From positions 1 through 43,825 of the forward strand of contig CALKCG010000039.1 in NCBI GenBank assembly GCA_938082915.1: a stretch of DNA of 43,825 nucleotides, in the 5' to 3' direction. How positions within the stretch are numbered: position 1 is the first letter of the stretch; each line of letters opens with the position of its first letter. The DNA comes from an uncultured archaeon. GTDB taxonomy: Archaea > Thermoproteota > CALKCG01 > B24. The notes below the pieces were generated by a model. The model had not been told where the DNA came from and searched no databases. It saw nothing but the letters and a program-made list of their open reading frames with translations. Both the position numbers and the translations under genes were made by a program. Positions 1-43,825 of the stretch are shown here, in pieces.

Positions 1-2
1 GG

Positions 3-920
3 GTGGATCAGAACCTCTTCAACGGGGAATACTATCATCAACTCATAGATTTAAACGATAAGAGTATTCTTGAGCGGTTTAAACAAGCAGATGATAAAGT
101 TGTAGACACGTATTGGGATTATGAGCATGAAGAGATTAAGTACCAGATAGGTGAAGGGTGTGAAATAGATCAAGTAGTAGCACAATGGCATGCAAACATC
201 TCAGGGCTTGGAGAAATATTCGACAAGTCAAAGGTTAGAAAGGCTCTAGAAGCCATATACAAGTACAACTTTAAAAAGAGTTTGAGAAAATTTGCAAATC
301 CATGCCGCATATTCAGTTTAAACGACGAATCTGGCGTCGTCATATGCGAATGGCCTGAGGGGAGACGTAAACCCGTAATACCAGTACCCTATGCTGAAGA
401 AACTATGAGCGGGTTTGAATACGCCGTTTCAAGCCATATGATACAGGAGGGGATGGTAGAACAAGGGTTGGAAATAGTAAAAGCCATCAGAGATAGATAT
501 GACGGAGAGAAGCGAAACCCTTGGAATGAAATCGAGTGCGGAAGCAACTACGCCCGCTCTATGGCTTCTTACGCTCTTCTACTGGCTTTAAGCGGATTCG
601 AATATGATTCGGTTAAAGAGTACATAGGCTTCAATCCACGTATAGATGAGAATGGCAGATTTAAGTGCTTCTGGTCTATTTATTCTGGATGGGGAATTTT
701 CGAATCGGATAAAGCTCAAGCTCTAATTCAAATTAAGTATGGAAATCTGAAAATAAGAAGGCTGAAACTTCCATTCATAAGAGGTCGTAAGATTGACGCC
801 ATCTTAGTAGATGGGAAGAGTGTTGGATTTAAAGAAGACGGCGCGGAGATATTGTTAGACAACGCATACTTGGTCTGCAGAGAACTAATGGTCCGGTTTT
901 CGACAGATGGATCAGGTTAA
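3..920 (+). CDS. GH116-type glycoside hydrolase (beta-glucosidase/glucosylceramidase-like), C-terminal part; 5' end outside window
   Basis: ORF is open at the window edge. Translation shows the C-terminal catalytic-domain signature I associate with GH116 (YAEETMSGFEYAVSSHMIQEG ... RDRYDGEKRNPWNEIECGSNYARSMASYALLLALSG). Assignment is from recalled similarity, not a search. Confidence 0.7.
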   Translation: MDQNLFNGEYYHQLIDLNDKSILERFKQADDKVVDTYWDYEHEEIKYQIGEGCEIDQVVAQWHANISGLGEIFDKSKVRKALEAIYKYNFKKSLRKFANPCRIFSLNDESGVVICEWPEGRRKPVIPVPYAEETMSGFEYAVSSHMIQEGMVEQGLEIVKAIRDRYDGEKRNPWNEIECGSNYARSMASYALLLALSGFEYDSVKEYIGFNPRIDENGRFKCFWSIYSGWGIFESDKAQALIQIKYGNLKIRRLKLPFIRGRKIDAILVDGKSVGFKEDGAEILLDNAYLVCRELMVRFSTDGSG

Positions 921-1820
921 AATCCCCTTAATCTTTCTAAGCTCAGGTCGGTCCATTTCTTCGTCTTGATACGCATACGTAAACTCTTTAAGGCTTGTCG
1001 CAGCACCCACTTCACTCTTATTATTTAATGCTAAAACTGCTATTCCATTTGCGAAGTTTTCACGGTCAAGAGTTTCAAGTATAGCTTTCTCGCAAGCTTT
1101 TTGTGGATTTAACCCTATGCTCATGAGATCGCATACTCTTTTTGAGAGGCAGTAGTTTATGGCTATTTCACCAACTCCAGTTGTAACTGCACCCCCAACT
1201 CTATTGTCAACGTATATGCCAGCCCCTATTATAGCGGAGTCTCCGACTCTACCCGGCATTTTCATAAATAACCCAGTTGTAGAATTTCCCGCTGCCATGG
1301 AGCCATTTGCATCTAAAGCTATAACGCTCACCGTCTCCCTCCAGGAATCCCGCATAACTTTAAGGATCTTACCGTAAAATGAACATTCCCCTAATGCCTC
1401 ACGTTTAATCTTCTCAAGCATTTCCAGCCATTTTTCCCTTGCATTAGGCTTCCAGAAAAATTCCTGTTTAAACCCGCATTTTAAAGCAAATTCTAAAGCA
1501 CCTTCACCTACTAGTAGAATATGTGGTGTAAGCTCCATAACTTTTCTAGCTACGGATATCGGATGCCTTATATGCTTTAAAGCTCCAACGGCACCGCATC
1601 TGAGAGTCTCCCCGTCCATTATGGATGCGTCGAGTTCAACCTCTCCCTTAAAGTTTGGAAGCCCGCCCAAACCAACGGTTAAGACTTCCAAATCATCCTC
1701 CACTACTTTTATACCTTCTTCAACAGCGTCCAGTGCTGAACCACCAGACTCTAAGACGGACAAACCTCTTTCAACAGCCTTAGAGCCGAAGTCCCATGTA
1801 GCAACCATGACCCGTTTCAT
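912..1820 (-). CDS. Ntn-hydrolase of the asparaginase_2 family (isoaspartyl peptidase / L-asparaginase / glycosylasparaginase-like)
   Basis: 302-aa ORF with ATG start. ETVSVIALDANGSMAAGNSTTGLFMKMPGRVGDSAIIGAGIYVD matches the autoprocessing-Thr region and the GRVGDS / GAG motifs of plant-type asparaginases. Convergent 9-nt overlap with the previous gene. Confidence 0.85.
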   Translation of the reverse strand: MKRVMVATWDFGSKAVERGLSVLESGGSALDAVEEGIKVVEDDLEVLTVGLGGLPNFKGEVELDASIMDGETLRCGAVGALKHIRHPISVARKVMELTPHILLVGEGALEFALKCGFKQEFFWKPNAREKWLEMLEKIKREALGECSFYGKILKVMRDSWRETVSVIALDANGSMAAGNSTTGLFMKMPGRVGDSAIIGAGIYVDNRVGGAVTTGVGEIAINYCLSKRVCDLMSIGLNPQKACEKAILETLDRENFANGIAVLALNNKSEVGAATSLKEFTYAYQDEEMDRPELRKIKGILT

Positions 1821-1837
1821 TTCGCTCTAAAAACCCA

Positions 1838-1863
1838 TTTAAACATGTTTAGCTTTTATAAGC
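1838..1863 (-). promoter_or_regulatory. TATA-like element plus 10-bp palindrome upstream of the asparaginase-family gene
   Basis: GCTTTTATAAGC lies at 1852-1863, with its core about 35-40 nt upstream of the ATG at 1820. Perfect palindrome AAACATGTTT at 1841-1850 sits between this element and the start. Typical archaeal promoter geometry; not experimentally supported. Confidence 0.35.
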
Positions 1864-1869
1864 TTAACC

Positions 1870-2829
1870 TTGAAGCTTGAAATACCGAGGATAATACTGG
1901 GTGCACAACCATTCCTTGGAGAATCATATCAAGGAGAAGAGAAGAACACTGTGTATAGGATTAGGTTTTCAAATGTACATTACACAGTTGAACTTTTGCG
2001 AAAGGCGTATGAAAGCGGTTTAAATACGATATCGGTCATGAGCATGCCGGGCAACGAATTGTTCAAGAAGCTTTTAGAAGCCTTAAGGTTTCTCAAGAGG
2101 GAGGGGACTGTTTTCCAAGTTGCACCCTGTGTAAGTGTACCGCTGAAGCTTGATGATCGCCCCATTGACGATTACAGAAGATGGCTTACCTATTTCAACT
2201 ACGAATGTAAATACGTCGACCCGAAGGAGCTTGAGAAGAAGTATTTAAACGACCCCATTCTCTTAACAAGATCGAATTGGAGAAGGCTCTTCCTCCAGAT
2301 GATGAAGGAAGGAAAACCGTATAGACAGGAAGAATTTACAAAGATTCAGGTTGATTTTAAACTGTTGGAAAATAGAGTGTTTGCCTTCGAAGAATTTGAA
2401 ACGCCTTTCATAAACTTGGGTTCAGAATGCGATTTCCTAGCGATGACGGATAGATTGGATATTTTAAGCGAGCTGATCGAATGGTTGAAGACCAAAGGTT
2501 TTAACCGTGTCCTCATATCTTCTCACCACGCTGGATCTACAATACCGATCATTGAAAACTTGGGTTTAAAAGTAGACGGATATGCCACCCCCGTGAATCC
2601 TATGGGTGCTTTAATGCTTCCGACGGCTGAAGAGGCGCTGAAAGCCATTAGACTAGTTGCTGATAGAGTGGTAGCAATCAAACCCTTAGCTGGAGGAAGA
2701 GTTAACCCATACGAAGCCTTCAACTTTCTTAATAGCAATAGCATCAAACATTTTATGTTAGGGGTTGCTTCGCATGAAGAACTCAAAGCAGATTTAGAGG
2801 CGGTTAGACAGGTGTTTCAAACATTTTAA
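1870..2829 (+). CDS. hypothetical protein (319 aa)
   Basis: Long uninterrupted ORF with coding-like composition. TTG start in the ORF track, so the true start is uncertain. I recognise no diagnostic motif. Confidence 0.5.
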   Translation: MKLEIPRIILGAQPFLGESYQGEEKNTVYRIRFSNVHYTVELLRKAYESGLNTISVMSMPGNELFKKLLEALRFLKREGTVFQVAPCVSVPLKLDDRPIDDYRRWLTYFNYECKYVDPKELEKKYLNDPILLTRSNWRRLFLQMMKEGKPYRQEEFTKIQVDFKLLENRVFAFEEFETPFINLGSECDFLAMTDRLDILSELIEWLKTKGFNRVLISSHHAGSTIPIIENLGLKVDGYATPVNPMGALMLPTAEEALKAIRLVADRVVAIKPLAGGRVNPYEAFNFLNSNSIKHFMLGVASHEELKADLEAVRQVFQTF

Positions 2830-2983
2830 ATGATTCAAGTCTACGTAAACTCGTCTATTTTATGGCTGTAGGAGAGGATGGCCTAATCTTAAACGGCAAT
2901 TGCATCTTCGAAATTTTCAAGAAGACTTTTTAAAGGTTGAAGTATTGCTCTAAGCGTGGGGTTGAGCATCAGCGTGTAGGAAG

Positions 2984-3730
2984 ATGGTAGTATTGAATAG
3001 CGCGAAGACGGCTTTAGTTGAACTCGTAGATGTCTGTAAAGAGTATAGGGTGGGAGGAGTCATTACAATGGCACTTAAAAACGTAAATTTTAAAGTGTAT
3101 GAAAAAGACTTGGTTGCGATAATGGGTCCATCCGGCTCCGGTAAGACGACACTACTTAACATGCTCGGACTTCTCGATAGAGCTACTAGCGGAAAAATAG
3201 TCTTCGATGGACAGGACGTTTCAAAATTAAGCGATAGAGAACTTGCCAATTTGAGGAATACAAAGCTGGGTTTTGTATTTCAAACCTTCAACTTGATCAA
3301 TAGGTTAACCGTTTTTGAGAATATAGAACTTCCATTGATACCTAAAGGTCTCCCAAGGAACATAAGAGCTGAAATGGTTAAAGACGCATTGATTAAAGTT
3401 GGAGGGGAAATGGAGTGGTTAAAAAAGAGGCCTAACCAGCTTTCTGGAGGACAGCAGCAGAGGGTTGCGATTGCAAGGGCTATTGTTGGAAGACCAGCCA
3501 TAATACTAGCTGATGAGCCGACTGGAAATCTAGATAGGATGTCGGCAAAGACCGTTATCGCGACTCTTCTAGAGTTGAATAAAGAGGGGCATACTGTAGT
3601 GATTGTAACACATGACCCTGAAGTTGCGAATTGCACTCAAAAGATATATGTAATCAGAGACGGGACAATAGTTGGTGAATATAGACCTAACCCAGACGAA
3701 TCTCTTATTAGGAAGTTATCGAAGGATTAA
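2984..3730 (+). CDS. ABC transporter ATP-binding protein (MacB/LolD-like)
   Basis: Walker A GPSGSGKTT, ABC signature LSGGQQQRVAIARA, Walker B ILADEPTGNLD, H-loop VTHD. Confidence 0.92.
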   Translation: MVVLNSAKTALVELVDVCKEYRVGGVITMALKNVNFKVYEKDLVAIMGPSGSGKTTLLNMLGLLDRATSGKIVFDGQDVSKLSDRELANLRNTKLGFVFQTFNLINRLTVFENIELPLIPKGLPRNIRAEMVKDALIKVGGEMEWLKKRPNQLSGGQQQRVAIARAIVGRPAIILADEPTGNLDRMSAKTVIATLLELNKEGHTVVIVTHDPEVANCTQKIYVIRDGTIVGEYRPNPDESLIRKLSKD

Positions 3731-3757
3731 AGATTGGCGTTTATAGGTGTATGAGTT

Positions 3758-6700
3758 TTGAAAAAGAGATTTACAAATCTCAAAGAAAGAAGTTTCGCCT
3801 TCACACTACTTTTAACGATACTGGTATTGACGAATGCTACTCTTCTTAAAATAGATACCCATTGTCAGTTAGAGGAGTTCAACATCGTTGGGGTAAATGT
3901 TAAATCTTCATCAGGGTCACCAAGCATATACCCTGGCAGCAGGAGAGTTAGCTTGAGAATCGAAGCCATGTATGCAGGTGTTGAAGCAGAAGCGGTGGTA
4001 GGACGTTTAAAAACACCTTTGGGTATAGAATTCAGCGCGGGAAGTGGTTCATCGGCACCTGCGAAACTCTTAAACGGGTCTATTGCATACAAGGTTAAAA
4101 CCGGAGACTACGTAACTTTCGATTATCTACTGGACCTATCAAACTCGCTACGACCTGGCATATACGATTTAAAATTAAACATAACCTACCGCTCCGGTTC
4201 GCTTCTCTCATACGAAGAACATACAATAACCATAAGGGTTTACGACTACCCTGACATCTCGCTGAGGGTCGTTGACGCTTATCTATCACCGGCTGCTTAT
4301 CCAGGCTCAAGCGATACGAATCTCTACGTTCTACTGGAAAATGTGGGCGATTCCACAATAAGCTCTGCCAGTTTTAACATTTCATTACCAAAAGGCTTCA
4401 CAGTCGATAATCCCAAAGCAACCGTTGGCCTTATCAACAAGGGTGAAAGATTCACTTTAACGTTTTCAGGTATTTCGATACCTATCGGTGCATCAATCGG
4501 CGTCTATACGGCTGAAGTTTACGTAGATGCAAGTATGAGGACTGAGGATGGCGTTACGTATAGTGACGCAACAACGTTTAATGCACAGTTCGACGTAACT
4601 ACTCCTCCACGTGAAGACCCGATAGTGATCTCATATGTTTCAGTGATGTATCGAGGTGAGGCAGCACCGCTGCTTCCATCGGCAAGGGGAGTTACCCTTA
4701 GAATCGGATTAATCAATAGACTTTCTGATGTCATAGGCGCTATGGGCATCATACCTCTACTTCCAGATGGGGTGAAAGTGACCTCCATCTCTGGAACGTA
4801 TGCCAATGGGATGGGGGCTGGAGGTTCCTCTTTTATAGATATGACAGTTGATGTAGACTCAACTGTGAAGCCTGGTCGATACGACGGATTAATCAGCATA
4901 TCCTATGTTAGAATAGTTTCTGGAGCCTCTTTCTTAGCGTATCAGACTGTGAGGTTTCAGATTACTGTTGAAGACTTTCGCGATTACGTGCCGGAACTTG
5001 CCATTTCATCCATTTATTGGGGTTCTCCAAATCCAAACCCAGCGTATGAGAATTCACGGTATACTCCGTTGACTTTAAGTTTTATCAATGAGGGGCGATA
5101 TAACATCGTCGGAGGCTTCGTCAACGTAACTTCAAAATACTTGAGAGCGATTAAGGGCTCGGAAACGCTACCGACTAGGTTGATACCTGGGTCTTCCGCA
5201 TCCGTCACCCTATACTTCGACGTAAATGCTTCCATTCAATCTATTCCAATTGAAGTTTTCGTGAACTATGTCTTCGACGAATTTGGAACACATATTGAGG
5301 TAACTCGAAGGTTTACAATCAATCTTCCAATAGAGAAATATCCGGCCTCAGACAGTAAGATTTCAATAGTTGGCTCCGGTTGGCAGAACAATTACAGCGT
5401 TTTTCCAGAAACAGATAATGCGACGTATCAGGTGACTATTGCAAATCGAACTCCATTCTCCATAGGTGGAATAAACCTTACACTTAAACTGCCTAAAGGT
5501 ATGACTTCAAACGGACGAAATGAAGCGACTACATACGTTGAAGGACCCATAAGGAGCCTAAACACTTTTACCGCTTCATTTACAATTTCCATTGGGAAAA
5601 TACAGCCGGGAAGATATAATGGGACTCTAATAGCAGATTTCATTGTTTTATCTGGTGGACCTGGAGTTAGATACATTGAAGAATATAATTTTACCATCAA
5701 TATATGTGACGATCGTCAGGCGGTAGAGTTCATAGATAGTACGTGGTATGAGGGGGCAGTTGGTCCTAATACTTACGGAGCGCATTTGCTGGCATCAATT
5801 AGAAACAATTACGTAGATAATATGAGGGGGGTTGTTTTAGAGTTGAATTTACCGAACGGTATCTTTAATTCCCACGATAATTCCTCTTACGTTAAAATCG
5901 CCCCAGCATCTAGAGAAGTCGCTGGATTAATCCAGCAAATGCGGATTCCAACTCCAGAGGAACTATTAAGCATCTACCAAGCAGGAGTTCCTCAAACTTT
6001 TTCTAGAGGTGACATTTTAACGTTTGTTATAAGTGTTAACATAGTTGATTTGGGTGTTGGACGATACAATGCTGATGGTAGACTTTCCTACATAGATCAA
6101 TGGGGTACTAGAAGAGCAGTAAACGTTACGATTCCAATTACGATTTTAGGAAGAACGAGCTATGTTGAACTCTATATGAGTGGAAGTTTAAACGTTAAAA
6201 AACGTTTTACAAACGCCTCACTGACTATAGTAAACGTGGGAAGCTCTCCAATGTACGATGTTTACGTAATAGTATCACCTTATCGAGGAGCTACTATTTT
6301 AATACCATCTCCTTCAATAGCTTACATTGGGAATATTGCTTCAAACGGTAGACGTGAAATACCAATTACATTAGCCTATAACCCGCTTGGTTCGGTAACA
6401 CAAGCTGAAGGGGTAACTGTAATCACATATGGTCCTGTTCCACTTATGATTTCAGTAGTTTATAGGGATGCGAGTGGTATGATTAAAATGTTTAACAATA
6501 CGGTGACGATTGTAGTTGAGCCGTTTATAGATCTTCAGATAAGAGATGTTAAAGCTACTGGGACACCTACATCTTCAACAGTTTCAGGTATTATTGTAAA
6601 CTATGGTTCGGCTACGGCTTACAGAGTTGAGGCCAGCTTGAAAGTTAACAACGTAAGTAGGTCAACCTTCATTGGAGATATCGGCCCAGGCTCAGAAGTG

Positions 6701-6958
6701 GCTTTCAGAATAGATGTCTCGACTTACAATGAAACTGGAGTACTACGTATAAGATACTATAATATTTTTAATGAATTAGATTATGTTGAAGCAATTGTTA
6801 AGATAATTTTACAGGAGGAGACAACCACAGCACCAGTTCAAAGCAAGGGAATTGGTATTGAGACTTGGATAATAGTAGTTGCTGTCACAGTATTTCTAAC
6901 GGTTTCAGCATTTCTAATCTATAGGTTTTTAAAGACCCATTCAACTGGTAGAACTTAG
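3758..6958 (+). CDS. Large secreted/cell-surface protein built of repeated beta-sandwich (CARDB / S-layer-domain-like) modules, C-terminal TM anchor
   Basis: 1066 aa. N-terminal hydrophobic signal/anchor (FAFTLLLTILVLTNATLL) and C-terminal TM (WIIVVAVTVFLTVSAFLIYRF). Virtually Cys-free, Ser/Thr/Asn/Val-rich, with recurring x-V-x-N-x-G-type strand motifs. Sits between an ABC ATPase and an FtsX-type permease. Confidence 0.7.
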   Translation: MKKRFTNLKERSFAFTLLLTILVLTNATLLKIDTHCQLEEFNIVGVNVKSSSGSPSIYPGSRRVSLRIEAMYAGVEAEAVVGRLKTPLGIEFSAGSGSSAPAKLLNGSIAYKVKTGDYVTFDYLLDLSNSLRPGIYDLKLNITYRSGSLLSYEEHTITIRVYDYPDISLRVVDAYLSPAAYPGSSDTNLYVLLENVGDSTISSASFNISLPKGFTVDNPKATVGLINKGERFTLTFSGISIPIGASIGVYTAEVYVDASMRTEDGVTYSDATTFNAQFDVTTPPREDPIVISYVSVMYRGEAAPLLPSARGVTLRIGLINRLSDVIGAMGIIPLLPDGVKVTSISGTYANGMGAGGSSFIDMTVDVDSTVKPGRYDGLISISYVRIVSGASFLAYQTVRFQITVEDFRDYVPELAISSIYWGSPNPNPAYENSRYTPLTLSFINEGRYNIVGGFVNVTSKYLRAIKGSETLPTRLIPGSSASVTLYFDVNASIQSIPIEVFVNYVFDEFGTHIEVTRRFTINLPIEKYPASDSKISIVGSGWQNNYSVFPETDNATYQVTIANRTPFSIGGINLTLKLPKGMTSNGRNEATTYVEGPIRSLNTFTASFTISIGKIQPGRYNGTLIADFIVLSGGPGVRYIEEYNFTINICDDRQAVEFIDSTWYEGAVGPNTYGAHLLASIRNNYVDNMRGVVLELNLPNGIFNSHDNSSYVKIAPASREVAGLIQQMRIPTPEELLSIYQAGVPQTFSRGDILTFVISVNIVDLGVGRYNADGRLSYIDQWGTRRAVNVTIPITILGRTSYVELYMSGSLNVKKRFTNASLTIVNVGSSPMYDVYVIVSPYRGATILIPSPSIAYIGNIASNGRREIPITLAYNPLGSVTQAEGVTVITYGPVPLMISVVYRDASGMIKMFNNTVTIVVEPFIDLQIRDVKATGTPTSSTVSGIIVNYGSATAYRVEASLKVNNVSRSTFIGDIGPGSEVAFRIDVSTYNETGVLRIRYYNIFNELDYVEAIVKIILQEETTTAPVQSKGIGIETWIIVVAVTVFLTVSAFLIYRFLKTHSTGRT

Positions 6959-8187
6959 TGAAGACGTCGATGAATCCATATATGATTTTAGATTTCATTA
7001 GACTTTCACTAAAGGCGTTAAGTGAGAGAAGAGTAAGGGCTCTTTTGACAACCGTCGGCATCTCCATAGGACCCTTAGTATTGGTTATGATGAGCTCTGT
7101 TGTGGGAGGATATTCAGATTATATAGTTGAGAAGGTGACATCCCTCGGACAGAATGCGATAGCCATTTTTCCAAATGAAAATTACAAGATAAGCGATGAG
7201 GACTTGCAATTTGTAAGGTCTATACCGGAGGTTGCGAAGGCTGAACCCTTCTATTCAATTCAAGGAGTGCTTAAGAGGGGAACTGAAGAAATTAAGGTTT
7301 CGATTTTCGCCGTAGACTACACGTTGCTTTTTGAGGCAATAGGGAGTTTAAAAATAAGTGAGGGGAAAATCCCATCTGAGACAGAAGTACTATACTCTAT
7401 AGTTGGTAGAAAGATCGCCTTCAAAGATAGTGGTGAACGGTGTTTCACCTTGAATGATGTTTTAACAATAGACGTCCCAAGGATAGAAGGGGGAAAGATA
7501 ACTGGTAAGAAGAGTTTAAACATAATTTTAGGTGCAATCCTCGAAGAATACGGTGGAGCGTTAATAGTCGACCCAGATTCAACGATTTTCCTAAGCCCAG
7601 AGGCAGGTAGGCGATTACTCGGTATGAGGGATTGGTCAGGAATATTTGTACTTGCCAGAGACCCATCGTTTGTTAGGACAATTGTCTCAACTTTAAGAAG
7701 TAAGTATGAAGATAGGTTGCGGGTTATAGCATTTAGCGCAATAGCTGAAACGATATCTAGCGTTACCAGCGCAATAGATTTCATAAACTTCTCAACTTCA
7801 CTTTCCGCTTTCGCCGTCGCAGTAGCAGGCACTGCTGCAACCATGATAACGGCAGTTATGGAAAGAACCAGGGAGATAGGTGTGATGAAGGCTATAGGCT
7901 ATACAAATAGTCAAATCCTATTTATGGTACTTTTAGAGTCTATAATGATGAGTTTAATTGGAGGATTGGTCGGAATATCACTGGGAGTATTCGGTGCACA
8001 TATACTATCTTCTAGGGGACTTAGCATAAGAGGAATTGAGCTAACGTTTGTAGCAAATCCCAAGATAACGTCAAATCTAATCGTTCAGACGATGCTACTG
8101 ACGATTTCAGTGGGTTTAGTTGGTGGAGCATTGCCAGCATACAGGGCATCGAAAATCCCACCCGTAGTAGCTTTAAGATACGAGTGA
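6958..8187 (+). CDS. ABC transporter permease, FtsX/MacB-type
   Basis: 409 aa. N-terminal TM, large extracytoplasmic domain, then a three-TM C-terminal FtsX-like bundle (REIGVMKAIGYTNSQILFMVLLES...). GTG start overlaps the upstream stop by 1 nt. Confidence 0.85.
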   Translation: MKTSMNPYMILDFIRLSLKALSERRVRALLTTVGISIGPLVLVMMSSVVGGYSDYIVEKVTSLGQNAIAIFPNENYKISDEDLQFVRSIPEVAKAEPFYSIQGVLKRGTEEIKVSIFAVDYTLLFEAIGSLKISEGKIPSETEVLYSIVGRKIAFKDSGERCFTLNDVLTIDVPRIEGGKITGKKSLNIILGAILEEYGGALIVDPDSTIFLSPEAGRRLLGMRDWSGIFVLARDPSFVRTIVSTLRSKYEDRLRVIAFSAIAETISSVTSAIDFINFSTSLSAFAVAVAGTAATMITAVMERTREIGVMKAIGYTNSQILFMVLLESIMMSLIGGLVGISLGVFGAHILSSRGLSIRGIELTFVANPKITSNLIVQTMLLTISVGLVGGALPAYRASKIPPVVALRYE

Positions 8188-8279
8188 AACTTTGATGATT
8201 CCCACTTTAACCTAACTAGATACGGGAATTACATTCTAAGAAAAAGGAGAAAATCTAGTACTACTTCAAATTTCATACG

Positions 8280-9371
8280 TTAAACATAGCATCTACCAAT
8301 CCATTCTCTCTTCTTCTTTAAGTAGTAAAGGTAAGTTTGGTATGAGACTTCCGGCGGACATCTGTGGTCTACCATAGGTATGTAGCCTCCCTCTTCAAGT
8401 ATTGGTGTGAGCCTTTCAAGCTCTTTATCTATAGAATTGCCGCCAGCTATTAAAGCCATTTTATTTACACCTCCCATGAGTAGAACCCTACGACCATATT
8501 CTTCTCTAAGCCTGTATATGTCTGTGCAGCGTGCTTCCAATGGAAACATACAATTTATCCCTGCTTTAAGCCACCCAGGGACTAAGCGGGTTATATCTCC
8601 ATCGCAATCAACTATGTTGATTGTAACTCCATATTCTTTCAGCACATCCGTCACTTTCTTATATCTTGGAACCATAAATTCTTCAAAGTGTCGGACGGAT
8701 ATCAATGGACCTTTATTATAGCACATGTCTTCCCACCAAGTTGCAAAGTCTACTTTGACAGCTCGTAAAGCCTTTCTGATGACAGCTATCCATAGATCGA
8801 CTAGAGTATCCATCATTTCAGCAACCCAGTCTGGATCCCTGTAAAAGGCCATGGATATTCCTTGAACTCCCATTAGGTTTCTAAGCCACCCATATAGGCT
8901 GCCAATACTTATTCCTAGGGGGGCTTCACGCTCTTTATATGTAGCCGCTATTTCATCCCAGTTTAGTGGGAAGCGCCCCGGTGTATTTGGGTCAAAGAAG
9001 GGTTTCAATTTCTCCCAATCATCCCTAGTTTTCAAAGGATATTTAATATAATGCGGCGGAGAAGACGTGCTTTTAGTAGCTAAGTACACACCGCCCATTC
9101 CATCGTCAACCAGAACTCTGTCCTTTTCCTCCTTAATTATCCTACTTGGCAGAGGAGGCCACAACCCTGTCACAACCGGTAGCATGTCTATGCAATCCCA
9201 TCCTTCAAGACCAAGATACAACTCCACATCCCTATTGGTTTTCACTTCGAGTGGAAGACCCTCTCTATGCCATCTATCGATCGTTTCACTCCAATACCCG
9301 AACTCGTAATCTGGAACTCTATCAACCTCTTTAAACTGGAAAACCCTATGGAAACGCTCTAAGTGGTTCAA
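8280..9371 (-). CDS. Uroporphyrinogen-decarboxylase (URO-D)-like family protein
   Basis: 363 aa. N-terminal ...VDRVPDYEFGYWSETIDRWHREGLP and C-terminal ...GGYIPMVDHRCPPEVSYQTYLYYL resemble the URO-D-like TIM-barrel family. Recalled similarity only. Confidence 0.6.
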   Translation of the reverse strand: MNHLERFHRVFQFKEVDRVPDYEFGYWSETIDRWHREGLPLEVKTNRDVELYLGLEGWDCIDMLPVVTGLWPPLPSRIIKEEKDRVLVDDGMGGVYLATKSTSSPPHYIKYPLKTRDDWEKLKPFFDPNTPGRFPLNWDEIAATYKEREAPLGISIGSLYGWLRNLMGVQGISMAFYRDPDWVAEMMDTLVDLWIAVIRKALRAVKVDFATWWEDMCYNKGPLISVRHFEEFMVPRYKKVTDVLKEYGVTINIVDCDGDITRLVPGWLKAGINCMFPLEARCTDIYRLREEYGRRVLLMGGVNKMALIAGGNSIDKELERLTPILEEGGYIPMVDHRCPPEVSYQTYLYYLKKKREWIGRCYV

Positions 9372-9436
9372 GAGTTACACCGCTATTATCAATGTGAGAA
9401 AAACTAATAAAATCTACTCTAGGTCTTAAAAAGAGT

Positions 9437-9456
9437 ATATGCTGAAAATAGCATAT
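9437..9456. promoter_or_regulatory. Inverted repeat in a divergent intergenic region (possible operator)
   Basis: ATATGCT-GAAAAT-AGCATAT (7-bp arms, 6-nt spacer) lies between the divergent genes 8280-9371(-) and 9505-11850(+). An A/T-rich TATA-like stretch AACTTTAAATAAT follows about 20-30 nt upstream of 9505. Confidence 0.3.
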
Positions 9457-9504
9457 TATGTATATAGGTAGAAAACTTTAAATAATCGATGTCTTCAACT
9501 CTTA

Positions 9505-11850
9505 TTGAGCACCATGATAAGGGCGCAAGGCGCGTCGCGAATCGCCATTATGCTCTTAACAACAATCGCACTTCTACAGTTCCAACAGATCTTCGCCAAA
9601 GCTCAATACGCACAATATTATGCGGTTTACGGTATAGTTGTAGATGAGAATGGAGCAAAGCTAGGTGATGTTTTAATCCAAGCTTATAGTTCAGGCGGAG
9701 CGCTCATTGACCAGTGCTACACGGATTCTGATGGATATTTTGCATTGACGTTAGAAAGTAATCAGCAGTATAAGCTCTGTTTTTCAAAAGCAGGTTATGT
9801 TAAGGTTGAAAAAACCATTGCCGTCTCAAGCAACATGAATGTGAGCACCATTATTCTATCCAGAGCCTTAAAGATATACAGTCCGGCTTTAAGATTAGCA
9901 GTGGGTTTAGGCAGTAAAATCACCATCCCATTTACGATAAGCAATGAAGGAGGTTCCGCTGAAATAGTGGAATTTATCGTGTATAAACCGAGCGGCTGGT
10001 CTGCGAGGATCTTAGACCAGAACAACCATGAGATCACGGAGATTTATCTACCGTCTTCGAGTAAGCAGAACCTTCAGCTGGAGTTATACATTCCCTCAAC
10101 GGCATCCGTAGATACTGAGTATGGTATAGCATTAGCAGCTATCGGAACGTTGAAATACTATTTAACGATGACGATATACGTCAAGCCAGCTGTTACAATC
10201 TCAGGCAGACTGATGGATGAAATGGGCAACGCTGTGGAAAACGTAACAGTAGACGTATATTCTTCTGATGGATCTCTCGTTAAAAGCATGACTAGTGGGG
10301 CGAACGGCTATTTTACAATTGGATTGGGATCCTCCAACAGTTATATACTTTACTTTTCAAAACCAGGTTATGTTAAAACCACTAGAAACATTGTGCTGGG
10401 AGATGAAAACATAGACCTGGGTGAAATAGTGCTACAAAGGAAATTACAATTGTACAGTTCTATCTTAGAATTGACTGCTGAATCTGCTAGAAAGCTGCTT
10501 ATCCCATTTACAGTTAAGAACTGTGGAGAAGATTATGAAACGGTGGAACTTTCAATAATAAACCCTAGAGGCTGGATTGCACGCATCTTAACCCAGAACA
10601 ATAGAGAAGCTTCAAAGTTTATACTGTCACCTAAGGAAAGTTTAAATCTCCAACTTGAACTCACAGTACCGTCTACTGCCTCTATTGGAGATTATACGCT
10701 TAGACTAATCGCCACTGGTTCGGTGAATTCATCGTTAGAGTTCAGAGTTAAAGTACGATCCTCAAGTGAAAGTACAATATTCTGCCAGTTCCCAGGTAAA
10801 ACGGTTACACCTGGAAACACTGCTAAATTCCAAGTTAAGATTAAGAATCCTACAGATGTGGAACAGAGGTTTAGCATTTCCATTAACCCACAGCCATTAG
10901 GTTGGAGGGTATCCGTTAAAAGTAGTAGCGGTGAAGCTGTATCAGATGTGATGTTAGATGCAGGAAGTTCCACCGATTTAATCGTCGAAATATTAACGCC
11001 TCCAAGCGTAAATGACGGAGAGTACAACTTTACATTCATAGCTAAATCTCCAAGCGTATTCGGAGAACTGCTCATACGCTTAATAGTGGAAAGGCCAAAA
11101 CCGTGCGTCGATTTGACGGCGGTGCCACCCTATCTTGACGCATATGCGGGATCTAGTGGACGATTTAAAATTATAGCGTCGAATACAGGAGGATATGATC
11201 TACTACTGAATCTTACTGCTGAAGGAGTACCCGATGGTTTAAAAGTTTGGTTTGAGGATGTAAACAAACAGGAGATTACGAAGCTGTATGTTGAAGCTGG
11301 TAGTTCGAGGGAATTCTACGCAGTTATTTCCGTACCTAAAGAGTATAGGTTAGGCCTGTACAGTTTTACGGTTTCAGCAGCTGATCTGAACGTGAGAAGT
11401 GTAACGGATTTGACTTTAAATATATTAGGGTTATATCGGCTTACTGTAACCACCACAAACTTTTACACTTCTTTAAATGTTGGAGGAGAAACGACGTTTG
11501 ATGTCGCCGTTAAGAACACTGGCACTCAAGAAATTACAAATGTTAGAGTAATTGCTGTAACTGGAAGTATACCTGATGGATTCACAGTTGACGTTACACC
11601 CAGCCATGTCTCTTCCTTAAAGGCAGATGAAGAATTCACATTCTCCATAACGATTAAAACAGAAGCGGATGTTAACGCAGGCAACTATTATATCGACTTT
11701 AACGTTTTATCGGATCAAGCTGAATCTAAAACATTTACACTGAGAGTTGAAGTTTTCCACGAAACAAGTTGGATCATCTATGGGGGAGCCCTTATCATGG
11801 TCGCCGTAATCGGTTTATTCATAGTATATAGGAAGATTGGGAGGAGGTGA
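9505..11850 (+). CDS. Secreted surface protein with duplicated [carboxypeptidase-regulatory-like + NEW3/COG1470-like] modules and C-terminal TM anchor
   Basis: 781 aa. Signal/anchor IAIMLLTTIALLQF. Two CarboxypepD_reg-like segments (YGIVVDENGAKLGDVLIQAYSSGGALIDQCYTDSDGYFAL / ISGRLMDEMGNAVENVTVDVYSSDGSLVKSMTSGANGYFTI). Each is followed by a P-x-GW-containing beta-sandwich unit (KPSGWSARILDQNN / NPRGWIARILTQNN). C-terminal TM WIIYGGALIMVAVIGLFIVY. Confidence 0.7.
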   Translation: MSTMIRAQGASRIAIMLLTTIALLQFQQIFAKAQYAQYYAVYGIVVDENGAKLGDVLIQAYSSGGALIDQCYTDSDGYFALTLESNQQYKLCFSKAGYVKVEKTIAVSSNMNVSTIILSRALKIYSPALRLAVGLGSKITIPFTISNEGGSAEIVEFIVYKPSGWSARILDQNNHEITEIYLPSSSKQNLQLELYIPSTASVDTEYGIALAAIGTLKYYLTMTIYVKPAVTISGRLMDEMGNAVENVTVDVYSSDGSLVKSMTSGANGYFTIGLGSSNSYILYFSKPGYVKTTRNIVLGDENIDLGEIVLQRKLQLYSSILELTAESARKLLIPFTVKNCGEDYETVELSIINPRGWIARILTQNNREASKFILSPKESLNLQLELTVPSTASIGDYTLRLIATGSVNSSLEFRVKVRSSSESTIFCQFPGKTVTPGNTAKFQVKIKNPTDVEQRFSISINPQPLGWRVSVKSSSGEAVSDVMLDAGSSTDLIVEILTPPSVNDGEYNFTFIAKSPSVFGELLIRLIVERPKPCVDLTAVPPYLDAYAGSSGRFKIIASNTGGYDLLLNLTAEGVPDGLKVWFEDVNKQEITKLYVEAGSSREFYAVISVPKEYRLGLYSFTVSAADLNVRSVTDLTLNILGLYRLTVTTTNFYTSLNVGGETTFDVAVKNTGTQEITNVRVIAVTGSIPDGFTVDVTPSHVSSLKADEEFTFSITIKTEADVNAGNYYIDFNVLSDQAESKTFTLRVEVFHETSWIIYGGALIMVAVIGLFIVYRKIGRR

Positions 11851-12817
11851 GAAATGTTTGAGTTATGCTATTGAAACATACAATTTGACGAAAATCTATA
11901 AATCCGAGGGGAAGACCGTGGTGGCTGTAGACCATTTAAACTTAAATGTCGAGAAGGGTTTAGTCTTCGGATTGCTTGGACCTAATGGTGCTGGAAAAAC
12001 AACGCTAATTATGATGTTAACTGGGTTGACTCTTCCGACGAGCGGCTCAGGTAAAGTCCTTGGATACGACATTGTGAAGGAGTCCTTACAGATAAGGAAG
12101 AAAGTTGGACTACTGCCGGATCCATTCGGCTTCTACGACCACCTTACAGCTGAGCAAAACCTCGAGTATATAGCGGCGTTAAACGATGTACCTAAAGCTG
12201 AAAGAAAGAAACGCGTTGAAGATGTATTGACGGCTGTGGGATTGTATGAGGTTAAGGATAGGAAGGTTAGAGGTTTTTCTAGGGGGATGAAGCAGAGGCT
12301 TGGTATAGCCCAAGCCCTCATTAAAGACCCTGAACTCTTAATATTTGATGAGCCTACTGCTGGATTAGACCCAGAGGGGGCTAGAGCTTTCAGGGAACAG
12401 GTAGGTAGACTTAGTAAAGAGGGGAAGACTATAATGCTTAGTACGCATTTACTCTTTGAAGTTGGACCTCTCTGCAACTACATAGCTGTAATAAATCGAG
12501 GTAAACTGATAGTTCAGGGAAGAGTTAGAGAACTCATAGAGAAGATGATGGTTGAAGAAGGCTATAGGATTCGTGTTAAAGCTACAGGAGATGTACAAAC
12601 GCTAATTGCAAATATAGCACAGCTCAATGAAGTGAGTGAAGTTAAACGTGAAGGCGACACTATACTCATAAAGGCGAGTAGAGATGTAAGGTCTGATGTA
12701 AATAAGATCGCATTAAGCCTTGGATTAGAGATCTCAACTCTTCAAGTAGAAGAGCCAACGTTGGAGGACTTGTTTATGAAATACTATAGGAGGGACGAGG
12801 TGGCAGAACATGCCTAG
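11837..12817 (+). CDS. ABC transporter ATP-binding protein (ABC-2/CcmA-type)
   Basis: Walker A GPNGAGKTT, signature FSRGMKQRLGIAQAL, Walker B LLIFDEPTAGLD. The real start is probably the in-frame TTG at 11858, preceded by GGAGGAGGTGA. Confidence 0.9.
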   Translation: MGGGEKCLSYAIETYNLTKIYKSEGKTVVAVDHLNLNVEKGLVFGLLGPNGAGKTTLIMMLTGLTLPTSGSGKVLGYDIVKESLQIRKKVGLLPDPFGFYDHLTAEQNLEYIAALNDVPKAERKKRVEDVLTAVGLYEVKDRKVRGFSRGMKQRLGIAQALIKDPELLIFDEPTAGLDPEGARAFREQVGRLSKEGKTIMLSTHLLFEVGPLCNYIAVINRGKLIVQGRVRELIEKMMVEEGYRIRVKATGDVQTLIANIAQLNEVSEVKREGDTILIKASRDVRSDVNKIALSLGLEISTLQVEEPTLEDLFMKYYRRDEVAEHA

Positions 12818-13757
12818 TATGTTTACAGTAGCGTTAAAAGAGTTTTCCGATGTCGTGAAGGGGAGGCGGTTCATAGTGCTAGTGATAGTCTTCGGTTTGC
12901 TTCTTACAGTAGCTATTGCATCGGTTTATCTTACGGTAATGCAAAGCATTAACATACCTGGGATTGCTATGCCTCGTGGCTTCTTGGGTAGAGCAGCGTA
13001 TACATTAGTTACAATGATGTCGTATTTCGCACCAATAATAGGTTTAGCACTCGGTTTTGATGCCATGTCGGGTGAAAAGGAGAAGGGCACATTGAAGATA
13101 GTCCTTGCTCAACCCGTATATAGAGATACCGTTATAAACGGGAAATTCCTTGCAGCTCTTCTAGCAACTTCCCTGGCAATACTCGTAGCATCTATTGCGA
13201 ACATAGGGGGAGCTGCATTTGTTCTAGGTGTTACACCTACGGGTGAAGAAGTTGCTAGACTAGTCTTATTCATAGCATTCTCCATACTCTTCGCCATGAC
13301 ATACTACAGCATAGCAGTATTACTATCAACTATTTCGAAGAGAACTACGCAAAGTATGATTATTGGAGTCGTATTATGGGCAATCTTCACATTTGTCATA
13401 CCTATAATAGCTTCCTTAGTTGCCTTCACAGCTAGACCAATACGCATTGGCCAAAACATACAAAACATGACCAGAGAAGAGATGCAACGACTAATGGAAG
13501 AGATGAGGAGCCGTATAGCTATAACTGAAGCTATAAATAGCTTTACGCCAAACTACCACTTCAGTAGAATTGCACAGTACATTTTAAACATTTACACTGG
13601 AATAGCCATTGGATCTAGAACTTCCGCAGAAGTTAGGAGTATTTCCATAATGGAGGGCTTAACCTCAGCGTGGCCAAACATTCTAGTATTAGTGCTGATT
13701 ACAGCTATCGCATTCATCGCATCATACATGATATTTATGCGGCAGGAAATCCGTTAA
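12810..13757 (+). CDS. ABC-2 type transporter permease
   Basis: 315 aa with about 6 hydrophobic spans. 8-nt overlap with the upstream ATPase gene. Confidence 0.8.
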   Translation: MPSMFTVALKEFSDVVKGRRFIVLVIVFGLLLTVAIASVYLTVMQSINIPGIAMPRGFLGRAAYTLVTMMSYFAPIIGLALGFDAMSGEKEKGTLKIVLAQPVYRDTVINGKFLAALLATSLAILVASIANIGGAAFVLGVTPTGEEVARLVLFIAFSILFAMTYYSIAVLLSTISKRTTQSMIIGVVLWAIFTFVIPIIASLVAFTARPIRIGQNIQNMTREEMQRLMEEMRSRIAITEAINSFTPNYHFSRIAQYILNIYTGIAIGSRTSAEVRSISIMEGLTSAWPNILVLVLITAIAFIASYMIFMRQEIR

Positions 13758-13903
13758 AAACAGTTATTCAACCCTTCACTTTCACCTAATCGAATATTTT
13801 TGCTCCTCATCGTACTGCAATGGAATCTTTTAAACTTAGATCAAGCCTATAAGAATATTTCTTCTTATAAATCTCCTACGAGTAATTGGAAAACTGTTAG
13901 AGG

Positions 13904-14986
13904 TTGAGCTTCATGCCTGAACGTGTGAGATTTGGATATGTGGGTTGCGGTTTTATGGCTCAGAAGGTACATATTCCAAATTTCAAAAGTATACCTGAAT
14001 GTGAGTTTTTAGCCATAGCAGAAGTTAGGGAAAAATTGGGGAGGAAGGTGCAGGCAAGGTATGGAATTCCACGCCTATATAAGAATCACTTAGAGTTGGC
14101 TGACGACCCGGATATAGATGCGGTAGGTGTTTCAGCAGCATTCGCATTACAGGGTGAAATCGCACGGGATTTATTGGATGCTGGGAAGCATGTCTTCATG
14201 GAGAAGCCCATGGCAGTCTCCATTGAGCAGGCTGAGAGAATACTAGCGACAGTGAAAACTAAAGGAAGTCGACTCATGGTTGCTTATATGAAACGTTATG
14301 ATACTGGAAATGAGCTTGTTAAAAACCTCATATCGAATTACAGGGAGAGTGGCGAGCTTGGGAGAATACTTCTAGCACGTAATCACGGCTTCTGCGGCGA
14401 ATGGATATGCAACATAGATACACCTATGGAGGTGACTGATGAGAAGCCTCCTGAACCGCCAGTTATAAAACCCAACTGGCTACCGGATAAATACTTAAAC
14501 TCATATATAGGTTATCTACAGCAGTATACGCATAATGTTAATCTGTTAAGGTGGTTCCTCGACGCAGGCGATAAGGTAACTGTAAAATACGTGGATTTTG
14601 ATGAAGACGGTATGACTGGCATAGTAATCTTCGATATGAATGGTGTGAGAGTTACAATCGAATCTGGACAGATGTCCCACTATCGTTGGGATGAAGTAAC
14701 AGAGGTGTACTTTCAACACGGATGGATAAAGACTTGGGCACCTCCACTACTACTGAAGAATGCCCCAGCTGAAGTAGAGGTGTATAGGGCTGGTAAGGTT
14801 CAAGAGTTTATACGTCCCATACCCAAGCCGATGTGGACATGGTCTTATAAGCGGGAGGCAGAACACTTCATACATTGCATACTAAGTGGGGAACCATTCC
14901 GTTCACCGGGTGAAGATTCTTTAATAGACGTCAGAGTACTAGAAGATATTTACCGTTTGTACTTGACGGAGAAGGGGGAGCTCTAG
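13904..14986 (+). CDS. Gfo/Idh/MocA-family NAD(P)-dependent oxidoreductase
   Basis: N-terminal Rossmann motif RFGYVGCGFMAQKVHIPNF and EKPMA motif (HVFMEKPMAVS). ATG at 13913 is an alternative start. TATA-like TCTTATAAAT lies about 35 nt upstream. Confidence 0.85.
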   Translation: MSFMPERVRFGYVGCGFMAQKVHIPNFKSIPECEFLAIAEVREKLGRKVQARYGIPRLYKNHLELADDPDIDAVGVSAAFALQGEIARDLLDAGKHVFMEKPMAVSIEQAERILATVKTKGSRLMVAYMKRYDTGNELVKNLISNYRESGELGRILLARNHGFCGEWICNIDTPMEVTDEKPPEPPVIKPNWLPDKYLNSYIGYLQQYTHNVNLLRWFLDAGDKVTVKYVDFDEDGMTGIVIFDMNGVRVTIESGQMSHYRWDEVTEVYFQHGWIKTWAPPLLLKNAPAEVEVYRAGKVQEFIRPIPKPMWTWSYKREAEHFIHCILSGEPFRSPGEDSLIDVRVLEDIYRLYLTEKGEL

Positions 14987-14990
14987 GAAG

Positions 14991-15021
14991 ATTCTACCCA
15001 TAACTTAATACTAGGTAGAAT
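14991..15021 (+). terminator. Hairpin followed by T-rich tract downstream of the oxidoreductase gene
   Basis: ATTCTACC (14991-14998) pairs with GGTAGAAT (15014-15021), followed by TTCTATTT. Weak, with a 15-nt loop. Confidence 0.25.
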
Positions 15022-15066
15022 TTCTATTTAGCCGATATTATGGTGGGCTTTAATACTAAGAACTAA

Positions 15067-15723
15067 ATGGTTTCTCCACGAAGATTAGAACCTTTAAGTT
15101 TAAAAGTGAATGGTTCTCTAGTCTTAATAGGCTATGGATACTTTAAGCTCTTTGGCAAAAATTCTCTCGAAAACCTTAAAAGTGGAAATTTAGATTTTGC
15201 ATTTAAAAGTGAACATGACTTGGGGTTAAGTTTCAATATTAGAAATTTTAAACCTCAGGACTTAGACGCGGTTATACGTATAAACCTGATGTGTCTACCT
15301 GAAAACTATACGTCTTCGTTCTACATGAGCCATTATGAAAGCTTCCCTAAAGCTTTCTATGTTGCTGAAGTTAATGGTAGGATTATAGGCTATGTGATGG
15401 CTAGGGTTGAAAGAGGACTGTCTAACCATAAACCAATAAGCATAGTTAAGAAGGGACATATAATTTCCATAGCGGTTTTACCAGAATACAGACGTAGAGG
15501 TGTTGGAAGATCGCTTATGATTAATTCTTTGAAAGGACTTAAAGATTATAATGCTGAAGAATGCTACCTTGAAGTCCGCGTCTCAAATACGCCAGCCATA
15601 AATCTGTATAGAAGCTTGAACTTTGAAATCATCCACATCATTAGAGGATACTATTTAAACGGTGAAGATGCCTACCTCATGAGTAGAAGGTTGGATTTTT
15701 TACCGGAAGATTGTACTTTTTGA
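15067..15723 (+). CDS. GNAT N-acetyltransferase, Ard1/RimI-type (protein N-terminal acetyltransferase-like)
   Basis: Acetyl-CoA motif RRRGVGRSLM. IRNFKPQDLDAVIRINLMCLPENY and YYLNGEDAYLMSRRL are typical of archaeal Ard1. The track start is probably over-extended; the in-frame TTG at 15220 gives a typical ~167-aa protein. Confidence 0.85.
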   Translation: MVSPRRLEPLSLKVNGSLVLIGYGYFKLFGKNSLENLKSGNLDFAFKSEHDLGLSFNIRNFKPQDLDAVIRINLMCLPENYTSSFYMSHYESFPKAFYVAEVNGRIIGYVMARVERGLSNHKPISIVKKGHIISIAVLPEYRRRGVGRSLMINSLKGLKDYNAEECYLEVRVSNTPAINLYRSLNFEIIHIIRGYYLNGEDAYLMSRRLDFLPEDCTF

Positions 15724-15727
15724 CGGC

Positions 15728-16978
15728 TCATTTTCTTTTTCTGAAGTATGCGAGTCCATCGTGGGTGAAGACGTATTCAAAGCCTGCCTCCAACAGTTTT
15801 ACTATCTCTTCCTTCGTTTGTGCTACTTTAACGTGGAATTCGTCGCTCTGCTGCTGGTAAAGTGCTTTTTCAATGGTTACGTAGATCATGGTATTTTGAA
15901 TGTTCTTATGCCCAAGCACTTCCTTGACGTGTAATATGTCCTTTGTTTTATGGTACTCTATGGTCCCCTTCCAATGTCTGAATACGTGAAATGTTATATT
16001 CTTAAGCCTTGGATTGTTAAGCTTTACAGCTAGTCTATTCCTCTGATTGATGAAGGATTTCTTCCACGACCCCTTTTTAGCTGGAAAGATCTTCTCGTTC
16101 TCCCTTGGAAGAGAATTCAACATTTCAATGAGCTTCAAGCTTATTGGCAGTATTCTAGGCTTACTCCCCTTCTCAGGGGTTATTTTAACAAGCCTCCTCT
16201 CAAAGTCCACATCCGTCCATTTCAACTTTAAGGCCTCACCGAGCCTAGCGCCCGTCTCCTTGAGAAGCTGTAGAAGCGTTGAAGTTTTCCTCCCACATCC
16301 AGCTATCAATTGGTCAAGTTCTTCTTCCGTAGGTATGAATGGTATCTTCTCTTCGACCTTAAATTTAGGCATCTCCCAGCTCCCTTTAACGAATTTCAAG
16401 AAGGTGTCGTAGGCTTTAACATAAGCCATTTTTGAAGCGTTTGAAACCTTTAAACCGGCGATGAACCTTTTAACTTCTTCAGGATCGTAGACGTTGGAGT
16501 TTTCAACGACCTTCTTCAGAAAACAGCTGTAGTTTTTAACCGTTTCCTCGGTTTTCCCCTGACTTTTAAGCCATGCTGCAAATCTTGTGACGACGCCCCC
16601 CGCGGGCTTCTCCTTCAGGGGGACGGATTCCACCTCCAACACCTTGCCCATCTCAGACCTAGAGCCCGCCGAACCTAGGTCCTCATCTCCGTCTTTAAGA
16701 TAACTGTTGGATCTATTTAAGCTCTCGGTCTCGTGGGCTTTCCTATGCTTCGAGTGTGGGTCTGTGAATCTATATCCACAGTCTCGGCATAGGTATCGTT
16801 GGACTTTAGAGCCGTCGCTTAGCTCACGCCATCCATCTCTGAATAAGCGTTCAGAGCCGCACTCTGGGCAGCTCAGCCGGTCCCCTATGGGAGCTTTACG
16901 CTCATCCCGAGGACCGGTTGAGCCTTCGCGAACATCCATTGGGTCTCCTCTTGAGACATCTGAGCCCGTCCCGCTCAC
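15728..16978 (-). CDS. int: Tyrosine recombinase/integrase with N-terminal zinc ribbon (intact, pNOB8-type organisation rather than split SSV-type)
   Basis: CPECGS...CRDCG ribbon at the N-terminus. Catalytic-domain motifs TGARLGEAL (Arg), HVFRHWKGT (H-x-x-R) and LGHKNIQNTMIYV (His/Tyr). The stop lies 4 nt from the convergent GNAT stop. Confidence 0.9.
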   Translation of the reverse strand: MSGTGSDVSRGDPMDVREGSTGPRDERKAPIGDRLSCPECGSERLFRDGWRELSDGSKVQRYLCRDCGYRFTDPHSKHRKAHETESLNRSNSYLKDGDEDLGSAGSRSEMGKVLEVESVPLKEKPAGGVVTRFAAWLKSQGKTEETVKNYSCFLKKVVENSNVYDPEEVKRFIAGLKVSNASKMAYVKAYDTFLKFVKGSWEMPKFKVEEKIPFIPTEEELDQLIAGCGRKTSTLLQLLKETGARLGEALKLKWTDVDFERRLVKITPEKGSKPRILPISLKLIEMLNSLPRENEKIFPAKKGSWKKSFINQRNRLAVKLNNPRLKNITFHVFRHWKGTIEYHKTKDILHVKEVLGHKNIQNTMIYVTIEKALYQQQSDEFHVKVAQTKEEIVKLLEAGFEYVFTHDGLAYFRKRK

Positions 16979-17322
16979 CTCTTCTTAGAAAGCTCCAGCT
17001 CTATCTCGCGGACCAGTCCTTCGTCTTCGAGCATCGGTATCATGTTGTACAATGCCACTAGAATGCTGTGAGAACCGAACCAGTATTCGCCTGCCCTGAG
17101 TCTAGCCAATAGTACCCTGGCCTGAACCTCAATTGCCCTCTTCTCCCCCTCATCGCCTTTGACTATCCTAGACAATACAATCGAAGGGTCCTTCGCCTTT
17201 ACGACAGCCTCCATGAATTTCACTACGCAGTTGGAGGGCTTGAACCCCTTTTTCCTGCAGACGTCTTTGAATTCGTTCAAGAGGAATGGGTCGAAGCGCC
17301 ACCCGACTTGCTTCTGAGGCAT
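16975..17322 (-). CDS. Small DNA-binding protein, ribbon-helix-helix-like N-terminus (possible regulator/excision factor)
   Basis: 115 aa. VGWRFDPFLLNEFKDVCRKKGFKPSNCVVKFMEAVV has a strand-helix-helix pattern. 4-nt overlap with the integrase start. Confidence 0.45.
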   Translation of the reverse strand: MPQKQVGWRFDPFLLNEFKDVCRKKGFKPSNCVVKFMEAVVKAKDPSIVLSRIVKGDEGEKRAIEVQARVLLARLRAGEYWFGSHSILVALYNMIPMLEDEGLVREIELELSKKR

Positions 17323-17336
17323 GGAAGGTCACCACG

Positions 17337-18017
17337 TTACTTTTTTAATAACACTTTTGATGACGGAGGGGGGGAGGAGGGGCCTAATTTAGACTCCTCG
17401 CACTTCGACCCGAATTCGCAATACTTGCACTCCCAAGAGCGCTCAGGCTTCGGTGGGTTTTTTGAGGTGAGCGATTCATGCAGCGTTTTAGCGCGCTTCA
17501 AAATAGAATCCATGAGCTTACCGTCGAAGGGCACTTCGAATATTCGCCATGATAACCTGTGTTTCTCTAAGTATACTATCAAACCCCTTTGGTTGTTTAA
17601 AGCCAAGAGATACGGCTGAATCTGCATGACGTGGTGCTCCAATGATTTTCCTGGGAGTTTTGATATGCTCTTGACCTCCAAGACGACGTTCTCACCGTTT
17701 ACGCTTAAGACAGCGTCCACGCGCCCTGATATGCGTATCCACGATTCCCCGTGTTTCACGGCCAAAACTATGGGCTTTTCAAACTCGCAAGTCAAGGTCC
17801 CGTCAGACTTCAAAGCCCCGCTGAGAAAATCGTGTAAAAGCTCGCCTATCTTGAATACGCCGGACTTCTCAAGGCTCACGGCTATGCCCTCGCGGTATAT
17901 CCTGTACTGCCTTAGGAGGCGCGAGGGAAGTAGGCTTGGATAGTAAACGCCTATGGTAGGCTTTTCAAGATCGCGGGTCAAAGCCATCTTCAAGCACTCC
18001 TCGATTACTTTAAACAT
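17337..18017 (-). CDS. Cas4-family PD-(D/E)xK exonuclease with 4-Cys Fe-S cluster signature (not CRISPR-linked)
   Basis: GRVDAV...VLEVKS (D...E-x-K), QIQPYLLAL (QhxxY), one N-terminal Cys (EECLK) and C-terminal C-x2-C-x5-C (CKYCEFGSKC). This is the classic Cas4/RecB-like layout common in archaeal viruses and plasmids. Confidence 0.85.
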   Translation of the reverse strand: MFKVIEECLKMALTRDLEKPTIGVYYPSLLPSRLLRQYRIYREGIAVSLEKSGVFKIGELLHDFLSGALKSDGTLTCEFEKPIVLAVKHGESWIRISGRVDAVLSVNGENVVLEVKSISKLPGKSLEHHVMQIQPYLLALNNQRGLIVYLEKHRLSWRIFEVPFDGKLMDSILKRAKTLHESLTSKNPPKPERSWECKYCEFGSKCEESKLGPSSPPPSSKVLLKK

Positions 18018-18309
18018 TCACCATCAGCCCCCCGTACTTACGCTTTAACCCTCTGAGCACCTCGACCTCCCTCCTGATCCATTCAAGCCTAGGCTCTATA
18101 GATGAAATGGCCTCTAAGACTGGGTACTTCTTACACGCAGTCCGCGTAAGCTTGAAGCCACGACCGATGTGATATACCCTTAGGCATCTTGAGCAGAAGC
18201 GCTTGACCAGGGCATAGACAACTTTCTCGGCCTTAGGACGGTATTTCTTGAGCCTTCTATGGAATAGTCGACCTTCTATGCGGCGAATTTCCATGATTTC
18301 ACTATGCAT
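18010..18309 (-). CDS. hypothetical basic protein (99 aa)
   Basis: ATG start preceded by a G-rich SD-like GGGGAAGGGGG. 8-nt overlap with the Cas4-like gene. No recognised motif. Confidence 0.5.
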   Translation of the reverse strand: MHSEIMEIRRIEGRLFHRRLKKYRPKAEKVVYALVKRFCSRCLRVYHIGRGFKLTRTACKKYPVLEAISSIEPRLEWIRREVEVLRGLKRKYGGLMVNV

Positions 18310-18432
18310 TTTAGAACTACCCCCTTCCCCTAGTCTCCTCCAAGCACCTTCTATGGACGCACCTGCTTACGCCTTCTATTCTAGCGACCAGGTCGGCGCC
18401 CACTTTACCGCATAACTCACATATCGACCCCT

Positions 18433-20514
18433 CTAAAGCAGCGCCGACGATGATATGTCCATCAGTTTGATGTTCATTTTTTCGTTTCTTTTCTCAGGAG
18501 AAACGCTCAATTGCGTTATCTTACGCTCAGATTGTAATTCCTCGATTTTTCCCTCAAAAGAAGCTTGACCTTCGCTCCGATGAATACGCTCGTCAACCCC
18601 GGATTCTACAATATGAGTTTTCTCTTCATTCGAAGGCTTTCCTGGTTTGAAGTACTTCTCATAGAGCTGCTCCACAGTAAGCCTCTCCCCGGTGAAATCA
18701 TATATTATAAAATCTGGAGTCGGCGAGCGTATTCTTCTAAGCTCATCCCAGGCTTCTTTCAGAGTTTCAAGCCCAAAATTGAGGTCTGAGCGTAAAATAT
18801 CCTTTTTGATCGTTTTAAAATCAGTTAAAACCCTGTATATCTCCCTCCTCTTATCTTCCGGGTCTGGCTCTGATGTTATGAAGCCGGCGTTTTTTAAAGG
18901 CTTAAGGTAGTGTGTTCTAACCGTCACATCTGCAAGGGTCTTGCCGAGCTGTTTAGGCGTTGCGTCTACAAGCTCTCCAACTGTGAATGGTCCTCGAGAA
19001 TTCCAAACTGGTATGACGACCTTCTTGAAGAACTCTACCACGTTTCTAGAGAGCCCAGTCAAAATCGTCATTACGTCTTCTTCGCTGAAGAATAGCGGGT
19101 ATACTTCTTCAAAGTCTTCACGTGTGACGACTATGTACTCAGTGCCGTCTGCGAACACGAGCCTAGGCCTTGAGAAAACGTTTAAGGCCGCATGCGCCTG
19201 CAGTAGCGCTAGAAACCTGTCTACGTCACGCATCCTACGGCCAACATCCGCGGGGAACAGTTCGCCTATCTGCTTGTGATACGGTATCCAGAACATGGAG
19301 CCCTTTGGGTTTCCATGCGCCCTAACCTTACGCTTGACCTCTATAAGCCTATCTTTGACGGCTTCTAATGCCTCTCTAGCCCAATCCTCCTTATCGAGCT
19401 CTAGAATGGAGCTGAGTACTTGTATAGGCATGCCTCTCAGCATGGCTTTGAACTTTATGGCTGATCTATACTTCCTCTCACCCATGGATGGGCTTACAGT
19501 GGTAAACCTGCTCACGGTCTGCGTCCAATCGTCCTCGCTAGACTCACCCCTAGTGCGTATGAATATTGCGACTGGCCATCCGCGTAAGATGACGTGAACC
19601 GTTTTCAACGGGCCTCTAGCCTTGCGGTCTGTGAACTTGTAGTCCGCCTCGTAGACGTCGTGGCTCAGTATTGGATAGAGCTTCTTGAGCGTCTCAGGGT
19701 GTGGTCTATCCAAGAATATGAGTATCTTGTTCTCCAAGTCTACTAGGTATGCGGCTTTCGATGCGAGTTGCACGAGTTCTTGCCTAAGCCTCCTACGCTC
19801 ATCCCTGTCCTTAGTCTCCCTCAGCCTAGCTTGGACATCCAGTATCTTAGGCTCTAAAGGCTCCCTAGTCTCAGCGTCTACGAGTGCGCCGTGTTCGTGG
19901 GCTATGGCCGTAGGGCTAAGCCCCGCCAAATACCATATGTCGCCCTGAGGGAAGAGCCTAGCCACCTCCACGACTGGGTACGTCTTACCCTCGCTGGAAG
20001 GCGACTCTACGCCTAGGTTTGCAGGCTCAGTTATGTACGCGGTCACCATGTGTAGCGATGCCATCTTGACCATGTGGTCGTCTTCCTTGACCGTGCTACG
20101 CCTGATTTCGACGAGCCTATCGAACAGGTCCAAGCCCCTCAGCTCGCTTTCCATGTCGCTCTGCCCCCTCTGGATTGCGTTTACCAAATCGCCTTTGAAG
20201 TAGCTTACAACACCCATCCAAGCCGCGAATACGGATTTCGCACTCGCCTTAAGCTGCCCAGCTACCTCGCCAGTACTCAGGTTTAGGAGTTCGTCGAAGG
20301 CTAAAGGCTTTGACTTGAACCCATCCGTCTCGAAAAACCATAGACCGCCTTGCTTGACTACGCGGATGGAGGATTCGAAGTCTTCACAAGCATCGCATGC
20401 GGTATTCGACAGTAGGCATAGACCACCGTCGTAATGTACGCATTCGTCTCTAGCCCCTCCAGCTTTAAAGGAAAGGTTCAAACCCTTTAATTGAGGTGTA
20501 TTCTCTTGATTCAA
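18433..20514 (-). CDS. Large P-loop NTPase with N-terminal Cys cluster and C-terminal winged-helix domain (putative element replication helicase/initiator)
   Basis: 693 aa. Cys cluster CVHYDGGLCLLSNTACDAC, Walker-A-like SPSSEGKTY, Walker-B-like KILIFLDRPH. C-terminal wHTH-like FTVGELVDATPKQLGKTLADVTVRTHYLKPLKNAGFI. The architecture recalls plasmid/viral SF3-type Rep proteins; the function is inferred. Confidence 0.5.
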   Translation of the reverse strand: MNQENTPQLKGLNLSFKAGGARDECVHYDGGLCLLSNTACDACEDFESSIRVVKQGGLWFFETDGFKSKPLAFDELLNLSTGEVAGQLKASAKSVFAAWMGVVSYFKGDLVNAIQRGQSDMESELRGLDLFDRLVEIRRSTVKEDDHMVKMASLHMVTAYITEPANLGVESPSSEGKTYPVVEVARLFPQGDIWYLAGLSPTAIAHEHGALVDAETREPLEPKILDVQARLRETKDRDERRRLRQELVQLASKAAYLVDLENKILIFLDRPHPETLKKLYPILSHDVYEADYKFTDRKARGPLKTVHVILRGWPVAIFIRTRGESSEDDWTQTVSRFTTVSPSMGERKYRSAIKFKAMLRGMPIQVLSSILELDKEDWAREALEAVKDRLIEVKRKVRAHGNPKGSMFWIPYHKQIGELFPADVGRRMRDVDRFLALLQAHAALNVFSRPRLVFADGTEYIVVTREDFEEVYPLFFSEEDVMTILTGLSRNVVEFFKKVVIPVWNSRGPFTVGELVDATPKQLGKTLADVTVRTHYLKPLKNAGFITSEPDPEDKRREIYRVLTDFKTIKKDILRSDLNFGLETLKEAWDELRRIRSPTPDFIIYDFTGERLTVEQLYEKYFKPGKPSNEEKTHIVESGVDERIHRSEGQASFEGKIEELQSERKITQLSVSPEKRNEKMNIKLMDISSSALL

Positions 20515-20534
20515 ATTCCTACCACCCTTTGCTT

Positions 20535-20777
20535 CTACCGCTTACCTCTCCGCTTCAAGCGTCTTCGAATCGCATCTTCCAATATTGGACACCTAGCGTG
20601 GACGACCTTAGGATACTCTTCGACTTGAACGGGTGATAGGTATCTTCGGCTAATCGCGTGGAAAAACAGTCTAATGTCCGCCTCGCCTCTAGCCTGTTTG
20701 CCGCAAGCCTCATAACCGCATAGGTCGCAGCAGTCGCATATCACCTTGTTCTCATCTATTACTGCGAAAATCGGCAT
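20535..20777 (-). CDS. Cys-rich small protein (80 aa), probable zinc-binding
   Basis: CDCCDLCGYEACGK plus a distal HARCP. Co-directional in the operon, 13 nt downstream of the small RHH ORF. Confidence 0.5.
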   Translation of the reverse strand: MPIFAVIDENKVICDCCDLCGYEACGKQARGEADIRLFFHAISRRYLSPVQVEEYPKVVHARCPILEDAIRRRLKRRGKR

Positions 20778-20790
20778 TTTTTATCAGCCC

Positions 20791-20934
20791 TCAATTTCCA
20801 GTTTTTCCGGCCTTCTCCAAGAGACGCCTAACGACATCCTCGTACAGCTCGCCCTTACGCCCCAATCGCTTCAAAAGCTCTACGGTCTCCTTCTTCAAAG
20901 CTATCGTGGTCCAATTTTCTTTTACTCTGACCAT
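20791..20934 (-). CDS. 47-aa ribbon-helix-helix/antitoxin-like protein (below the ORF-track size cutoff)
   Basis: Hand translation: MVRVKENWTTIALKKETVELLKRLGRKGELYEDVVRRLLEKAGKTGN. ATG is preceded by GGAGGTTGAAAAT. The pattern resembles small archaeal CopG/VapB-like proteins (TI-x-L/I-x-x-E-x-x-x-x-L...). It displaces the antisense track ORF 20746-20970. Confidence 0.55.
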   Translation of the reverse strand: MVRVKENWTTIALKKETVELLKRLGRKGELYEDVVRRLLEKAGKTGN

Positions 20935-20948
20935 ATTTTCAACCTCCT

Positions 20949-21062
20949 GCCACGCCTAGTCTTATGCTAAGCGTGGCTTCAGGGGTTTGGAGAAATAGTT
21001 TAAGTGATCCTACCACCCTAGAAGGCGGATTAACCTAGAAGCCACGCAGCCTCTAGATCTAG
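20949..21062. repeat. Cluster of short direct/inverted repeats in a G+C-rich divergent intergenic region (candidate iterons/operator/origin)
   Basis: GCCACGC occurs at 20949-20955 and 21041-21047, with its complement GCGTGGC at 20971-20977. The 10-bp arms GCGTGGCTTC (20971-80) and GAAGCCACGC (21038-47) are complementary. Palindrome CTAGATCTAG at 21053-21062. Confidence 0.4.
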
Positions 21063-21288
21063 GCTAGATGAGGCGACTTATACTCGGCTGAAGCATAGTG
21101 TAAGCTGGGAGGATGCCACTCTCGGACGCTCGGTCTTAAGCCGAGCCGGGCGGCTTTTGTCATAGGCTCATCTCATAGCCTCTATCAATTATATAAGGTC
21201 ATCATATATAAACTTTTCTCTTTTTATAAACACTTCTCTTTAAGTAAATTTTAAATATGAGCTTTACGAAAGTTATACTCGGTGACCA

Positions 21289-21954
21289 TTGTTGAGTGGT
21301 AAGGGGAGGCCGAGTTTAGACGTCTACGGCAACCCCGTTTTCCTACAGACCATAACCCTCATAGCGAAAGGAGTGAATACCCCGGTCGAAATATCTGGAA
21401 GGCTGGGCTTAAAGCAGACCACGCTCGTAAAATACTTGAACATCTTGCGTAGAAATGGCTTCGTAAGGTATGGTGAGAAGAGCGGTAAAAACCAGCCCTA
21501 CGTCGTAAACTGGGATAGACTCGCCGAAGCCTTCATAGATACCGTCTTGGGTGGAAGGCTTTGGGTCAAGGCGTTGAAAGAGGCGGAGTTGATCCCCGTT
21601 GGAGAAAGACCACACGCCGAGGCCTTTCCCCCGTTGGAAAAAGTTGAGGAACTCATGGGGTTGAGCGTTAAGGAGCTGGCCTCGAAGGCTAGTGTCATAG
21701 ACATCGTTAGAGCAGGCTTGGAAGAGCTCGGCAAAAGTCCAGAGCTTGTTAAAAACTTGAAAATAGGCTTGAAAGAGTACTTCGCCTCTTTCGCTGATAT
21801 GCTTGCGAAGGTCAGAGGACTTTACGACTTAAACGTCGATGAAGAGCTGAGGAGGCTCTTCGAGGATATTTCAACCCGCCTACGTCATCCTGGGAGTTTC
21901 GACTGGTTCAATGCGATGAAAAAACGCGGGATAATTCGCGAAGTAAAAGCCTAA
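21289..21954 (+). CDS. Winged-helix DNA-binding protein (221 aa)
   Basis: TPVEISGRLGLKQTTLVKYLNILRRNGFVRYGEKSGKNQPYVV is an ArsR/MarR-like wHTH. TTG start. An A/T-rich TATA-like stretch (AAATTTTAAATATGA) lies about 30-40 nt upstream. Confidence 0.6.
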   Translation: MLSGKGRPSLDVYGNPVFLQTITLIAKGVNTPVEISGRLGLKQTTLVKYLNILRRNGFVRYGEKSGKNQPYVVNWDRLAEAFIDTVLGGRLWVKALKEAELIPVGERPHAEAFPPLEKVEELMGLSVKELASKASVIDIVRAGLEELGKSPELVKNLKIGLKEYFASFADMLAKVRGLYDLNVDEELRRLFEDISTRLRHPGSFDWFNAMKKRGIIREVKA

Positions 21955-21959
21955 ACGCG

Positions 21960-21997
21960 TTTTTCGATTTCTCCATTTTTTACGGTTCTAAGTTTTT
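21960..21997 (+). terminator. Oligo-T tracts immediately after the wHTH gene stop
   Basis: T5 at 21960-21964, T6 at 21976-21981 and T5 at 21993-21997. Archaeal intrinsic termination typically uses oligo-T. Confidence 0.4.
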
Positions 21998-22445
21998 ATC
22001 TTGAGTTTTAAAAGAATCAATGAATGCCGTACACTATCCGTTTAATTCCATCAATTGACCCTGCCATTCACCTACCCTTCTCGCTAAGCGAATAATATGC
22101 CCTATGGTCTTGAAGCTACGATTCTAGTCCTATAAGACTTCCCCATCCAAAAGACCTACTCTGGTGATATACCTTTGTGAATTTGATGGGCTTTGTGAAC
22201 TGGGATAAGGGCTGATCTTCAGAGGCGTCGACGGCTGGGAAGTCGAAGCTTTAGAAGTCTTTAACAGCTGTAATAAGGCCCCTCGACGTGAAATACCGTC
22301 GGAGGAAAACACATACTCCCAGCATACTCACAAAATGCACTAAGCTCCTCGCATGGCTTTACCACTCAAGCTCAGCCCTACGCCCTAGGCTGTGGGCTTA
22401 GACTTGGCGTAGAAGTACTCTTCATCGTAGTAGTTTTCGGCTGGG

Positions 22446-22895
22446 TTGCAGGTTCAGCTCAACACGAGTTTCAAACGTTTAAACGAAAGGTTAAAAACGA
22501 CACCTTCTCTCAGAGAATTACTGTTGGTGAATTCTTTGGTGTACGTTTCTAATTGGGCTAAGGCACTCATTGAAAAGTATTACGGTGCCTGCGGTCTTAA
22601 AGATTCCATCTTCCGATTAATAGAGGTGCTTCCAGACCGTTTAAACTTGAAACTGGGTAAGAGTAGGGACTTCTGGCTTAGAGAATTGGACGATCCTGCG
22701 TCCAAGATCCACGCGCTAAACCTATTGGATGGGGCCATAGAGCACTCTATCAACGTGGCGAAGCACTTATCTGAGAAAACTGGAGTAGAGTTCTGCAAAC
22801 ACCTCAGGGACTCGATAGAGCGAGACTGGATTGGAAGTTGGTTGACGGGCTACATAAGGAGCATGCTGTCAACATACTACAATTTAGGAGTTTGA
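22446..22895 (+). CDS. hypothetical alpha-helical protein (149 aa)
   Basis: ORF with a non-ATG start and no recognisable motif. Confidence 0.4.
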   Translation: MQVQLNTSFKRLNERLKTTPSLRELLLVNSLVYVSNWAKALIEKYYGACGLKDSIFRLIEVLPDRLNLKLGKSRDFWLRELDDPASKIHALNLLDGAIEHSINVAKHLSEKTGVEFCKHLRDSIERDWIGSWLTGYIRSMLSTYYNLGV

Positions 22896-22946
22896 CTATC
22901 ATTCGAGCCCACCGCCGCTCACTACCCATGGCTTAGACGCTCCTCT

Positions 22947-23260
22947 TTAAGATGTATTTGAGGCCGTGCTCCGTTTCTCCACGACGTTCATGAGCATGGT
23001 ATACGCTATCGTCAAGTCTTTCTCTGCGTCTTTAACGCTCTTGGTACCCACGCCTATCATCTTTCCGGACCCGAACACCGTGACTTTCCCTTTCATACCC
23101 TTGACCTTCACGTAAGCACACCTATACCTCGGATATCTAAGGTTTAGCTTTACGTACTCAGGAAGATCTCCAGCTAGACGCTCAAGGTCCCTCTGAATGG
23201 TAGGCTGCAGGTTTCGACCACGTTGACAATTCTAACGTCTATATGACTCGCATGTCCCAT
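22947..23260 (-). pseudogene. Single-repeat TATA-binding-protein (TBP)-domain gene interrupted by a 1-nt frameshift
   Basis: Hand translation. Frame A: MGHASHIDVRIVNVVETCSLP... stops at 23178. Frame B continues ...TIQRDLERLAGDLPEYVKLNLRYPRYRCAYVKVKGMKGKVTVFGSGKMIGVGTKSVKDAEKDLTIAYTMLMNVVEKRS*. RI-x-N-V-V and F-x-SGK-M-x-x-x-G-x-KS are hallmark TBP-repeat motifs. The total length of 314 nt is not a multiple of 3. Confidence 0.55.
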
Positions 23261-23419
23261 TTCAGACAACCCCTTTAGATCGTACTTCTTCTAGAGGCTT
23301 TACCCTCACCTCGCCTCCTCCAGGTCAGTACATCCACTCAATCCTTAACCTTATACCCTATCTTTTCCCTCTCATACTCCCCCGGTTTCATGAAGTGTAC
23401 CAGTTAGTCGGCAATTTCT

Positions 23420-23740
23420 CTACCTGTAATGACTAATCACGTATGAGGTTGGTTCGCCTATTACTCCCCTTTTCATATGTCTTCGGGACGATGACCGTTC
23501 TAAAGCACTATGCTCTGATTGTCCTACCACCAATCCACACTTGGGGCAAACAAACTCAGTCGATAAATACCAAGGTCTTGGCCGTTGACAGTAAGTTGGC
23601 CCCACTCCCTCTGGGCTTATTATTGGAATTTGTGGCTCGACTAGAGGGATGTTACATATGGGACATACCATAGACGATTCAAATTTCTTATCCCTAGGAT
23701 TGGATTTTTCTAAAACCTTTCTATTCTCCATGTTCGTCAT
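23420..23740 (-). CDS. Zinc-ribbon protein (106 aa)
   Basis: CPIC ... CPKC pairs. The second knuckle EFVCPKCGLVVGQSE resembles the TFB/TFIIB ribbon, but the spacing between knuckles is atypically long. Confidence 0.45.
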   Translation of the reverse strand: MTNMENRKVLEKSNPRDKKFESSMVCPICNIPLVEPQIPIISPEGVGPTYCQRPRPWYLSTEFVCPKCGLVVGQSEHSALERSSSRRHMKRGVIGEPTSYVISHYR

Positions 23741-23926
23741 ATTCCAACTAAGATTCCTCTACACTTATTATTTTTGCTCCCAATCAGGGAATTTGTTAGT
23801 GATGGGGAATTCGTCCATAAATCTGATGGACACCAACAAAATTCTTATGTAAGAGCGTTAGTCTAATTGTTGTTCTAGTATTGATTTAGGTGGCTTCAAA
23901 TCTAAAAGGGAAGGAGTAAGAAGATG

Positions 23927-24409
23927 TCACGTTTTTATGGCAGCAATTATCTCGCCTATGGCTTTGGACACTGCTTTCGCGCTATTGTGGGAGACCAACC
24001 TCTTCTCTTGTCGATCCCCGAGCTGCTCCGTCAAATCTAGTGCGAGTTCGACCATGCTCGTCAAGTAGCGCATAAGCGGCATCCCGCCGTGGAGCATTTT
24101 ATCGAGCACCTGTGCGTGAGTCAGGGGCTTCTGTTTTGCGTATACGGCCAGTAAGAACACGGTTAACGCTAGTCCAGCACTCCATGGGACTTTTACGAGG
24201 CTTCTACCGTTTTCCTTCTCAAGCGAATACTCGATTCTATTGATGTCTAGGGTTAAGAGTATATGCTTGTAGAGTTCGGACGCCCTCTTTCCTCCTAGCG
24301 TAATGTAGTATCGTGATTCTATGCTTGGAAATTTGACTCCCATCATGCACCTCTTAGGGTTCCTCGAGTGCTTGTATATCAGCCAGTATTCGCCCTCTGT
24401 CTTGACCAT
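23927..24409 (-). CDS. hypothetical protein (160 aa), last gene of the methyltransferase/ATPase operon
   Basis: ATG start 6 nt after the upstream stop. No motif recognised. Confidence 0.6.
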   Translation of the reverse strand: MVKTEGEYWLIYKHSRNPKRCMMGVKFPSIESRYYITLGGKRASELYKHILLTLDINRIEYSLEKENGRSLVKVPWSAGLALTVFLLAVYAKQKPLTHAQVLDKMLHGGMPLMRYLTSMVELALDLTEQLGDRQEKRLVSHNSAKAVSKAIGEIIAAIKT

Positions 24410-24415
24410 GAAGTC

Positions 24416-25243
24416 TCACCCCACTATCAGCATTGTTGAGAATGGGCTTAAACACGCTTTCTCCCCCGTGAACGCGTGGAGTAGGGAGCATCCATCTGGC
24501 TCTAGGGAGACGTCATATCCGTGGTCAGATAAAACTAGGACCGTGTAGTCTTCAGATAAGATGGCTATTTCAAACGCTATATCCTCAATAACTCTATGAA
24601 GGCTGACGGACATGTCGGACGTGCTCGGAAACTTTTCATACTGAGTTCTGTGGACCAGCTCATCAATGCCTCTCAGGACGGTATACCCCGCCGCCTTAAA
24701 CCTAGTTTTGAGAGCTTCTCCTACTGTGAACATAGTCATTTTTTCAAGTTGGGATTTGAGGATTATGGAAGTCAAATACTCGTATGTCTTAGTCGCACCA
24801 CCTGGATTTATCGAATACAGTAGCCCGTCTAAGTGAATAATTTTGGAGAACCTGTCGTAAAGGTATACGTATTCTGGAAGGGATAGGCAATCGCACAAGA
24901 CTACGTATGGTTTTTTCTTACGCGTCCTAAGGGCGGATTCGACTTTTTCAATAGCGTAGAGGATGCTCCCACCTGAAAGAATTAAGCCCTCCTTGGATAG
25001 TCTGTTCATAGAACCTATAAAGGCTTTACCTATTTCAACCGACTCCTCTAGTAGAGGATTGCGGGAAACTTGCTCGCAAAACTCTGGTCTACCGTAGGCT
25101 ACGCATAAACATGTAAAAAGCATATGCGCATATCTCTTTAACGATTCATCCCTCAGGGATAGTCTAATGGATTTGGAAAGCTTAAATGCATAGTCCCTAA
25201 GCAGGCTTAGGGAGGAGGACCACTCAACCCTCAACTCATCCAC
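24416..25243 (-). CDS. Miniature PglZ-like / alkaline-phosphatase-superfamily protein (275 aa)
   Basis: The ordered motifs YVVLCDCLSLPE (metal-ligand Asp region), NPGGATKTYEYL (nucleophile Ser/Thr region) and TVLVLSDHGYD (DHG motif) reproduce the PglZ/alkaline-phosphatase core layout. GTG start overlaps the ATPase stop by 8 nt. Confidence 0.55.
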   Translation of the reverse strand: MDELRVEWSSSLSLLRDYAFKLSKSIRLSLRDESLKRYAHMLFTCLCVAYGRPEFCEQVSRNPLLEESVEIGKAFIGSMNRLSKEGLILSGGSILYAIEKVESALRTRKKKPYVVLCDCLSLPEYVYLYDRFSKIIHLDGLLYSINPGGATKTYEYLTSIILKSQLEKMTMFTVGEALKTRFKAAGYTVLRGIDELVHRTQYEKFPSTSDMSVSLHRVIEDIAFEIAILSEDYTVLVLSDHGYDVSLEPDGCSLLHAFTGEKACLSPFSTMLIVG

Positions 25244-28200
25244 CAGACTTCTTCAGCTTGATCATGTTCTCATCTACCCCTATCCTTCTAAACTGTTCAA
25301 GTATTTTCTCCCTCTTCATCCTCTCCTCAAAGTACATAGTGAGAGAGACGTTCCTCAAGTCGCCCCCAAATTTCTCTAACATATTCTTGATGTTTAATAC
25401 TTCGACCACCCTTAAGGGTAGCTTCGACAAATCGACGCTTCCCCCTCTAATGTTTGCTGAGAAGTCTACGGCTTGGATACTGCTTAGATGGGGCTCTAAC
25501 TTACCTAAATGCATCACCGTTATGGTGACGTTATTAGTTCCATATACTTCAACTACGTTGTACTCCTCTGGAGGCGGGGGTGGAAGAGCTTTTACGCGCT
25601 CTACCACGATCTTTGCATCTTCTACAGATACTTTCACCTCATTTATCTCCGGGTCTGGTAGAGGATATATGCCACTTAGTATCTTCACAGCGCTCTCAAC
25701 AGCTGATTTAGATACTGGTTTTATCGGTATCTCAGGCCACCCCTTCACTATAGATTCAACCATGTACGTGGAGTCCATTTCAAGCCTCTTACCTGCTAGA
25801 AGGTCGTGTTTATGTTTCTCTGCGTATTTCTTCACGTACTCTATGAGGCTGGCTTTTATATCCGGGGTCTTCCGTATGTTGCATTTTCCACTTACGGCGT
25901 TTAAAATCCATGCCGGCAGCTCACCGTAAACCTCCTCAAACTTATTCGCAGACCTCTCAAGCGTCACTCTCAAATCCGCGTGTGTTATGGAGTCTATCAC
26001 AGGGTCGTAGTAGACGACTGTCTTGAAGAGGCTTATGAGATTCGCCGTATAGTTGCTTATGGCCGATGAAGTTAGGCCGGCTGCGTAGCTTTCGATCTTC
26101 TTGTGCATATGCTCCATTATCTCTAAAAGCACTTCCTCAAACTCCTGCTCGCTTTCATAGTACTCCTTGAGCGTAGGTATTGTTGGAGCCCTCTTTATCA
26201 TATTAATCCTCCTACGTCTGACCTGCTCTGGCTCGCCGACTTTTAAGTAATTTATGGCGGTGGAGGCCGCGTTGACTGATGCTATGTGATTGCAGATCCT
26301 AGAGAGGTCTTCGAGTGAGACGTCGGGGATCACCATGGCGAACATGTTTATGTACGGTATTTCGCTCCTATACTTCCGGATGATTGCTTCAGCTTCCTCA
26401 ACGTAATTTACCTTGGACTTTCCTAGTAGACTCGCCTCCAACACGCTCCAAGGAGATACCGTTAGTATCGTGAACGAGTCTCTGTCGAGGAGTTCTATAA
26501 ACTCAGGCTTACCTTTGAAACTGACCACGTGCTTCATCCAATCTATCAAGTAGAGCTTTGGAGGGGCTACTTTCCCAGACTTGCTTTGGAAGAAGCTCGT
26601 CAGTGGGTACTGATTGATCATATGGTCTTTAAAGTAGTTAAGCATGGCATTATAATCCCTCTTATCAACTCCAGCTTTCTCACGTTCTTCTTTGACCGTT
26701 TGCTCTATGAGCTCAGATGGATTTGGAAGAAGAGTGATTATGTAGTGTTCTAAACCGCCATATTCAAAGCTGTGTAAATATGGCAGCTTCTTAAACTCTT
26801 CGAAGGCTTCGTTAAACTTCTTGAGGCATTCCTCCGCCACAGCGCCTATGAGCGTTGTAGCAATGTCGAGTTTTGTAGCAGCTCTAAGCTTTACCTCAGC
26901 GCTCTCGATTTTAGACAGTACCTCGGGAGCTCTTATCATATCCAGCAGTTTAACTACGTTTTCAGTTATGGACTTAGCGTAAACCGTTGACGCCATGGCT
27001 AACATAAGCTCTCTAATGTCTTCGTCCTCAATCCTCTGAATAGTGCTCTCCCATAAATCGTAGATCCTCATCCACTCTCTTGCGATGCGTTCGCTCATAA
27101 CGTAACTGAAGTCTTCAGGTGCTAAACGGGTTATACTCATAAGCGTACACTCAGTCCACTTCGTGGACGTGAGCCTATTTATCAACGACGCCGTAATCTT
27201 CAGAAGGTCCCTTATATGCTGCGACCTCGGAAGGTCTGCCCCAAAAGTGGGATGTATAAACTTCTGTAGGAGGACTTCATAGCTTGGAGAAAACGGGTAG
27301 AATTTATCAAGCCTCCCCGTGAAATTGAGGACTTCATCTTTACCGATTAAACCCGCAAACTCTTCCTCTATATGTTTTTTAAGAGTTTGCACAGCATCCT
27401 GTTTTCTGGCTTTGAACCTTAATAGCCTCAGGGCTAGTATGTTTAGGGCGTCTTCAACCCCTAGTGGCTTTAAAGTTGATGGTTTAAGTCTCCCAACTCT
27501 ATCGTTCAACTCCCCAATGGCATCTACTAAGAGTGGTATGGTCTTATCGACTTCAGAATGAATGAGGTACTTTGATACCCTAGACCATCTTTCTACGTCC
27601 TGCTGAGCGGATGCATATATGAAGACCAGCGGTACTACTCCTCTAGAGTATTCTAAAAGCTCCTTGAGAAAAGATATGAGGTCCATTAGGCTTTTGATTC
27701 TTTCAATGGAGCCCCCATCGATTGTACTACGAACTCCTCCATAGAGTTCATCTACTACGACTAGTATTGGCGTAGGCTCTCTAAGACTTGAAATAAGGGT
27801 ATTAACGGCTTCTATAGGTCTGAGCTTACTAAGGCCCCTAAGGAAGCTCGGGTCTAAGACTTTAATTCCATGAACCTTAGACTTGTGCTCCAGTATTCTA
27901 GCTGCCACCTCGAATATCGCGTCGTAGGGCTTGAACTCCTTAGGGCATCTTAACATGTCTATCGCGAAGATCAACGTTCTCTCAGCCACTCTCCTATCGT
28001 AGTCGTATTTCCAGAGGGCGTTGGGGTCCAATACTTCTCTAATGTCATCAAAGTCCCAGCGGTATGTTTGAGCATAGAGGTGCCACAATAGTGTGAGGAA
28101 GTGGGTCTTTCCAAAACCCATCTCCTGGGTTAGAGACAGAGCGACTGGAGCTTCTCGAACGACTTTAAGCCCTCCGTTGACCATTTTTAAAGCATCAGCC

Positions 28201-28418
28201 ATCGGGTCGAAGTACGTTATCGATAGAAACGTAACGGTATCTAGGAATTCGTCGCTCACTACGACGCGCGGGTCAAACAGCTCGTGTTCAATTATCATGC
28301 CGAGGCTTGGCGCGAGTCTACCCACGTACTCACCTGGACTGAGCTTGCTATAGGCTTCCACAAGCTGAGTTGGTTCGACCACATCTTTCAACCTAGGAAT
28401 GTACATGTACAACTTCAC
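25236..28418 (-). CDS. Very large P-loop ATPase, DUF499 / BrxC-PglY-class (COG1483-like)
   Basis: 1060 aa. Walker A EMGFGKTHFLTLL near residue 100, Walker B ILVVVDELYGG. GTGA overlap with the methyltransferase stop. Family call rests on size, motif placement and the characteristic pairing with a DUF1156 methylase. Confidence 0.75.
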   Translation of the reverse strand: MKLYMYIPRLKDVVEPTQLVEAYSKLSPGEYVGRLAPSLGMIIEHELFDPRVVVSDEFLDTVTFLSITYFDPMADALKMVNGGLKVVREAPVALSLTQEMGFGKTHFLTLLWHLYAQTYRWDFDDIREVLDPNALWKYDYDRRVAERTLIFAIDMLRCPKEFKPYDAIFEVAARILEHKSKVHGIKVLDPSFLRGLSKLRPIEAVNTLISSLREPTPILVVVDELYGGVRSTIDGGSIERIKSLMDLISFLKELLEYSRGVVPLVFIYASAQQDVERWSRVSKYLIHSEVDKTIPLLVDAIGELNDRVGRLKPSTLKPLGVEDALNILALRLLRFKARKQDAVQTLKKHIEEEFAGLIGKDEVLNFTGRLDKFYPFSPSYEVLLQKFIHPTFGADLPRSQHIRDLLKITASLINRLTSTKWTECTLMSITRLAPEDFSYVMSERIAREWMRIYDLWESTIQRIEDEDIRELMLAMASTVYAKSITENVVKLLDMIRAPEVLSKIESAEVKLRAATKLDIATTLIGAVAEECLKKFNEAFEEFKKLPYLHSFEYGGLEHYIITLLPNPSELIEQTVKEEREKAGVDKRDYNAMLNYFKDHMINQYPLTSFFQSKSGKVAPPKLYLIDWMKHVVSFKGKPEFIELLDRDSFTILTVSPWSVLEASLLGKSKVNYVEEAEAIIRKYRSEIPYINMFAMVIPDVSLEDLSRICNHIASVNAASTAINYLKVGEPEQVRRRRINMIKRAPTIPTLKEYYESEQEFEEVLLEIMEHMHKKIESYAAGLTSSAISNYTANLISLFKTVVYYDPVIDSITHADLRVTLERSANKFEEVYGELPAWILNAVSGKCNIRKTPDIKASLIEYVKKYAEKHKHDLLAGKRLEMDSTYMVESIVKGWPEIPIKPVSKSAVESAVKILSGIYPLPDPEINEVKVSVEDAKIVVERVKALPPPPPEEYNVVEVYGTNNVTITVMHLGKLEPHLSSIQAVDFSANIRGGSVDLSKLPLRVVEVLNIKNMLEKFGGDLRNVSLTMYFEERMKREKILEQFRRIGVDENMIKLKKSGG

Positions 28419-31400
28419 CTCTCATACAGGAGTTTAAGCACGTTTTCTATAAAGGGTTTATTTAGCCTTGTAATGCCGAACGACTTCAACTCATCCTCTC
28501 TAGCGGTTAGCAGTAGGAATAGTGCAACAGCCACAACCTGTCTACTATATGGAAATAGCGTCCTTACTCGTTCCGCGGCTCTACTGACCTCTTCGACTGC
28601 TGGAATATCCGCTAAAATTTTCGTGAGCCTTAAAGCCATGCCTGAGGCGGTTTTATCCAGGACTTCGACTCTACGCTTGATGAGTTCCAGAGCCTCTCTA
28701 CCGTAAATTACTTTACGTGAGGAGCCGCCTTTAGCCTCTAGTAGCCCAAGGTTTTTAAGTCTGTCGAGGCTCGTACCGATGACCTTACAGATTTTTTCGC
28801 CGAAGTCATATTCAACGGTCGATTCCTCTGAGAACCTTGTGGACATCCATAGGAGTAAGTAGGCCTTCGAGTCGTTATCCACTAAGAGTATGTCGTTGAC
28901 CATGTTTTCAGCCAAAGCCTCTTCAACGCCGGCCTTCTTAAAGGCCTCTTTAAGAGCGCCCTCCAGAATCCTCGAAACACCATGGTATAAAGCCACCGGG
29001 TATAGGCTTTCCCTGAAGAACTGCAGTAACATAATAAACCTATATACGTCTCCAGCGCCCAAACCCTCCGCTTCGGTAAACTCATCTATAGGTCTAACAC
29101 CACGCTTAACAGATACTGCCTCAATCGACGGGTTCCATATTCTCGTGGCACCTGCTATCGCACCGGCTAAAGCCATTATGTACTTTTCGTATTCTGAAGC
29201 TCCAGATTCTATGGCGCTCTGAAGAGCATCCACCGTGCTTGACACGATAGCCCGTTTAACGTCTTCATTTATCGATAGGTCCCTAACGTCTCTAGTGCCG
29301 ACGACTACTCTCTCGCCCGCCTTTCTAGTCACGATCGCCAAACTTGAGAAGAACGCTGACCCTGCTAACGCAACACGTCTCTCAGCCATCTCCGTCCTTA
29401 TGGTCCAAACCTTCGTGACCATGAAGCCTGAAGCGTATAGAGCGCTTAGAATGCCCTCCCAAGCCTCTGGGTCGCTGTGAGTAAACCACACTATGAGGGC
29501 GCCGTCGTCTTTGAGGCTTTTATGGGCTTCTCGGAAGAACATCCACATGTTTTTCACGTACCAATCTCTACTATGCGTCGTCTTCATGCGTTCTAAAATC
29601 TCCAGAGCACTCCTCCCTTTGGCAGAGACTTTAACGGTCTTTCTCTCTATGATTTCACCATCCCTAGGCACGGTCGATAGTATGGGACTCCAACCCGAGA
29701 CGAAAAGCTCAGCTCTACTAGGCTCACCTCTATTGAACAAATAGCCTGCGTCTATAGCAGGAGACAAAGTGACTCTTAAGACCTGCCAGAAGAACTCGCT
29801 TATATCGCTGTAGGTGTGCTGGTCGAAATACGGAGGGTCTACATTAATAACATCGACGCTCTTCTCGCCCAATATCTTAGAAAGATCCACAGCGTCGGCC
29901 ATCAGAACCTTAACCCTATCGCCTAAGCCTCCGACCCAAGAGCACAAGTGCTTGAGCACGGGGCATATACCACCATGGGTCTTAGTAGGCTCTTCGACGT
30001 CAGGCTCAAAAACCCAGCCCAGTGATTTGTGAGGGTCTTCAACTATGGGAGGCATTTCACAGTATTCGAGACCAAGACCTATCTTTCTTGTTCTTGCATA
30101 GTGGTCCATAAGTTCTCTTATGGTTCTGGTAGTATCGTCCCATGTAGTTGTAATGTTATTAAAATTCATCAGTTTATCAATGCCAAAAGCTAAATAGAAA
30201 ATACCAGCTAATCTGAACTCCGCTTTTTCATCAATTGATTCTTTAATCCTTGCTCTGACGTATTTTACCAGCTTCATCAAAATTAAAAGCTGCCTCGGAT
30301 TGAATAGCTCATACCAGTAATCTATCCCCAGGTCTGTCACAGGCTTGAATACTTCGTTCTCGGCTTTGTATATTGGGTCTGATGGTATGTAGTCTTTGAG
30401 CTCTTCGCTCAGCCTAGTTAGGTCTAGGTATGCCTCGGTAAACCTCTCCACGTCTTCCTTCGCTGCTGCCTTAAACCCCCTCTTAGTCTGCTTGACGAGT
30501 AGGATGTGTGTCCGATTGAGCTCTTCAACAGATTCTTTGGCTGATTTGAAGTCCCCGCTCAAAGCGGTCTTCAAGAGCCTCTTATGCCTTGAAACCCAGT
30601 CTCGAAGGGCAACTTCCTCTACTACTGGAGCCTTGCAGTACGGGCACCTAAGCCTGGTAAACTCTGCCTCCACTTCGGAGATATCCACCGCGAAGCTCTT
30701 CTTCTCCCCATCGAAGCTGAACTTTATATACGGTCCATTCTTCCCAAGTCTCGTAGTATGTATTATCGGAATCAAGCCTCCGCAGGATTTACACATATAC
30801 CCTCTGGCGATTATATAGTTCATAGCATCCTCAGGATAGTACTTCCCAAGTTCCTTCCTAGCCCAACCTATGAGCCTCTCAGCCTCAGCCTTAACCTCCT
30901 CGTAAAGCCTCACACCATATTTGGCAGGGTACTCAAGCGTGGCCTTGAGGATCAAGTAGGCGACGGGGTTGTACTCCATAGCAACCGTCCTAAAGCCAAG
31001 CCTCAAAGCCTCCAAAGGAATAGAGCCACCACCAGCCATAGGGTCTACGATGAGTATTTCACTAGAATTCTTGCCTATTTTTTCCTTCAAGACGTCATCT
31101 AGATGCCTTCTTTTAGGATTTGAATTAAGGAGTATTGGCAGAATTTTTTGTGTGGCTAAGTCAGATATATCATTAAAACCAACAATTTCTCTAAAGAGGT
31201 CTTTACTGAAATTATGGGGAAGAATAGCAGCTAGATTGAGTATTCTTGAAAGTGCCATCGGGCGCCTCGCAAACCAAGGATGGAGATTATTTGGCTGCGG
31301 GGTTCCTACGTTAAGCACCGTTGGATCTACACTATACAGACTTAAAAATTGAGGCCTGTACTTGTTCCTCGAAATTCTGAATGAAATCTCAATGGCTGCG

Positions 31401-31456
31401 TGGAGATTCATTTCTGATAGAGGAAGCCATTCTTCAACAAGCCTTCTAAAAGACAT
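28415..31456 (-). CDS. DUF1156-type Zn-ribbon-containing DNA methyltransferase (COG1743-like; N6-adenine/N4-cytosine class)
   Basis: 1013 aa. DUF1156 signature NLHPWFARRPMALSRIL, SAM motif I IVDPMAGGGSIPLEALRLG, ribbon CKSCGG...CPYCKAPV, catalytic motif IV VINVDPPYFD. GGAGG lies 8 nt upstream of the ATG. Confidence 0.9.
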   Translation of the reverse strand: MSFRRLVEEWLPLSEMNLHAAIEISFRISRNKYRPQFLSLYSVDPTVLNVGTPQPNNLHPWFARRPMALSRILNLAAILPHNFSKDLFREIVGFNDISDLATQKILPILLNSNPKRRHLDDVLKEKIGKNSSEILIVDPMAGGGSIPLEALRLGFRTVAMEYNPVAYLILKATLEYPAKYGVRLYEEVKAEAERLIGWARKELGKYYPEDAMNYIIARGYMCKSCGGLIPIIHTTRLGKNGPYIKFSFDGEKKSFAVDISEVEAEFTRLRCPYCKAPVVEEVALRDWVSRHKRLLKTALSGDFKSAKESVEELNRTHILLVKQTKRGFKAAAKEDVERFTEAYLDLTRLSEELKDYIPSDPIYKAENEVFKPVTDLGIDYWYELFNPRQLLILMKLVKYVRARIKESIDEKAEFRLAGIFYLAFGIDKLMNFNNITTTWDDTTRTIRELMDHYARTRKIGLGLEYCEMPPIVEDPHKSLGWVFEPDVEEPTKTHGGICPVLKHLCSWVGGLGDRVKVLMADAVDLSKILGEKSVDVINVDPPYFDQHTYSDISEFFWQVLRVTLSPAIDAGYLFNRGEPSRAELFVSGWSPILSTVPRDGEIIERKTVKVSAKGRSALEILERMKTTHSRDWYVKNMWMFFREAHKSLKDDGALIVWFTHSDPEAWEGILSALYASGFMVTKVWTIRTEMAERRVALAGSAFFSSLAIVTRKAGERVVVGTRDVRDLSINEDVKRAIVSSTVDALQSAIESGASEYEKYIMALAGAIAGATRIWNPSIEAVSVKRGVRPIDEFTEAEGLGAGDVYRFIMLLQFFRESLYPVALYHGVSRILEGALKEAFKKAGVEEALAENMVNDILLVDNDSKAYLLLWMSTRFSEESTVEYDFGEKICKVIGTSLDRLKNLGLLEAKGGSSRKVIYGREALELIKRRVEVLDKTASGMALRLTKILADIPAVEEVSRAAERVRTLFPYSRQVVAVALFLLLTAREDELKSFGITRLNKPFIENVLKLLYER

Positions 31457-31515
31457 TCTAATGCCTCCACGTCTTAAGAGACTCGACCTTAAACTTCCAG
31501 CTGTAGAGGGAATAC

Positions 31516-32262
31516 TTAACCATGAGCTTCACCTTCCATGCACTTTGGACATATATGCATTATCGGGCATATGTCGCACTCCGGCTTCTCCCTGCAGTAG
31601 TAGAAGCCTATGTGCCACAGTCCAGCGTCCAGTGCCATAGGTGGCACCTTAAACTTCATCCTGACGACCTTATCGGCTTCCTCTAGTGTTGCATCCTTTG
31701 GTATGATGTGCGTCCTTTCTAAAACTCTCATGACTGGGTCTGCTGGCGATAGGTTTACGTTCTTAATATCGAGCTTAATTATATCGGCTAATCTGAGTTC
31801 TCTGACTATCCCCGGTGCCAAGACCGGTCCTATGCCGGGTAGCTTACTGAGGTCGTTTTCTAGAATCTTAGCATCCGTGAATTTGGCGAAATATTTGACT
31901 AGGCTTCCTCCATTATTTACGGCTATACTCACCAACTCTCTGAAGAACCTTAAAAGCCCTGCAAACCCTCCATGGGGATTAAACCTTGGTATAGTCCTAG
32001 CCACGCCTACTACGGCTTCTTCCACTCTACTGATCCCGTGTTTTTGATTTATTTCAAGTAGACGCTCAAGGGAGATCATCCTCGCAAACTCGTCTAAAGC
32101 GTGCTCGGGGGTTCCAGTAGGCCATTGATAGGTTCTCCAACAGATTTGGAATGCTGCCTCTTCTGAGCCTAACCTGTCTACCATGTCTAAGAGCTCCATC
32201 CTATACTCATCAGTCTTCATCAAGCAGAACCTTGTGAGCTCGTCTATTAAGGCCTGGCTCAT
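31516..32262 (-). CDS. Endonuclease-III-like helix-hairpin-helix protein with C-terminal Fe-S cluster loop (putative DNA glycosylase/lyase-like)
   Basis: HhH motif LSKLPGIGPVLAPGIV, followed by SPADPVMRVLERTHII (position of the EndoIII VDTH-x-x-RV segment). C-terminal C-x5-C-x2-C-x5-C (CREKPECDICPIMHIC) compares with EndoIII C-x6-C-x2-C-x5-C. ATGA overlap with the upstream wHTH gene. Confidence 0.65.
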   Translation of the reverse strand: MSQALIDELTRFCLMKTDEYRMELLDMVDRLGSEEAAFQICWRTYQWPTGTPEHALDEFARMISLERLLEINQKHGISRVEEAVVGVARTIPRFNPHGGFAGLLRFFRELVSIAVNNGGSLVKYFAKFTDAKILENDLSKLPGIGPVLAPGIVRELRLADIIKLDIKNVNLSPADPVMRVLERTHIIPKDATLEEADKVVRMKFKVPPMALDAGLWHIGFYYCREKPECDICPIMHICPKCMEGEAHG

Positions 32263-32453
32263 ACCTCCTCCCTCCAGAACAAGTGTATTTTACTAGAGCC
32301 CTTGTACCGTACGCCCTTCTTCGTCATGGCTAGGTGCATCAACGCATCCTTAGCGGTCTTGTAGTTTATCCCAAGCCTCTTGGCGACCTCGTTCGGCGTG
32401 GCTGGTTCATCCGTAAGCACGTTGTAAACGGCTTCTTCGTACTTACTTGGCAC
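32259..32453 (-). CDS. Small winged-helix DNA-binding protein (64 aa), first gene of the operon
   Basis: TPNEVAKRLGINYKTAKDALMHLAMTKKGVRYKG is an HTH plus wing. GTG start. Confidence 0.6.
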   Translation of the reverse strand: MPSKYEEAVYNVLTDEPATPNEVAKRLGINYKTAKDALMHLAMTKKGVRYKGSSKIHLFWREEV

Positions 32454-32469
32454 GATAAATCACTATTTA

Positions 32470-32479
32470 ATTGTACAAT
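32470..32479. promoter_or_regulatory. Perfect 10-bp palindrome overlapping the predicted promoter of the defence operon (candidate operator)
   Basis: ATTGTACAAT lies 17-26 nt upstream of the GTG at 32453. It directly abuts a TATA-like TTATAT (minus-strand reading) about 24-30 nt upstream of the start. Confidence 0.4.
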
Positions 32480-32743
32480 ATAAGATTATGGTTTACTTTC
32501 GATGCACCAACGGAATACTCATAGAGAGCCCAAATCCAGTCTTACGGATGTGGTGGTCTTTGCCTACCACCTCTACCATTACTCAATATTTTTCATGGGC
32601 TACAGCTCATGGACTGCATGGCGATGTTTGACGCTTTAAGTCAAGTCAGGCTTGCCTTATGGGATTCTACCATAAATTTACCCAAAACCGCGCACGTTTG
32701 AATCATGGGAAATCGCAGTCCTACGTGCATACTACTTTGTAGC

Positions 32744-32884
32744 ATGTCCAATATAATCTTCCGAATAGATGAAGATGTTAAAAGGCTACTTGAAAAGAAG
32801 GCTGAAGAGAGCGGGTCGACTTTATCTCAACTGATAAGAAGCTCGATCTTCCAATATCTCGGTGTAAAGGTAAAAACGATGTAA
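32744..32884 (+). CDS. 46-aa ribbon-helix-helix (CopG/antitoxin-like) protein, below the ORF-track cutoff
   Basis: Hand translation MSNIIFRIDEDVKRLLEKKAEESGSTLSQLIRSSIFQYLGVKVKTM. This is the classic RHH pattern (beta strand IIFRIDEDV, then two helices). No cognate toxin ORF follows. Confidence 0.5.
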   Translation: MSNIIFRIDEDVKRLLEKKAEESGSTLSQLIRSSIFQYLGVKVKTM

Positions 32885-33045
32885 AGAGCTCTGCGAAAGG
32901 CTAGATATGATCGAGGGGTTCCTCTTGAAGGGGGTTCGGAATTAAGTATGAGATATTTAAAAGCAGTCAACTGAAAAAGAAGGGGGATTAAGGCATGACA
33001 CAAAATTGTGATGCAACAGGAAAGCCCTTGTAAACGGTTTAGACT

Positions 33046-33375
33046 TTAAAATAGTTCTCCATACTTGCTCACGTGGTCTTCTACTGCCTTCTCCTGGTTG
33101 TCTATAGAGCCGTCCCATTCGTCTAACTCCTTTTCCATCTTTGACCAATGTGCATAAATGTCTTCAGCTACTTCCTCCCCTTCGATCTTTAGTACCGCAT
33201 CACCTTTCCCTTCTTTCCGCGCTTGTCGGATGTTATGAAGGGGTCTATATATACGTACTCTAACCCCATGCTCTTCCAAGGTAGTCTGTCTAGGAACCCT
33301 CCAGTTCTCAAGAGTGGTTTGACCCCTTAATCTATTAAAACTGGACACGTTTTCACCTCCCAATAATATGGCCAC
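33046..33375 (-). CDS. hypothetical protein (109 aa)
   Basis: ORF only. Its 5' end overlaps the start of the divergent 33368 ORF, so one of the two starts is wrong or this ORF is spurious. Confidence 0.3.
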   Translation of the reverse strand: MAILLGGENVSSFNRLRGQTTLENWRVPRQTTLEEHGVRVRIYRPLHNIRQARKEGKGDAVLKIEGEEVAEDIYAHWSKMEKELDEWDGSIDNQEKAVEDHVSKYGELF

Positions 33376-34009
33376 AGACAGAGAAATCGTTAAAAGAGGA
33401 AAAACTTATCTCATTTGTCTCACTTATCTTAATAACGTGATGTTGGAAAGTGAAAGTAGAGCTTTTAGGGAGTGTATTAAGATGGCTAAGATGCTTTATG
33501 AATTGGATGGTTTATACGATGACCTCCTTAAATCTGCGTCAAATGAGCCCGCTGAGTTCGAAAGAAAGCTTTTGGACTTTATATCGCTCGTAAATAGGGT
33601 TAAGAAGAAGATCGAGTTGTTCAGTATGGTTTATAGCGTAGGTCCAATCATTGACATCGCATCTGATCCCAGCGATGAGAGGAATGCATTAGTTAAGGTC
33701 GGCTTGAAAATGAGGCGTTATAAATATGAAAGTAAACCGATTAAAGTCCGCCAATTCATAGTCGCAGAAATCTTGCCATTAACTGAGGCGCACTTGAAAT
33801 CAGAAGATGTTATAAAGGCGGCCGTCAGTAGAGCTTCTAAACGTGAGCTTATATCACCAGGTGAAGCAGCTAGATCGCTCAATGTCTCATATAAAACTCT
33901 CTGGAGGTGGTGGAAGGAGGGGAAGATCAAAGCCGTTAGATTGCCTTCAGGGCGATTAAGATATTACAGGCATGAGGTTGAAAAATTGATGAAAAACGCC
34001 GTCGGCTGA
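33368..34009 (+). CDS. Protein with C-terminal excisionase/MerR-type HTH domain
   Basis: C-terminus ISPGEAARSLNVSYKTLWRWWKEGKIKAVRLPSGRLRYYRHEVEKL is an excisionase-family HTH. N-terminal ~160 aa unknown. Internal ATGs (for example residue 25) are alternative starts. Confidence 0.6.
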   Translation: MATDREIVKRGKTYLICLTYLNNVMLESESRAFRECIKMAKMLYELDGLYDDLLKSASNEPAEFERKLLDFISLVNRVKKKIELFSMVYSVGPIIDIASDPSDERNALVKVGLKMRRYKYESKPIKVRQFIVAEILPLTEAHLKSEDVIKAAVSRASKRELISPGEAARSLNVSYKTLWRWWKEGKIKAVRLPSGRLRYYRHEVEKLMKNAVG

Positions 34010-34224
34010 TACATAAGGGAAGAGGGAGTTGTTTTGAAACGCCATATTACGGGCTCTGACCGAAGTAAAATAGGCTTTGTGCTCAATTCTCTTTTCGGTC
34101 CCCTCCTCTTAGGTAGTTCTTTAAATGAGCGGCTTCGGAGAGGGAATTATGGATATTGGTGTGAAAAAATTGAACCATATTACACTAAAGAGCATAATTA
34201 AACCACGAAGACTTGAAATTACAA

Positions 34225-36546
34225 TCACGTACCCAATTTTAACATCCACCTCTCCACTCCATTTCTCTTTTCAACCTCCACTCCTCTGCTCCGCCTTTTT
34301 AATAGCTCTTTAAGCTCTTGCTTGAAAAGTTCGTCGGGCATGAAAATCCTGATAGCTCTTTCATACATTACCATCGATTTATCGCCATGCTTTTTCCACT
34401 TTTTCACTGGAGAGGATGACGTACATTTGAGACCCCTTTTCTCCGCCAGTTTACGTATTTCGCTACTGAGCTCATCAAGCCTTTTATAACACTTGCGCCG
34501 CTTGGCACCGGTACTGATGACTACTATTTGAAGCTCTGGTGGCTTCAAAGTAGTAGGAGTGGAACGTTGGCGGATTAATCGCCATTCTTTTAAGGGTTCT
34601 TCCACCTCCAGTCCTTCTTTATACGCGAAGACTCCTCCTCTTTCTTTAACGTAGGATAGAAACTCGGACAGTAGACCCTCAGAGCATCGATTAATAGAAT
34701 TGGAATTTCCCACAACTATGAGCTTGCATCTAGCCCTCGTAAAGGCGACGTTGAGCCTGTTAGGGTCTTCGACAAAGGATAGGCTTGAAGTGGCGGTGAC
34801 ACTAAATATTATGACATCCTTCTCCCTACCTTGGAAGGCATCTACAGTATTTACTTCTATTTCGTCGTCCTCTAAAGATTCCCTTAACTTACGCATCTGA
34901 GACTTAAATGGTGTAATAACACCTATCTGAGCACTATGAATACCGAGACTTTTCAATGCAAAGACCACTCTCTCGATGGCCTCAACTTCTAGTGGATTAT
35001 ACTTGGACCTCCCCTCGACTACTTCAGACCCCTCCACCTCTAGGAACACGACAGGCCTCTCGGGGTTTAGAAATTCTAAATCGGCTGGAGGCCGTCTTTT
35101 CAAACTGAGCTTTATGCCTCTGCACGCCTCAACGGGAGTTATCTTCCCTTCGTAGATGTACCTTTGTGAGAACCCTATGATATCGCTGTTACTCCTATAG
35201 TGCCATCTGAGCCACAGAGCTCTATTTCCATAGGTATCCAGCATATGGCAAAAAGCGCTCAGCTCTTTCTGAACATCTTCTTTTTCGGTCTTAAAAATCG
35301 GTAGTAATTGCTTATGATCTCCTATGAGGACCCACTTGTTAGCCTTAATCATTCCAAGCAGGGCTAATATTATGGATGCTTGACTGCACTCATCTATTAA
35401 AGCTACGTCAAACCTCTCATTCGCCAGAGGATATAGCTGAGACTTTATTAGCGTAGACCCGATGATATTAGCGGCTTTTACAAGCCTCTCGCTTTCAGCT
35501 CTAAGCATTCTGTTCCTTTCTTCAAATAGCATCCTAAGCTCTTGCCTCAGACTAACGCCCTTATCCCTGATGCTAGAATACTTATCTTTAAACCCAACTT
35601 CATACCATTCTCTCCTGAGCTCGTAGAGCCCTTTAATGTTCCTCCTCAATGCATCTATTTTGTTCTCCAATTCTTCAAGTTTAGCTCCAAGTGCCGTCCT
35701 CCTAGCCTTATAGCTTAAAAGATAGGGTCTTACGTTTTTCAGAACTTTCTCAGGTCTACCGACCCTAAGGGACTCTTCAACTGGTAAGATTTCGATGGCG
35801 TTGTCCACTGCCCTATTCGTGTGAGAGGCTATCAGAACCCTTTCACCCCTTTTAGAGAGCTCGTAGGCAGCCTTGGCTATGACCCTGGTCTTGCCAGTAC
35901 CGGGAGGCCCTATGATCAAAAGGAGTTCACTGTCATTTAGACCTAAAATATGTTCAATCGCGTCTACTTGAGAGCTGTCAAGTTGAAACTTTCCGCTCAA
36001 GTCCATTCTATCGTTGAGAGTTACTCTGCGAGGTAGGGGCATATCTACGGCATTTAGCATTACTTGAACAGCCTTCATCTCCACCTGGTCGAGCTCTCCA
36101 GTCACTATCCTGTCTATAAGCTCTAGCTGTAAGTCGTAACCAACGAGGACTTCAGCTTCGCATAGCTCTATAGACTCACCCTCCTTCAAGTCCGTAGGTT
36201 TAAACAGCCCTATGGTGGATACGGTACCACTAGCTATGACGGTTCCGAGGGGCTCTATTCCTTTTAATGGGCTTAGGCGACCTACAACGTCGCCTTCTTC
36301 AAACCTAGGAAAGCTGCATTCGATTGTAACAGCTTCATCTTCTACATCGAGGACCTCGCCTTTAACACGTTCCGTAATTGCCCTCTTCTTTTCCTCGTTT
36401 CTCTCATTTAAGAGAAGTCTTTTCATGAATTTTAAAAGCTCATTTAAGTCATCGAACAGAGTGCTCTTACCGCACTTCCAACACTTGATGGAGTCAGGTG
36501 TGATTCTCATTCCACATCTGGGGCAAAACTTCAACGATCCCTTCAC
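34225..36546 (-). CDS. Superfamily-1 helicase of the Upf1/Dna2-like (AAA_11/AAA_12) type with N-terminal zinc ribbon
   Basis: 773 aa. CPRCG...CWKCG ribbon, Walker A IIGPPGTGKTR, Walker B DVALIDECSQ, LIGDHKQLLP (motif III), long coiled-coil insertion, VNTVDAFQGREKDVIIFS and NVAFTRAR (motifs V/VI). Confidence 0.9.
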   Translation of the reverse strand: MKGSLKFCPRCGMRITPDSIKCWKCGKSTLFDDLNELLKFMKRLLLNERNEEKKRAITERVKGEVLDVEDEAVTIECSFPRFEEGDVVGRLSPLKGIEPLGTVIASGTVSTIGLFKPTDLKEGESIELCEAEVLVGYDLQLELIDRIVTGELDQVEMKAVQVMLNAVDMPLPRRVTLNDRMDLSGKFQLDSSQVDAIEHILGLNDSELLLIIGPPGTGKTRVIAKAAYELSKRGERVLIASHTNRAVDNAIEILPVEESLRVGRPEKVLKNVRPYLLSYKARRTALGAKLEELENKIDALRRNIKGLYELRREWYEVGFKDKYSSIRDKGVSLRQELRMLFEERNRMLRAESERLVKAANIIGSTLIKSQLYPLANERFDVALIDECSQASIILALLGMIKANKWVLIGDHKQLLPIFKTEKEDVQKELSAFCHMLDTYGNRALWLRWHYRSNSDIIGFSQRYIYEGKITPVEACRGIKLSLKRRPPADLEFLNPERPVVFLEVEGSEVVEGRSKYNPLEVEAIERVVFALKSLGIHSAQIGVITPFKSQMRKLRESLEDDEIEVNTVDAFQGREKDVIIFSVTATSSLSFVEDPNRLNVAFTRARCKLIVVGNSNSINRCSEGLLSEFLSYVKERGGVFAYKEGLEVEEPLKEWRLIRQRSTPTTLKPPELQIVVISTGAKRRKCYKRLDELSSEIRKLAEKRGLKCTSSSPVKKWKKHGDKSMVMYERAIRIFMPDELFKQELKELLKRRSRGVEVEKRNGVERWMLKLGT

Positions 36547-37142
36547 CTGTTGGAGGGTAAATCCAAGATTTTAGTATACTTGTCCAGTCTCCTAACAGCC
36601 CATACGAAGTCCCTCATCTTTGAGATGAATTCTCCCTTTAACCTATCTAGTTCAACCTCTCTATCAGCAGGATGCAATTTACTCGACGTTATAACTTCTT
36701 CTATCCTATGGGCTATCGAGTGTATCTCCTCGTCTAATCTCTGAAGCCCTTCCCTCAAAGAGGGTGGTATTGCTTCAATCTGTTTGACTATAAGTTTTTG
36801 TAAAACTTGCATAGCCTCTTCTTCTTTAAGACGAAACCTTTTCTCTCTTAGAAAGGAGAGCTCTTCAGACGCTTTCGTAATCACGCCTATGACATTCCAA
36901 TTAACTCTTACTTGGGCTGGAAAACGCCCACCCCAAGCCTCGGGCTCGACATTATATCCCCCATCACAACTGGCGGTAAACGGTCCGAAAAGCACATCCG
37001 TTTCAATGTTGTATAGAAAGAGAGTATCACCCTTTTTAACTTCCTTTACGGATTCCCACATTCTCTCAGTATCTCCGAAGAGCCTCCTCTGAAAGCACTC
37101 GGCCTCTGTTTCCTTTTTGCAGATAAACTTCCAGTACATCAT
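36543..37142 (-). CDS. DCD-domain (PUA/EVE-like superfamily) protein with C-terminal coiled coil
   Basis: YWKFICKKETEAECFQRRLFG ... KKGDTLFLYNIETDVLFGPFTASCDGGYNVEPEAWGGRFPAQVRV reproduces the DCD signature blocks (FG, LFLYN, G-x-F-x-A, FPAQVR). ATGA-type 4-nt overlap with the helicase start. GGAGG upstream. Confidence 0.8.
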   Translation of the reverse strand: MMYWKFICKKETEAECFQRRLFGDTERMWESVKEVKKGDTLFLYNIETDVLFGPFTASCDGGYNVEPEAWGGRFPAQVRVNWNVIGVITKASEELSFLREKRFRLKEEEAMQVLQKLIVKQIEAIPPSLREGLQRLDEEIHSIAHRIEEVITSSKLHPADREVELDRLKGEFISKMRDFVWAVRRLDKYTKILDLPSNR

Positions 37143-37573
37143 TCACAGCCTCCAATAATCCGCAACTCCTCTTAGATCCTCACCCATTGTCTCCTCTCAG
37201 AACGTACGCATCCTCTCATGAGCCTTATGGTGCACGTCCTCTCCGTTACTAAGTTCAAATGCCTCAGACAAGCTTGCCTTACAATCGATGTATACAAGCT
37301 CATATACCATACATCAGGTTTGTACATATTCGCATGTAAATTAATGAAATGCTATATAAGACTTGTTATGTTTTTATACTTGAGAATGTAATCCCACTCA
37401 GGGTACCACTCCCTACTCCGTACACCTTAATCAACCGTACAATAGATTTAACGAAGGTTAAATTTCTATCTGCCTCCTCTTAAAGCCATCTTTTCTAAAG
37501 CATTCTGCATCGTCAACCATTAAGTAGGCCCCCAGAGACATAACTATGAAGCTCCCGGCTAATCCGTAGACTT

Positions 37574-37595
37574 CCTTTCATCAGATGATGAAAGG
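37574..37595. promoter_or_regulatory. Perfect 9-bp-arm inverted repeat in a 540-nt non-coding gap
   Basis: CCTTTCATC-AGAT-GATGAAAGG, about 90 nt upstream of ORF 37685. Confidence 0.3.
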
Positions 37596-37684
37596 GAGAA
37601 ATAGGGAATTTGCGGAGTTAAGAGCGAGAGAAACCTCTAGAGACGTTTTAAATAAAACTTTACAATTGATTAAGACCAGTTATT

Positions 37685-38032
37685 ATGGGAGGTGGTGTTT
37701 TGTCCAGTCCCGAAGACAAATACGGACTTCTCCCTAGAATCTCAGAGAGCATCGCTGAGAAAATCCTCGCCGAAGTCTCGGATTTCGCATCTTTCATGAA
37801 GCACGACCCAGATGGAGCTAAGCGCTCCGTTGAGTCCGATGTAGAGTGGCTCAAGGAGAACAAGGGCTTCTTGGGCAATGCAGTCGAGGCATCGGTGGAT
37901 GCCTCGCTCGACTTATACAGTGAAACCCTAACGCATAAGGAATGGGTTGAGCTTAGGACTTTCCTGTTGAAGGGCGTCTTATTAATGATTCAAATGATAA
38001 ACGAGGCGTTGAAGAAACAAGCCATTGACTAA
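37685..38032 (+). CDS. hypothetical alpha-helical protein (115 aa)
   Basis: ORF with ATG start; no motif recognised. Confidence 0.4.
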   Translation: MGGGVLSSPEDKYGLLPRISESIAEKILAEVSDFASFMKHDPDGAKRSVESDVEWLKENKGFLGNAVEASVDASLDLYSETLTHKEWVELRTFLLKGVLLMIQMINEALKKQAID

Positions 38033-38065
38033 AAAAATTAAGACGTCTAACTTCACATTCATCAC

Positions 38066-38397
38066 TCATTTTTCTCTCCTGACATTGAGGACTTCATCCT
38101 CTACGTGATACCTCAAAGCCACTACCCTGCTCCGATACTCCCTTAGAGAATCCAAGTCTTCAGCTAGCTTTATGTCGGTTATGGTCTTGTACTTACCCTT
38201 CTCTTTGAACCGATACTCTACGGTGGAGTCTTCCCTTAAGCCCTGAAGCTTGGGGGGTCCCAGACGAAGTAATCCTCACCGCCTATCTTAACGATGCTAT
38301 ATTTTCTGCCGTCCCTCCCCCTCTTAGGCTCTATGCCTTCCATCATGTCCTTCAAGCGACCACTTGAGGAGGGGCTAGCGCATGAGGGCTTATGCAT
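38066..38397 (-). pseudogene. ~110-codon ORF split by a frameshift at a G6/C6 homopolymer
   Basis: Hand translation: MHKPSCASPSSSGRLKDMMEGIEPKRGRDGRKYSIVKIGGEDYFVWDPP| then, in another frame, KLQGLREDSTVEYRFKEKGKYKTITDIKLAEDLDSLREYRSRVVALRYHVEDEVLNVRREK*. The break coincides with GGGGGG at about 38253-38258. Length 332 nt. Confidence 0.35.
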
Positions 38398-38613
38398 TAT
38401 CAACGGGCAAGTTTTCCTATGAATCGTCTTTTAGGATAGTTTAATGACTCTAGTAAAGCTAAGTCTTCAACTTCACATTACAAGCTTAATTTGCTTAAGC
38501 GATAATTCCTTTTGTTCCCAATTGCTTTGCTGATGACTTCATGAGCCGTGAAAAGAGGGTGTTGCTAGTGAGGATGGGCTTTATTGAAAGAGAAATTGCC
38601 TTCATTTCCCATT

Positions 38614-38898
38614 TTACTCGAAGATAAGCTTAAACATCTTCTTATACGTCTTCTCTGAAGAAGTTATGGTGAAGCCCGTATCAAACATGCTTGGCTTAGA
38701 GCTTACATCTAAACTATAGTATACTAACGTTAGTTCACTTGGTTTAAGCATTATTGGAAATTTTCTTCCAGATTCCTCCTCTATCTTTATCTCGCTGAAG
38801 TTCTGACGGTTGATTAAGTCTATGCTCAAAATTAAGGTCGATATGTTTCCCACGTTCAAAATCTCAATTCCACCTTCAAATTTACCCCCTCTTGCCAC
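38614..38898 (-). CDS. hypothetical beta-rich protein (94 aa)
   Basis: ORF only; non-ATG start. Confidence 0.3.
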   Translation of the reverse strand: MARGGKFEGGIEILNVGNISTLILSIDLINRQNFSEIKIEEESGRKFPIMLKPSELTLVYYSLDVSSKPSMFDTGFTITSSEKTYKKMFKLIFE

Positions 38899-38975
38899 AA
38901 GAACTCCCTTTGAAAGCCCTAGTAAGCAGTTTCAGAATATATAGGTTTAAATACTCAAAACTGAAATAAGAGATT

Positions 38976-39161
38976 TTGATGTCAGAAGTCTCAGAGAAGC
39001 TATTGACAACGGGTGAAGTAGCCAGAAGGCTTCAAGTCAGCATAAAAACGGTTCAGAGGTGGGTTAAAGAGGGGAGGCTCAGAGCGATAAAGTATCCAAG
39101 TGGTCGTTTCAAAGTCCCCGAGAGCGAGGTTGAGAAAATATGGGAGTCGTTAAGGCAGTAG
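38976..39161 (+). CDS. Excisionase/MerR-type HTH protein (61 aa), resembling the N-terminal DNA-binding domain of IS607-type TnpA without a recombinase domain
   Basis: LLTTGEVARRLQVSIKTVQRWVKEGRLRAIKYPSGRFKVPESEVEKI. Its end overlaps the tnpB start by 22 nt. Confidence 0.7.
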   Translation: MMSEVSEKLLTTGEVARRLQVSIKTVQRWVKEGRLRAIKYPSGRFKVPESEVEKIWESLRQ

Positions 39162-40309
39162 TTTTCAAGCATAATGCTGACGTCAAACCACTACTTGAGA
39201 TGTTCAACGGAATGGTCAATGAATGCATGGAATATGCTTTGAGGCAGGGCGTCAACTCGCCGATGAAACTCGAGAGGGCATTGTATACTGAATTTAAACA
39301 GAAGCATGGGCTAGCCACTCACTACTGTATATCAGCTTGTAGAGTGGCTTGCTCAGCTTTAAAGTCTTGGAGGAGGCTTGTGAAGAAGGGAAGGGCTGAC
39401 GAAAGTAAGCCTCCAGAGTTTAAAGCGTTTGTGATGAGGCTTCAGAAGGAACTCATGAGGTTTAAAGGCGATAGGATAGTTGTAACGGTGAAACCACGTC
39501 AATGGGTTGAAATCCCTCTGATAATCGGCTCGTATCAGGCTCGATTCTTTGAGGCTTGGAGAAAGGGGGAGCTTAAACTGGGTGAAATAACGCTTTTAGA
39601 GGATAAAGCAATAGCGACTTTCAAGAAAGAGGTTCAAGAGGTTGCTCCTAAAGGCTATGCTTCAATAGACGTCAACTTGATGAGCCTAGACATTTTGAAG
39701 ACTGATGGCAAATCCCTAAGGTGTGAGAAAATAGATTTGAAGAAGCTCTACGGAATAAGAGTCCACTACTTCAAGAAGCGCAGGAGAATTCAGAAGCTGA
39801 GCAAGTGCAAGCCTAAAACATCTAAGCGGCTCATGGAAAAATACTCTAAACGTGAAAAGAGGAGGATAGACGACATCCTTCATAAGATTACGGCAAATAT
39901 TGTTAGAGAACTTGTTAAGGAAGGTATTTCACCAGTCTTTGAAAAGCTTAAAGGATTGAATTACAACGCTACGAGGAATCGCCATGCGAAGCGTAAGAAT
40001 CGCAAAGTTTCATCGTTGCCATATTGGAAGATTCAAAGATTCATAGAGTATAAGATGGCCTGGCACGGCTATAAAACTCATTATGTTAATGCAAAAAACA
40101 CAAGCAAGACTTGCCCGAGATGCGGGAGTCTATCCCAAGCTGGAGGGCGTGTCTACAAATGTAATAAGTGCGGCTACCTAGCGGATAGACACTTCGTCGC
40201 ATGCGTGAACATACTCAAGATGTGGGGACTCGGGTTCACCCCGAAAGCCCTCAATGAGTTCATCGAGAGGGAAGAGTTACGTATGTCTATAAATGACTAC
40301 GTAACTTGA
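39140..40309 (+). CDS. tnpB: TnpB-like RNA-guided endonuclease (IS200/IS605-IS607 OrfB family)
   Basis: 389 aa. RuvC-I ASIDVNLMS, RuvC-II PVFEKLKGL, zinc finger CPRCGS...CNKCG, RuvC-III LADRHFVACVNIL. The catalytic D/E/D residues appear intact. Confidence 0.9.
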   Translation: MGVVKAVVFKHNADVKPLLEMFNGMVNECMEYALRQGVNSPMKLERALYTEFKQKHGLATHYCISACRVACSALKSWRRLVKKGRADESKPPEFKAFVMRLQKELMRFKGDRIVVTVKPRQWVEIPLIIGSYQARFFEAWRKGELKLGEITLLEDKAIATFKKEVQEVAPKGYASIDVNLMSLDILKTDGKSLRCEKIDLKKLYGIRVHYFKKRRRIQKLSKCKPKTSKRLMEKYSKREKRRIDDILHKITANIVRELVKEGISPVFEKLKGLNYNATRNRHAKRKNRKVSSLPYWKIQRFIEYKMAWHGYKTHYVNAKNTSKTCPRCGSLSQAGGRVYKCNKCGYLADRHFVACVNILKMWGLGFTPKALNEFIEREELRMSINDYVT

Positions 40310-40380
40310 AACCCTAGGATGAAATATTATCCTAAGCCTACCCCTCTTTAAATACTGATAGTAGAATAAGAGGGTGAGGT
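40150..40380 (+). ncRNA. Predicted omega/right-end RNA region of the TnpB element
   Basis: Established: TnpB guide RNAs derive from the tnpB 3' end plus the right end of the element. Seen: hairpins TAGGAT-8nt-ATCCTA (40315-40334) and CCCTCTT-19nt-AAGAGGG (40342-40374). Boundaries are inferred. Confidence 0.25.
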
Positions 40381-40707
40381 TTACTACCCCAAGGATTAAG
40401 CTAAGTAGGGCTATTAGAAGCGGTTCCAACGGTCTGGCCTTGTATGCTCAACCTATGCTTAAGCTTTGGAGTATAGAGGGTGGAGCTTGGAAATTCCGAA
40501 GAGCGCGTCTCCTCCAAAAGTTCTCTCCTCAAAATAATCCTTTCTCTGAAGAGCTTGAATCTGCGCCTCTCAAAAACAAGGTAAACGCTTCCATCTTGGT
40601 CTCGGAAGCTTCCAACTTGATCATAAACTCTACCGAATAGGTCCAAGCGTGAAGTATAGTTCTTCATGACGTATTTTGATTAGAAAACGCATATTTAAAT
40701 CTTTAAT

Positions 40708-41381
40708 TTAAACCTTTGAAAGTGTGCTTGAATATTTCTCCATCCTCATCATCTTTCCCTCGGGCTTATATCCGCAAGCCAAAGCAACCTCTTCAGCTTT
40801 CTTAATGAATTTCATATCCTCATTAACAGGCTCCAATCCTGCTTTAACCAAAATCCCGTTTACCACCCTCTTAACGATTTTATCAGGCATTACGGCATCT
40901 ATTCCTTCCATCATTTTCAAATACTGAAAAGTGATTAAGCCTACGCCTTTGATTCTTCCAATGGGATCCTCTTTCCAATTTTCAAGCCTAACATTTCTAG
41001 CCCAAGTTCTTAATGCTAATTTATCATCATCGCTCAGAGTTGAAAGATAAGAAGCAATTTCCTTGGCGATAATCTATGACCTCTTATTTCTTCATACTTT
41101 TCTTAACTCGTCAATATCAGCTTCAGCTAAATCTTTAAGATTCTTAACTTTCCCACTTTCAATAAACTTCTTGTTAAATTCCTCAACCTTTGGAACTACA
41201 GCTGTAAAATAGTTAAGCCTATCGAAGTGAAGGCTGCATCTACGACCATTAAAACTACGCTTCCTCTCCATCTCTTTGTTCTGAGGCATCTTTCGCAGCG
41301 ATCTCTTAAGCCTGAAACCTTTTGCATGTAGTTATCAACTATTTTCTTTAGTAAAGACATTCGAATACCCCTAACCAACAT
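40708..41381 (-). pseudogene. Decayed gene for an HhH-motif protein (one frameshift plus two in-frame stops)
   Basis: Three track ORFs join into one reading. ...VVLMVVDAAFTSIGL|NYFTAVVPKVEEFNKKF...DELRKV*RNKRS*IIAKEIASYLSTLSDDDKLALRTWARNVRLENWKEDPIGRIKGVGLITFQYLKMMEGIDAVMPDKIVKRVV... The HhH motif GRIKGVGLITFQYL would be cut by the track start at 40920. In-frame TGA at 41092-94 and TAG at 41074-76. Confidence 0.45.
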
Positions 41382-41759
41382 TCATTATCTGAACTCAAAA
41401 TTAGATTTGTATGTTACCTTATCAAAAGTTGATCTATCCATGTCCGTTATGTGATAAGGAAACTTTAGAAGTGATCTATAGACTGAGCTACAAGGCTGCG
41501 AAGAAGAGTCGGAATGCAATTGTCGGAAGCAAAACTACTTGGAGGCGCATGAGTGAAGGAATTGTATAAATTGCTGAAGAACGTAGGAGAATTGGAAGCT
41601 AAAATAAAGCTATCGTGAAAGGATACTGACAATCTATGGACGGTTTTCATCGGTAGATAAAGCTTTTAACGTTACATGTAAGATTTAGAGTTTGAAAGAT
41701 GTATAAAGTGAACGGTTGGATTTCAGGCTTGTAGAGGGGTCTCTGAAAAAGCTTGGGAG

Positions 41760-42311
41760 GTGGGCTCCGGTGAAAGTGGTTTCACAACGTTCAGCGCTAG
41801 GATAAGAGACGATGCGTTTGACAGCACGAAGATCATTAATTTTACCACAGTTTATTTCCCAAACGTCCCAGAAATAACTCGAACTAACGCAATAATTTCT
41901 CTAGTCGGGCGATCAAATATCGCTGTTACGAATGTTTCGCCATCACAACTCACGACGGATATCGGATCAACAGTATTAATAAACGTAACAGTAGTCAACG
42001 AAGGCTACTTCTCAGAAATAGCCAATTTAATAATCTATGTAAGTATAATCGCAATTAAAACATGAAGTATATTCTTGTTACCTCGAAGCAACGGAACCTT
42101 AGTCTTCATGAGGAACACTATAGATTTTGTCATAGGCAACTACACCATACGCGCTCATGTTCAACCACTCATAGATGAGGCAGAAATAGACGACGACACC
42201 TTTAAATTTCACTTCATCCACGTTATACCAGAATTTCCATTAATCATCACTTTGCTACCCTTTATGCTCGTTTTCATCACTGGTGCTATTCCCCTAAAGA
42301 GGAGAAGATAA
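41760..42311 (+). pseudogene. Remnant of a CARDB-domain surface protein with PEF-CTERM sorting signal, N-terminally truncated and with an in-frame TGA
   Basis: Track ORFs 41760-42065 and 42075-42311 share one frame and are separated by TGA at 42063-42065. CARDB-like VTNVSPSQLTTDIGSTVLINVTVVNEGYFSE ... GNYTIRAHVQPLIDEAEIDDD. C-terminus PEFPLIITLLPFMLVFITGAIPLKRRR is PEF + TM + basic tail. No signal peptide. Confidence 0.5.
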
Positions 42312-42428
42312 AACTCTAGACATCCTACAATTTTTCTGTTAGTTGCTGTTAACAGAAGATATTTGCGTGGAACATAACATGTCTAGTAATCTTAAGGATG
42401 CAAATTTTTCTCAGCTAAATTGTTAATT

Positions 42429-42935
42429 TTAAGTGATGCTTGCCCCTTTTGGGATTATTGTTGAGAAGTCTATTTCCTTTTTTCGCTCAAGCCACATGAC
42501 GATGAAAATATGTCTATCCGCCGAATAGTAAAGTATATCGTTTCTTCTGGCAACGTTAAAAAGAAGATTTAGGGATTGTGAGATTCCTTTCGGTGAAAGT
42601 ATTATAGAATAGAAGGGTAAGGCAACTTTACTATATCCTAATAATTGTGAGAGATCTCTAAGGTTAATCCTGCCAAGTTTACATTCTATAAACCCTAAAT
42701 GTGCTTCTTTGCCCGGCTTCACAATGACTCCCGTTACGTCAACCTCTACTTCGTATGTTTGGTAATCCGGAAAGTAATTATGGAAGCCTTTCTCAAGAAG
42801 CCATTTCGATAAAACCTTTTTGGACGTGTCTTCAACGTATATCTTAGCGTTTTTAAACTTACTCTGCAACATTTTCTTGAACCATGAGCAGACATCAGAA
42901 TACATTTCTTTCTCGTTTTTATACAAGTTGTTCAC
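42429..42935 (-). CDS. PD-(D/E)xK nuclease-fold protein (168 aa)
   Basis: YEVEVDVTGVIV...(12 aa)...GFIECKLGRIN gives the D...E-x-K core with flanking hydrophobic strands. Sits 26 nt downstream of the co-directional 42962 gene. Confidence 0.5.
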   Translation of the reverse strand: MNNLYKNEKEMYSDVCSWFKKMLQSKFKNAKIYVEDTSKKVLSKWLLEKGFHNYFPDYQTYEVEVDVTGVIVKPGKEAHLGFIECKLGRINLRDLSQLLGYSKVALPFYSIILSPKGISQSLNLLFNVARRNDILYYSADRHIFIVMWLERKKEIDFSTIIPKGASIT

Positions 42936-42961
42936 TTTTCCCCTCTCTTCTTAGATTTCAC

Positions 42962-43825
42962 TCATTTTGTTAGCCGTTTATGGTTTTTAACAAAGTTCGC
43001 GTATCTGATGCAGCCTAAATCAGCACAAATTTGCCAGTAAGAATCATAATGTTTTCCTCGAATTTCTGGAGGCAGTTTCTCGGAATTTTCAGAGGGGTGT
43101 CTTGGCTTAGTTTTCCCTCTTTTTGGTGGATTACAAAAGTTTGCTTTTGCAAATCCTTTCTCCTTGTTATATTCAGCGAGTTCTTCAAGTATTTCTTGTT
43201 TATGGGAAATGTAGAAGCCTATTTTTTCAAAGTCATCTGCAAAAATCTTTATTTGATGTTCTCTCGCCCAAGCATCTTTTCTTCCAGCTTTATACTCCTT
43301 CAAGCTTGGGTCTCTAGTGTTGGGGTGTCCCCATTGTATAACATCCACAGGAATTCCTAAATGATCTTGCAAAAGATTGCATATTTGAACTGGTAAACGC
43401 CAATTAGATGGACTGTTGAGGACATCCAAGTAAACCCTGCATTTTCCCCATCTGTTCCTGTTCGCCCACCTTGCAGATCCTGCTACGTCTGCAAATCCTC
43501 GAATAAATTCCTTCTTTATGGAATCGCTTGACTCGAAAATCTGATTTGGAACTTCAAATTCGTAATAGGAACTTTTTCCTTTCATAAGCATCTTAACGTT
43601 CCGCAGAAACATCGTGTTTTTCAGAGTCTCAAGCACTAAGTGTACTGAACGTTCGCTCTCAATTTTTCTGACATTAATATCTACAAGTTCATTAATTCTG
43701 TTTATTATATTGTCCAAGCTCAACAGTATTTTATCCTTTTGAGTGATCTTCTTCTTTATTCCCTCTACCTCTAGATTTTTAAAAGGGAATTCTATGGAAA
43801 TCCGCTTTACTCCTCCATGTTCGGA
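42962..43825 (-). CDS. Protein with a degenerate LAGLIDADG-like motif; reading frame open to the window edge (may be 5'-partial)
   Basis: KKEFIRGFADVAGSARW aligns to LAGLIDADG with the second acidic residue replaced by Ala. The later LLQDHLGIPVDV resembles the homing-endonuclease core. The track starts at TTG 43723, but the frame has no stop up to 43825. Confidence 0.4.
   Translation of the reverse strand, partial: SEHGGVKRISIEFPFKNLEVEGIKKKITQKDKILLSLDNIINRINELVDINVRKIESERSVHLVLETLKNTMFLRNVKMLMKGKSSYYEFEVPNQIFESSDSIKKEFIRGFADVAGSARWANRNRWGKCRVYLDVLNSPSNWRLPVQICNLLQDHLGIPVDVIQWGHPNTRDPSLKEYKAGRKDAWAREHQIKIFADDFEKIGFYISHKQEILEELAEYNKEKGFAKANFCNPPKRGKTKPRHPSENSEKLPPEIRGKHYDSYWQICADLGCIRYANFVKNHKRLTK

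Follow-up and report, generated by a model that had tools for sequence, protein, structure and literature searches.

A run of six co-directional, tightly packed minus-strand genes in an archaeal contig of 43,825 nucleotides (the whole of which is called the window here) raises the question of which of these genes belong together and whether they encode a new kind of BREX-like system. A sequence-only reading had taken all six as one translationally coupled operon. The best explanation, to which a probability of about 0.6 is assigned, is a four-gene, helicase-less cassette related to BREX, with a proposed mode of working and a variable slot upstream. It is homology and genomic context that point to a role in defence.

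All six open reading frames and the four junctions claimed for them were confirmed (Table 1), and the motifs singled out earlier are all present in the translations (NLHPWFARRPMALSR, IVDPMAGGGS, CxxC...CxxC, NVDPPYFD, GFGKTH, VVVDELY and D/T/DHG). Judged by their relatives, the genes are real and not chance ORFs, because for four of them dozens of homologues exist in which the catalytic residues are conserved. The single coupled unit did not survive inspection of a fifth junction, absent from the earlier description. Because the spacer between the HhH gene and the methyltransferase (MTase) gene is 59 nt long and contains a GGAGG of the MTase's own, 7–11 nt 5' of its ATG, the coupled blocks are two, wHTH-HhH and MTase-ATPase-275-160. 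The deposited annotation and an alignment of homologues place the ATPase start at Met5 (ATG 28406; P0001, 1056 aa); this is probably the true start, and it replaces the GTGA overlap with an 8-nt gap to the MTase. For the 275-aa gene, too, the deposited product is shorter (272 aa).

Table 1. Genes, protein features and junctions of the six-gene run (nucleotide positions refer to the window, residue numbers to the protein concerned).
Feature	Position	Strand	Basis or detail
Winged-helix (TrmB/PF0610-N-like) DNA-binding protein, 64 aa	32259..32453	minus	sub-cut-off Pfam matches
wHTH/HhH junction	32259-32262	minus	4-nt overlap (ATGA: HhH start, wHTH stop)
HhH protein with C-terminal Cys cluster C223-X5-C229-X2-C232-X5-C238, 248 aa	31516..32262	minus	EndoIII/MutY-like C-terminal half
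HhH/MTase junction	HhH stop 31516, MTase ATG 31456	minus	59-nt spacer
N6-adenine DNA methyltransferase (predicted), DUF1156/HmaB/MtsC type, 1013 aa	28415..31456	minus	profile matches and invariant motifs
MTase features	SAM motif DPMAGGG 138-144; catalytic motif DPPY 540-543		N-terminal DUF1156 helix region
MTase 4-Cys Zn ribbon	C222, C225, C271, C274		within target-recognition insert
MTase/ATPase junction	28415-28418	minus	4-nt overlap (GTGA), provided that the ATPase GTG start is used
AAA+ ATPase (ORC/Cdc6-clade, BrxC-like), divergent DUF499/HmaC branch, 1060 aa	25236..28418	minus	family-level matches
ATPase features	Walker A GFGKTH 101-106; Walker B DE 223-224		poly-Pro linker, then ~110-aa C-terminal domain
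ATPase/275-aa junction	25236-25243	minus	8-nt overlap
Standalone mini-PglZ-like metallo-phosphodiesterase/nuclease (predicted), 275 aa	24416..25243	minus	predicted structure and invariant residues
275-aa protein domains	2-106; 110-275		N-terminal five-helix bundle; compact alkaline-phosphatase-fold core
275-aa protein, predicted metal/nucleophile residues	D118, T151 (T153), D194, H198, D240, H241, H256
275-aa/160-aa junction	24410-24415	minus	6-nt gap
160-aa protein, no known fold matched	23927..24409	minus	predicted beta3-alpha-beta2, then four helices

Comparison with 92 related loci defined the core as the DUF1156-type MTase, the DUF499/HmaC-type ATPase, the 275-aa protein and the 160-aa protein. 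All four were found together, in the same order and on the same strand, wherever the contig permits (66 of 66 loci), and each of the 26 incomplete loci is cut by a contig end. The 160-aa gene lies directly after the PglZ-like gene in every locus whose contig continues (75 ORF matches). The 248-aa HhH protein recurs in none of the 92 loci, nor does the wHTH protein, and the six-gene unit was not borne out. Nucleotide homology to relatives covers essentially positions 23931–31477 only and, in close relatives, extends at most ~20 nt past the MTase start on its upstream side. No conserved family of flanking genes was found, the largest being present in 8 of the 92 loci. The cassette family occurs only in thermophilic lineages of the Thermoproteota/TACK, archaea of hot environments.

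Each of the three family assignments made from the letters of the sequence held up. For the MTase, the support came from PADLOC (MTase_II, 2e-47; HmaB, 5e-32; DUF1156_MTase, 2e-22) and from Pfam DUF1156, whose cut-off of 24 bits is just exceeded by the score of 24.5. The NCBIfam model DUF1156_antiphage gave a partial match (7.7e-33; 114 bits, far under its 1000-bit equivalog cut-off). The DPPY and DPMAGGG motifs and the four cysteines are 100% conserved among 58 full-length family members, and N6-adenine activity is assigned to the putative methylase from its family and these motifs. The window ATPase gave no direct match in Pfam, PADLOC, NCBIfam or PDB sequence searches, and its placement in a divergent DUF499/HmaC branch comes from its family. 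It is 30–35% identical over 98–99% of its length to two members (P0028 and P0043; E 1e-165 and 6e-134) that carry PF04465. When 24 members were scanned one by one, HmaC was matched in 12 (best 2e-11), PADLOC DUF499 in 6, Pfam DUF499 in 2 and the PADLOC BrxC model in 1, at 0.003. Residues G101, G103, K104, T105, D223 and E224 are invariant in the family alignment. A tblastn search of the PLSDB plasmids with a DUF499-positive ATPase family member returned no match. When the ATPase, the 275-aa and the 160-aa proteins were compared directly with profile HMMs, PDB sequences and PHROG, no usable match was obtained for any of the three.

The PglZ-type fold ascribed to the 275-aa protein was recovered from its AF2 model (pLDDT 86.9, pTM 0.88). 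The 18 best Foldseek matches in the PDB were all PorX PglZ or Acinetobacter BREX PglZ (E 3e-6 to 8e-3), led by PorX PglZ at 3e-6 with probability 1.0 and including BREX PglZ 9zn5_B at 4e-4, though the TM-scores to PglZ are low (0.3–0.4); MCR-1, iPGM, AP and NPP followed at lower ranks. Among 35 locus-derived and 39 remote members, D118, T151, D194, D240, H241 and H256 are invariant and H198 is conserved in at least 90%. Against Pfam the family yielded sub-threshold matches to the alkaline-phosphatase clan only, Pfam PglZ itself appearing sub-threshold in 3 of the 35 and 4 of the 39, and a 58%-identical homologue in UniRef is named 'PglZ domain-containing protein'. The model places seven strands within the ~165-aa core, and the small size suggests that the three-stranded cap-like beta-sheet insert is reduced or absent. 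On the strength of the model the protein is considered a real mini-PglZ, with its predicted active-site residues intact. The alignment of this family found no match in viral contigs.

The 160-aa protein was modelled with a pLDDT of 82.5. Foldseek returned nothing below E = 0.1 in the PDB and nothing below 3e-3 in BFVD, and neither the protein nor 27 family members matched Pfam, PADLOC, NCBIfam or PHROG; DUF1819, DUF1788 and DUF3780 are likewise unmatched by the family. Invariance is limited to G40, P75, G79 and G108, none of them enzyme-like. Three candidate identities were rejected. A Cystatin-8 match of the profile (7e-5) falls on a run of hydrophobic residues and was dismissed as spurious, a BrxA-like identity is contradicted by the lack of similarity of any kind, and an iSTAND identity by the beta-beta-beta-alpha-beta-beta-alpha4 order, which is not P-loop-like, together with the absence of any P-loop or BrxB match in Foldseek.

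Upstream of the core, the window carries two genes of its own. In HhH-GPD enzymes of the EndoIII/MutY type the HhH motif is followed after ~20 residues by a catalytic Asp, and the [4Fe-4S] loop has the form Cys-X6-Cys-X2-Cys-X5-Cys. The 248-aa protein has an HhH motif (LPGIGP) and a Cys cluster of the form C-X5-C-X2-C-X5-C; its matches are all weak and under cut-off (NCBIfam mutY 0.0022; Pfam EndIII_4Fe-2S 0.033; PDB MutY 0.009, residues 136–246). In the weak alignment to MutY, D175, which is the candidate for the catalytic Asp, lies one position off D144, and there is no Lys at the position of EndoIII K120. The protein has no homologue in viral contigs. The wHTH protein, a possible regulator, matches Pfam PF0610-like_N (9e-5) and TrmB (1.8e-4), each under cut-off, and AT-rich TATA-like elements were seen by eye 10–30 nt upstream of its GTG. 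Because both genes are specific to the window and an EVE-domain gene fills the slot in close relatives, they are best regarded as swappable accessories outside the core, the slot upstream of the MTase being variable.

The cassette is carried on an integrated element, and its surroundings in the window include an integrase, an excisionase-like HTH gene and a GC shift. Other defence-type genes in the island are a DCD gene with an SF1 helicase, a Cas4-like gene and TnpB. Searches for boundaries of the island turned up no tRNA, no Rfam family and no att-like direct repeat. The SF1 helicase (AAA_11/AAA_12), which lies at a distance of 1.8 kb and forms a pair with the DCD gene, is the sole helicase of the window, in which no Swi2/Snf2 helicase is present. 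Flanks of 3 kb or more are available upstream for 17 related loci and downstream for 20; among these, a Snf2 helicase was found in L026 only, convergent to the cassette and with a BR-like C-terminal motif. Used as a phmmer query, it revealed no further copy in the window or in any of the remaining 91 loci. The L026 helicase ties the cassette family to BR systems. A helicase could also be encoded elsewhere in the genome, beyond the 43.8-kb contig. For the conserved unit, the earlier observation that PglX, BrxA, BrxB, BrxL and a helicase are all missing is correct.

With canonical BREX the cassette shares the logic of a methylase, a large P-loop ATPase and PglZ. Canonical BREX type 3 reportedly consists of BrxF, BrxC, PglXI, BrxHII, PglZ and BrxA (Goldfarb et al., 2015). 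The likeness extends to a 58-aa segment of the MTase matched by the PADLOC PglX|PglXI model (1.6e-6), the Walker B to YPFxP region of the ATPase and the fold of the small PglZ, whereas BrxA, BrxB/BrxF, BrxL and BrxHII are all missing here, PglZ has 275 aa instead of ~800–900 aa, and none of the PADLOC BREX models was significant on the window proteins. Comparisons by hhalign with single pEFER BREX proteins, too insensitive to decide homology, aligned the DHG motif alone of the 275-aa family to PglZ (probability 20%) and Walker B through the YPFSP motif of the ATPase to BrxC (only 19%), and gave the 160-aa family 0.05% with BrxA and 0.5% with BrxB, which amounts to no similarity.

The BR systems are nearer. 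Hma, or Type-1 BR (Payne et al., 2021, PMC8565338, for PADLOC; PMC11232893 for Halomonas Hma), supplies the PADLOC models that best fit the MTase (HmaB) and half of the ATPase family (HmaC). However, its demonstrated antiphage effector, the HmaA Snf2 helicase-nuclease with a PD-(D/E)XK domain, is missing from the window and the conserved neighbourhood, and PglZ and the 160-aa protein are extra in the cassette. MANTIS, also called Gao_RL and classed as Type-2 BR, likewise has four genes. Its DUF499 ATPase and DUF1156-type MTase are accompanied by a small accessory protein, and both the ATPase and this small co-regulator are required for methylation (Shaw et al., bioRxiv 2026, 10.64898/2026.09.23.753747), an experimental precedent for the need of an ATPase and a small protein in loading and activating a methylase. 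Its effector MtsD, in contrast, is a fusion of an HKD nuclease with an SF2 helicase in place of a mini-PglZ, and its small protein belongs to DUF3780 (the preprint has DUF3870), which the 160-aa family does not match. The closest described system is Type-3 BR, composed of DUF499, MTase, helicase, standalone PglZ and iSTAND, whose authors argue that PglZ is the effector (Rakesh & Krishnan, NAR 2026, PMC12839542). The earlier claim that no catalogued architecture matches is not supported, as the combination of DUF499, DUF1156-MTase and standalone PglZ was described there in January 2026. Shared with it are a DUF499-type AAA+ ATPase (recognised here at the family level only), an N6-MTase of the DUF1156 type whose TRD carries a Zn-finger insert, a separate PglZ with intact (here predicted) metal-coordinating residues and a core of the alpha/beta/alpha NPP type, the lack of a dedicated PD-(D/E)XK or HKD nuclease, and occurrence in archaea. 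Set against the published description of Type-3 BR, the cassette differs in lacking the Swi2/Snf2 (BrxHII-like) helicase, with L026 as the sole exception among flanked loci, in having the 160-aa fourth gene with no recognisable iSTAND where Type-3 BR has an inactive STAND NTPase, in an ATPase and PglZ too divergent for Pfam, PADLOC and NCBIfam models, in a PglZ core of only ~165 aa behind a helical bundle, and in its confinement to thermophilic Thermoproteota/TACK lineages. It looks like a stripped-down, helicase-free relative.

These likenesses make it necessary to ask whether the locus is simply a member of Type-3 BR, with its helicase (perhaps also the iSTAND) encoded elsewhere or recently lost and the 160-aa protein a highly eroded iSTAND. 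The overlap in parts (DUF499, DUF1156 MTase, active standalone PglZ) and the L026 helicase adjoining its cassette speak for this, and so does the spread of Type-3 BR over 134 archaeal taxa, with iSTAND, a fast-evolving protein, present in 82% and missing in 18% (PMC12839542). Yet the helicase is rare where flanks can be seen, and the model of the 160-aa protein, with three consecutive strands first and four helices last, is not an alpha/beta/alpha P-loop. Neither WP_125672496 nor Methanodesulfokora, Bathyarchaeia and the other accessions and taxa tried were found in the supplements of PMC12839542, of which the neighbourhood file was covered in part. Plain membership is accordingly held to be rather unlikely, and if true would add another lineage and nothing else new.

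Two further explanations are given much less weight. That the wHTH and HhH/Fe-S genes are integral to a new six-gene BREX-like subtype is suggested by the compact arrangement, with an ATGA overlap and a spacer of just 59 nt, and by the relatives, whose upstream slot appears functionally linked to the cassette because only 6 nt separate their EVE gene from the MTase that follows it. It is nevertheless improbable, given 0/92 loci with homologues of either gene, DNA homology with the ~81%-identical L001, L013 and L014 that reaches the MTase start at most, and a glycosylase assignment that is sub-threshold with its catalytic Asp out of register. Scarcely any more credit, and if anything slightly less, is due to a module without restriction, in which the ATPase would drive epigenetic control or element maintenance and the PglZ-like protein would act on nucleotides or signalling oligonucleotides as PorX does. 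The best structural matches are to PorX, an oligonucleotide phosphodiesterase (PMC12839542), the island that carries the cassette bears an integrase, and the cassette has no canonical nuclease or helicase. Against this, the homologous systems studied to date (BREX, Hma and MANTIS) are all defence systems. The ATPase, PglZ-like and 160-aa families also diverge much faster than the MTase (identities down to 28%, 18% and 21% against 48%), which fits the pattern of arms-race proteins, and further defence genes are often neighbours (McrBC-like, EVE, DCD).

For the favoured four-gene cassette, a working scheme can be drawn by analogy. The DUF1156-type methylase would N6-methylate adenines in a short host motif. 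The DUF499 AAA+ ATPase would serve as a DNA-loading scaffold and switch, activating the methylase and licensing restriction, as has been shown for MANTIS MtsA and BREX BrxC. The 160-aa protein, presumed to be an adaptor or co-regulator, would link the ATPase to the effector, the methylase or both in the manner of Type-2 BR MtsB/DUF3780 and BREX BrxB/iSTAND. The mini-PglZ, the presumed effector, would act as a metal-dependent enzyme on unmethylated invader DNA without a translocating helicase; its chemistry could be that of a nuclease or a phosphodiesterase, because PglZ domains also include oligonucleotide-acting phosphodiesterases such as PorX.

The HMM sets used for finding defence systems (PADLOC 2.0, Pfam, NCBIfam) miss three of the four cassette genes, and such systems are therefore under-counted in archaea. 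Whether PglZ is the actual effector with which BREX-type systems stop invaders is debated. The cassette keeps only a methylase, a BrxC-like ATPase, a PglZ catalytic core and one small protein, without helicase, BrxL or accessory nuclease, and its proteins, being thermostable, are suited to structural work. If it protects alone, it would be the smallest natural test bed for the model of PglZ as effector. Tentatively, it may represent a minimal immune system built on PglZ and working without a helicase, in which four genes, for a methylase, a DUF499 ATPase, a mini-PglZ and a 160-aa adaptor of new fold, suffice for both self-marking and restriction. It would be found in thermophilic TACK archaea only and have a swappable upstream slot for modified-base readers, filled by an EVE domain in relatives and by the HhH/Fe-S glycosylase-like protein plus wHTH here. 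Were that so, restriction throughout the BREX/BR superfamily would have PglZ and a BrxC-like ATPase as its irreducible core.

Six co-directional ORFs lie on the minus strand at the positions assigned to them by the sequence-only reading. Its four gene junctions were all right when the sequence was read again, and every motif that it quoted was found in the translations. A fifth junction, absent from that reading, is a 59-nt spacer between the HhH stop (31516) and the methylase ATG (31456), with a GGAGG closely 5' of this ATG. The ORFs thus fall into two tightly coupled blocks, one of wHTH and HhH and the other of methylase, ATPase, 275-aa and 160-aa proteins. For the ATPase, a start at Met5 (ATG 28406) is favoured by the deposited annotation and by homologue alignment.

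Features of the cassette and the surrounding island
Feature	Coordinates	Strand	Remarks
Tyrosine integrase	15728-16978		
Cas4-like PD-(D/E)XK nuclease	17337-18017		
693-aa ORF inside island	18433-20514	-	No Pfam or PHROG match
160-aa protein	23927-24409	-	
275-aa PglZ-like protein	24416-25243	-	
ATPase	25236-28418	-	
Methylase	28415-31456	-	
HhH/Fe-S glycosylase-like protein, 248 aa	31516-32262	-	
wHTH protein, 64 aa	32259-32453	-	
Excisionase-like HTH_17 protein	33368-34009		phrog_66, 1.4e-10
SF1 helicase, N-terminal zinc ribbon	34225-36546	-	AAA_11/AAA_12
DCD (Development and Cell Death, PUA-like) domain gene	36543-37142	-	Pfam, 1.2e-23
TnpB/Cas12f-like gene	39140-40309	+	OrfB_IS605 and Cas12f1-like TNB domain, 1.1e-18

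Related loci were gathered by pattern scans with the ATPase alignment (12 genome and 80 metagenome loci), and their gene content was determined by iterative HMM searches over all ORFs of the 92 loci. The methylase, ATPase, 275-aa and 160-aa genes kept the same order and strand throughout; 66 loci carry the complete set, and each of the other 26 is truncated by a contig end. Neither the wHTH nor the HhH protein had a homologue among these ORFs, so the boundary drawn earlier around six genes was wrong and the conserved unit has four. Similarly, nucleotide homology with the window spans 23931-31477, stopping within about 20 nt 5' of the methylase start, and the commonest flanking gene family occurs in 8 of the 92 loci. 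The genome loci (12 of 185,579 species representatives) belong to Bathyarchaeia, Ca. Methanodesulfokora (Korarchaeia), Desulfurococcales, Pyrodictiaceae and Nitrososphaerota. A set of 5.8 billion clustered proteins contains 46 relatives of the ATPase, and all those with a named source are from Thermoproteota/TACK MAGs. The lowest identity to the window protein across the family is at least 48% for the methylase, 28% for the ATPase, 18% for the PglZ-like protein and 21% for the 160-aa protein, indicating that the partners evolve much faster than the methylase.

The earlier core idea of a compact BREX-like unit, with a DUF1156 methylase, a DUF499-like ATPase, a mini-PglZ and a protein of no known family, was borne out. 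The methylase is of the DUF1156 type (PADLOC HmaB, 5e-32; DUF1156_MTase, 2e-22; Pfam DUF1156 at the cut-off), and DPPY, DPMAGGG and the Zn-ribbon cysteines are unchanged across 58 members of its family. In the closest genome relative (L001, Bathyarchaeia, ~81% nucleotide identity), the methylase is present as two ORFs (6972-9161 and 9168-9998), a split explained by a frameshift/pseudogene or else by an assembly error. The window ATPase matched none of the curated models searched; half of its family matches PADLOC HmaC and some members match DUF499. Walker A and Walker B are invariant in the family alignment, and the family profile aligned with the pEFER BrxC sequence from Walker B through a common YPFxP motif, at a probability of only 19%. 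Between the ATPase body and a ~110-aa C-terminal domain lies a conserved poly-proline linker (~25560-25600, residues ~940-950; PPPPP in the window, PPPPPPP in the family consensus). The C-terminal domain may be the counterpart of an RRM/ferredoxin-like domain that has been reported in DUF499 ATPases.

The 275-aa protein was confidently modelled (pLDDT 86.9) as a five-helix bundle with a compact alpha/beta core. Its 18 best structural matches in the PDB were PorX PglZ domains and the Acinetobacter BREX PglZ, followed by other alkaline-phosphatase-superfamily enzymes, while its sequence matched Pfam PglZ only below threshold. D118, T151, D194, D240, H241 and H256 are invariant in the family down to ~18% identity, with H198 conserved to at least 90%, the complement expected of a predicted two-metal, Thr-nucleophile site. 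In a set of 1.84 billion proteins, this small family forms 74 clusters at the 50% identity level, nearly all standalone and of 220-290 aa. The 160-aa protein (model pLDDT 82.5) had no significant relative in structure or sequence searches, and its family has no enzyme-like invariant residues.

The HhH protein contains an LPGIGP hairpin and a C-X5-C-X2-C-X5-C cluster, the latter aligning weakly with the C-terminal half of MutY/EndoIII. In five relatives (L001, L013, L014, L026 and L082), of which three are the nearest known at ~81% nucleotide identity, an EVE-domain gene (Pfam, 2.4e-10) lies directly 5' of the methylase on the same strand; in L001 it occupies 6441-6965, 6 nt before the methylase, in the slot held by HhH and wHTH in the window. 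Other clades have other genes there. Thus, the upstream slot is variable, and it tends to hold readers of DNA bases or modifications. In thermophiles, deaminated methylated bases are repaired by HhH/Fe-S glycosylases, such as Mig.Mth, that occur alongside methylases; the HhH protein could therefore serve in repair and not in defence. Eight loci (L050, L057, L059, L061, L062, L065, L069 and L076) have a hydrophobic protein of ~270-310 aa ~110 nt upstream of the methylase. Window positions 41554-41725 are 75-78% identical, inverted, to L001 6402-6540 and L014 2915-3090, segments just 5' of the EVE gene that overlap its start. This stretch contains no intact EVE ORF, matched no Rfam family and may be a remnant or shared island-border sequence.

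Housekeeping genes fill 1-15.7 kb, and GC content rises at 16 kb, from the integrase onward (~0.37-0.45 to 0.44-0.52). The integrase, Cas4-like nuclease, excisionase-like protein and GC rise point to an integrated element, and the island gene content with the GC rise from 15728 indicates that the cassette is cargo of such an element or of a defence island. No att repeats or tRNA were found around the element in the window. The DCD gene overlaps the SF1 helicase start (34225-37142), and together they resemble a two-gene defence-type module of their own. DCD homologues occur near the cassette in L002, L018 and L019, and SF1 helicase homologues upstream in L073 and L079. A McrBC-like pair (613-aa AAA_5 protein and 464-aa partner) lies downstream of the cassette in L062 (10284-13516) and L069 (10123-13355).

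The earlier view that the architecture was wholly undescribed has been overtaken by the 2026 description of Type-3 BREX-related (BR) systems, found in 569 taxa, 134 of them archaea (Rakesh and Krishnan, PMC12839542). Type-3 BR combines an ATPase-methylase-Swi2/Snf2 helicase core with a standalone active PglZ, and 82% of taxa also have iSTAND, an inactive STAND NTPase (PMC12839542). The cassette shares the ATPase, methylase and standalone PglZ but lacks the helicase and a recognisable iSTAND. The window contains no BR-type helicase. Of the loci whose flank reaches 3 kb or more (17 on the upstream side, 20 on the downstream side), L026 alone carries one; it is the sole Swi2/Snf2 helicase adjoining the cassette in any locus (14578-17688, minus strand, 1036 aa, convergent, 29 nt past the 160-aa gene stop). 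The segment RRVTFSPEVASREGIELVTFGSS at the C-terminal end of this helicase is similar to the BR-helicase motif given in the PMC12839542 supplement, which ties the family to the BR lineage; this suggests that most family members have lost the helicase. In MANTIS (Type-2 BR), experiments showed that methylation depends on the DUF499 ATPase as well as on a small partner protein (bioRxiv 10.64898/2026.09.23.753747). The helicase-less variant escapes the defence HMM libraries used for the search (PADLOC 2.0, Pfam and NCBIfam). Compared with the published description of Type-3 BR, the novelty that remains lies in a four-gene variant that dispenses with the helicase, carries a very small PglZ and a novel fourth protein, and is confined to thermophilic TACK archaea.

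Follow-up and report, generated by a model that had tools for sequence, protein, structure and literature searches.

In the 43,825-nucleotide stretch of archaeal DNA analysed here (hereafter, the window), the gene at 24416..25243 on the minus strand encodes a miniature PglZ that we take to be the final enzyme of a BREX-related cassette of four genes, acting by the mechanism proposed below; we put the probability of this reading at roughly two in three. By analogy with characterised systems, this protein, here termed mini-PglZ, is probably the DNA-cutting part of a compact antiviral cassette.

How BREX stops phages is still debated, partly because PglZ is a large multi-domain protein in a six-protein complex. 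The cassette described here is a simpler version of BREX, comprising four genes from thermophilic archaea and a PglZ that consists of a helical bundle and a bare catalytic core. It offers a tractable setting in which to ask what PglZ-dependent restriction minimally requires, how a BrxC/DUF499 ATPase licenses PglZ, and whether PglZ truly replaces the helicase-nuclease effector of the canonical DUF499 systems.

The mini-PglZ gene and its family

The open reading frame at 24416-25243 is read from the minus strand, the plus-strand translation being riddled with stop codons. From a GTG start at 25243 it encodes 275 amino acids, and the three motifs on which the original prediction was based, VVLCDCLSLPE, NPGGATKTYEYL and VLVLSDHGYD, are present on this strand in the order given there. 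The motifs are non-random, since they form invariant blocks across a family of proteins of about 270 residues. We found 22 close homologues, and a search among 1.84 billion proteins returned 74 representatives at E<=1e-3; family members range in length from 219 to 312 amino acids, with a median of 270.

The stated overlap of 8 nt with the gene for a giant ATPase upstream is real: the TGA of the 1060-residue ORF (25236-28418, minus strand) occupies 25238-25236, and the GTG of mini-PglZ stands at 25243, so that the two genes share GTGGATGA. There is an alternative start, a TTG at 25234, three codons downstream, which yields a protein of 272 amino acids and leaves a 1-nt gap to the ATPase gene; this is the start called for many of the mini-PglZ homologues. 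Under either start, the ATPase and mini-PglZ genes are tightly coupled. Residues below are numbered on the 275-residue ORF unless the 272-residue form is specified; a position in the latter plus 3 gives the position in the former.

Predicted fold and catalytic residues

The AlphaFold2 (AF2) model of mini-PglZ (pLDDT 86.8, pTM 0.89) has an N-terminal five-helix bundle (approximately residues 1-106), after which comes a catalytic core of the alkaline-phosphatase/NPP (AP/NPP) type, about 165 residues long. When the model was compared with the PDB using Foldseek, the top 16 matches were all PglZ-domain chains from PorX, a response regulator of type IX secretion (PDB 7pv7, 8tef; E-values from 4e-6 to 7.5e-4 and probabilities as high as 1.0), with the BREX PglZ chain 9zn5_B at rank 17, followed by MCR-1/EptA, alkaline phosphatase and iPGM. 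The PglZ-like identity suggested originally is thus borne out by the fold, and the conserved residues and gene context, described below, agree with it. TM-scores are low (0.37-0.45) and rmsd values large because the domains are differently oriented and the target has double the length.

In an alignment of 64 family members reaching down to about 18% identity, D115, N143, T148 and D191 never vary, and conservation is at least 90% at G146, H195, the D237-H238-G-Y-D241 block and H253 (272-residue numbering). Among these is an ordered set of seven residues, D118 (codon at 24892-24890), T151 (24793-24791), D194 (24664-24662), H198 (24652-24650), D240 (24526-24524), H241 (24523-24521) and H256 (24478-24476; all minus strand), each invariant or at least 90% conserved. 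They match, in the same order, the seven ligands of PorX (D239, T272, D361, H365, D415, H416 and H500; PMC9757075), with an identical spacing of 33 residues between the Asp and the Thr, a D-x3-H pair and an adjacent DH pair; the full series of spacings is 33/43/4/42/1/15 in mini-PglZ versus 33/89/4/50/1/84 in PorX. We predict that mini-PglZ is a two-metal phosphodiesterase in which D118, D240 and H241 would form site one and D194, H198 and H256 site two, with T151 as the nucleophile.

An hhalign comparison with an alignment of nine BREX PglZ domains is compatible with the same assignment (E 2e-5 to 9e-5, probability 60-76%). In the 272-residue numbering, it pairs D115 with D503 of Escherichia fergusonii PglZ, D191/H195 with D617/D621 and D237-H238 with D661-H662, thereby matching the Asp, DxxxH and DHG blocks, while the nucleophile block is mis-registered by 5 residues. 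With the cap excised, H253-x aligns with H741-G as predicted; the score is no better than that of a control excision, and this alignment is accordingly a consistency check only.

The PglZ cap, a beta-rich subdomain that is elsewhere inserted between strand 5 and helix 6, is reduced in the model to a single hairpin (strands 241-245 and 248-252, 272-residue numbering) with no helix 6. The interval from H241 to H256 spans only 15 residues, as against 84 in PorX and 79 in E. fergusonii PglZ. Most of the cap, which in PorX lines the active site and contacts the dimer interface, is therefore missing from mini-PglZ, as is the N-terminal domain by which BREX PglZ binds BrxB.

At the sequence level, mini-PglZ does form the separate family that had been suggested, since the Pfam PglZ model misses nearly all of its members: PF08665 recognises none of the close homologues and one of the 64 sequences overall, weakly (E 1.6e-3). 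It does not match mini-PglZ itself even at E 0.1, and a six-frame search of the whole genome with PF08665 gave nothing at E<=1. Likewise, none of the models in Pfam, NCBIfam, PADLOC and PHROGs matches mini-PglZ. When the PDB was searched by sequence, using the protein alone and two profiles, it returned designer repeat and helical proteins through many tiny summed matches, which we discarded as spurious, and ENPP4 and ENPP7 in the profile search at a non-significant E of 0.1-0.2.

Gene content of the cassette

The cassette, transcribed on the minus strand, begins with a gene for a DUF1156-type N6-adenine DNA methyltransferase of 1013 amino acids (28415..31456), with DPMAGGGS as its SAM motif (residue 138) and DPPY as its catalytic motif (residue 540). 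Pfam matches are to DUF1156 (24.5 bits against a cut-off of 24) and UPF0020; in PADLOC the protein matches MTase_II (2e-47), HmaB of the Hma system (5e-32) and DUF1156_MTase, and its match to the NCBIfam 'anti-phage-associated DUF1156' model (8e-33) lies below that model's cut-off. The gene overlaps the start of the following one by 4 nt. This second gene (25236..28418) encodes the 1060-residue protein, a divergent DUF499/BrxC-class AAA+ ATPase with a Walker A motif GFGKTH at residue 101 and a Walker B motif VVVDEL at 220. On its P-loop region PF04465 scores 22.8 bits, versus a cut-off of 23; the homologues P0121 and P0136 carry PF04465, and homologues with this domain stand at 30-35% identity. 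The original proposal of a minimal PglZ core paired with a BrxC-class ATPase is supported by this assignment and by bona fide BrxL genes in sister loci (see below).

Mini-PglZ is followed, 6 nt past its stop codon, by the final gene of the cassette (23927..24409, minus strand), which encodes a protein of 160 amino acids with an orphan fold, here called p160. Its AF2 model (pLDDT 89.8) has the topology b1-b2-b3-a1-b4-b5-a2-a3-a4-a5, which is not a P-loop fold. Foldseek found no structural neighbour at E<=1e-3 in the PDB, 9zn5 with its BrxB included, or in BFVD, and no family match was obtained in four HMM libraries. We rejected the identification of p160 as BrxB or another inactive STAND protein, given an hhalign probability of 0.1% against E. 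fergusonii BrxB and no Foldseek or HMM match. As an analogue of MtsB (DUF3780), p160 was likewise rejected at the sequence level, its HMM missing the genes of about 145 residues in 20 canonical DUF499 loci. It is a candidate scaffold or co-regulator.

All four ORFs are intact, as are the Walker A and B, DPPY and SAM motifs. PADLOC and Pfam found no BrxA, BrxB, BrxC, PglX or BrxL in the window. A co-directional gene of 248 amino acids (31516..32262, minus strand) adjoins the cassette upstream, with weak signatures of an EndoIII/MutY-like Fe-S helix-hairpin-helix protein (EndoIII_4Fe-2S, 0.033; TIGR01084 mutY, 0.0022). The only helicase in the window is of SF1 (AAA_11/AAA_12), at 34225-36546, about 2.8 kb from the cassette and coupled to a DCD gene. 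We rejected it as the missing helicase; it lies outside the operon, is missing from the closest related locus (L019) and is not conserved with the cassette. The genome as a whole, at 72% completeness, yielded no SNF2-family gene.

Related loci and the ATPase lineage

The order methyltransferase, DUF499-like ATPase, mini-PglZ, p160 is kept in 10 of the 13 related loci that we examined, down to an ATPase identity of about 31%, and p160 lies downstream of mini-PglZ in 12 of them. Twelve of the 13 have no helicase within 10 kb, the one with an adjacent DEAD/Helicase_C gene being L036. In three sister loci (L034, L035 and L107) a short BrxL gene adjoins mini-PglZ.

The ATPases linked to mini-PglZ, that of the window included, form one separate, strongly supported group in the tree (100/99), whose members always come with a mini-PglZ. 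Within it, the ten loci with the four-gene form, drawn from several archaeal lineages, make up a sub-clade (100/100). Pfam DUF499 leaves this ATPase lineage mostly undetected. The Pfam, PADLOC and NCBIfam models for PglZ and DUF499 thus miss the clade, so that surveys based on them under-count BREX-related systems in the Thermoproteota.

Among the DUF499-class loci examined, mini-PglZ and helicase-nucleases are mutually exclusive. The phylum's 20 canonical DUF499 loci gave no PglZ match, and the four partner genes checked from them all encode SNF2 helicases that carry a fused nuclease domain, NOV_C or PLD. Elsewhere in the phylum, Pfam PglZ matches ORFs of 364-495 amino acids in 8 of 301 genomes. 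We considered these as canonical stand-alone PglZ genes and rejected them as unrelated, because they lie in syntenic housekeeping surroundings with no DUF499 or methyltransferase gene.

Relationship to known PglZ and DUF499 systems

The PglZ of the type-1 BREX system on E. fergusonii pEFER has 885 amino acids (PMC12205998), and mini-PglZ is about one third of that length. The two have in common a helical segment and, after it, an AP/NPP core with equivalent Asp, Thr, D-x3-(H/D), DH and His-Gly motifs, and both are encoded beside a BrxC-class ATPase and an N6-adenine methyltransferase, with BrxL adjoining in the sister loci of mini-PglZ. Absent from mini-PglZ are the inactive Swi2/Snf2 domain that binds BrxB at the N-terminus, the HTH modules, the beta-sandwich at the C-terminus and the greater part of the cap. 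The methyltransferase here is DUF1156-type, whereas type-1 BREX has PglX, and neither BrxA nor BrxB can be recognised; the cassette therefore lacks the six-gene set of type-1 BREX (BrxA, BrxB, BrxC, PglX, multi-domain PglZ and BrxL). The background given with the original prediction, that the role of the phosphatase-fold domain of PglZ is unclear, is outdated, BREX PglZ having been identified as a metal-dependent nuclease in 2025, an activity that is abolished in the E. fergusonii protein by T538A (PMC12205998).

PorX, the best structural match, also has a helical bundle packed on its catalytic domain. It differs in its receiver domain, in a beta-rich cap that is complete (84 residues from H416 to H500) and in its signalling role, and it cleaves oligonucleotides rather than serving in defence.

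The closest published gene arrangement is Type-3 BR, reported in January 2026 from 569 taxa, in which stand-alone PglZ genes lie beside genes for DUF499 ATPases and DUF1156 methyltransferases and are read as an effector swap (Rakesh & Krishnan, NAR; PMC12839542). Consequently, the idea of a minimal PglZ working with such an ATPase, although supported by our results, is not new. Type-3 BR and the present cassette both encode an AAA+ ATPase of the DUF499 class and a DUF1156 N6-adenine methyltransferase, together with a single-domain PglZ that has a gene of its own and retains all of its metal ligands; neither has a nuclease fused to a helicase, and both are well represented in archaea. However, a BrxHII-like SF2 helicase without a nuclease is the third core gene of Type-3 BR, and this cassette has no such gene. 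An inactive-STAND gene (BrxB-like; BrxB/BrxF-like) is present in 82% of Type-3 BR loci, whereas none is recognisable here, p160 resembling neither BrxB nor a P-loop protein. The Type-3 BR PglZ has a three-stranded cap, in contrast to the one hairpin of mini-PglZ, with its 15 residues between the DH pair and the last His. Finally, the ATPases of the present group belong to a lineage separate from canonical DUF499. So small a version, and one without a helicase, seems to be a variant not described before.

With MANTIS/BR type 2 (Gao_RL) and Hma, the cassette shares a core composed of a DUF499 ATPase, a small orphan-fold partner and an N6-adenine methyltransferase, although MtsB (DUF3780), the small partner in MANTIS, has no detectable similarity to p160. 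In MANTIS/BR types 1-2 and Hma the effector is a fusion of an SF2 helicase with a PLD or PD-(D/E)XK nuclease, which is absent from this locus. In MANTIS, which provides a tested model for ATPase-loaded hemimethylation (bioRxiv 10.64898/2026.09.23.753747), the effector is MtsD, an HKD-nuclease/SF2-helicase fusion; its counterpart here would, by analogy, be mini-PglZ.

Proposed function and alternative explanations

By analogy with BREX and with MANTIS, a biochemically characterised BR type-2 system, we infer the following sequence of steps. The ATPase, possibly aided by p160 as a small co-regulator, would load the methyltransferase onto short asymmetric sites and so mark host DNA. On unmodified invader DNA, the same complex would license mini-PglZ to nick or cut. 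Mini-PglZ would in this way fill the place held in canonical DUF499 systems by the SNF2 helicase-nuclease fusion, and its occurrence, among DUF499-class loci, where the helicase-nuclease is absent fits the swap of one effector for another.

That PglZ is the restriction effector is unsettled even for BREX, because PglZ mutants keep substantial defence (PMC12205998). Mini-PglZ could thus be a true PglZ-type phosphodiesterase that is not the DNA-cutting effector, acting perhaps as a degrader of nucleotide or oligonucleotide signals, or as a structural or regulatory subunit for methylation, with restriction left to another factor or to a block of replication. PorX, its closest structural match, is an oligonucleotide phosphodiesterase active on cyclic and linear oligoadenylates and pGpG; BREX PglZ itself cleaves cA6 and pApA, is inhibited by NTPs, and retains much of the defence in catalytic mutants (PMC12205998); and PglZ is among the components required for self-methylation in type-1 BREX (PMC12839542). 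Mini-PglZ is also devoid of every DNA-binding accessory domain of BREX PglZ. Yet the cassette has no conserved gene for a cyclase or for any other producer of a signal, and the absence of the helicase-nuclease where mini-PglZ occurs fits an exchange of effectors; we regard this explanation as unlikely, if worth keeping in view. A broader doubt is whether the protein is a PglZ at all, or instead a generic minimal member of the alkaline-phosphatase superfamily (a phosphatase, phosphotransferase or sulfatase-like enzyme) that resembles PglZ through a shared core and not through common descent. The D/T(S)/D-H/D-H/H ligand pattern is common to the whole superfamily, the Foldseek matches to MCR-1/EptA, alkaline phosphatase and iPGM reach E 2e-3 to 3e-2, Pfam Sulfatase weakly matches one family member, and the ENPP4/ENPP7 matches are of the same kind. 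Against these, the E-values of the PglZ-domain structures are better than those of the other matches by 2-3 orders of magnitude, the helical bundle at the N-terminus has a parallel in the helical linker found ahead of the PglZ domain in both PorX and BREX PglZ, and the gene always occurs within methyltransferase/DUF499-type cassettes, three of them with BrxL, a context specific to BREX. A generic enzyme is therefore decidedly improbable.

The cassette might also be what is left, in decay or no longer functional, of a larger BREX-like system whose helicase or BrxL has been lost, its small PglZ being now without function. Sister loci do have BrxL or a helicase, two related loci (L019 and L007) have a methyltransferase ORF broken into two, and the same genome carries a degraded second copy on contig C187. 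The four ORFs of the window, however, are intact with their catalytic motifs retained, the catalytic residues are invariant across the mini-PglZ family, and decay would not have kept a coherent ten-locus sub-clade across several archaeal lineages at ATPase identities as low as about 31%; we give this possibility very little credence. On the preferred reading, of mini-PglZ as the cutting component, a more far-reaching proposal can be made tentatively, with the odds somewhat against it: that the four genes would provide self-sufficient, helicase-free BREX-like immunity whose sole nuclease is the PglZ core of about 165 residues acting via p160 as an adaptor, that the ATPase lineage stands as far apart from canonical DUF499 as BrxC does and constitutes an unclassified fourth BrxC/DUF499 branch, and that this is the smallest natural PglZ-based defence module.

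Genomic setting

No tRNA gene that could mark an integration site lies within the window, and a tblastn search of plasmids with the ATPase found nothing. The window does contain an integrase gene and a rise in GC content, the marks of an island; the cassette is located on a GC-rich integrated mobile island in a hot-spring archaeon of the Bathyarchaeia type.

Predicted structure and active site of the mini-PglZ

The small PglZ-like protein (mini-PglZ) is encoded on the minus strand at 24416-25243, and translation of this 275-aa ORF from its GTG start confirmed the ordered motifs VVLCDCLSLPE, NPGGATKTYEYL and VLVLSDHGYD; the plus-strand translation is riddled with stops. The 8-nt overlap claimed with the upstream ATPase gene is real (shared sequence GTGGATGA), as the mini-PglZ GTG lies at 25243 and the upstream 1060-aa ORF (25236-28418, minus strand) ends in a TGA at 25238-25236. 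An alternative TTG start three codons downstream, used in the gene calls of many homologues, gives 272 aa and a 1-nt gap; with either start codon the two genes are tightly coupled.

The AlphaFold2 model, computed from an alignment of the family, is confident (pLDDT 86.8, pTM 0.89) and consists of a five-helix bundle (approximately residues 2-103) followed by an alpha/beta domain (residues 109-271). In a Foldseek search of the PDB, 16 PorX chains ranked on top (E 4e-6 to 7.5e-4, probability up to 1.0), followed by the Acinetobacter BREX PglZ (9zn5_B, E 1.6e-3) and then by MCR-1/EptA, alkaline phosphatase and iPGM. TM-scores stayed modest (0.37-0.45), as the targets have twice the length and their domains are placed differently.

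The metal ligands of the PorX PglZ domain are D239, T272, D361, H365, D415, H416 and H500, with the topology ...b5-cap-a6-b6 (PMC9757075). Comparison of metal-ligand and nucleophile positions showed that all seven recur, in unchanged order, in the mini-PglZ family (candidate catalytic residues D118, T151, D194, H198, D240, H241 and H256, in 275-aa ORF numbering; other residue numbers given for the family are those of the 272-aa form, three lower). The successive intervals in the family and in PorX are 33 and 33 (D to T), 43 and 89 (T to D), 4 and 4 (D to H), 42 and 50 (H to D), 1 and 1 (the adjacent D-H pair) and 15 and 84 (H to the last H), with two inserts shorter in the mini-PglZ. The 15-residue interval is the site of the PorX/BREX cap subdomain, which the model predicts to be a single beta-hairpin, with helix 6 absent.

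We also used hhalign to compare the family with nine BREX PglZ domains taken from annotated plasmids; one of the nine is the E. fergusonii pEFER enzyme, which has been characterised biochemically. The match (E 2e-5 to 9e-5, probability 60-76%) pairs the b1 Asp block with D503, the D-x3-H block with D617 and D621, and the DHG block with D661-H662 (E. fergusonii numbering), with the nucleophile block five residues out of register. Excision of the cap paired H253 with H741 at a score no better than that of a control excision, and serves as a consistency check, not as proof.

A family missed by current models

The mini-PglZ had no match in the Pfam, PADLOC, NCBIfam or PHROGs model libraries; current annotation models are blind to it. 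Sequence matches in the PDB were to repeat proteins only and were discarded as artefacts. A word-indexed search found 22 homologues, all archaeal, 270-277 aa long and labelled "hypothetical" (hosts: Methanodesulfokora, Bathyarchaeia, Nitrososphaerota, Metallosphaera and Desulfurococcus). When 1.84 billion representatives were searched exhaustively with a profile, just 74 relatives reached E<=1e-3, nearly all of 220-290 aa and none of them a long BREX-type PglZ. Within the phylum, the family occurs in 9/401 genomes and 8/161 genera. Among 64 members compared (median length 270 aa, identities as low as ~18%), D115, N143, T148 and D191 never vary, and G146, H195, D237-H238-G-Y-D241 and H253 each reach 90% conservation or more.

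Weak Pfam PglZ matches (26-35 bits, DHG region only) occur elsewhere in the Thermoproteota (L050-L056; genomes G102, G059, G225, G288, G138 and G011). These genes are syntenic, encode 364-495 aa and are without defence neighbours; they probably represent a housekeeping alkaline-phosphatase-superfamily enzyme cross-matched by the PglZ model.

Composition of the cassette

Upstream lies a 1013-aa DUF1156-type N6-adenine methyltransferase (MTase; Pfam DUF1156 and UPF0020; PADLOC MTase_II 2e-47, HmaB 5e-32) with DPPY and SAM motifs. In the 1060-aa protein both Walker motifs (A and B) are intact. Its Pfam DUF499 score, 22.8 bits, falls just under the cut-off of 23, and PF04465 is carried by homologues sharing 30-35% identity with it; by sequence it is a divergent DUF499/BrxC-class ATPase. 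The last gene (23927-24409, minus strand) encodes a 160-aa protein, p160, with a confident AlphaFold model (pLDDT 89.8; b1-b2-b3-a1-b4-b5-a2-a5). As modelled, p160 is an orphan fold, because it has no significant structural neighbour in PDB or BFVD and no family match across four HMM libraries; nor was similarity to BrxB found.

We annotated 13 related loci with HMMs built in this analysis; p160 is kept in 12 of them, and the four-gene form (MTase, DUF499-like ATPase, mini-PglZ, p160) was found in ten related loci. Three divergent loci, including a distant metagenomic one (L107), have a short BrxL of ~473 aa inserted between the ATPase and mini-PglZ (L034:10473-11900, minus; L035:8137-9552, plus; L107:2939-4366, plus), with BrxL_N and BrxL_ATPase (E about 1e-111) and without a C-terminal Lon or HKD domain. 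In L036 a DEAD/Helicase_C gene lies immediately upstream of the MTase, and L037, in a complete 1.3-Mb genome, consists of only three genes, one of them for a 228-aa mini-PglZ.

The MTase frame is split in two loci, L019 (3794-6820, plus) and L007 (6997-9991, plus), into 729+276 aa and 839+184 aa, with the remaining cassette genes intact. These include the closest relative, of the same genus; the split may reflect inactivation, phase variation or assembly error. A degraded second copy lies on another contig of the same assembly (L039 on C187, 1450-2184, minus) beside an unrelated 134-aa ORF, and is reduced to C-terminal pieces of mini-PglZ (81 aa) and p160 (77 aa).

Putative effector and ATPase lineage

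Pfam DUF499 matches occur in 64/401 genomes of the phylum, and in almost none of the mini-PglZ-bearing ones. The original prediction proposed a size survey of PglZ homologues beside DUF499 genes; the 20 canonical loci surveyed gave no PglZ-like match. Beside the canonical ATPases stand a DUF1156 MTase, a gene of ~145 aa and a large gene; in each of the four loci (out of 20) where it was checked, the large gene encodes a SNF2 helicase fused to a NOV_C or PLD nuclease domain. These loci correspond to published BREX-related (BR) types 1 and 2. No SNF2-family gene was found in the archaeon's own genome (72% complete). In a maximum-likelihood ATPase tree, whose root is not fixed, the 14 mini-PglZ-linked proteins form one group (100/99), canonical DUF499 a second (97/97) and BrxC a third. 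Within the first, the three-gene, helicase and BrxL forms diverge earliest, and all ten four-gene cassettes fall in one derived sub-clade (100/100), the root again not fixed. Effector type thus varies together with ATPase lineage (4/20 canonical partners checked), as would be expected if mini-PglZ takes the place of the helicase-nuclease.

In two canonical loci (L087:5068-7999, minus, and L088), an AAA_5 (McrB-like) ATPase of 548 aa and a 433-aa protein stand beside the ATPase in place of an SNF2 helicase-nuclease, perhaps a further exchange of effectors among DUF499 systems.

Relation to known systems and likely function

The pairing of a minimal PglZ core with a BrxC-class ATPase is thus supported by the PorX and BREX PglZ structural matches, the seven residues and the divergent DUF499 neighbour. 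The idea has already been published: DUF499-centred systems were termed "BREX-related" by Rakesh and Krishnan (NAR, January 2026; PMC12839542), whose Type 3 unites an ATPase (DUF499) and an MTase (DUF1156) with a nuclease-free BrxHII-like helicase and a stand-alone active PglZ. This PglZ occurs in 569 taxa (134 archaeal), with an inactive-STAND protein in 82% of loci, and the authors argue that it replaces the nuclease (PMC12839542). Compared with Type 3 as published, the mini-PglZ clade lacks the helicase and a recognisable inactive-STAND protein, would have only a hairpin in place of the three-stranded cap, and has an ATPase lineage below the Pfam DUF499 threshold. The concept is therefore not new, and among natural PglZ modules seen here the cassette is the most reduced.

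Two experimental studies, of BREX PglZ and of MANTIS (BR type 2), are the best guides to mechanism. BREX PglZ nicks and cuts as a metal-dependent nuclease, loses this activity with T538A, and binds BrxB via an N-terminal domain (PMC12205998) that is absent from mini-PglZ. In MANTIS, loading of the MTase for hemimethylation and licensing of the effector both fall to the DUF499 ATPase together with a small co-regulator of orphan fold; its authors note that this part may be played by other proteins in related systems (bioRxiv 10.64898/2026.09.23.753747). The reading we favor, at roughly two chances in three, is a compact BR/BREX-like restriction-modification cassette that does without a helicase and uses a catalytically competent mini-PglZ as its effector. 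The main competing view, that the protein is a PglZ-type phosphodiesterase serving in signalling or assembly and not as the killing nuclease, we consider unlikely.

Genomic setting

GC content is 45-49% in the block that holds the cassette and 40-42% on either side of it. The left edge of the block is marked by a tyrosine integrase (15728-16978, minus; Phage_integrase 4e-23), and a TnpB/Cas12f-like OrfB_IS605 gene (39140-40309, plus) lies near its right side; no tRNA gene was found in the window. The window's sole helicase, of SF1 type (AAA_11/AAA_12, Upf1/Dna2-like; 773 aa), is encoded by a gene that overlaps one for a 199-aa DCD-domain protein ("development and cell death", EVE/PUA-like) at 34225-37142 (minus). 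We rejected it as a cassette member, as it is coupled to the DCD gene, outside the operon and not conserved with the cassette; the two genes appear to form an independent modification-reader/helicase module within the island. Other defence-type genes lie near the cassette in the window, and toxin-antitoxin genes flank related loci.

Follow-up and report, generated by a model that had tools for sequence, protein, structure and literature searches.

The HhH/Fe-S protein encoded ahead of a DUF1156-type DNA methyltransferase (MTase) in an uncultured archaeon is an accessory, and is not the cognate restriction partner of that MTase. We conclude this because the four-gene cargo that follows it exists elsewhere without an HhH gene, and because the cargo behind HhH genes is exchanged. 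The window, by which we mean the whole stretch of DNA that was analysed, comprises 43,825 nucleotides of contig CALKCG010000039.1. As to function, we tentatively favour an accessory protein, encoded ahead of exchangeable cargo, that acts on modified or damaged bases either as a base-flipping reader or as a non-canonical glycosylase.

The HhH gene and the recognizable parts of its product lie at the following positions.

31516..32262, minus strand: HhH gene, encoding a 248-aa HhH-GPD-fold Fe-S protein (ATG start; divergent family without a Pfam model)
31816..31842, minus strand: HhH hairpin LPGIGPVLA, residues 141-149
31702..31749, minus strand: SPADPVMRVLERTHII, corresponding to the catalytic-Asp helix of EndoIII/MutY, residues 172-187
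31549..31596, minus strand: Fe-S loop C223-x5-C229-x2-C232-x5-C238, from the translation and the family alignment

The open reading frame is a real gene, since it has homologues that are 60-68% identical and gives a confident AF2 model (pLDDT 91.3, pTM 0.87). It overlaps the upstream wHTH gene by 4 nt, TCAT at 32259-32262 of the plus strand being ATGA on the coding strand, and its end is separated by 59 nt from the start of the MTase ORF at 31456. Both junctions had been given correctly in an earlier, sequence-only reading. That reading had the gene translationally coupled to the methyltransferase; the ATGA overlap is instead with the wHTH gene. Within the 59-nt gap GGAGG lies 8 nt ahead of the MTase ATG, and inspection of the gap revealed no oligo-T run.

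Scans of Pfam, NCBIfam and PADLOC gave nothing at threshold for the 248-aa protein. Its NCBIfam mutY score was 17.6 against a cutoff of 286.5, and weak MutY/EndoIII profile matches cover residues 135-246. The HhH-GPD fold that had been proposed was borne out by structure prediction. The best Foldseek matches of the AF2 model are MutY, MUTYH and EndoIII, with probability 1.0 and a query-normalised TM-score of 0.5-0.6, and the matches (MutY, MUTYH, EndoIII, ROS1, MIG, OGG1) extend over ~240-265 alignment columns, covering the two-domain helical HhH-GPD fold. The Mig structure 1kea is a weak match at rank 37. In BFVD the best structural match is the EndoIII of an archaeal tailed virus. The model indicates that the protein is a very divergent Fe-S protein of EndoIII/MutY fold. 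It shares with these enzymes a two-domain all-helical structure, the HhH hairpin and a C-terminal four-Cys Fe-S loop, but it is only 14-20% identical to them, and an insertion of 6-10 residues separates its HhH from the Asp helix.

The HhH motif LPGIGPVLA is present at residues 141-149 as previously described. It aligns with LPGVGRKTA of Bst EndoIII and conforms to the L-P-G-h-G motif, with L141, P142, G143 and G145 invariant in an alignment of 13 family sequences. The C-terminal sequence contains what appears to be an Nth/MutY-type Fe-S loop motif. Here too the earlier description holds, and C223, C229, C232 and C238 are all invariant in the same alignment. The first spacing is x5 rather than the x6 of EndoIII/MutY, although x6 is found in the family members P0007 and P0010.

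The catalytic residues are another matter. The Asp-containing segment SPADPVMRVLERTHII is indeed present at the EndoIII catalytic block, but its Asp does not occupy the canonical column. In the HhH-GPD superfamily an invariant Asp, some 20 residues past the HhH, caps the helix that follows. That column falls on Ala174, both when the protein is aligned with Bst EndoIII by HMMER and when it is aligned by MAFFT with remote relatives in which D-x-H-V is intact. In the AF2 model the helix starts at residue 175, which also puts the canonical position on Ala174. All three alignments used to place the canonical catalytic Asp put it one residue earlier than D175. Position 175 is D in 11 of the 13 family members and E in the other two, and this retention of an acidic residue in the MTase-linked clade (D/E in 13/13) could instead reflect ordinary repair catalysis. 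The equivalent of the EndoIII catalytic Lys (E. coli K120) is Val147, at variance with a bifunctional EndoIII. In these alignments the catalytic Asp is displaced and the Lys absent. No acidic residue was seen 4-5 residues ahead of the conserved Q46, where the MutY Glu (Bst E43) would lie, a weak indication as the position was judged by eye. Unlike MutY, the protein stops 10 residues past the Fe-S loop, and has no C-terminal NUDIX-like 8-oxoG domain.

Loss of the canonical Asp is no proof of inactivity. Sis-HhH-GPD of Saccharolobus islandicus has Ser152 in its place, and excises 1-meA using another Glu (PMC11754123). It is likewise a crenarchaeal Fe-S HhH-GPD protein without the canonical Asp, yet is active. 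However, it is encoded by a chromosomal repair gene close to MagIII/MpgII/MjUDG (PMC11754123), and its catalytic Glu lies at the EndoIII Lys position in the HhH, where our protein has Val147.

The family is tiny and comes from hot springs, with 15 clusters among 5.8 billion. Its core is represented by 14 dereplicated loci, every one in a defence-island or mobile-element context, and in nine of them a DNA methyltransferase is found no more than two genes from the HhH gene. The family falls outside the housekeeping Nth/MutY proteins, as had been supposed. A family-profile scan of 2.9 million viral contigs found no relative, and one of GTDB species genomes found remote relatives only, which match part of the protein at 25-45% identity. 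In remote relatives with hmmsearch E of 1e-6 to 1e-12 the HhH-GPD domain is fused to MrcB_N+AAA_5 (McrB-type), DUF4357 or DUF6884; these fusions are only 18-23% identical to the family and, unlike it, keep the canonical Asp. A small GIY-YIG nuclease gene adjoins the HhH family gene in L005 and L006, and the same gene lies ~2.3 kb away in L008. PLD nucleases are found beside or near family genes in L002 and L011, and the HhH gene of the window has no nuclease partner. Five locus types (L002, L005/6, L008, L011) have an intact HhH gene that lacks a wHTH neighbour. In L027 and L028 the HhH gene is internally deleted, and its function is therefore dispensable.

Upstream of the HhH gene lie the first gene of the operon and its putative control region.

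32259..32453, minus strand: wHTH gene, 64 aa, TrmB/PF0610-like from weak TrmB and PF0610-like_N matches, first gene of the operon
32470..32484, minus strand: putative archaeal promoter/operator found by inspection, with TATA-like CTTATATT at 32477-32484 and palindrome ATTGTACAAT at 32470-32479

The TATA-like CTTATATT is centred ~27 nt upstream of the wHTH GTG and overlaps ATTGTACAAT, a perfect 10-bp palindrome. We infer from the sequence that these may serve as promoter and operator. The sequence upstream of wHTH is not conserved among the other loci and cassette subtypes compared, so that no common operator can be derived. Homologues of the wHTH protein (50-65% identity) are encoded directly upstream of the HhH gene in seven other loci (L001, L020, L021, L023, L026, L027 and L028), giving eight with the window. 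In L001, L020, L021, L026, L027, L028 and L029 the gene immediately after HhH encodes a Zn-ribbon protein. The gene junctions overlap or abut, with translational coupling of wHTH and HhH in at least five loci. The wHTH-HhH(-Zn-ribbon) genes form a conserved cassette at the head of a cargo slot on integrative elements.

In the window the cargo and the associated genes are these.

28415..31456, minus strand: DUF1156/HmaB-type N6-adenine DNA methyltransferase, 1013 aa, first cargo gene, from profile matches
25236..28418, minus strand: P-loop ATPase, 1060 aa, with GFGKTH Walker A, DUF499/HmaC-like MTase partner, from its sequence and a transitive link
24416..25243, minus strand: standalone PglZ-like protein (alkaline-phosphatase fold), 275 aa, candidate effector, from conserved residues, AF2 and Foldseek
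23927..24409, minus strand: 160-aa protein (p160), fourth conserved cargo gene, conserved after the PglZ-like gene in L045-L050
34225..37142, minus strand: DCD/EVE-like protein (36543-37142) and SF1 helicase (34225-36546), from profile matches

The ATPase gene overlaps the MTase gene by 4 nt. Its 1060-aa product had no direct profile match in our scans, and is 27% identical over 260 aa to a 920-aa protein of L001 that itself matches PADLOC HmaC. The 275-aa protein has no Pfam match. It has invariant residues D118, T151/T153, D194, H198 and D240-H241, its AF2 model has a pLDDT of 87, and Foldseek matches it to the PglZ domain of PorX and to BREX PglZ with probability up to 1.0. With its PglZ-like fold the operon therefore has a candidate effector of its own, whereas it had been described as having no obvious nuclease. 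For 'Type-3 BR' systems PglZ has been put forward as the effector (PMC12839542). Homologues of p160 that are 56-74% identical follow the PglZ-like gene in L045-L050, and p160 is possibly the 'iSTAND' of Type-3 BR systems. Possibly the DCD/EVE-like protein and the helicase, whose match is of SF1/MkoA-like type, form a helicase arm of the system; in L047/L048 a homologue of the DCD protein, 60% identical, is encoded close to the four-gene unit.

The resemblance to Type-3 BR/Hma systems extends to the DUF1156 MTase, the large P-loop ATPase, the standalone PglZ-like protein, the small fourth protein, and a nearby helicase and DCD/EVE-like gene (PMC12839542). By contrast that paper mentions no glycosylase or HhH component, and HhH with wHTH is an add-on found only in the window and L001. 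The MTase-ATPase-PglZ-like-p160 unit recurs without an HhH or wHTH gene in L047-L050, with MTases 53-67% identical, in contigs that span the MTase gene or contain sequence upstream of it. The same unit occurs without either gene in L045/L046, whose contigs include no more of the MTase gene than its end. In L048 the MTase is preceded by a 251-aa ORF, which was considered as a diverged HhH counterpart and is a pentapeptide-repeat-like protein. The cargo of the window is a self-contained four-gene unit with its own PglZ-like candidate effector, and the reading of the operon is corrected to that extent. The HhH gene does not co-occur consistently with DUF1156/DUF499 (Hma/BR) genes, and so is not a core component of that system; the consistent adjacency that had been envisaged fails both ways, in the units lacking HhH (L047-L050) and in HhH genes with other cargo.

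The second line of evidence is the exchange of cargo. HhH genes that are 89-98% identical are followed by a DUF1156 system, a 932-aa N6-MTase, PAPS-reductase+SMC, or none. Thus the HhH protein of L001 is 98% identical to that of L023 and 89% to that of L026, yet the downstream genes differ. In blastn comparisons the left flank (wHTH-HhH-ZnR) and the right flank by the att site, at 17754-18045 of L001, are conserved while the cargo is replaced in L026 and L029; in L028 the conserved flanks enclose a slot without cargo. The DUF1156/DUF499-type system occupies the slot in the window and L001. Elsewhere it holds type IIG or N6-MTases, PAPS-reductase+SMC, or nothing, and loci in which an HhH gene has cargo other than the MTase-ATPase unit are L011, L020, L023, L026 and L029. 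Type IIG cargo brings its own nuclease, and in L027 the type IIG gene downstream of the deleted HhH gene is intact. We looked for HhH phylogeny following cargo type and found no tracking.

L001 is a 17-kb element with perfect 53-nt repeats at both ends and an SSV-type integrase, and besides the HhH gene and integrase it carries a ParB-like gene and att repeats. In the window, too, the island has an integrase at its left edge.

15728..16978, minus strand: tyrosine integrase, left edge of the island bearing the HhH operon

Synteny with four related Bathyarchaeia MAGs ends at about 15,695, and the GC content rises from 0.41 to 0.49. The island has no bounding direct repeats of 30 nt or more, and the 10-kb flanks of the related MAGs did not reveal its right edge. 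The gene clusters common to the window and L001 elements are those of wHTH, HhH and MTase alone. Toxin-antitoxin genes are common in such islands, VapBC being present in L049.

R.PabI and Brig1 are glycosylases that serve as restriction or defence effectors, in line with the idea that invading DNA may be restricted by base excision. The sequence-only reading had cast the HhH/Fe-S protein as the cognate effector or sensor of the DUF1156 MTase, excising or scanning unmethylated invader DNA while N6-methylation protects self; this would be the logic of R.PabI with a MutY-like fold. In sequence and in structure the protein most resembles adenine glycosylases (MutY), and the operon encodes an N6-adenine MTase, with an MTase adjacent in nine of the 14 loci. 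We consider this role very unlikely nonetheless. The folds of R.PabI and Brig1 are unrelated, and their specificity is matched to their own system whereas the HhH gene swaps among cargo. Near-identical HhH genes stand before unrelated MTase classes, non-MTase cargo or no cargo, and this is incompatible with a matched sequence specificity. The four-gene unit without HhH, the effectors available in the type IIG nuclease and the PglZ-like protein, the intact type IIG cargo of L027 and the Ala at the canonical Asp position all argue in the same direction. That HhH genes of hot-spring archaea recur in operons with MTases of three unrelated architectures would suit a companion repair glycosylase, following the logic of Mig.Mth or Vsr, that clears methylation-linked lesions in the heat and so cheapens MTase cargo. 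The conserved acidic residue at 175 and the activity of Sis-HhH-GPD (PMC11754123) would allow catalysis. Mig.Mth is a T/G mismatch Fe-S HhH glycosylase from a thermophilic archaeon, on a mobile element with an R-M system. Its gene lies beside that system on the Methanothermobacter plasmid pFV1. It is described as countering 5mC deamination (Horst & Fritz 1996). Mig has the canonical Asp, however, and serves a 5mC methylase, whereas the MTases here are of N6-A or N4/N6 type. Such methylation carries a small deamination hazard. The HhH gene also heads PAPS-reductase/SMC cargo and an empty slot, close relatives of the window MTase system have no HhH gene, and no relationship to the MagIII/MpgII/Sis clade is detectable beyond the fold. 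A repair role is consequently rather unlikely, and it is equally doubtful that its targets are deaminated methylated bases or off-target alkylation by the MTase (1-meA, 3-meC).

The operonic MTase linkage seen in nine of 14 loci is also to be expected from a regulatory or a repair role. A leader of the C-protein or BrxR kind, in which wHTH, HhH/Fe-S and Zn-ribbon proteins control transcription of the downstream cargo, would fit the position of the cassette at the 5' end of the operon behind a TATA-like box and palindrome, the coupling kept in at least five loci and the constancy of the cassette while cargo varies. That we also judge to be improbable, as we do the corollary that the HhH/Fe-S protein is a non-enzymatic sensor of DNA damage, redox state or foreign DNA, which the loss of canonical catalytic residues would suit. 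Five locus types have no wHTH gene, upstream sequences differ between cassette subtypes, the L027 cargo is intact despite the HhH deletion, and we know of no precedent for an HhH-GPD transcription co-regulator. It is unlikely, too, that the gene belongs to the backbone of an integrative element, with a non-defence role in DNA maintenance or entry, and that MTase adjacency reflects the neighbouring cargo slot. The constant left flank, the integrase, ParB-like gene and att repeats on the same element, and the structural match to a tailed-virus EndoIII are consistent with this; but since the window and L001 elements share only three gene clusters the pair travels in the company of defence cargo rather than of a single backbone, solitary HhH copies also adjoin R-M or nuclease genes, and the viral contigs yielded no match. 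Finally, a small DNA-binding gene placed first with a 4-nt ATGA overlap is a type II toxin-antitoxin layout. The L027 and L028 remnants keep wHTH where the large gene is lost, and toxin-antitoxin genes are frequent in these islands. An addiction pair of wHTH antitoxin-repressor and glycosylase-fold DNA-damaging toxin that stabilises the element is extremely unlikely all the same, because intact HhH genes stand alone in five locus types, which would be lethal for a true toxin, and to our knowledge no toxin-antitoxin family has an HhH-GPD toxin.

If the protein is an accessory base reader or non-canonical glycosylase, its HhH hairpin and Fe-S loop would bind DNA, and it would flip out and read non-canonical (modified or damaged) bases. 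It might be a monofunctional glycosylase in which the acidic residue has shifted to D175, or a sensor of weak catalytic ability. Co-expressed from a wHTH-controlled promoter, it would provide the element with a modification-dependent, type-IV-like arm complementing whichever methylation-based cargo is downstream. There is some small chance of a broader function, the cassette being a portable 'front end' that archaeal integrative elements use for immunity based on DNA modification. In it the HhH protein would read whether bases are modified or damaged and gate the expression or action of whatever cargo, be it methyltransferase, type IIG or PAPS-reductase, has recombined into the slot that follows.

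A parallel for a base reader is found in the END nucleases, where an EndoIII-like domain senses hypermodified phage DNA and is fused to PLD, PD-(D/E)xK or McrB modules (PMC12191111). The END iEndoIII is also an EndoIII/Ogg-fold module in anti-virus defence with the canonical catalytic residues missing (PMC12191111). The remote relatives of the HhH family have a McrB-type GTPase partner, and family genes lie beside PLD nucleases in L002 and L011. The likeness is one of fold, residues and gene partners. In contrast to END the 248-aa protein is standalone and archaeal, with fusions in remote relatives only; it keeps a full Fe-S loop, of which the END paper makes no mention (PMC12191111), and its gene is coupled to wHTH and Zn-ribbon genes upstream of methyltransferase cargo. 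If the base-reading role is correct, the protein would be an archaeal standalone Fe-S counterpart of the sensor fused to nucleases in bacterial END, and hot-spring archaea would join the organisms that employ the glycosylase fold for immunity. A front-end function would give R-M-like defence a new sensor layer that does not depend on the particular system. The wHTH-HhH-Zn-ribbon flank and the att-side sequence, both conserved, together provide a handle for harvesting unknown archaeal defence cargo from metagenomes.

An extended clade comprises P0017, P0018 and P0020, in which position 175 is K, K and L, respectively. Their contigs are too short for informative context; P0018 adjoins MazG and BacA.

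The gene under study encodes a 248-amino-acid protein and lies directly behind a small winged-helix gene (wHTH). The relevant features are:

31516-32262 (-): HhH open reading frame, 248 aa
residues 141-149 of the 248-aa protein: HhH hairpin LPGIGPVLA
residues 172-187 of the 248-aa protein: segment SPADPVMRVLERTHII
C223-x5-C229-x2-C232-x5-C238 of the 248-aa protein: Cys cluster
32259-32453 (-): 64-aa open reading frame with weak TrmB and PF0610-like winged-helix matches

The stop of the 64-aa frame and the start of the HhH gene share an ATGA overlap, and a 1013-aa DUF1156/HmaB-type methyltransferase starts 59 nt beyond the HhH gene end. All of this, from the hairpin, SPADPVMRVLERTHII segment and Cys cluster to the overlap and the gap, had been read correctly from the sequence alone. 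That reading was headed as translational coupling to the methyltransferase; the actual ATGA partner is the wHTH gene. Within the 59-nt spacer GGAGG lies 8 nt ahead of the methyltransferase ATG and there is no oligo-T run, and thus co-transcription of the HhH and methyltransferase genes is likely. Within window 32470-32484 a TATA-like box, ~27 nt upstream of the start of the wHTH gene, is overlapped by a perfect 10-bp palindrome, ATTGTACAAT, which suggests a leaderless, autoregulated operon.

No model in Pfam, NCBIfam or PADLOC matches the 248-aa protein at threshold, and weak MutY/EndoIII matches (E ~0.002-0.01) are confined to its C-terminal 110 residues. The family comprises 15 clusters among 5.8 billion proteins, hypothetical or unnamed save for one JGI 'endonuclease III' label, mostly from metagenomes that we take to be of hot-spring origin. 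Searched exhaustively with the family profile, 1.8 billion representatives yielded seven proteins below 1e-30 and 280 below 1e-3. An AlphaFold2 model based on a 13-sequence family alignment is confident (pLDDT 91.3, pTM 0.87), and its top PDB matches, MutY, MUTYH and EndoIII, extend over the full length with probability 1.0 and query-normalised TM-scores of 0.5-0.6. Assignment of an HhH-GPD fold with an Fe-S loop is therefore solid, in agreement with the sequence-only reading.

The four Cys, the HhH glycines, R154, R183, R201, D212 and K240 are invariant in the 13 sequences. The canonical Asp column falls on Ala174, both by HMMER against Bst EndoIII and by MAFFT with remote relatives that keep D-x-H-V. 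D175 is one residue further, where a helix begins in the model; the position is D in 11 of the 13 family members and E in two, and the nearest outer clade, P0017-P0020, has K, K, E and L there. The equivalent of EndoIII Lys120 is Val147. By alignment the catalytic apparatus is non-canonical. Sis-HhH-GPD, an Fe-S HhH protein, excises bases without the canonical Asp (PMC11754123), and END nucleases employ the same fold as an inactive sensor (PMC12191111).

We dereplicated the family to 14 loci and clustered neighbouring open reading frames. A homologous wHTH lies directly upstream of the HhH gene, overlapping it, in eight loci, and a 60-80-aa Zn-ribbon gene of one of two types lies directly downstream in seven. 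The further neighbours are:

window, L001: downstream DUF1156 methyltransferase and HmaC-like ATPase
L026, L029: downstream 932- or 1008-aa N6_Mtase/Eco57I protein
L020, L027: downstream type IIG enzymes, 1059 and 1238 aa
L011: downstream 488-aa type II methyltransferase
L023, L014: downstream BrxP/SspD/DndC-like PAPS reductase and SMC-like ATPase
L002: solitary HhH gene (no wHTH) beside a PLD nuclease
L005: solitary, beside a methyltransferase and a small GIY-YIG nuclease
L006: solitary, beside a small GIY-YIG nuclease
L008: solitary, beside a divergently transcribed HTH-methyltransferase-DpnII operon

A DNA methyltransferase is found within two genes of the HhH gene in 9/14 loci, so that linkage to defence holds; the expected consistent pairing with DUF1156 does not, being seen in the window and L001 only. 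Solitary HhH genes repeatedly have as neighbours a DUF6884/YaaA-like protein and a small GIY-YIG_3 nuclease (L005 10830-11861; L008 6543-7574).

The cassette stays constant and the cargo behind it is exchanged. L001 and L023 encode HhH proteins with 98% identity, and each of these shares 89% with the L026 protein; the genes downstream are unrelated to each other. By blastn of L001 against L026, L028 and L029, the wHTH-HhH-Zn-ribbon left flank is conserved at 91-97% nucleotide identity, as is a right flank of ~220 bp adjoining the att site, and the cargo between them differs. In L028 the right flank directly follows the Zn-ribbon gene, leaving the slot empty; here the HhH copy is decayed (2141-2822, codons 37-193 deleted) and the Zn-ribbon gene frameshifted. 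A second decayed copy, in L027 (1208-1704), joins the wHTH to the last 45 HhH codons, with wHTH, Zn-ribbon and type IIG genes all intact. The swapped cargo and decayed copies show, by gene content, that the HhH gene is dispensable for the cargo. They also exclude a specificity-matched effector-methylase pair, since unrelated cargo stands behind HhH genes that are 89-98% identical.

The window operon runs wHTH, HhH, methyltransferase, P-loop ATPase (1060 aa), 275-aa and 160-aa protein, its genes overlapping or almost abutting. Its last four genes (23927-31456(-)) recur as a unit (DUF1156 methyltransferase, ~1050-aa ATPase, 271-275-aa PglZ-fold protein, 160-aa protein) in six further loci (L045-L050), which were located by homology to the 275-aa protein and belong to Korarchaeia (Methanodesulfokora), Bathyarchaeia and other TACK archaea. 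Methyltransferase identity to the window is 53-67%; the L045 and L046 contigs carry just the end of that gene. Pfam and PADLOC profiles detect neither the ATPase nor the PglZ-like protein of the unit. Both HhH protein and wHTH are absent from these loci by tblastn (with L045/L046 covered to the methyltransferase end only), as confirmed by reading the upstream frames of L048 and L049 individually. The HhH gene is, on this distribution, not part of the four-gene system. In L048, a Methanodesulfokora-type locus, a 251-aa protein of FSGAxF pentapeptide-like repeats (1200-1955(+)) lies upstream of the methyltransferase, in the place held by the HhH gene in the window.

The 275-aa protein has no Pfam match. 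Its invariant residues are D118, T151/T153, D194, H198 and D240-H241, and its model (pLDDT 87) best matches BREX PglZ and the PglZ domain of PorX. A standalone PglZ is the proposed effector in the Type-3 BR layout, published in 2026 (PMC12839542), and the window cargo, 275-aa protein included, is consistent with that layout; the premise that the operon holds no obvious nuclease therefore fails.

We assign the host to Bathyarchaeia, the flanking housekeeping genes being 83-89% identical to Bathyarchaeia MAGs. Synteny with four of these ends at ~15,695, where GC increases from 0.41 to 0.49, beside a tyrosine integrase, which places the HhH gene in an integrated island. At its left end, within 15728-20514, lie:

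15728-16978 (-): tyrosine integrase with N-terminal Zn-ribbon
17337-18017 (-): Cas4-like PD-(D/E)xK nuclease
18433-20514 (-): 693-aa protein, no matches

A related integrase occupies the same site in one related MAG (L057). A 213-aa gene with a C-terminal MerR/excisionase-type HTH_17 and a PADLOC mad1 match (33368-34009(+)) runs divergently from the wHTH-HhH operon, and 2 kb upstream of the operon lies:

34225-37142 (-): DCD/EVE-like protein and SF1 helicase

The former (199 aa, Dev_Cell_Death) is translationally coupled to the latter (773 aa, Zn-ribbon, MkoA-like); L047 and L048 also have a DCD gene, 60% identical, close to the four-gene unit, and no helicase accompanies it there. Beyond the defence genes, on the right, lies a TnpB/Cas12f-like gene (OrfB_IS605 and TNB domains, 39140-40309(+)).

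The HhH protein represents a family of divergent, standalone Fe-S HhH-GPD proteins that has been recruited into defence islands of archaea, in a conserved cassette heading a cargo slot. END nucleases are reported to join EndoIII-like sensors to PLD, PD-(D/E)xK or McrB-type modules and to act against hypermodified phage DNA (PMC12191111). Among wider relatives, 17 of the 44 scanned pass Pfam HhH-GPD, and some are fused to MrcB_N+AAA_5 (McrB-type), DUF4357 or DUF6884; the McrB-type fusion is thus shared with END nucleases, and PLD nuclease is here a neighbour. On these fusions and the GIY-YIG and PLD neighbours we tentatively favour an accessory reader of non-canonical bases, which would act as a non-canonical glycosylase or as a sensor and complement methylation-based cargo as type IV enzymes complement R-M systems.

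A companion repair glycosylase seems unlikely. A regulatory front end formed with the wHTH, which the solitary genes lack, is similarly improbable. A backbone function of an integrative element is also rather improbable; L001 is a 17-kb integrated element between perfect 53-nt direct repeats (946-998, 17972-18024) resembling a tRNA 3' end, with the wHTH-HhH-Zn-ribbon cassette, a ParB-like gene and, at the opposite end, an SSV-type integrase, its DUF1156 methyltransferase split into 583 and 172 aa. The original proposal of an effector or sensor of the methyltransferase is now very doubtful: fold and defence linkage stand, and the effector role does not. A toxin-antitoxin-like wHTH-HhH pair, for all the ATGA overlap, is the least probable.

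A BFVD search with the HhH model finds an archaeal-virus EndoIII as best match, and helical domains of thymidine-hypermodification enzymes match weakly, at fold level only. DUF6884, a separate gene near the HhH gene in L005 and L008, is fused in P0126 (539 aa) to a remote HhH/Fe-S relative.

What the first reader, a model, noticed from the sequence alone, without database searches (positions are those of the whole stretch)
34225..37142. DCD (EVE/PUA-like modified-base reader) gene translationally coupled to a Zn-ribbon Upf1/Dna2-like SF1 helicase
Seen:
- The 199-aa ORF reproduces the DCD signature blocks: RRLFG, TLFLYN, LFGPFTA, FPAQVRV. A coiled-coil tail follows.
- Its stop overlaps the start of a 773-aa helicase by 4 nt.
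- The helicase has all the SF1 motifs, an N-terminal CxxC...CxxC ribbon, a coiled-coil stalk insertion and a ~150-aa uncharacterised C-terminal extension.

Established: DCD and EVE domains belong to the PUA-like superfamily, whose prokaryotic members are predicted readers of modified bases. They are frequently linked to modification-dependent restriction and other defence genes. Upf1-like helicases recur as defence effectors.

Inference: this is a two-gene modified-nucleic-acid-sensing module (type-IV-restriction-like or RNA-surveillance-like). It sits 1.8 kb from a modification-writing system, so a reader and a writer lie side by side in one island. No nuclease domain is evident, so the mechanism is open.
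Basis: partly seen in the sequence, partly recalled or inferred. Interest (0 to 1): 0.7.

Follow-up and report, generated by a model that had tools for sequence, protein, structure and literature searches.

The report
Archaeal modified-base reader paired with helicase
Two tightly packed genes in an archaeal mobile island encode a small "reader" protein of the family that recognises chemically modified DNA/RNA bases and an Upf1-type helicase; the pairing recurs in about half of related loci from uncultured archaea. It looks like an undescribed variant of modification-sensing antiviral defence, but its function is untested.

Summary
ORF 36543-37142(-) is a genuine DCD/PUA-like protein (Pfam E 1.2e-23; model matches EVE and YTH readers). 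ORF 34225-36546(-) is an intact Upf1/IGHMBP2-like SF1B helicase with a Zn ribbon, 1B barrel, stalk and a helical hairpin insertion.

New findings:
It also occurs fused to an Mrr_N-like winged helix.
- The pairing is facultative. Readers also sit beside GIY-YIG or GmrSD genes, and helicases occur alone or with coiled-coil PLD partners (Mokosh-like).
- Both genes recur next to N6-adenine methyltransferase systems (DUF1156 BREX-related, Eco57I-like).
- The helicase's C-terminal 131 aa are specific to this lineage.
- No nuclease is present in the pair.

Best reading: a portable modification-sensing reader plus motor defence module that works beside methylation-based systems. It is a new variant of a known kind and is absent from PADLOC and from the papers I searched. 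Ligand, target and mechanism remain inferred.

The parts
36543..37142 (-). DCD-CC gene (199 aa): stand-alone DCD/PUA-like reader with a conserved helical-hairpin tail. A GGAGG Shine-Dalgarno-like site lies 8 nt upstream of the ATG.
   Evidence: ORF. Pfam PF10539 E 1.2e-23. Upstream sequence. 36 full-length cluster representatives at 51-66% identity.
36795..37142 (-). DCD domain, aa 1-116: PUA-like beta-barrel. Residues conserved at 95% or more include W4, F6, C8, E15, C16, F17, N45, P54, F55, W70, Q77, V78.
   Evidence: AF2 model pLDDT about 90-97. Foldseek hits: PH1033 EVE 2hd9 E 2.7e-7, VcaM4I 6yex, MJECL36, many YTH domains. Conservation.
36546..36764 (-). C-terminal helical hairpin tail, aa 127-199. 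Motif: LDEEIHxLAHRxEE ... HPADRE ... KMRDFVWAVRxLDK ... LPSN(K/R).
   Evidence: Helices 127-152 and 158-190. Mean conservation is 0.74 for the tail, 0.34 for the linker and 0.60-0.73 for the DCD core. L136, D137, I140, H141, A144, H145, E148, E149, H157, A159, M176, F179, V180, W181, R184, L195, P196 and S197 are conserved at 95% or more. The same tail is fused to an Mrr_N-like domain in L062 (hhalign probability 97.7%).
34225..36546 (-). Upf1/IGHMBP2-like SF1B helicase (773 aa from the GTG; an alternative TTG start at 36534 would give 769 aa).
   Evidence: AAA_11 and AAA_12. PDB phmmer IGHMBP2 E 1.2e-44, Upf1 E 2.6e-39. Foldseek IGHMBP2 E 1.7e-36 over about 660 columns. TIGR00376 288 bits, below the cut-off of 349. 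PADLOC MkoA 6.5e-74, helicase core only. Junction sequence.
36466..36528 (-). N-terminal Zn ribbon, CPRC...CWKC, aa 7-27.
   Evidence: Weak Pfam zinc-ribbon hits. The CxxC...CxxC pattern is conserved in most close homologues. The database gene call P0056 (761 aa) starts at M13 and cuts through it.
36055..36447 (-). Long helix, six-stranded beta-barrel (1B-like) and stalk helices, aa 34-164.
   Evidence: AF2 secondary structure. The region is included in the roughly 660-column structural alignments to IGHMBP2 and Upf1.
35287..35991 (-). RecA1 domain, aa 186-420, with Walker A GPPGTGKT and DECSQ. It holds a helical hairpin insertion at aa 285-358 (nt 35473-35694), at the 1C position.
34621..35259 (-). 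RecA2 domain, aa 430-642, carrying motifs IV-VI.
   Evidence: AAA_12 hit. Invariant QGREKD and VAFTRAR.
34228..34620 (-). Lineage-specific C-terminal extension, aa 643-773: a disordered linker followed by a small alpha/beta domain.
   Evidence: No homologue covers it. The only remote relative among 1.84 billion representatives is the C-terminal half of a 160-aa protein, P0178, E 9.5e-8. No Pfam or PDB sequence hit. AF2 pLDDT 54-84.
33368..34009 (+). Convergent HTH_17 / excisionase-like gene (213 aa). This is context, not a core part.
   Evidence: Pfam HTH_17 E 3.5e-9. PADLOC mad1. PHROG excisionase/regulator. A 28%-identical homologue lies 1.4 kb downstream of the helicase in L028.
23927..32453 (-). 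Neighbouring methylation system. It comprises a small wHTH (32259-32453), a 248-aa protein, a DUF1156 N6-adenine methyltransferase (28415-31456), a 1060-aa P-loop ATPase (25236-28418), and 275-aa and 160-aa proteins.
   Evidence: DUF1156, HmaB and anti-phage DUF1156 hits. Walker A GFGKTH and VVVDE read in the translation. The four-gene block is 57-73% identical to one in Ca. Methanodesulfokora washburnensis, where it lies next to a DCD-CC gene.

Best explanation
The two genes form a portable, modification-sensing reader-plus-motor module carried on an integrated mobile or defence island of an uncultured thermophilic archaeon.

Proposed mechanism:
1. The DCD domain reads a modified base in nucleic acid, using a PUA/EVE/YTH-type pocket. 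This step is inferred.
2. Its conserved hairpin tail couples that recognition to partner proteins. This step is inferred.
3. The co-translated Upf1/IGHMBP2-like helicase is the ATP-driven effector. It probably translocates 5'-3' on single-stranded DNA or RNA, and would unwind or strip the flagged molecule. The catalytic motifs are shown to be intact. The activity itself is inferred.

Because the pair has no nuclease, it probably acts together with neighbouring systems rather than as a self-sufficient restriction enzyme. The candidates are N6-adenine methyltransferase systems of the BREX-related or type IIG kind, or GmrSD.
For: Identity of the parts:
- DCD by Pfam and a PUA-like fold.
- An intact SF1B helicase closest to IGHMBP2, Upf1 and SETX.

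Linkage:
- The helicase lies directly downstream, on the same strand, in 13 of 25 informative clusters at 90% nt identity (one search gave 12 plus the window at 95%).
- Spacing ranges from a 4-nt overlap to tens of nt.
- Reader and helicase pairwise identities co-vary, Pearson 0.87 and Spearman 0.66, over 9 loci including the window (36 pairwise comparisons).

Defence or mobile context:
- GmrSD, DCD-CC and helicase form an operon with 10-nt and 29-nt gaps in L153/L154.
- DCD-CC lies upstream of a GIY-YIG protein that matches PADLOC PDC-M57B at E 1.3e-60.
- DUF1156 or PglZ BREX-related systems lie beside the pair in the window, L155-157 and L036/37.
- Eco57I-like methyltransferases lie beside it in four clusters.
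- AbiE, integrases and transposases are nearby.
- Several reader genes are pseudogenised.

Other points:
- Helicase relatives carry fused Mrr_cat (P0158) or have a coiled-coil PLD partner.
- The tail also occurs on an Mrr_N-like winged helix, another sensor-type domain.
- Published precedent exists: prokaryotic DCD and EVE domains are predicted specificity modules of modification-dependent restriction (PMC7641849).
Against: - No binding, ATPase or infection data exist.
- There is no nuclease in the pair.
- The link is facultative. Twelve clusters have a reader with no adjacent helicase. Close helicases at 56-59% identity lack a reader.
- The tail is as conserved in helicase-less loci as in linked ones, so it is not simply a helicase-docking element.
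- No sequence similarity was found between the tail and the helical parts of other helicase partners.
- Adjacency to host methyltransferases makes it unclear whether a self mark or a foreign mark is read.
- All relatives come from metagenomes or MAGs. Helicase genes elsewhere in the same genomes could therefore not be excluded.
Confidence: 0.5

Rival explanations
1. The reader and the helicase are not an autonomous system. They are accessory parts of the adjacent methylation-based systems (DUF1156/DUF499 BREX-related 'BR/Hma', or Eco57I-like type IIG). They would play the role that stand-alone EVE, ASCH/PUA, RAMA or Tudor reader modules are proposed to play there, for example scanning the self m6A mark or extending restriction to modified invaders.
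For: - DUF1156-type methyltransferase systems lie beside DCD-CC and/or the helicase in five independent loci: the window, L011 (reader only), L036/37/50, L155-157, and L151 (helicase only, next to a canonical DUF1156-DUF499-SNF2/NOV_C system).
- Eco57I-like methyltransferases lie within 110-530 nt in four clusters.
- The window's BR-like block lacks the usual SNF2 helicase-nuclease.
- Published reports describe EVE next to COG1743-DUF499-SNF2 (PMC7641849) and reader modules in BR systems (PMC12839542).
Against: - Position and orientation relative to the methyltransferase systems vary: upstream, divergent, convergent, at 0.1-5 kb.
- Several pair loci show no methyltransferase in the DNA available (L021, L028, L030, L034), but those contigs are short.
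- L151 already has its own SNF2-nuclease, so the SF1 helicase is not a replacement there.
- Defence genes cluster in islands in any case.
Confidence: 0.22
2. Danger-signal sensing with abortive infection. The DCD pocket binds a free modified nucleotide or a short degradation product, for example m6-dAMP released when a virus degrades the methylated host chromosome. This switches on the helicase as a toxic ATPase or translocase.
For: - A PUA-domain defence protein was recently reported to be triggered by methylome-derived m6-dAMP (bioRxiv 10.64898/2026.01.15.699771, abstract).
- Recurrent adjacency to N6-adenine methyltransferases would supply such a self-derived signal.
- The absence of a nuclease fits an effector other than restriction.
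Against: - No data address this possibility here.
- The helicase keeps nucleic-acid-binding accessory domains (Zn ribbon, 1B barrel, stalk) that are typical of substrate-directed Upf1-like enzymes.
- Operons with GmrSD or GIY-YIG point to targeting of nucleic acid.
Confidence: 0.1
3. Cellular RNA surveillance or remodelling. The reader recognises a modified base in host RNA, and the Upf1-like helicase remodels or clears such RNAs. This would be an archaeal counterpart of eukaryotic reader-plus-helicase RNA quality control.
For: - The closest solved relatives are RNA helicases: IGHMBP2, Upf1 and SETX.
- Eukaryotic DCD and YTH domains are linked to modified mRNA (PMC7641849).
- Thermophilic archaeal RNAs are heavily modified (general knowledge).
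Against: - Distribution is patchy and metagenome-only, with pseudogenes.
- The genes lie in an integrase-bounded island with a GC shift.
- Neighbours are restriction-modification, GmrSD, AbiE, transposase and TnpB genes, not translation or RNA-processing genes.
Confidence: 0.08
4. Replication or maintenance function of the mobile element that carries the pair: an SF1 helicase acting as the element's replication helicase, with the DCD-CC protein as its regulator.
For: - The window's pair lies in a region that starts with a tyrosine integrase and a Cas4-like nuclease and includes an excisionase-like HTH.
- PCNA genes lie near the pair in L006 and L148.
Against:
- The flanking genes differ in almost every locus, and no conserved replication gene set accompanies the pair.
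Confidence: 0.05

Closest known systems
Prokaryotic DCD/EVE specificity modules of modification-dependent (type IV-like) restriction (Bell, Wolf and Koonin 2020, PMC7641849)
   Same: - It uses the same DCD domain family.
- It occurs in archaea and thermophiles.
- It is a stand-alone or modular reader in defence islands.
- It neighbours DUF1156 (COG1743)/DUF499 systems and restriction genes.
   Different: - The described DCD partners are type I R-M, PD-(D/E)XK, McrB-like GTPases and fused methyltransferases.
- The main text has no Upf1 mention and no DCD-helicase link. The held supplements have no AAA_11, AAA_12 or COG1112 term.
- The conserved hairpin tail is not described there.
Mokosh (MkoA Upf1-like COG1112 helicase plus PLD nuclease; Millman et al. 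2022 preprint 10.1101/2022.05.11.491447)
   Same: - The helicase core is the best PADLOC match: MkoA 6.5e-74, MkoC 5e-53.
- More distant relatives of this helicase in Methanobacteria do have an upstream coiled-coil PLD gene.
   Different: - The pair has no PLD nuclease and no kinase domain.
- The match covers only the helicase core (aa 174-633).
- The partner here is a base reader, not a nuclease.
CoCoNuT type II/III systems (CnuH Upf1-like helicase with coiled-coil insertions, plus McrBC-type CnuB/CnuC and EVE/YTH-like domains; PMC11090510)
   Same: - The design logic is shared: an EVE-superfamily reader, coiled-coil or helical elements, and an Upf1-like helicase with a barrel and stalk.
- Those systems are also predicted, not tested, to target modified RNA or DNA.
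   Different: - No McrB GTPase, McrC, CnuE or TerY-P genes were found among the ORFs I scanned around the pair.
- The organisation here is two genes.
- The lineage is archaeal, whereas CoCoNuTs are described mainly in bacteria.
DUF499-centred BREX-related (BR / Hma) systems (PMC12839542)
   Same: - The neighbouring genes include a DUF1156 N6-adenine methyltransferase and a P-loop ATPase.
- Reader modules (ASCH/PUA, RAMA, Tudor) are described as parts of, or accessories to, BR systems.
   Different: - The DCD-CC and SF1 helicase pair is not a listed component.
- The BR helicase is an SF2 SNF2-type enzyme, usually fused to a nuclease.
- The window's ATPase gives no DUF499 Pfam hit.
Eukaryotic Upf1 / IGHMBP2 / MOV10L1 helicases working with reader or adaptor proteins
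   Same: - The helicase fold, 1B barrel, stalk and N-terminal Zn-binding element resemble the eukaryotic enzymes.
- The enzyme lacks a nuclease and would depend on partners.
   Different: - No orthology is shown, and identity is only about 24%.
- Prokaryotic operon context is used here instead of eukaryotic pathway evidence.

Membership tests
DCD domain (Pfam PF10539), PUA-like/EVE superfamily | Sequence match to the family profile above the curated threshold | tested here: met
   E 1.2e-23, 83.7 bits against a cut-off of 27.8; protein aa 6-82 match profile positions 5-84 of 126. All 36 full-length homologues carry a precomputed PF10539 hit.
DCD domain (Pfam PF10539), PUA-like/EVE superfamily | PUA-like beta-barrel fold | tested here: met
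   AF2 model pLDDT 89.7. Foldseek hits: PH1033 EVE E 2.7e-7, VcaM4I, MJECL36 and more than 40 YTH entries at E below 1e-3.
DCD domain (Pfam PF10539), PUA-like/EVE superfamily | Binding of a modified base | not testable with these tools
   Conserved aromatic residues (W4, F6, F17, F55, W70) are candidates only. No ligand data exist.
Upf1-like SF1B helicases (AAA_11/AAA_12; IGHMBP2 family) | Two RecA domains with intact SF1 motifs I-VI | tested here: met
   AAA_11 E 1.9e-36 and AAA_12 E 1.3e-42. The motifs are invariant in a 19-sequence alignment.
Upf1-like SF1B helicases (AAA_11/AAA_12; IGHMBP2 family) | Accessory 1B beta-barrel with stalk helices, and an insertion in RecA1 | tested here: met
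   AF2 shows a barrel at aa 61-130, helices at 34-58 and 132-164, and a hairpin at 285-358. Structural alignments of about 660 columns to IGHMBP2 and Upf1.
Upf1-like SF1B helicases (AAA_11/AAA_12; IGHMBP2 family) | NCBIfam TIGR00376 (IGHMBP2 family) equivalog score | tested here: not met
   288.2 bits against a cut-off of 348.9. It is a related protein, not an equivalog.
Upf1-like SF1B helicases (AAA_11/AAA_12; IGHMBP2 family) | 5'-3' unwinding of RNA or DNA | not testable with these tools
   Inferred from family membership only.
Mokosh | COG1112/Upf1-like helicase (MkoA or MkoC) | tested here: met
   PADLOC MkoA 6.5e-74, but covering only the helicase core, aa 174-633.
Mokosh | PLD-family nuclease, either as a partner gene or fused | tested here: not met
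   No PLD hit in either protein of the pair, nor in the other window ORFs scanned with Pfam (those of at least 100 aa between about 15.7 and 34 kb, plus 37685-38032 and 39140-40309). PLD partners occur only with distant relatives in L071 and L073.
CoCoNuT type II/III | McrB-like GTPase (CnuB) and McrC-like (CnuC) genes linked to the CnuH helicase | tested here: not met
   No McrB or McrC family hit among the ORFs scanned around the pair.
Type IV (modification-dependent) restriction enzyme | Modified-base reader domain | tested here: met
   DCD domain.
Type IV (modification-dependent) restriction enzyme | Nuclease domain in the same protein or operon | tested here: not met
None in the window pair.
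DUF499-centred BREX-related (BR/Hma) system (neighbouring genes) | DUF1156 N6-adenine methyltransferase | tested here: met
   Pfam DUF1156 E 3e-5, just above the cut-off. PADLOC HmaB 5e-32. NCBIfam anti-phage DUF1156 7.7e-33, below the equivalog cut-off.
DUF499-centred BREX-related (BR/Hma) system (neighbouring genes) | DUF499 ATPase | tested here: inconclusive
   The 1060-aa protein has no Pfam, PADLOC or NCBIfam hit. It does show GFGKTH and VVVDE P-loop motifs.
DUF499-centred BREX-related (BR/Hma) system (neighbouring genes) | SNF2-type helicase, usually fused to a nuclease, or PglZ | tested here: not met
   No such hit among the window ORFs scanned between 15.7 and 34 kb.

The most novel reading that the evidence does not exclude
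One archaeal clade of Upf1-like helicases takes interchangeable upstream partners. One partner is a DCD base reader with a dedicated, possibly metal-binding, hairpin domain. Another is a coiled-coil PLD nuclease.

On this reading the DCD-CC and helicase pair is the sensing arm of a Mokosh-like, nuclease-in-trans immune pathway. Together these archaeal modules would contain the prokaryotic counterparts of all three piRNA-biogenesis components proposed in the literature:
- MOV10L1-like helicase and PLD6/Zucchini-like nuclease (bioRxiv 10.1101/2022.12.12.520048).
- DCD as the forerunner of eTudor (PMC7641849).

The hairpin tail would be a new portable adaptor or effector domain that can be attached to different modified-DNA sensors (DCD, Mrr_N-like winged helix).
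Probability: 0.15. Interest if true: 0.75.

Novelty: new variant of a known kind. Interest (0 to 1): 0.52.

Why it matters
If it is functional, this would be a modification-sensing immune module whose effector is a nuclease-free Upf1-type helicase. That raises the question of how recognition of a modified base is turned into protection without cleavage.

It would add an archaeal entry to a defence catalogue that is dominated by bacterial systems.

It would also give a simple two-protein system for determining what DCD domains bind. That question is still open for the plant cell-death proteins after which the domain is named.

The conserved hairpin tail is a candidate new domain. The recurrent adjacency to BREX-related methyltransferase systems suggests testable cross-talk between self-marking systems and readers.

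Tried and rejected
1. Hidden nuclease in the helicase C-terminal extension. No Pfam, PADLOC, NCBIfam or PDB sequence hit was found. The extension is absent from every homologue. Its only relative is the C-terminal half of a 160-aa orphan protein. It is not related to the 160-aa gene of the neighbouring system.

2. HEPN-like Rx4-6H motif in the tail. The arginine is not conserved, so this was rejected.

3. A common adaptor shared by all upstream helicase partners. hhalign of the DCD-CC profile against the PLD partner (L071) and a helical partner (L066) gave probabilities below 1%.

4. An EVE-like protein upstream of the Haloarcula helicase (L068). It was not supported: no Pfam hit and hhalign probability 2.7%.

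5. The SF1 helicase as a replacement for the SNF2 helicase of BR systems. L151 has both.

6. Viral or plasmid origin. There were no reader relatives in IMG/VR, PLSDB, INPHARED or BFVD.

7. att repeats bounding the island. None were convincing.

8. tRNA and Rfam scans of the window found nothing. The bacterial-type promoter and terminator scan is uninformative for an archaeon.

9. A tail-only protein search returned only two fragments of split genes.

10. A single-protein scan of genome contigs with the helicase was too specific to be useful, so the organism of the window was not identified. The island genes are closest to Ca. Methanodesulfokora washburnensis.

Full report
OBSERVATION

The 199-aa product (36543-37142) carries the quoted blocks RRLFG, TLFLYN, LFGPFTA and FPAQVRV. 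It matches Pfam Dev_Cell_Death (PF10539) at E 1.2e-23, 83.7 bits against a curated cut-off of 27.8. An AlphaFold2 model built on 15 homologues has mean pLDDT 89.7. It shows a PUA-like barrel (aa 1-116), a poorly conserved linker, and two long antiparallel helices (127-152 and 158-190). Foldseek against the PDB returns the archaeal EVE proteins PH1033 and MJECL36, the modification-dependent endonuclease VcaM4I, and dozens of YTH m6A readers.

The 773-aa product (34225-36546) has AAA_11 and AAA_12 domains and invariant SF1 motifs. Its closest solved relatives are IGHMBP2 (E 1.2e-44), Upf1, Dna2 and Sen1/SETX. Its model (pLDDT 84) resolves the following parts:
- an N-terminal CxxC...CxxC ribbon;
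- a long helix, a six-stranded barrel and stalk helices (aa 34-164), which correspond to the Upf1 1B/stalk arrangement;
- RecA1 with a helical hairpin inserted at aa 285-358;
- RecA2, ending near aa 642;
- a disordered linker and a small alpha/beta domain (aa 671-771).

Two details need correcting.

The genes are therefore either overlapping by 4 nt or separated by 8 nt. The database gene call for the helicase (761 aa) starts inside the Zn ribbon and is probably too short.

Second, the C-terminal extension is about 131 aa and is unique to this sequence. No homologue covers more than about 84% of the query. An exhaustive HMMER search of 1.84 billion representatives found only the C-terminal half of one 160-aa orphan protein, at E 9.5e-8. 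It looks like a lineage-specific fusion. It cannot hold the conserved mechanism.

The 36 full-length representatives I aligned are 51-66% identical to the window protein. All come from metagenomes or MAGs of uncultured archaea.

The "coiled-coil tail" is not a generic coil. Over the 36 representatives its mean column conservation is 0.74. That equals the best half of the DCD domain (0.73), exceeds the other half (0.60), and is far above the linker (0.34). Residues L136, D137, I140, H141, A144, H145, E148, E149, H157, A159, M176, F179, V180, W181, R184 and the terminal L195-P196-S197 are conserved at 95% or more.

The same tail is fused to a different N-terminal domain in locus L062 (hhalign probability 97.7%, E 2.5e-12). 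That domain is Mrr_N-like, with Pfam E 2.9e-5, below the family threshold. More distant DCD proteins replace the tail with PD-(D/E)XK-like or AAA modules.

IS THE PAIR CONSERVED?

I collected 69 loci that carry a reader relative, from genomes, metagenomes and exact-protein look-ups.
- 25 clusters have at least 600 nt of downstream sequence.
- In 13 of those, a helicase of this family lies immediately downstream on the same strand. This count includes the window.
- In 12 it does not, and about a third of those are frameshifted or truncated reader genes.

Spacing runs from the 4-nt overlap (or 8 nt) to a few tens of nt. One locus has a 222-aa ORF inserted between the two genes.

Across 9 loci including the window with complete genes (36 pairwise comparisons), reader and helicase pairwise identities co-vary (Pearson 0.87, Spearman 0.66). 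This fits inheritance as a unit, although close relatives inflate the Pearson value. Further contig-length coincidences between the two hit lists suggest more linked pairs; that is inference only.

A helicase of this family should be rare in an archaeal genome (general knowledge; copy number was not measured here). Thirteen independent same-strand adjacencies cannot be chance.

THE LINK IS FACULTATIVE

Intact readers also occur in other settings:
- upstream of a DUF6884-like gene and a GIY-YIG protein that matches the PADLOC candidate PDC-M57B at E 1.3e-60;
- next to small proteins with D...E-x-K motifs, which I read by eye only;
- near GmrSD;
- beside a methyltransferase system with no helicase, in Ca. 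Methanodesulfokora washburnensis.

Conversely, helicases 56-59% identical to the window's have no reader upstream.

More distant relatives (about 35% identity, Methanobacteria) have an upstream coiled-coil PLD gene, and their helicases are best hits to MkoA. This is a Mokosh-like arrangement. Other relatives carry fused Mrr_cat or ankyrin domains.

CONTEXT

In the window, the first 15.7 kb encode ordinary chromosomal functions. At about 16 kb the GC content rises from about 0.37-0.41 to 0.45-0.52. This region opens with a tyrosine integrase and a Cas4-like nuclease. It also contains an excisionase-like HTH and is followed by a TnpB gene. The pair therefore sits in a probable integrated element.

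Downstream of the helicase, on the same strand, lie:
- a small wHTH;
- a 248-aa protein;
- a DUF1156 N6-adenine methyltransferase (HmaB-like);
- a 1060-aa P-loop protein with GFGKTH and VVVDE motifs but no family hit;
- two small genes.

The last four (methyltransferase, ATPase, and the 275-aa and 160-aa genes) are 57-73% identical to a block in M. washburnensis that lies next to a reader gene.

Across the 32 clusters:
- Eco57I-like methyltransferases do so in four;
- GmrSD does so in three, once as a tight GmrSD, DCD-CC, helicase operon with 10-nt and 29-nt gaps.

AbiE, transposases and integrases are also frequent neighbours.

No reader relative was found in IMG/VR, PLSDB, INPHARED or BFVD.

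INTERPRETATION

Shown:
- a bona fide PUA-like DCD reader with an additional conserved helical domain;
- a catalytically intact Upf1/IGHMBP2-like helicase;
- non-random but facultative operonic linkage;
- defence or mobile-island context, with recurrent N6-adenine methyltransferases and type IV enzymes;
- no nuclease in the pair.

Inferred:
- the DCD pocket reads a modified base;
- the helicase is the effector.

I consider a portable reader-plus-motor defence module working beside methylation-based or type IV systems the most likely reading (0.5).

The main rival is that both genes are accessories of the adjacent BREX-related or type IIG systems (0.22). This would be analogous to the stand-alone EVE next to COG1743-DUF499-SNF2 operons (PMC7641849) and to the reader modules described for BR systems (PMC12839542).

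Lesser rivals are:
- danger-signal sensing of methylome-derived nucleotides, as reported for a PUA-Cal-HAD system (bioRxiv 10.64898/2026.01.15.699771);
- host RNA surveillance;
- a role in replication of the mobile element.

Two results argue against a simple "tail docks the helicase" picture. The tail is equally conserved in readers that have no adjacent helicase. It also shares no detectable similarity with the helical parts of other helicase partners.

COMPARISON WITH KNOWN SYSTEMS

That paper lists type I R-M, PD-(D/E)XK, McrB and methyltransferase partners. Its main text has no Upf1 mention and no DCD-helicase link, and its held supplements have no AAA_11, AAA_12 or COG1112 term.

The helicase core is MkoA-like, but the defining PLD nuclease of Mokosh is absent. 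CoCoNuT type II/III systems share the logic of reader, coiled coil and Upf1-like helicase, but require McrBC-type genes that are absent here.

The literature searches found no description of this pair.

I therefore rate it a new variant of a known kind. The module is of moderate interest. It is not surprising in concept to specialists. It is, however, undescribed and simple enough to test what DCD domains bind, and it carries an unexplained conserved tail domain.

Noticed in passing
H141 and H145 are spaced i, i+4 on one helix, next to the hairpin turn (HPADRE). The protein ends in an invariant LPS. This looks like a possible metal site or a docking motif. No known family matches it.
   Followed up: partly
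window 23927-31456 (-), and L011 5693-12570: A four-gene block: DUF1156 methyltransferase, a 1060-aa P-loop ATPase with no DUF499 profile hit, and 275-aa and 160-aa proteins of unknown family. It is conserved at 57-73% identity in Ca. Methanodesulfokora washburnensis. It lacks the SNF2 helicase-nuclease or PglZ of described BREX-related systems, so it may be an undescribed BR variant.
   Followed up: partly
window 31516-32262 (-): A 248-aa protein lies between the small wHTH and the methyltransferase. It has a weak MutY/HhH-type hit (NCBIfam E 0.002) and a C-terminal Cys cluster (C-x6-C-x2-C-x5-C-x2-C). It may be a glycosylase-like component of the methylation system.
   Followed up: no
window 15728-18017 and about 16000: A tyrosine integrase (416 aa) and a Cas4-like PD-(D/E)XK nuclease sit at a GC-content step (about 0.37 to 0.48). 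Homologous integrases lie near reader genes in L005 and L053. No att repeats or tRNA target were found.
   Followed up: partly
window 38976-40309 (+): A TnpB/Cas12f-like gene (389 aa) is preceded by a 61-aa HTH_17-like ORF. It marks the far side of the island.
   Followed up: no
window 34228-34620 (aa 643-773 of the helicase): The C-terminal extension is homologous only to the C-terminal half of a free-standing 160-aa Cys-rich protein (P0178). This suggests a recent gene fusion. The model predicts a beta-alpha-beta-beta-beta-alpha-beta-beta fold.
   Followed up: partly
L062 2395-2949: A 184-aa protein joins an Mrr_N-like winged helix to the DCD-CC hairpin tail. This shows that the tail is a separable module.
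   Followed up: partly
L153 1190-5354; L035: GmrSD (a type IV restriction enzyme), DCD-CC and the helicase form a three-gene operon with 10-nt and 29-nt gaps.
   Followed up: partly
L071 3943-7289; L073 4241-7478: In Methanobacteria, a 236-243-aa coiled-coil PLD protein is encoded immediately upstream of, and overlapping, a related MkoA-like helicase. This is a compact Mokosh-like pair without a kinase domain.
   Followed up: partly
L013, L014, L055, L060, L051: Several reader genes are interrupted by frameshifts or stop codons. The closely related readers of L036/37 and L050 (90% nt or more) differ in whether a helicase follows. This indicates rapid gain and loss.
   Followed up: partly
Its reader is 90% or more identical to that of L029, which has no such insertion.
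   Followed up: no
It has no Rfam hit and no ORF call.
   Followed up: no
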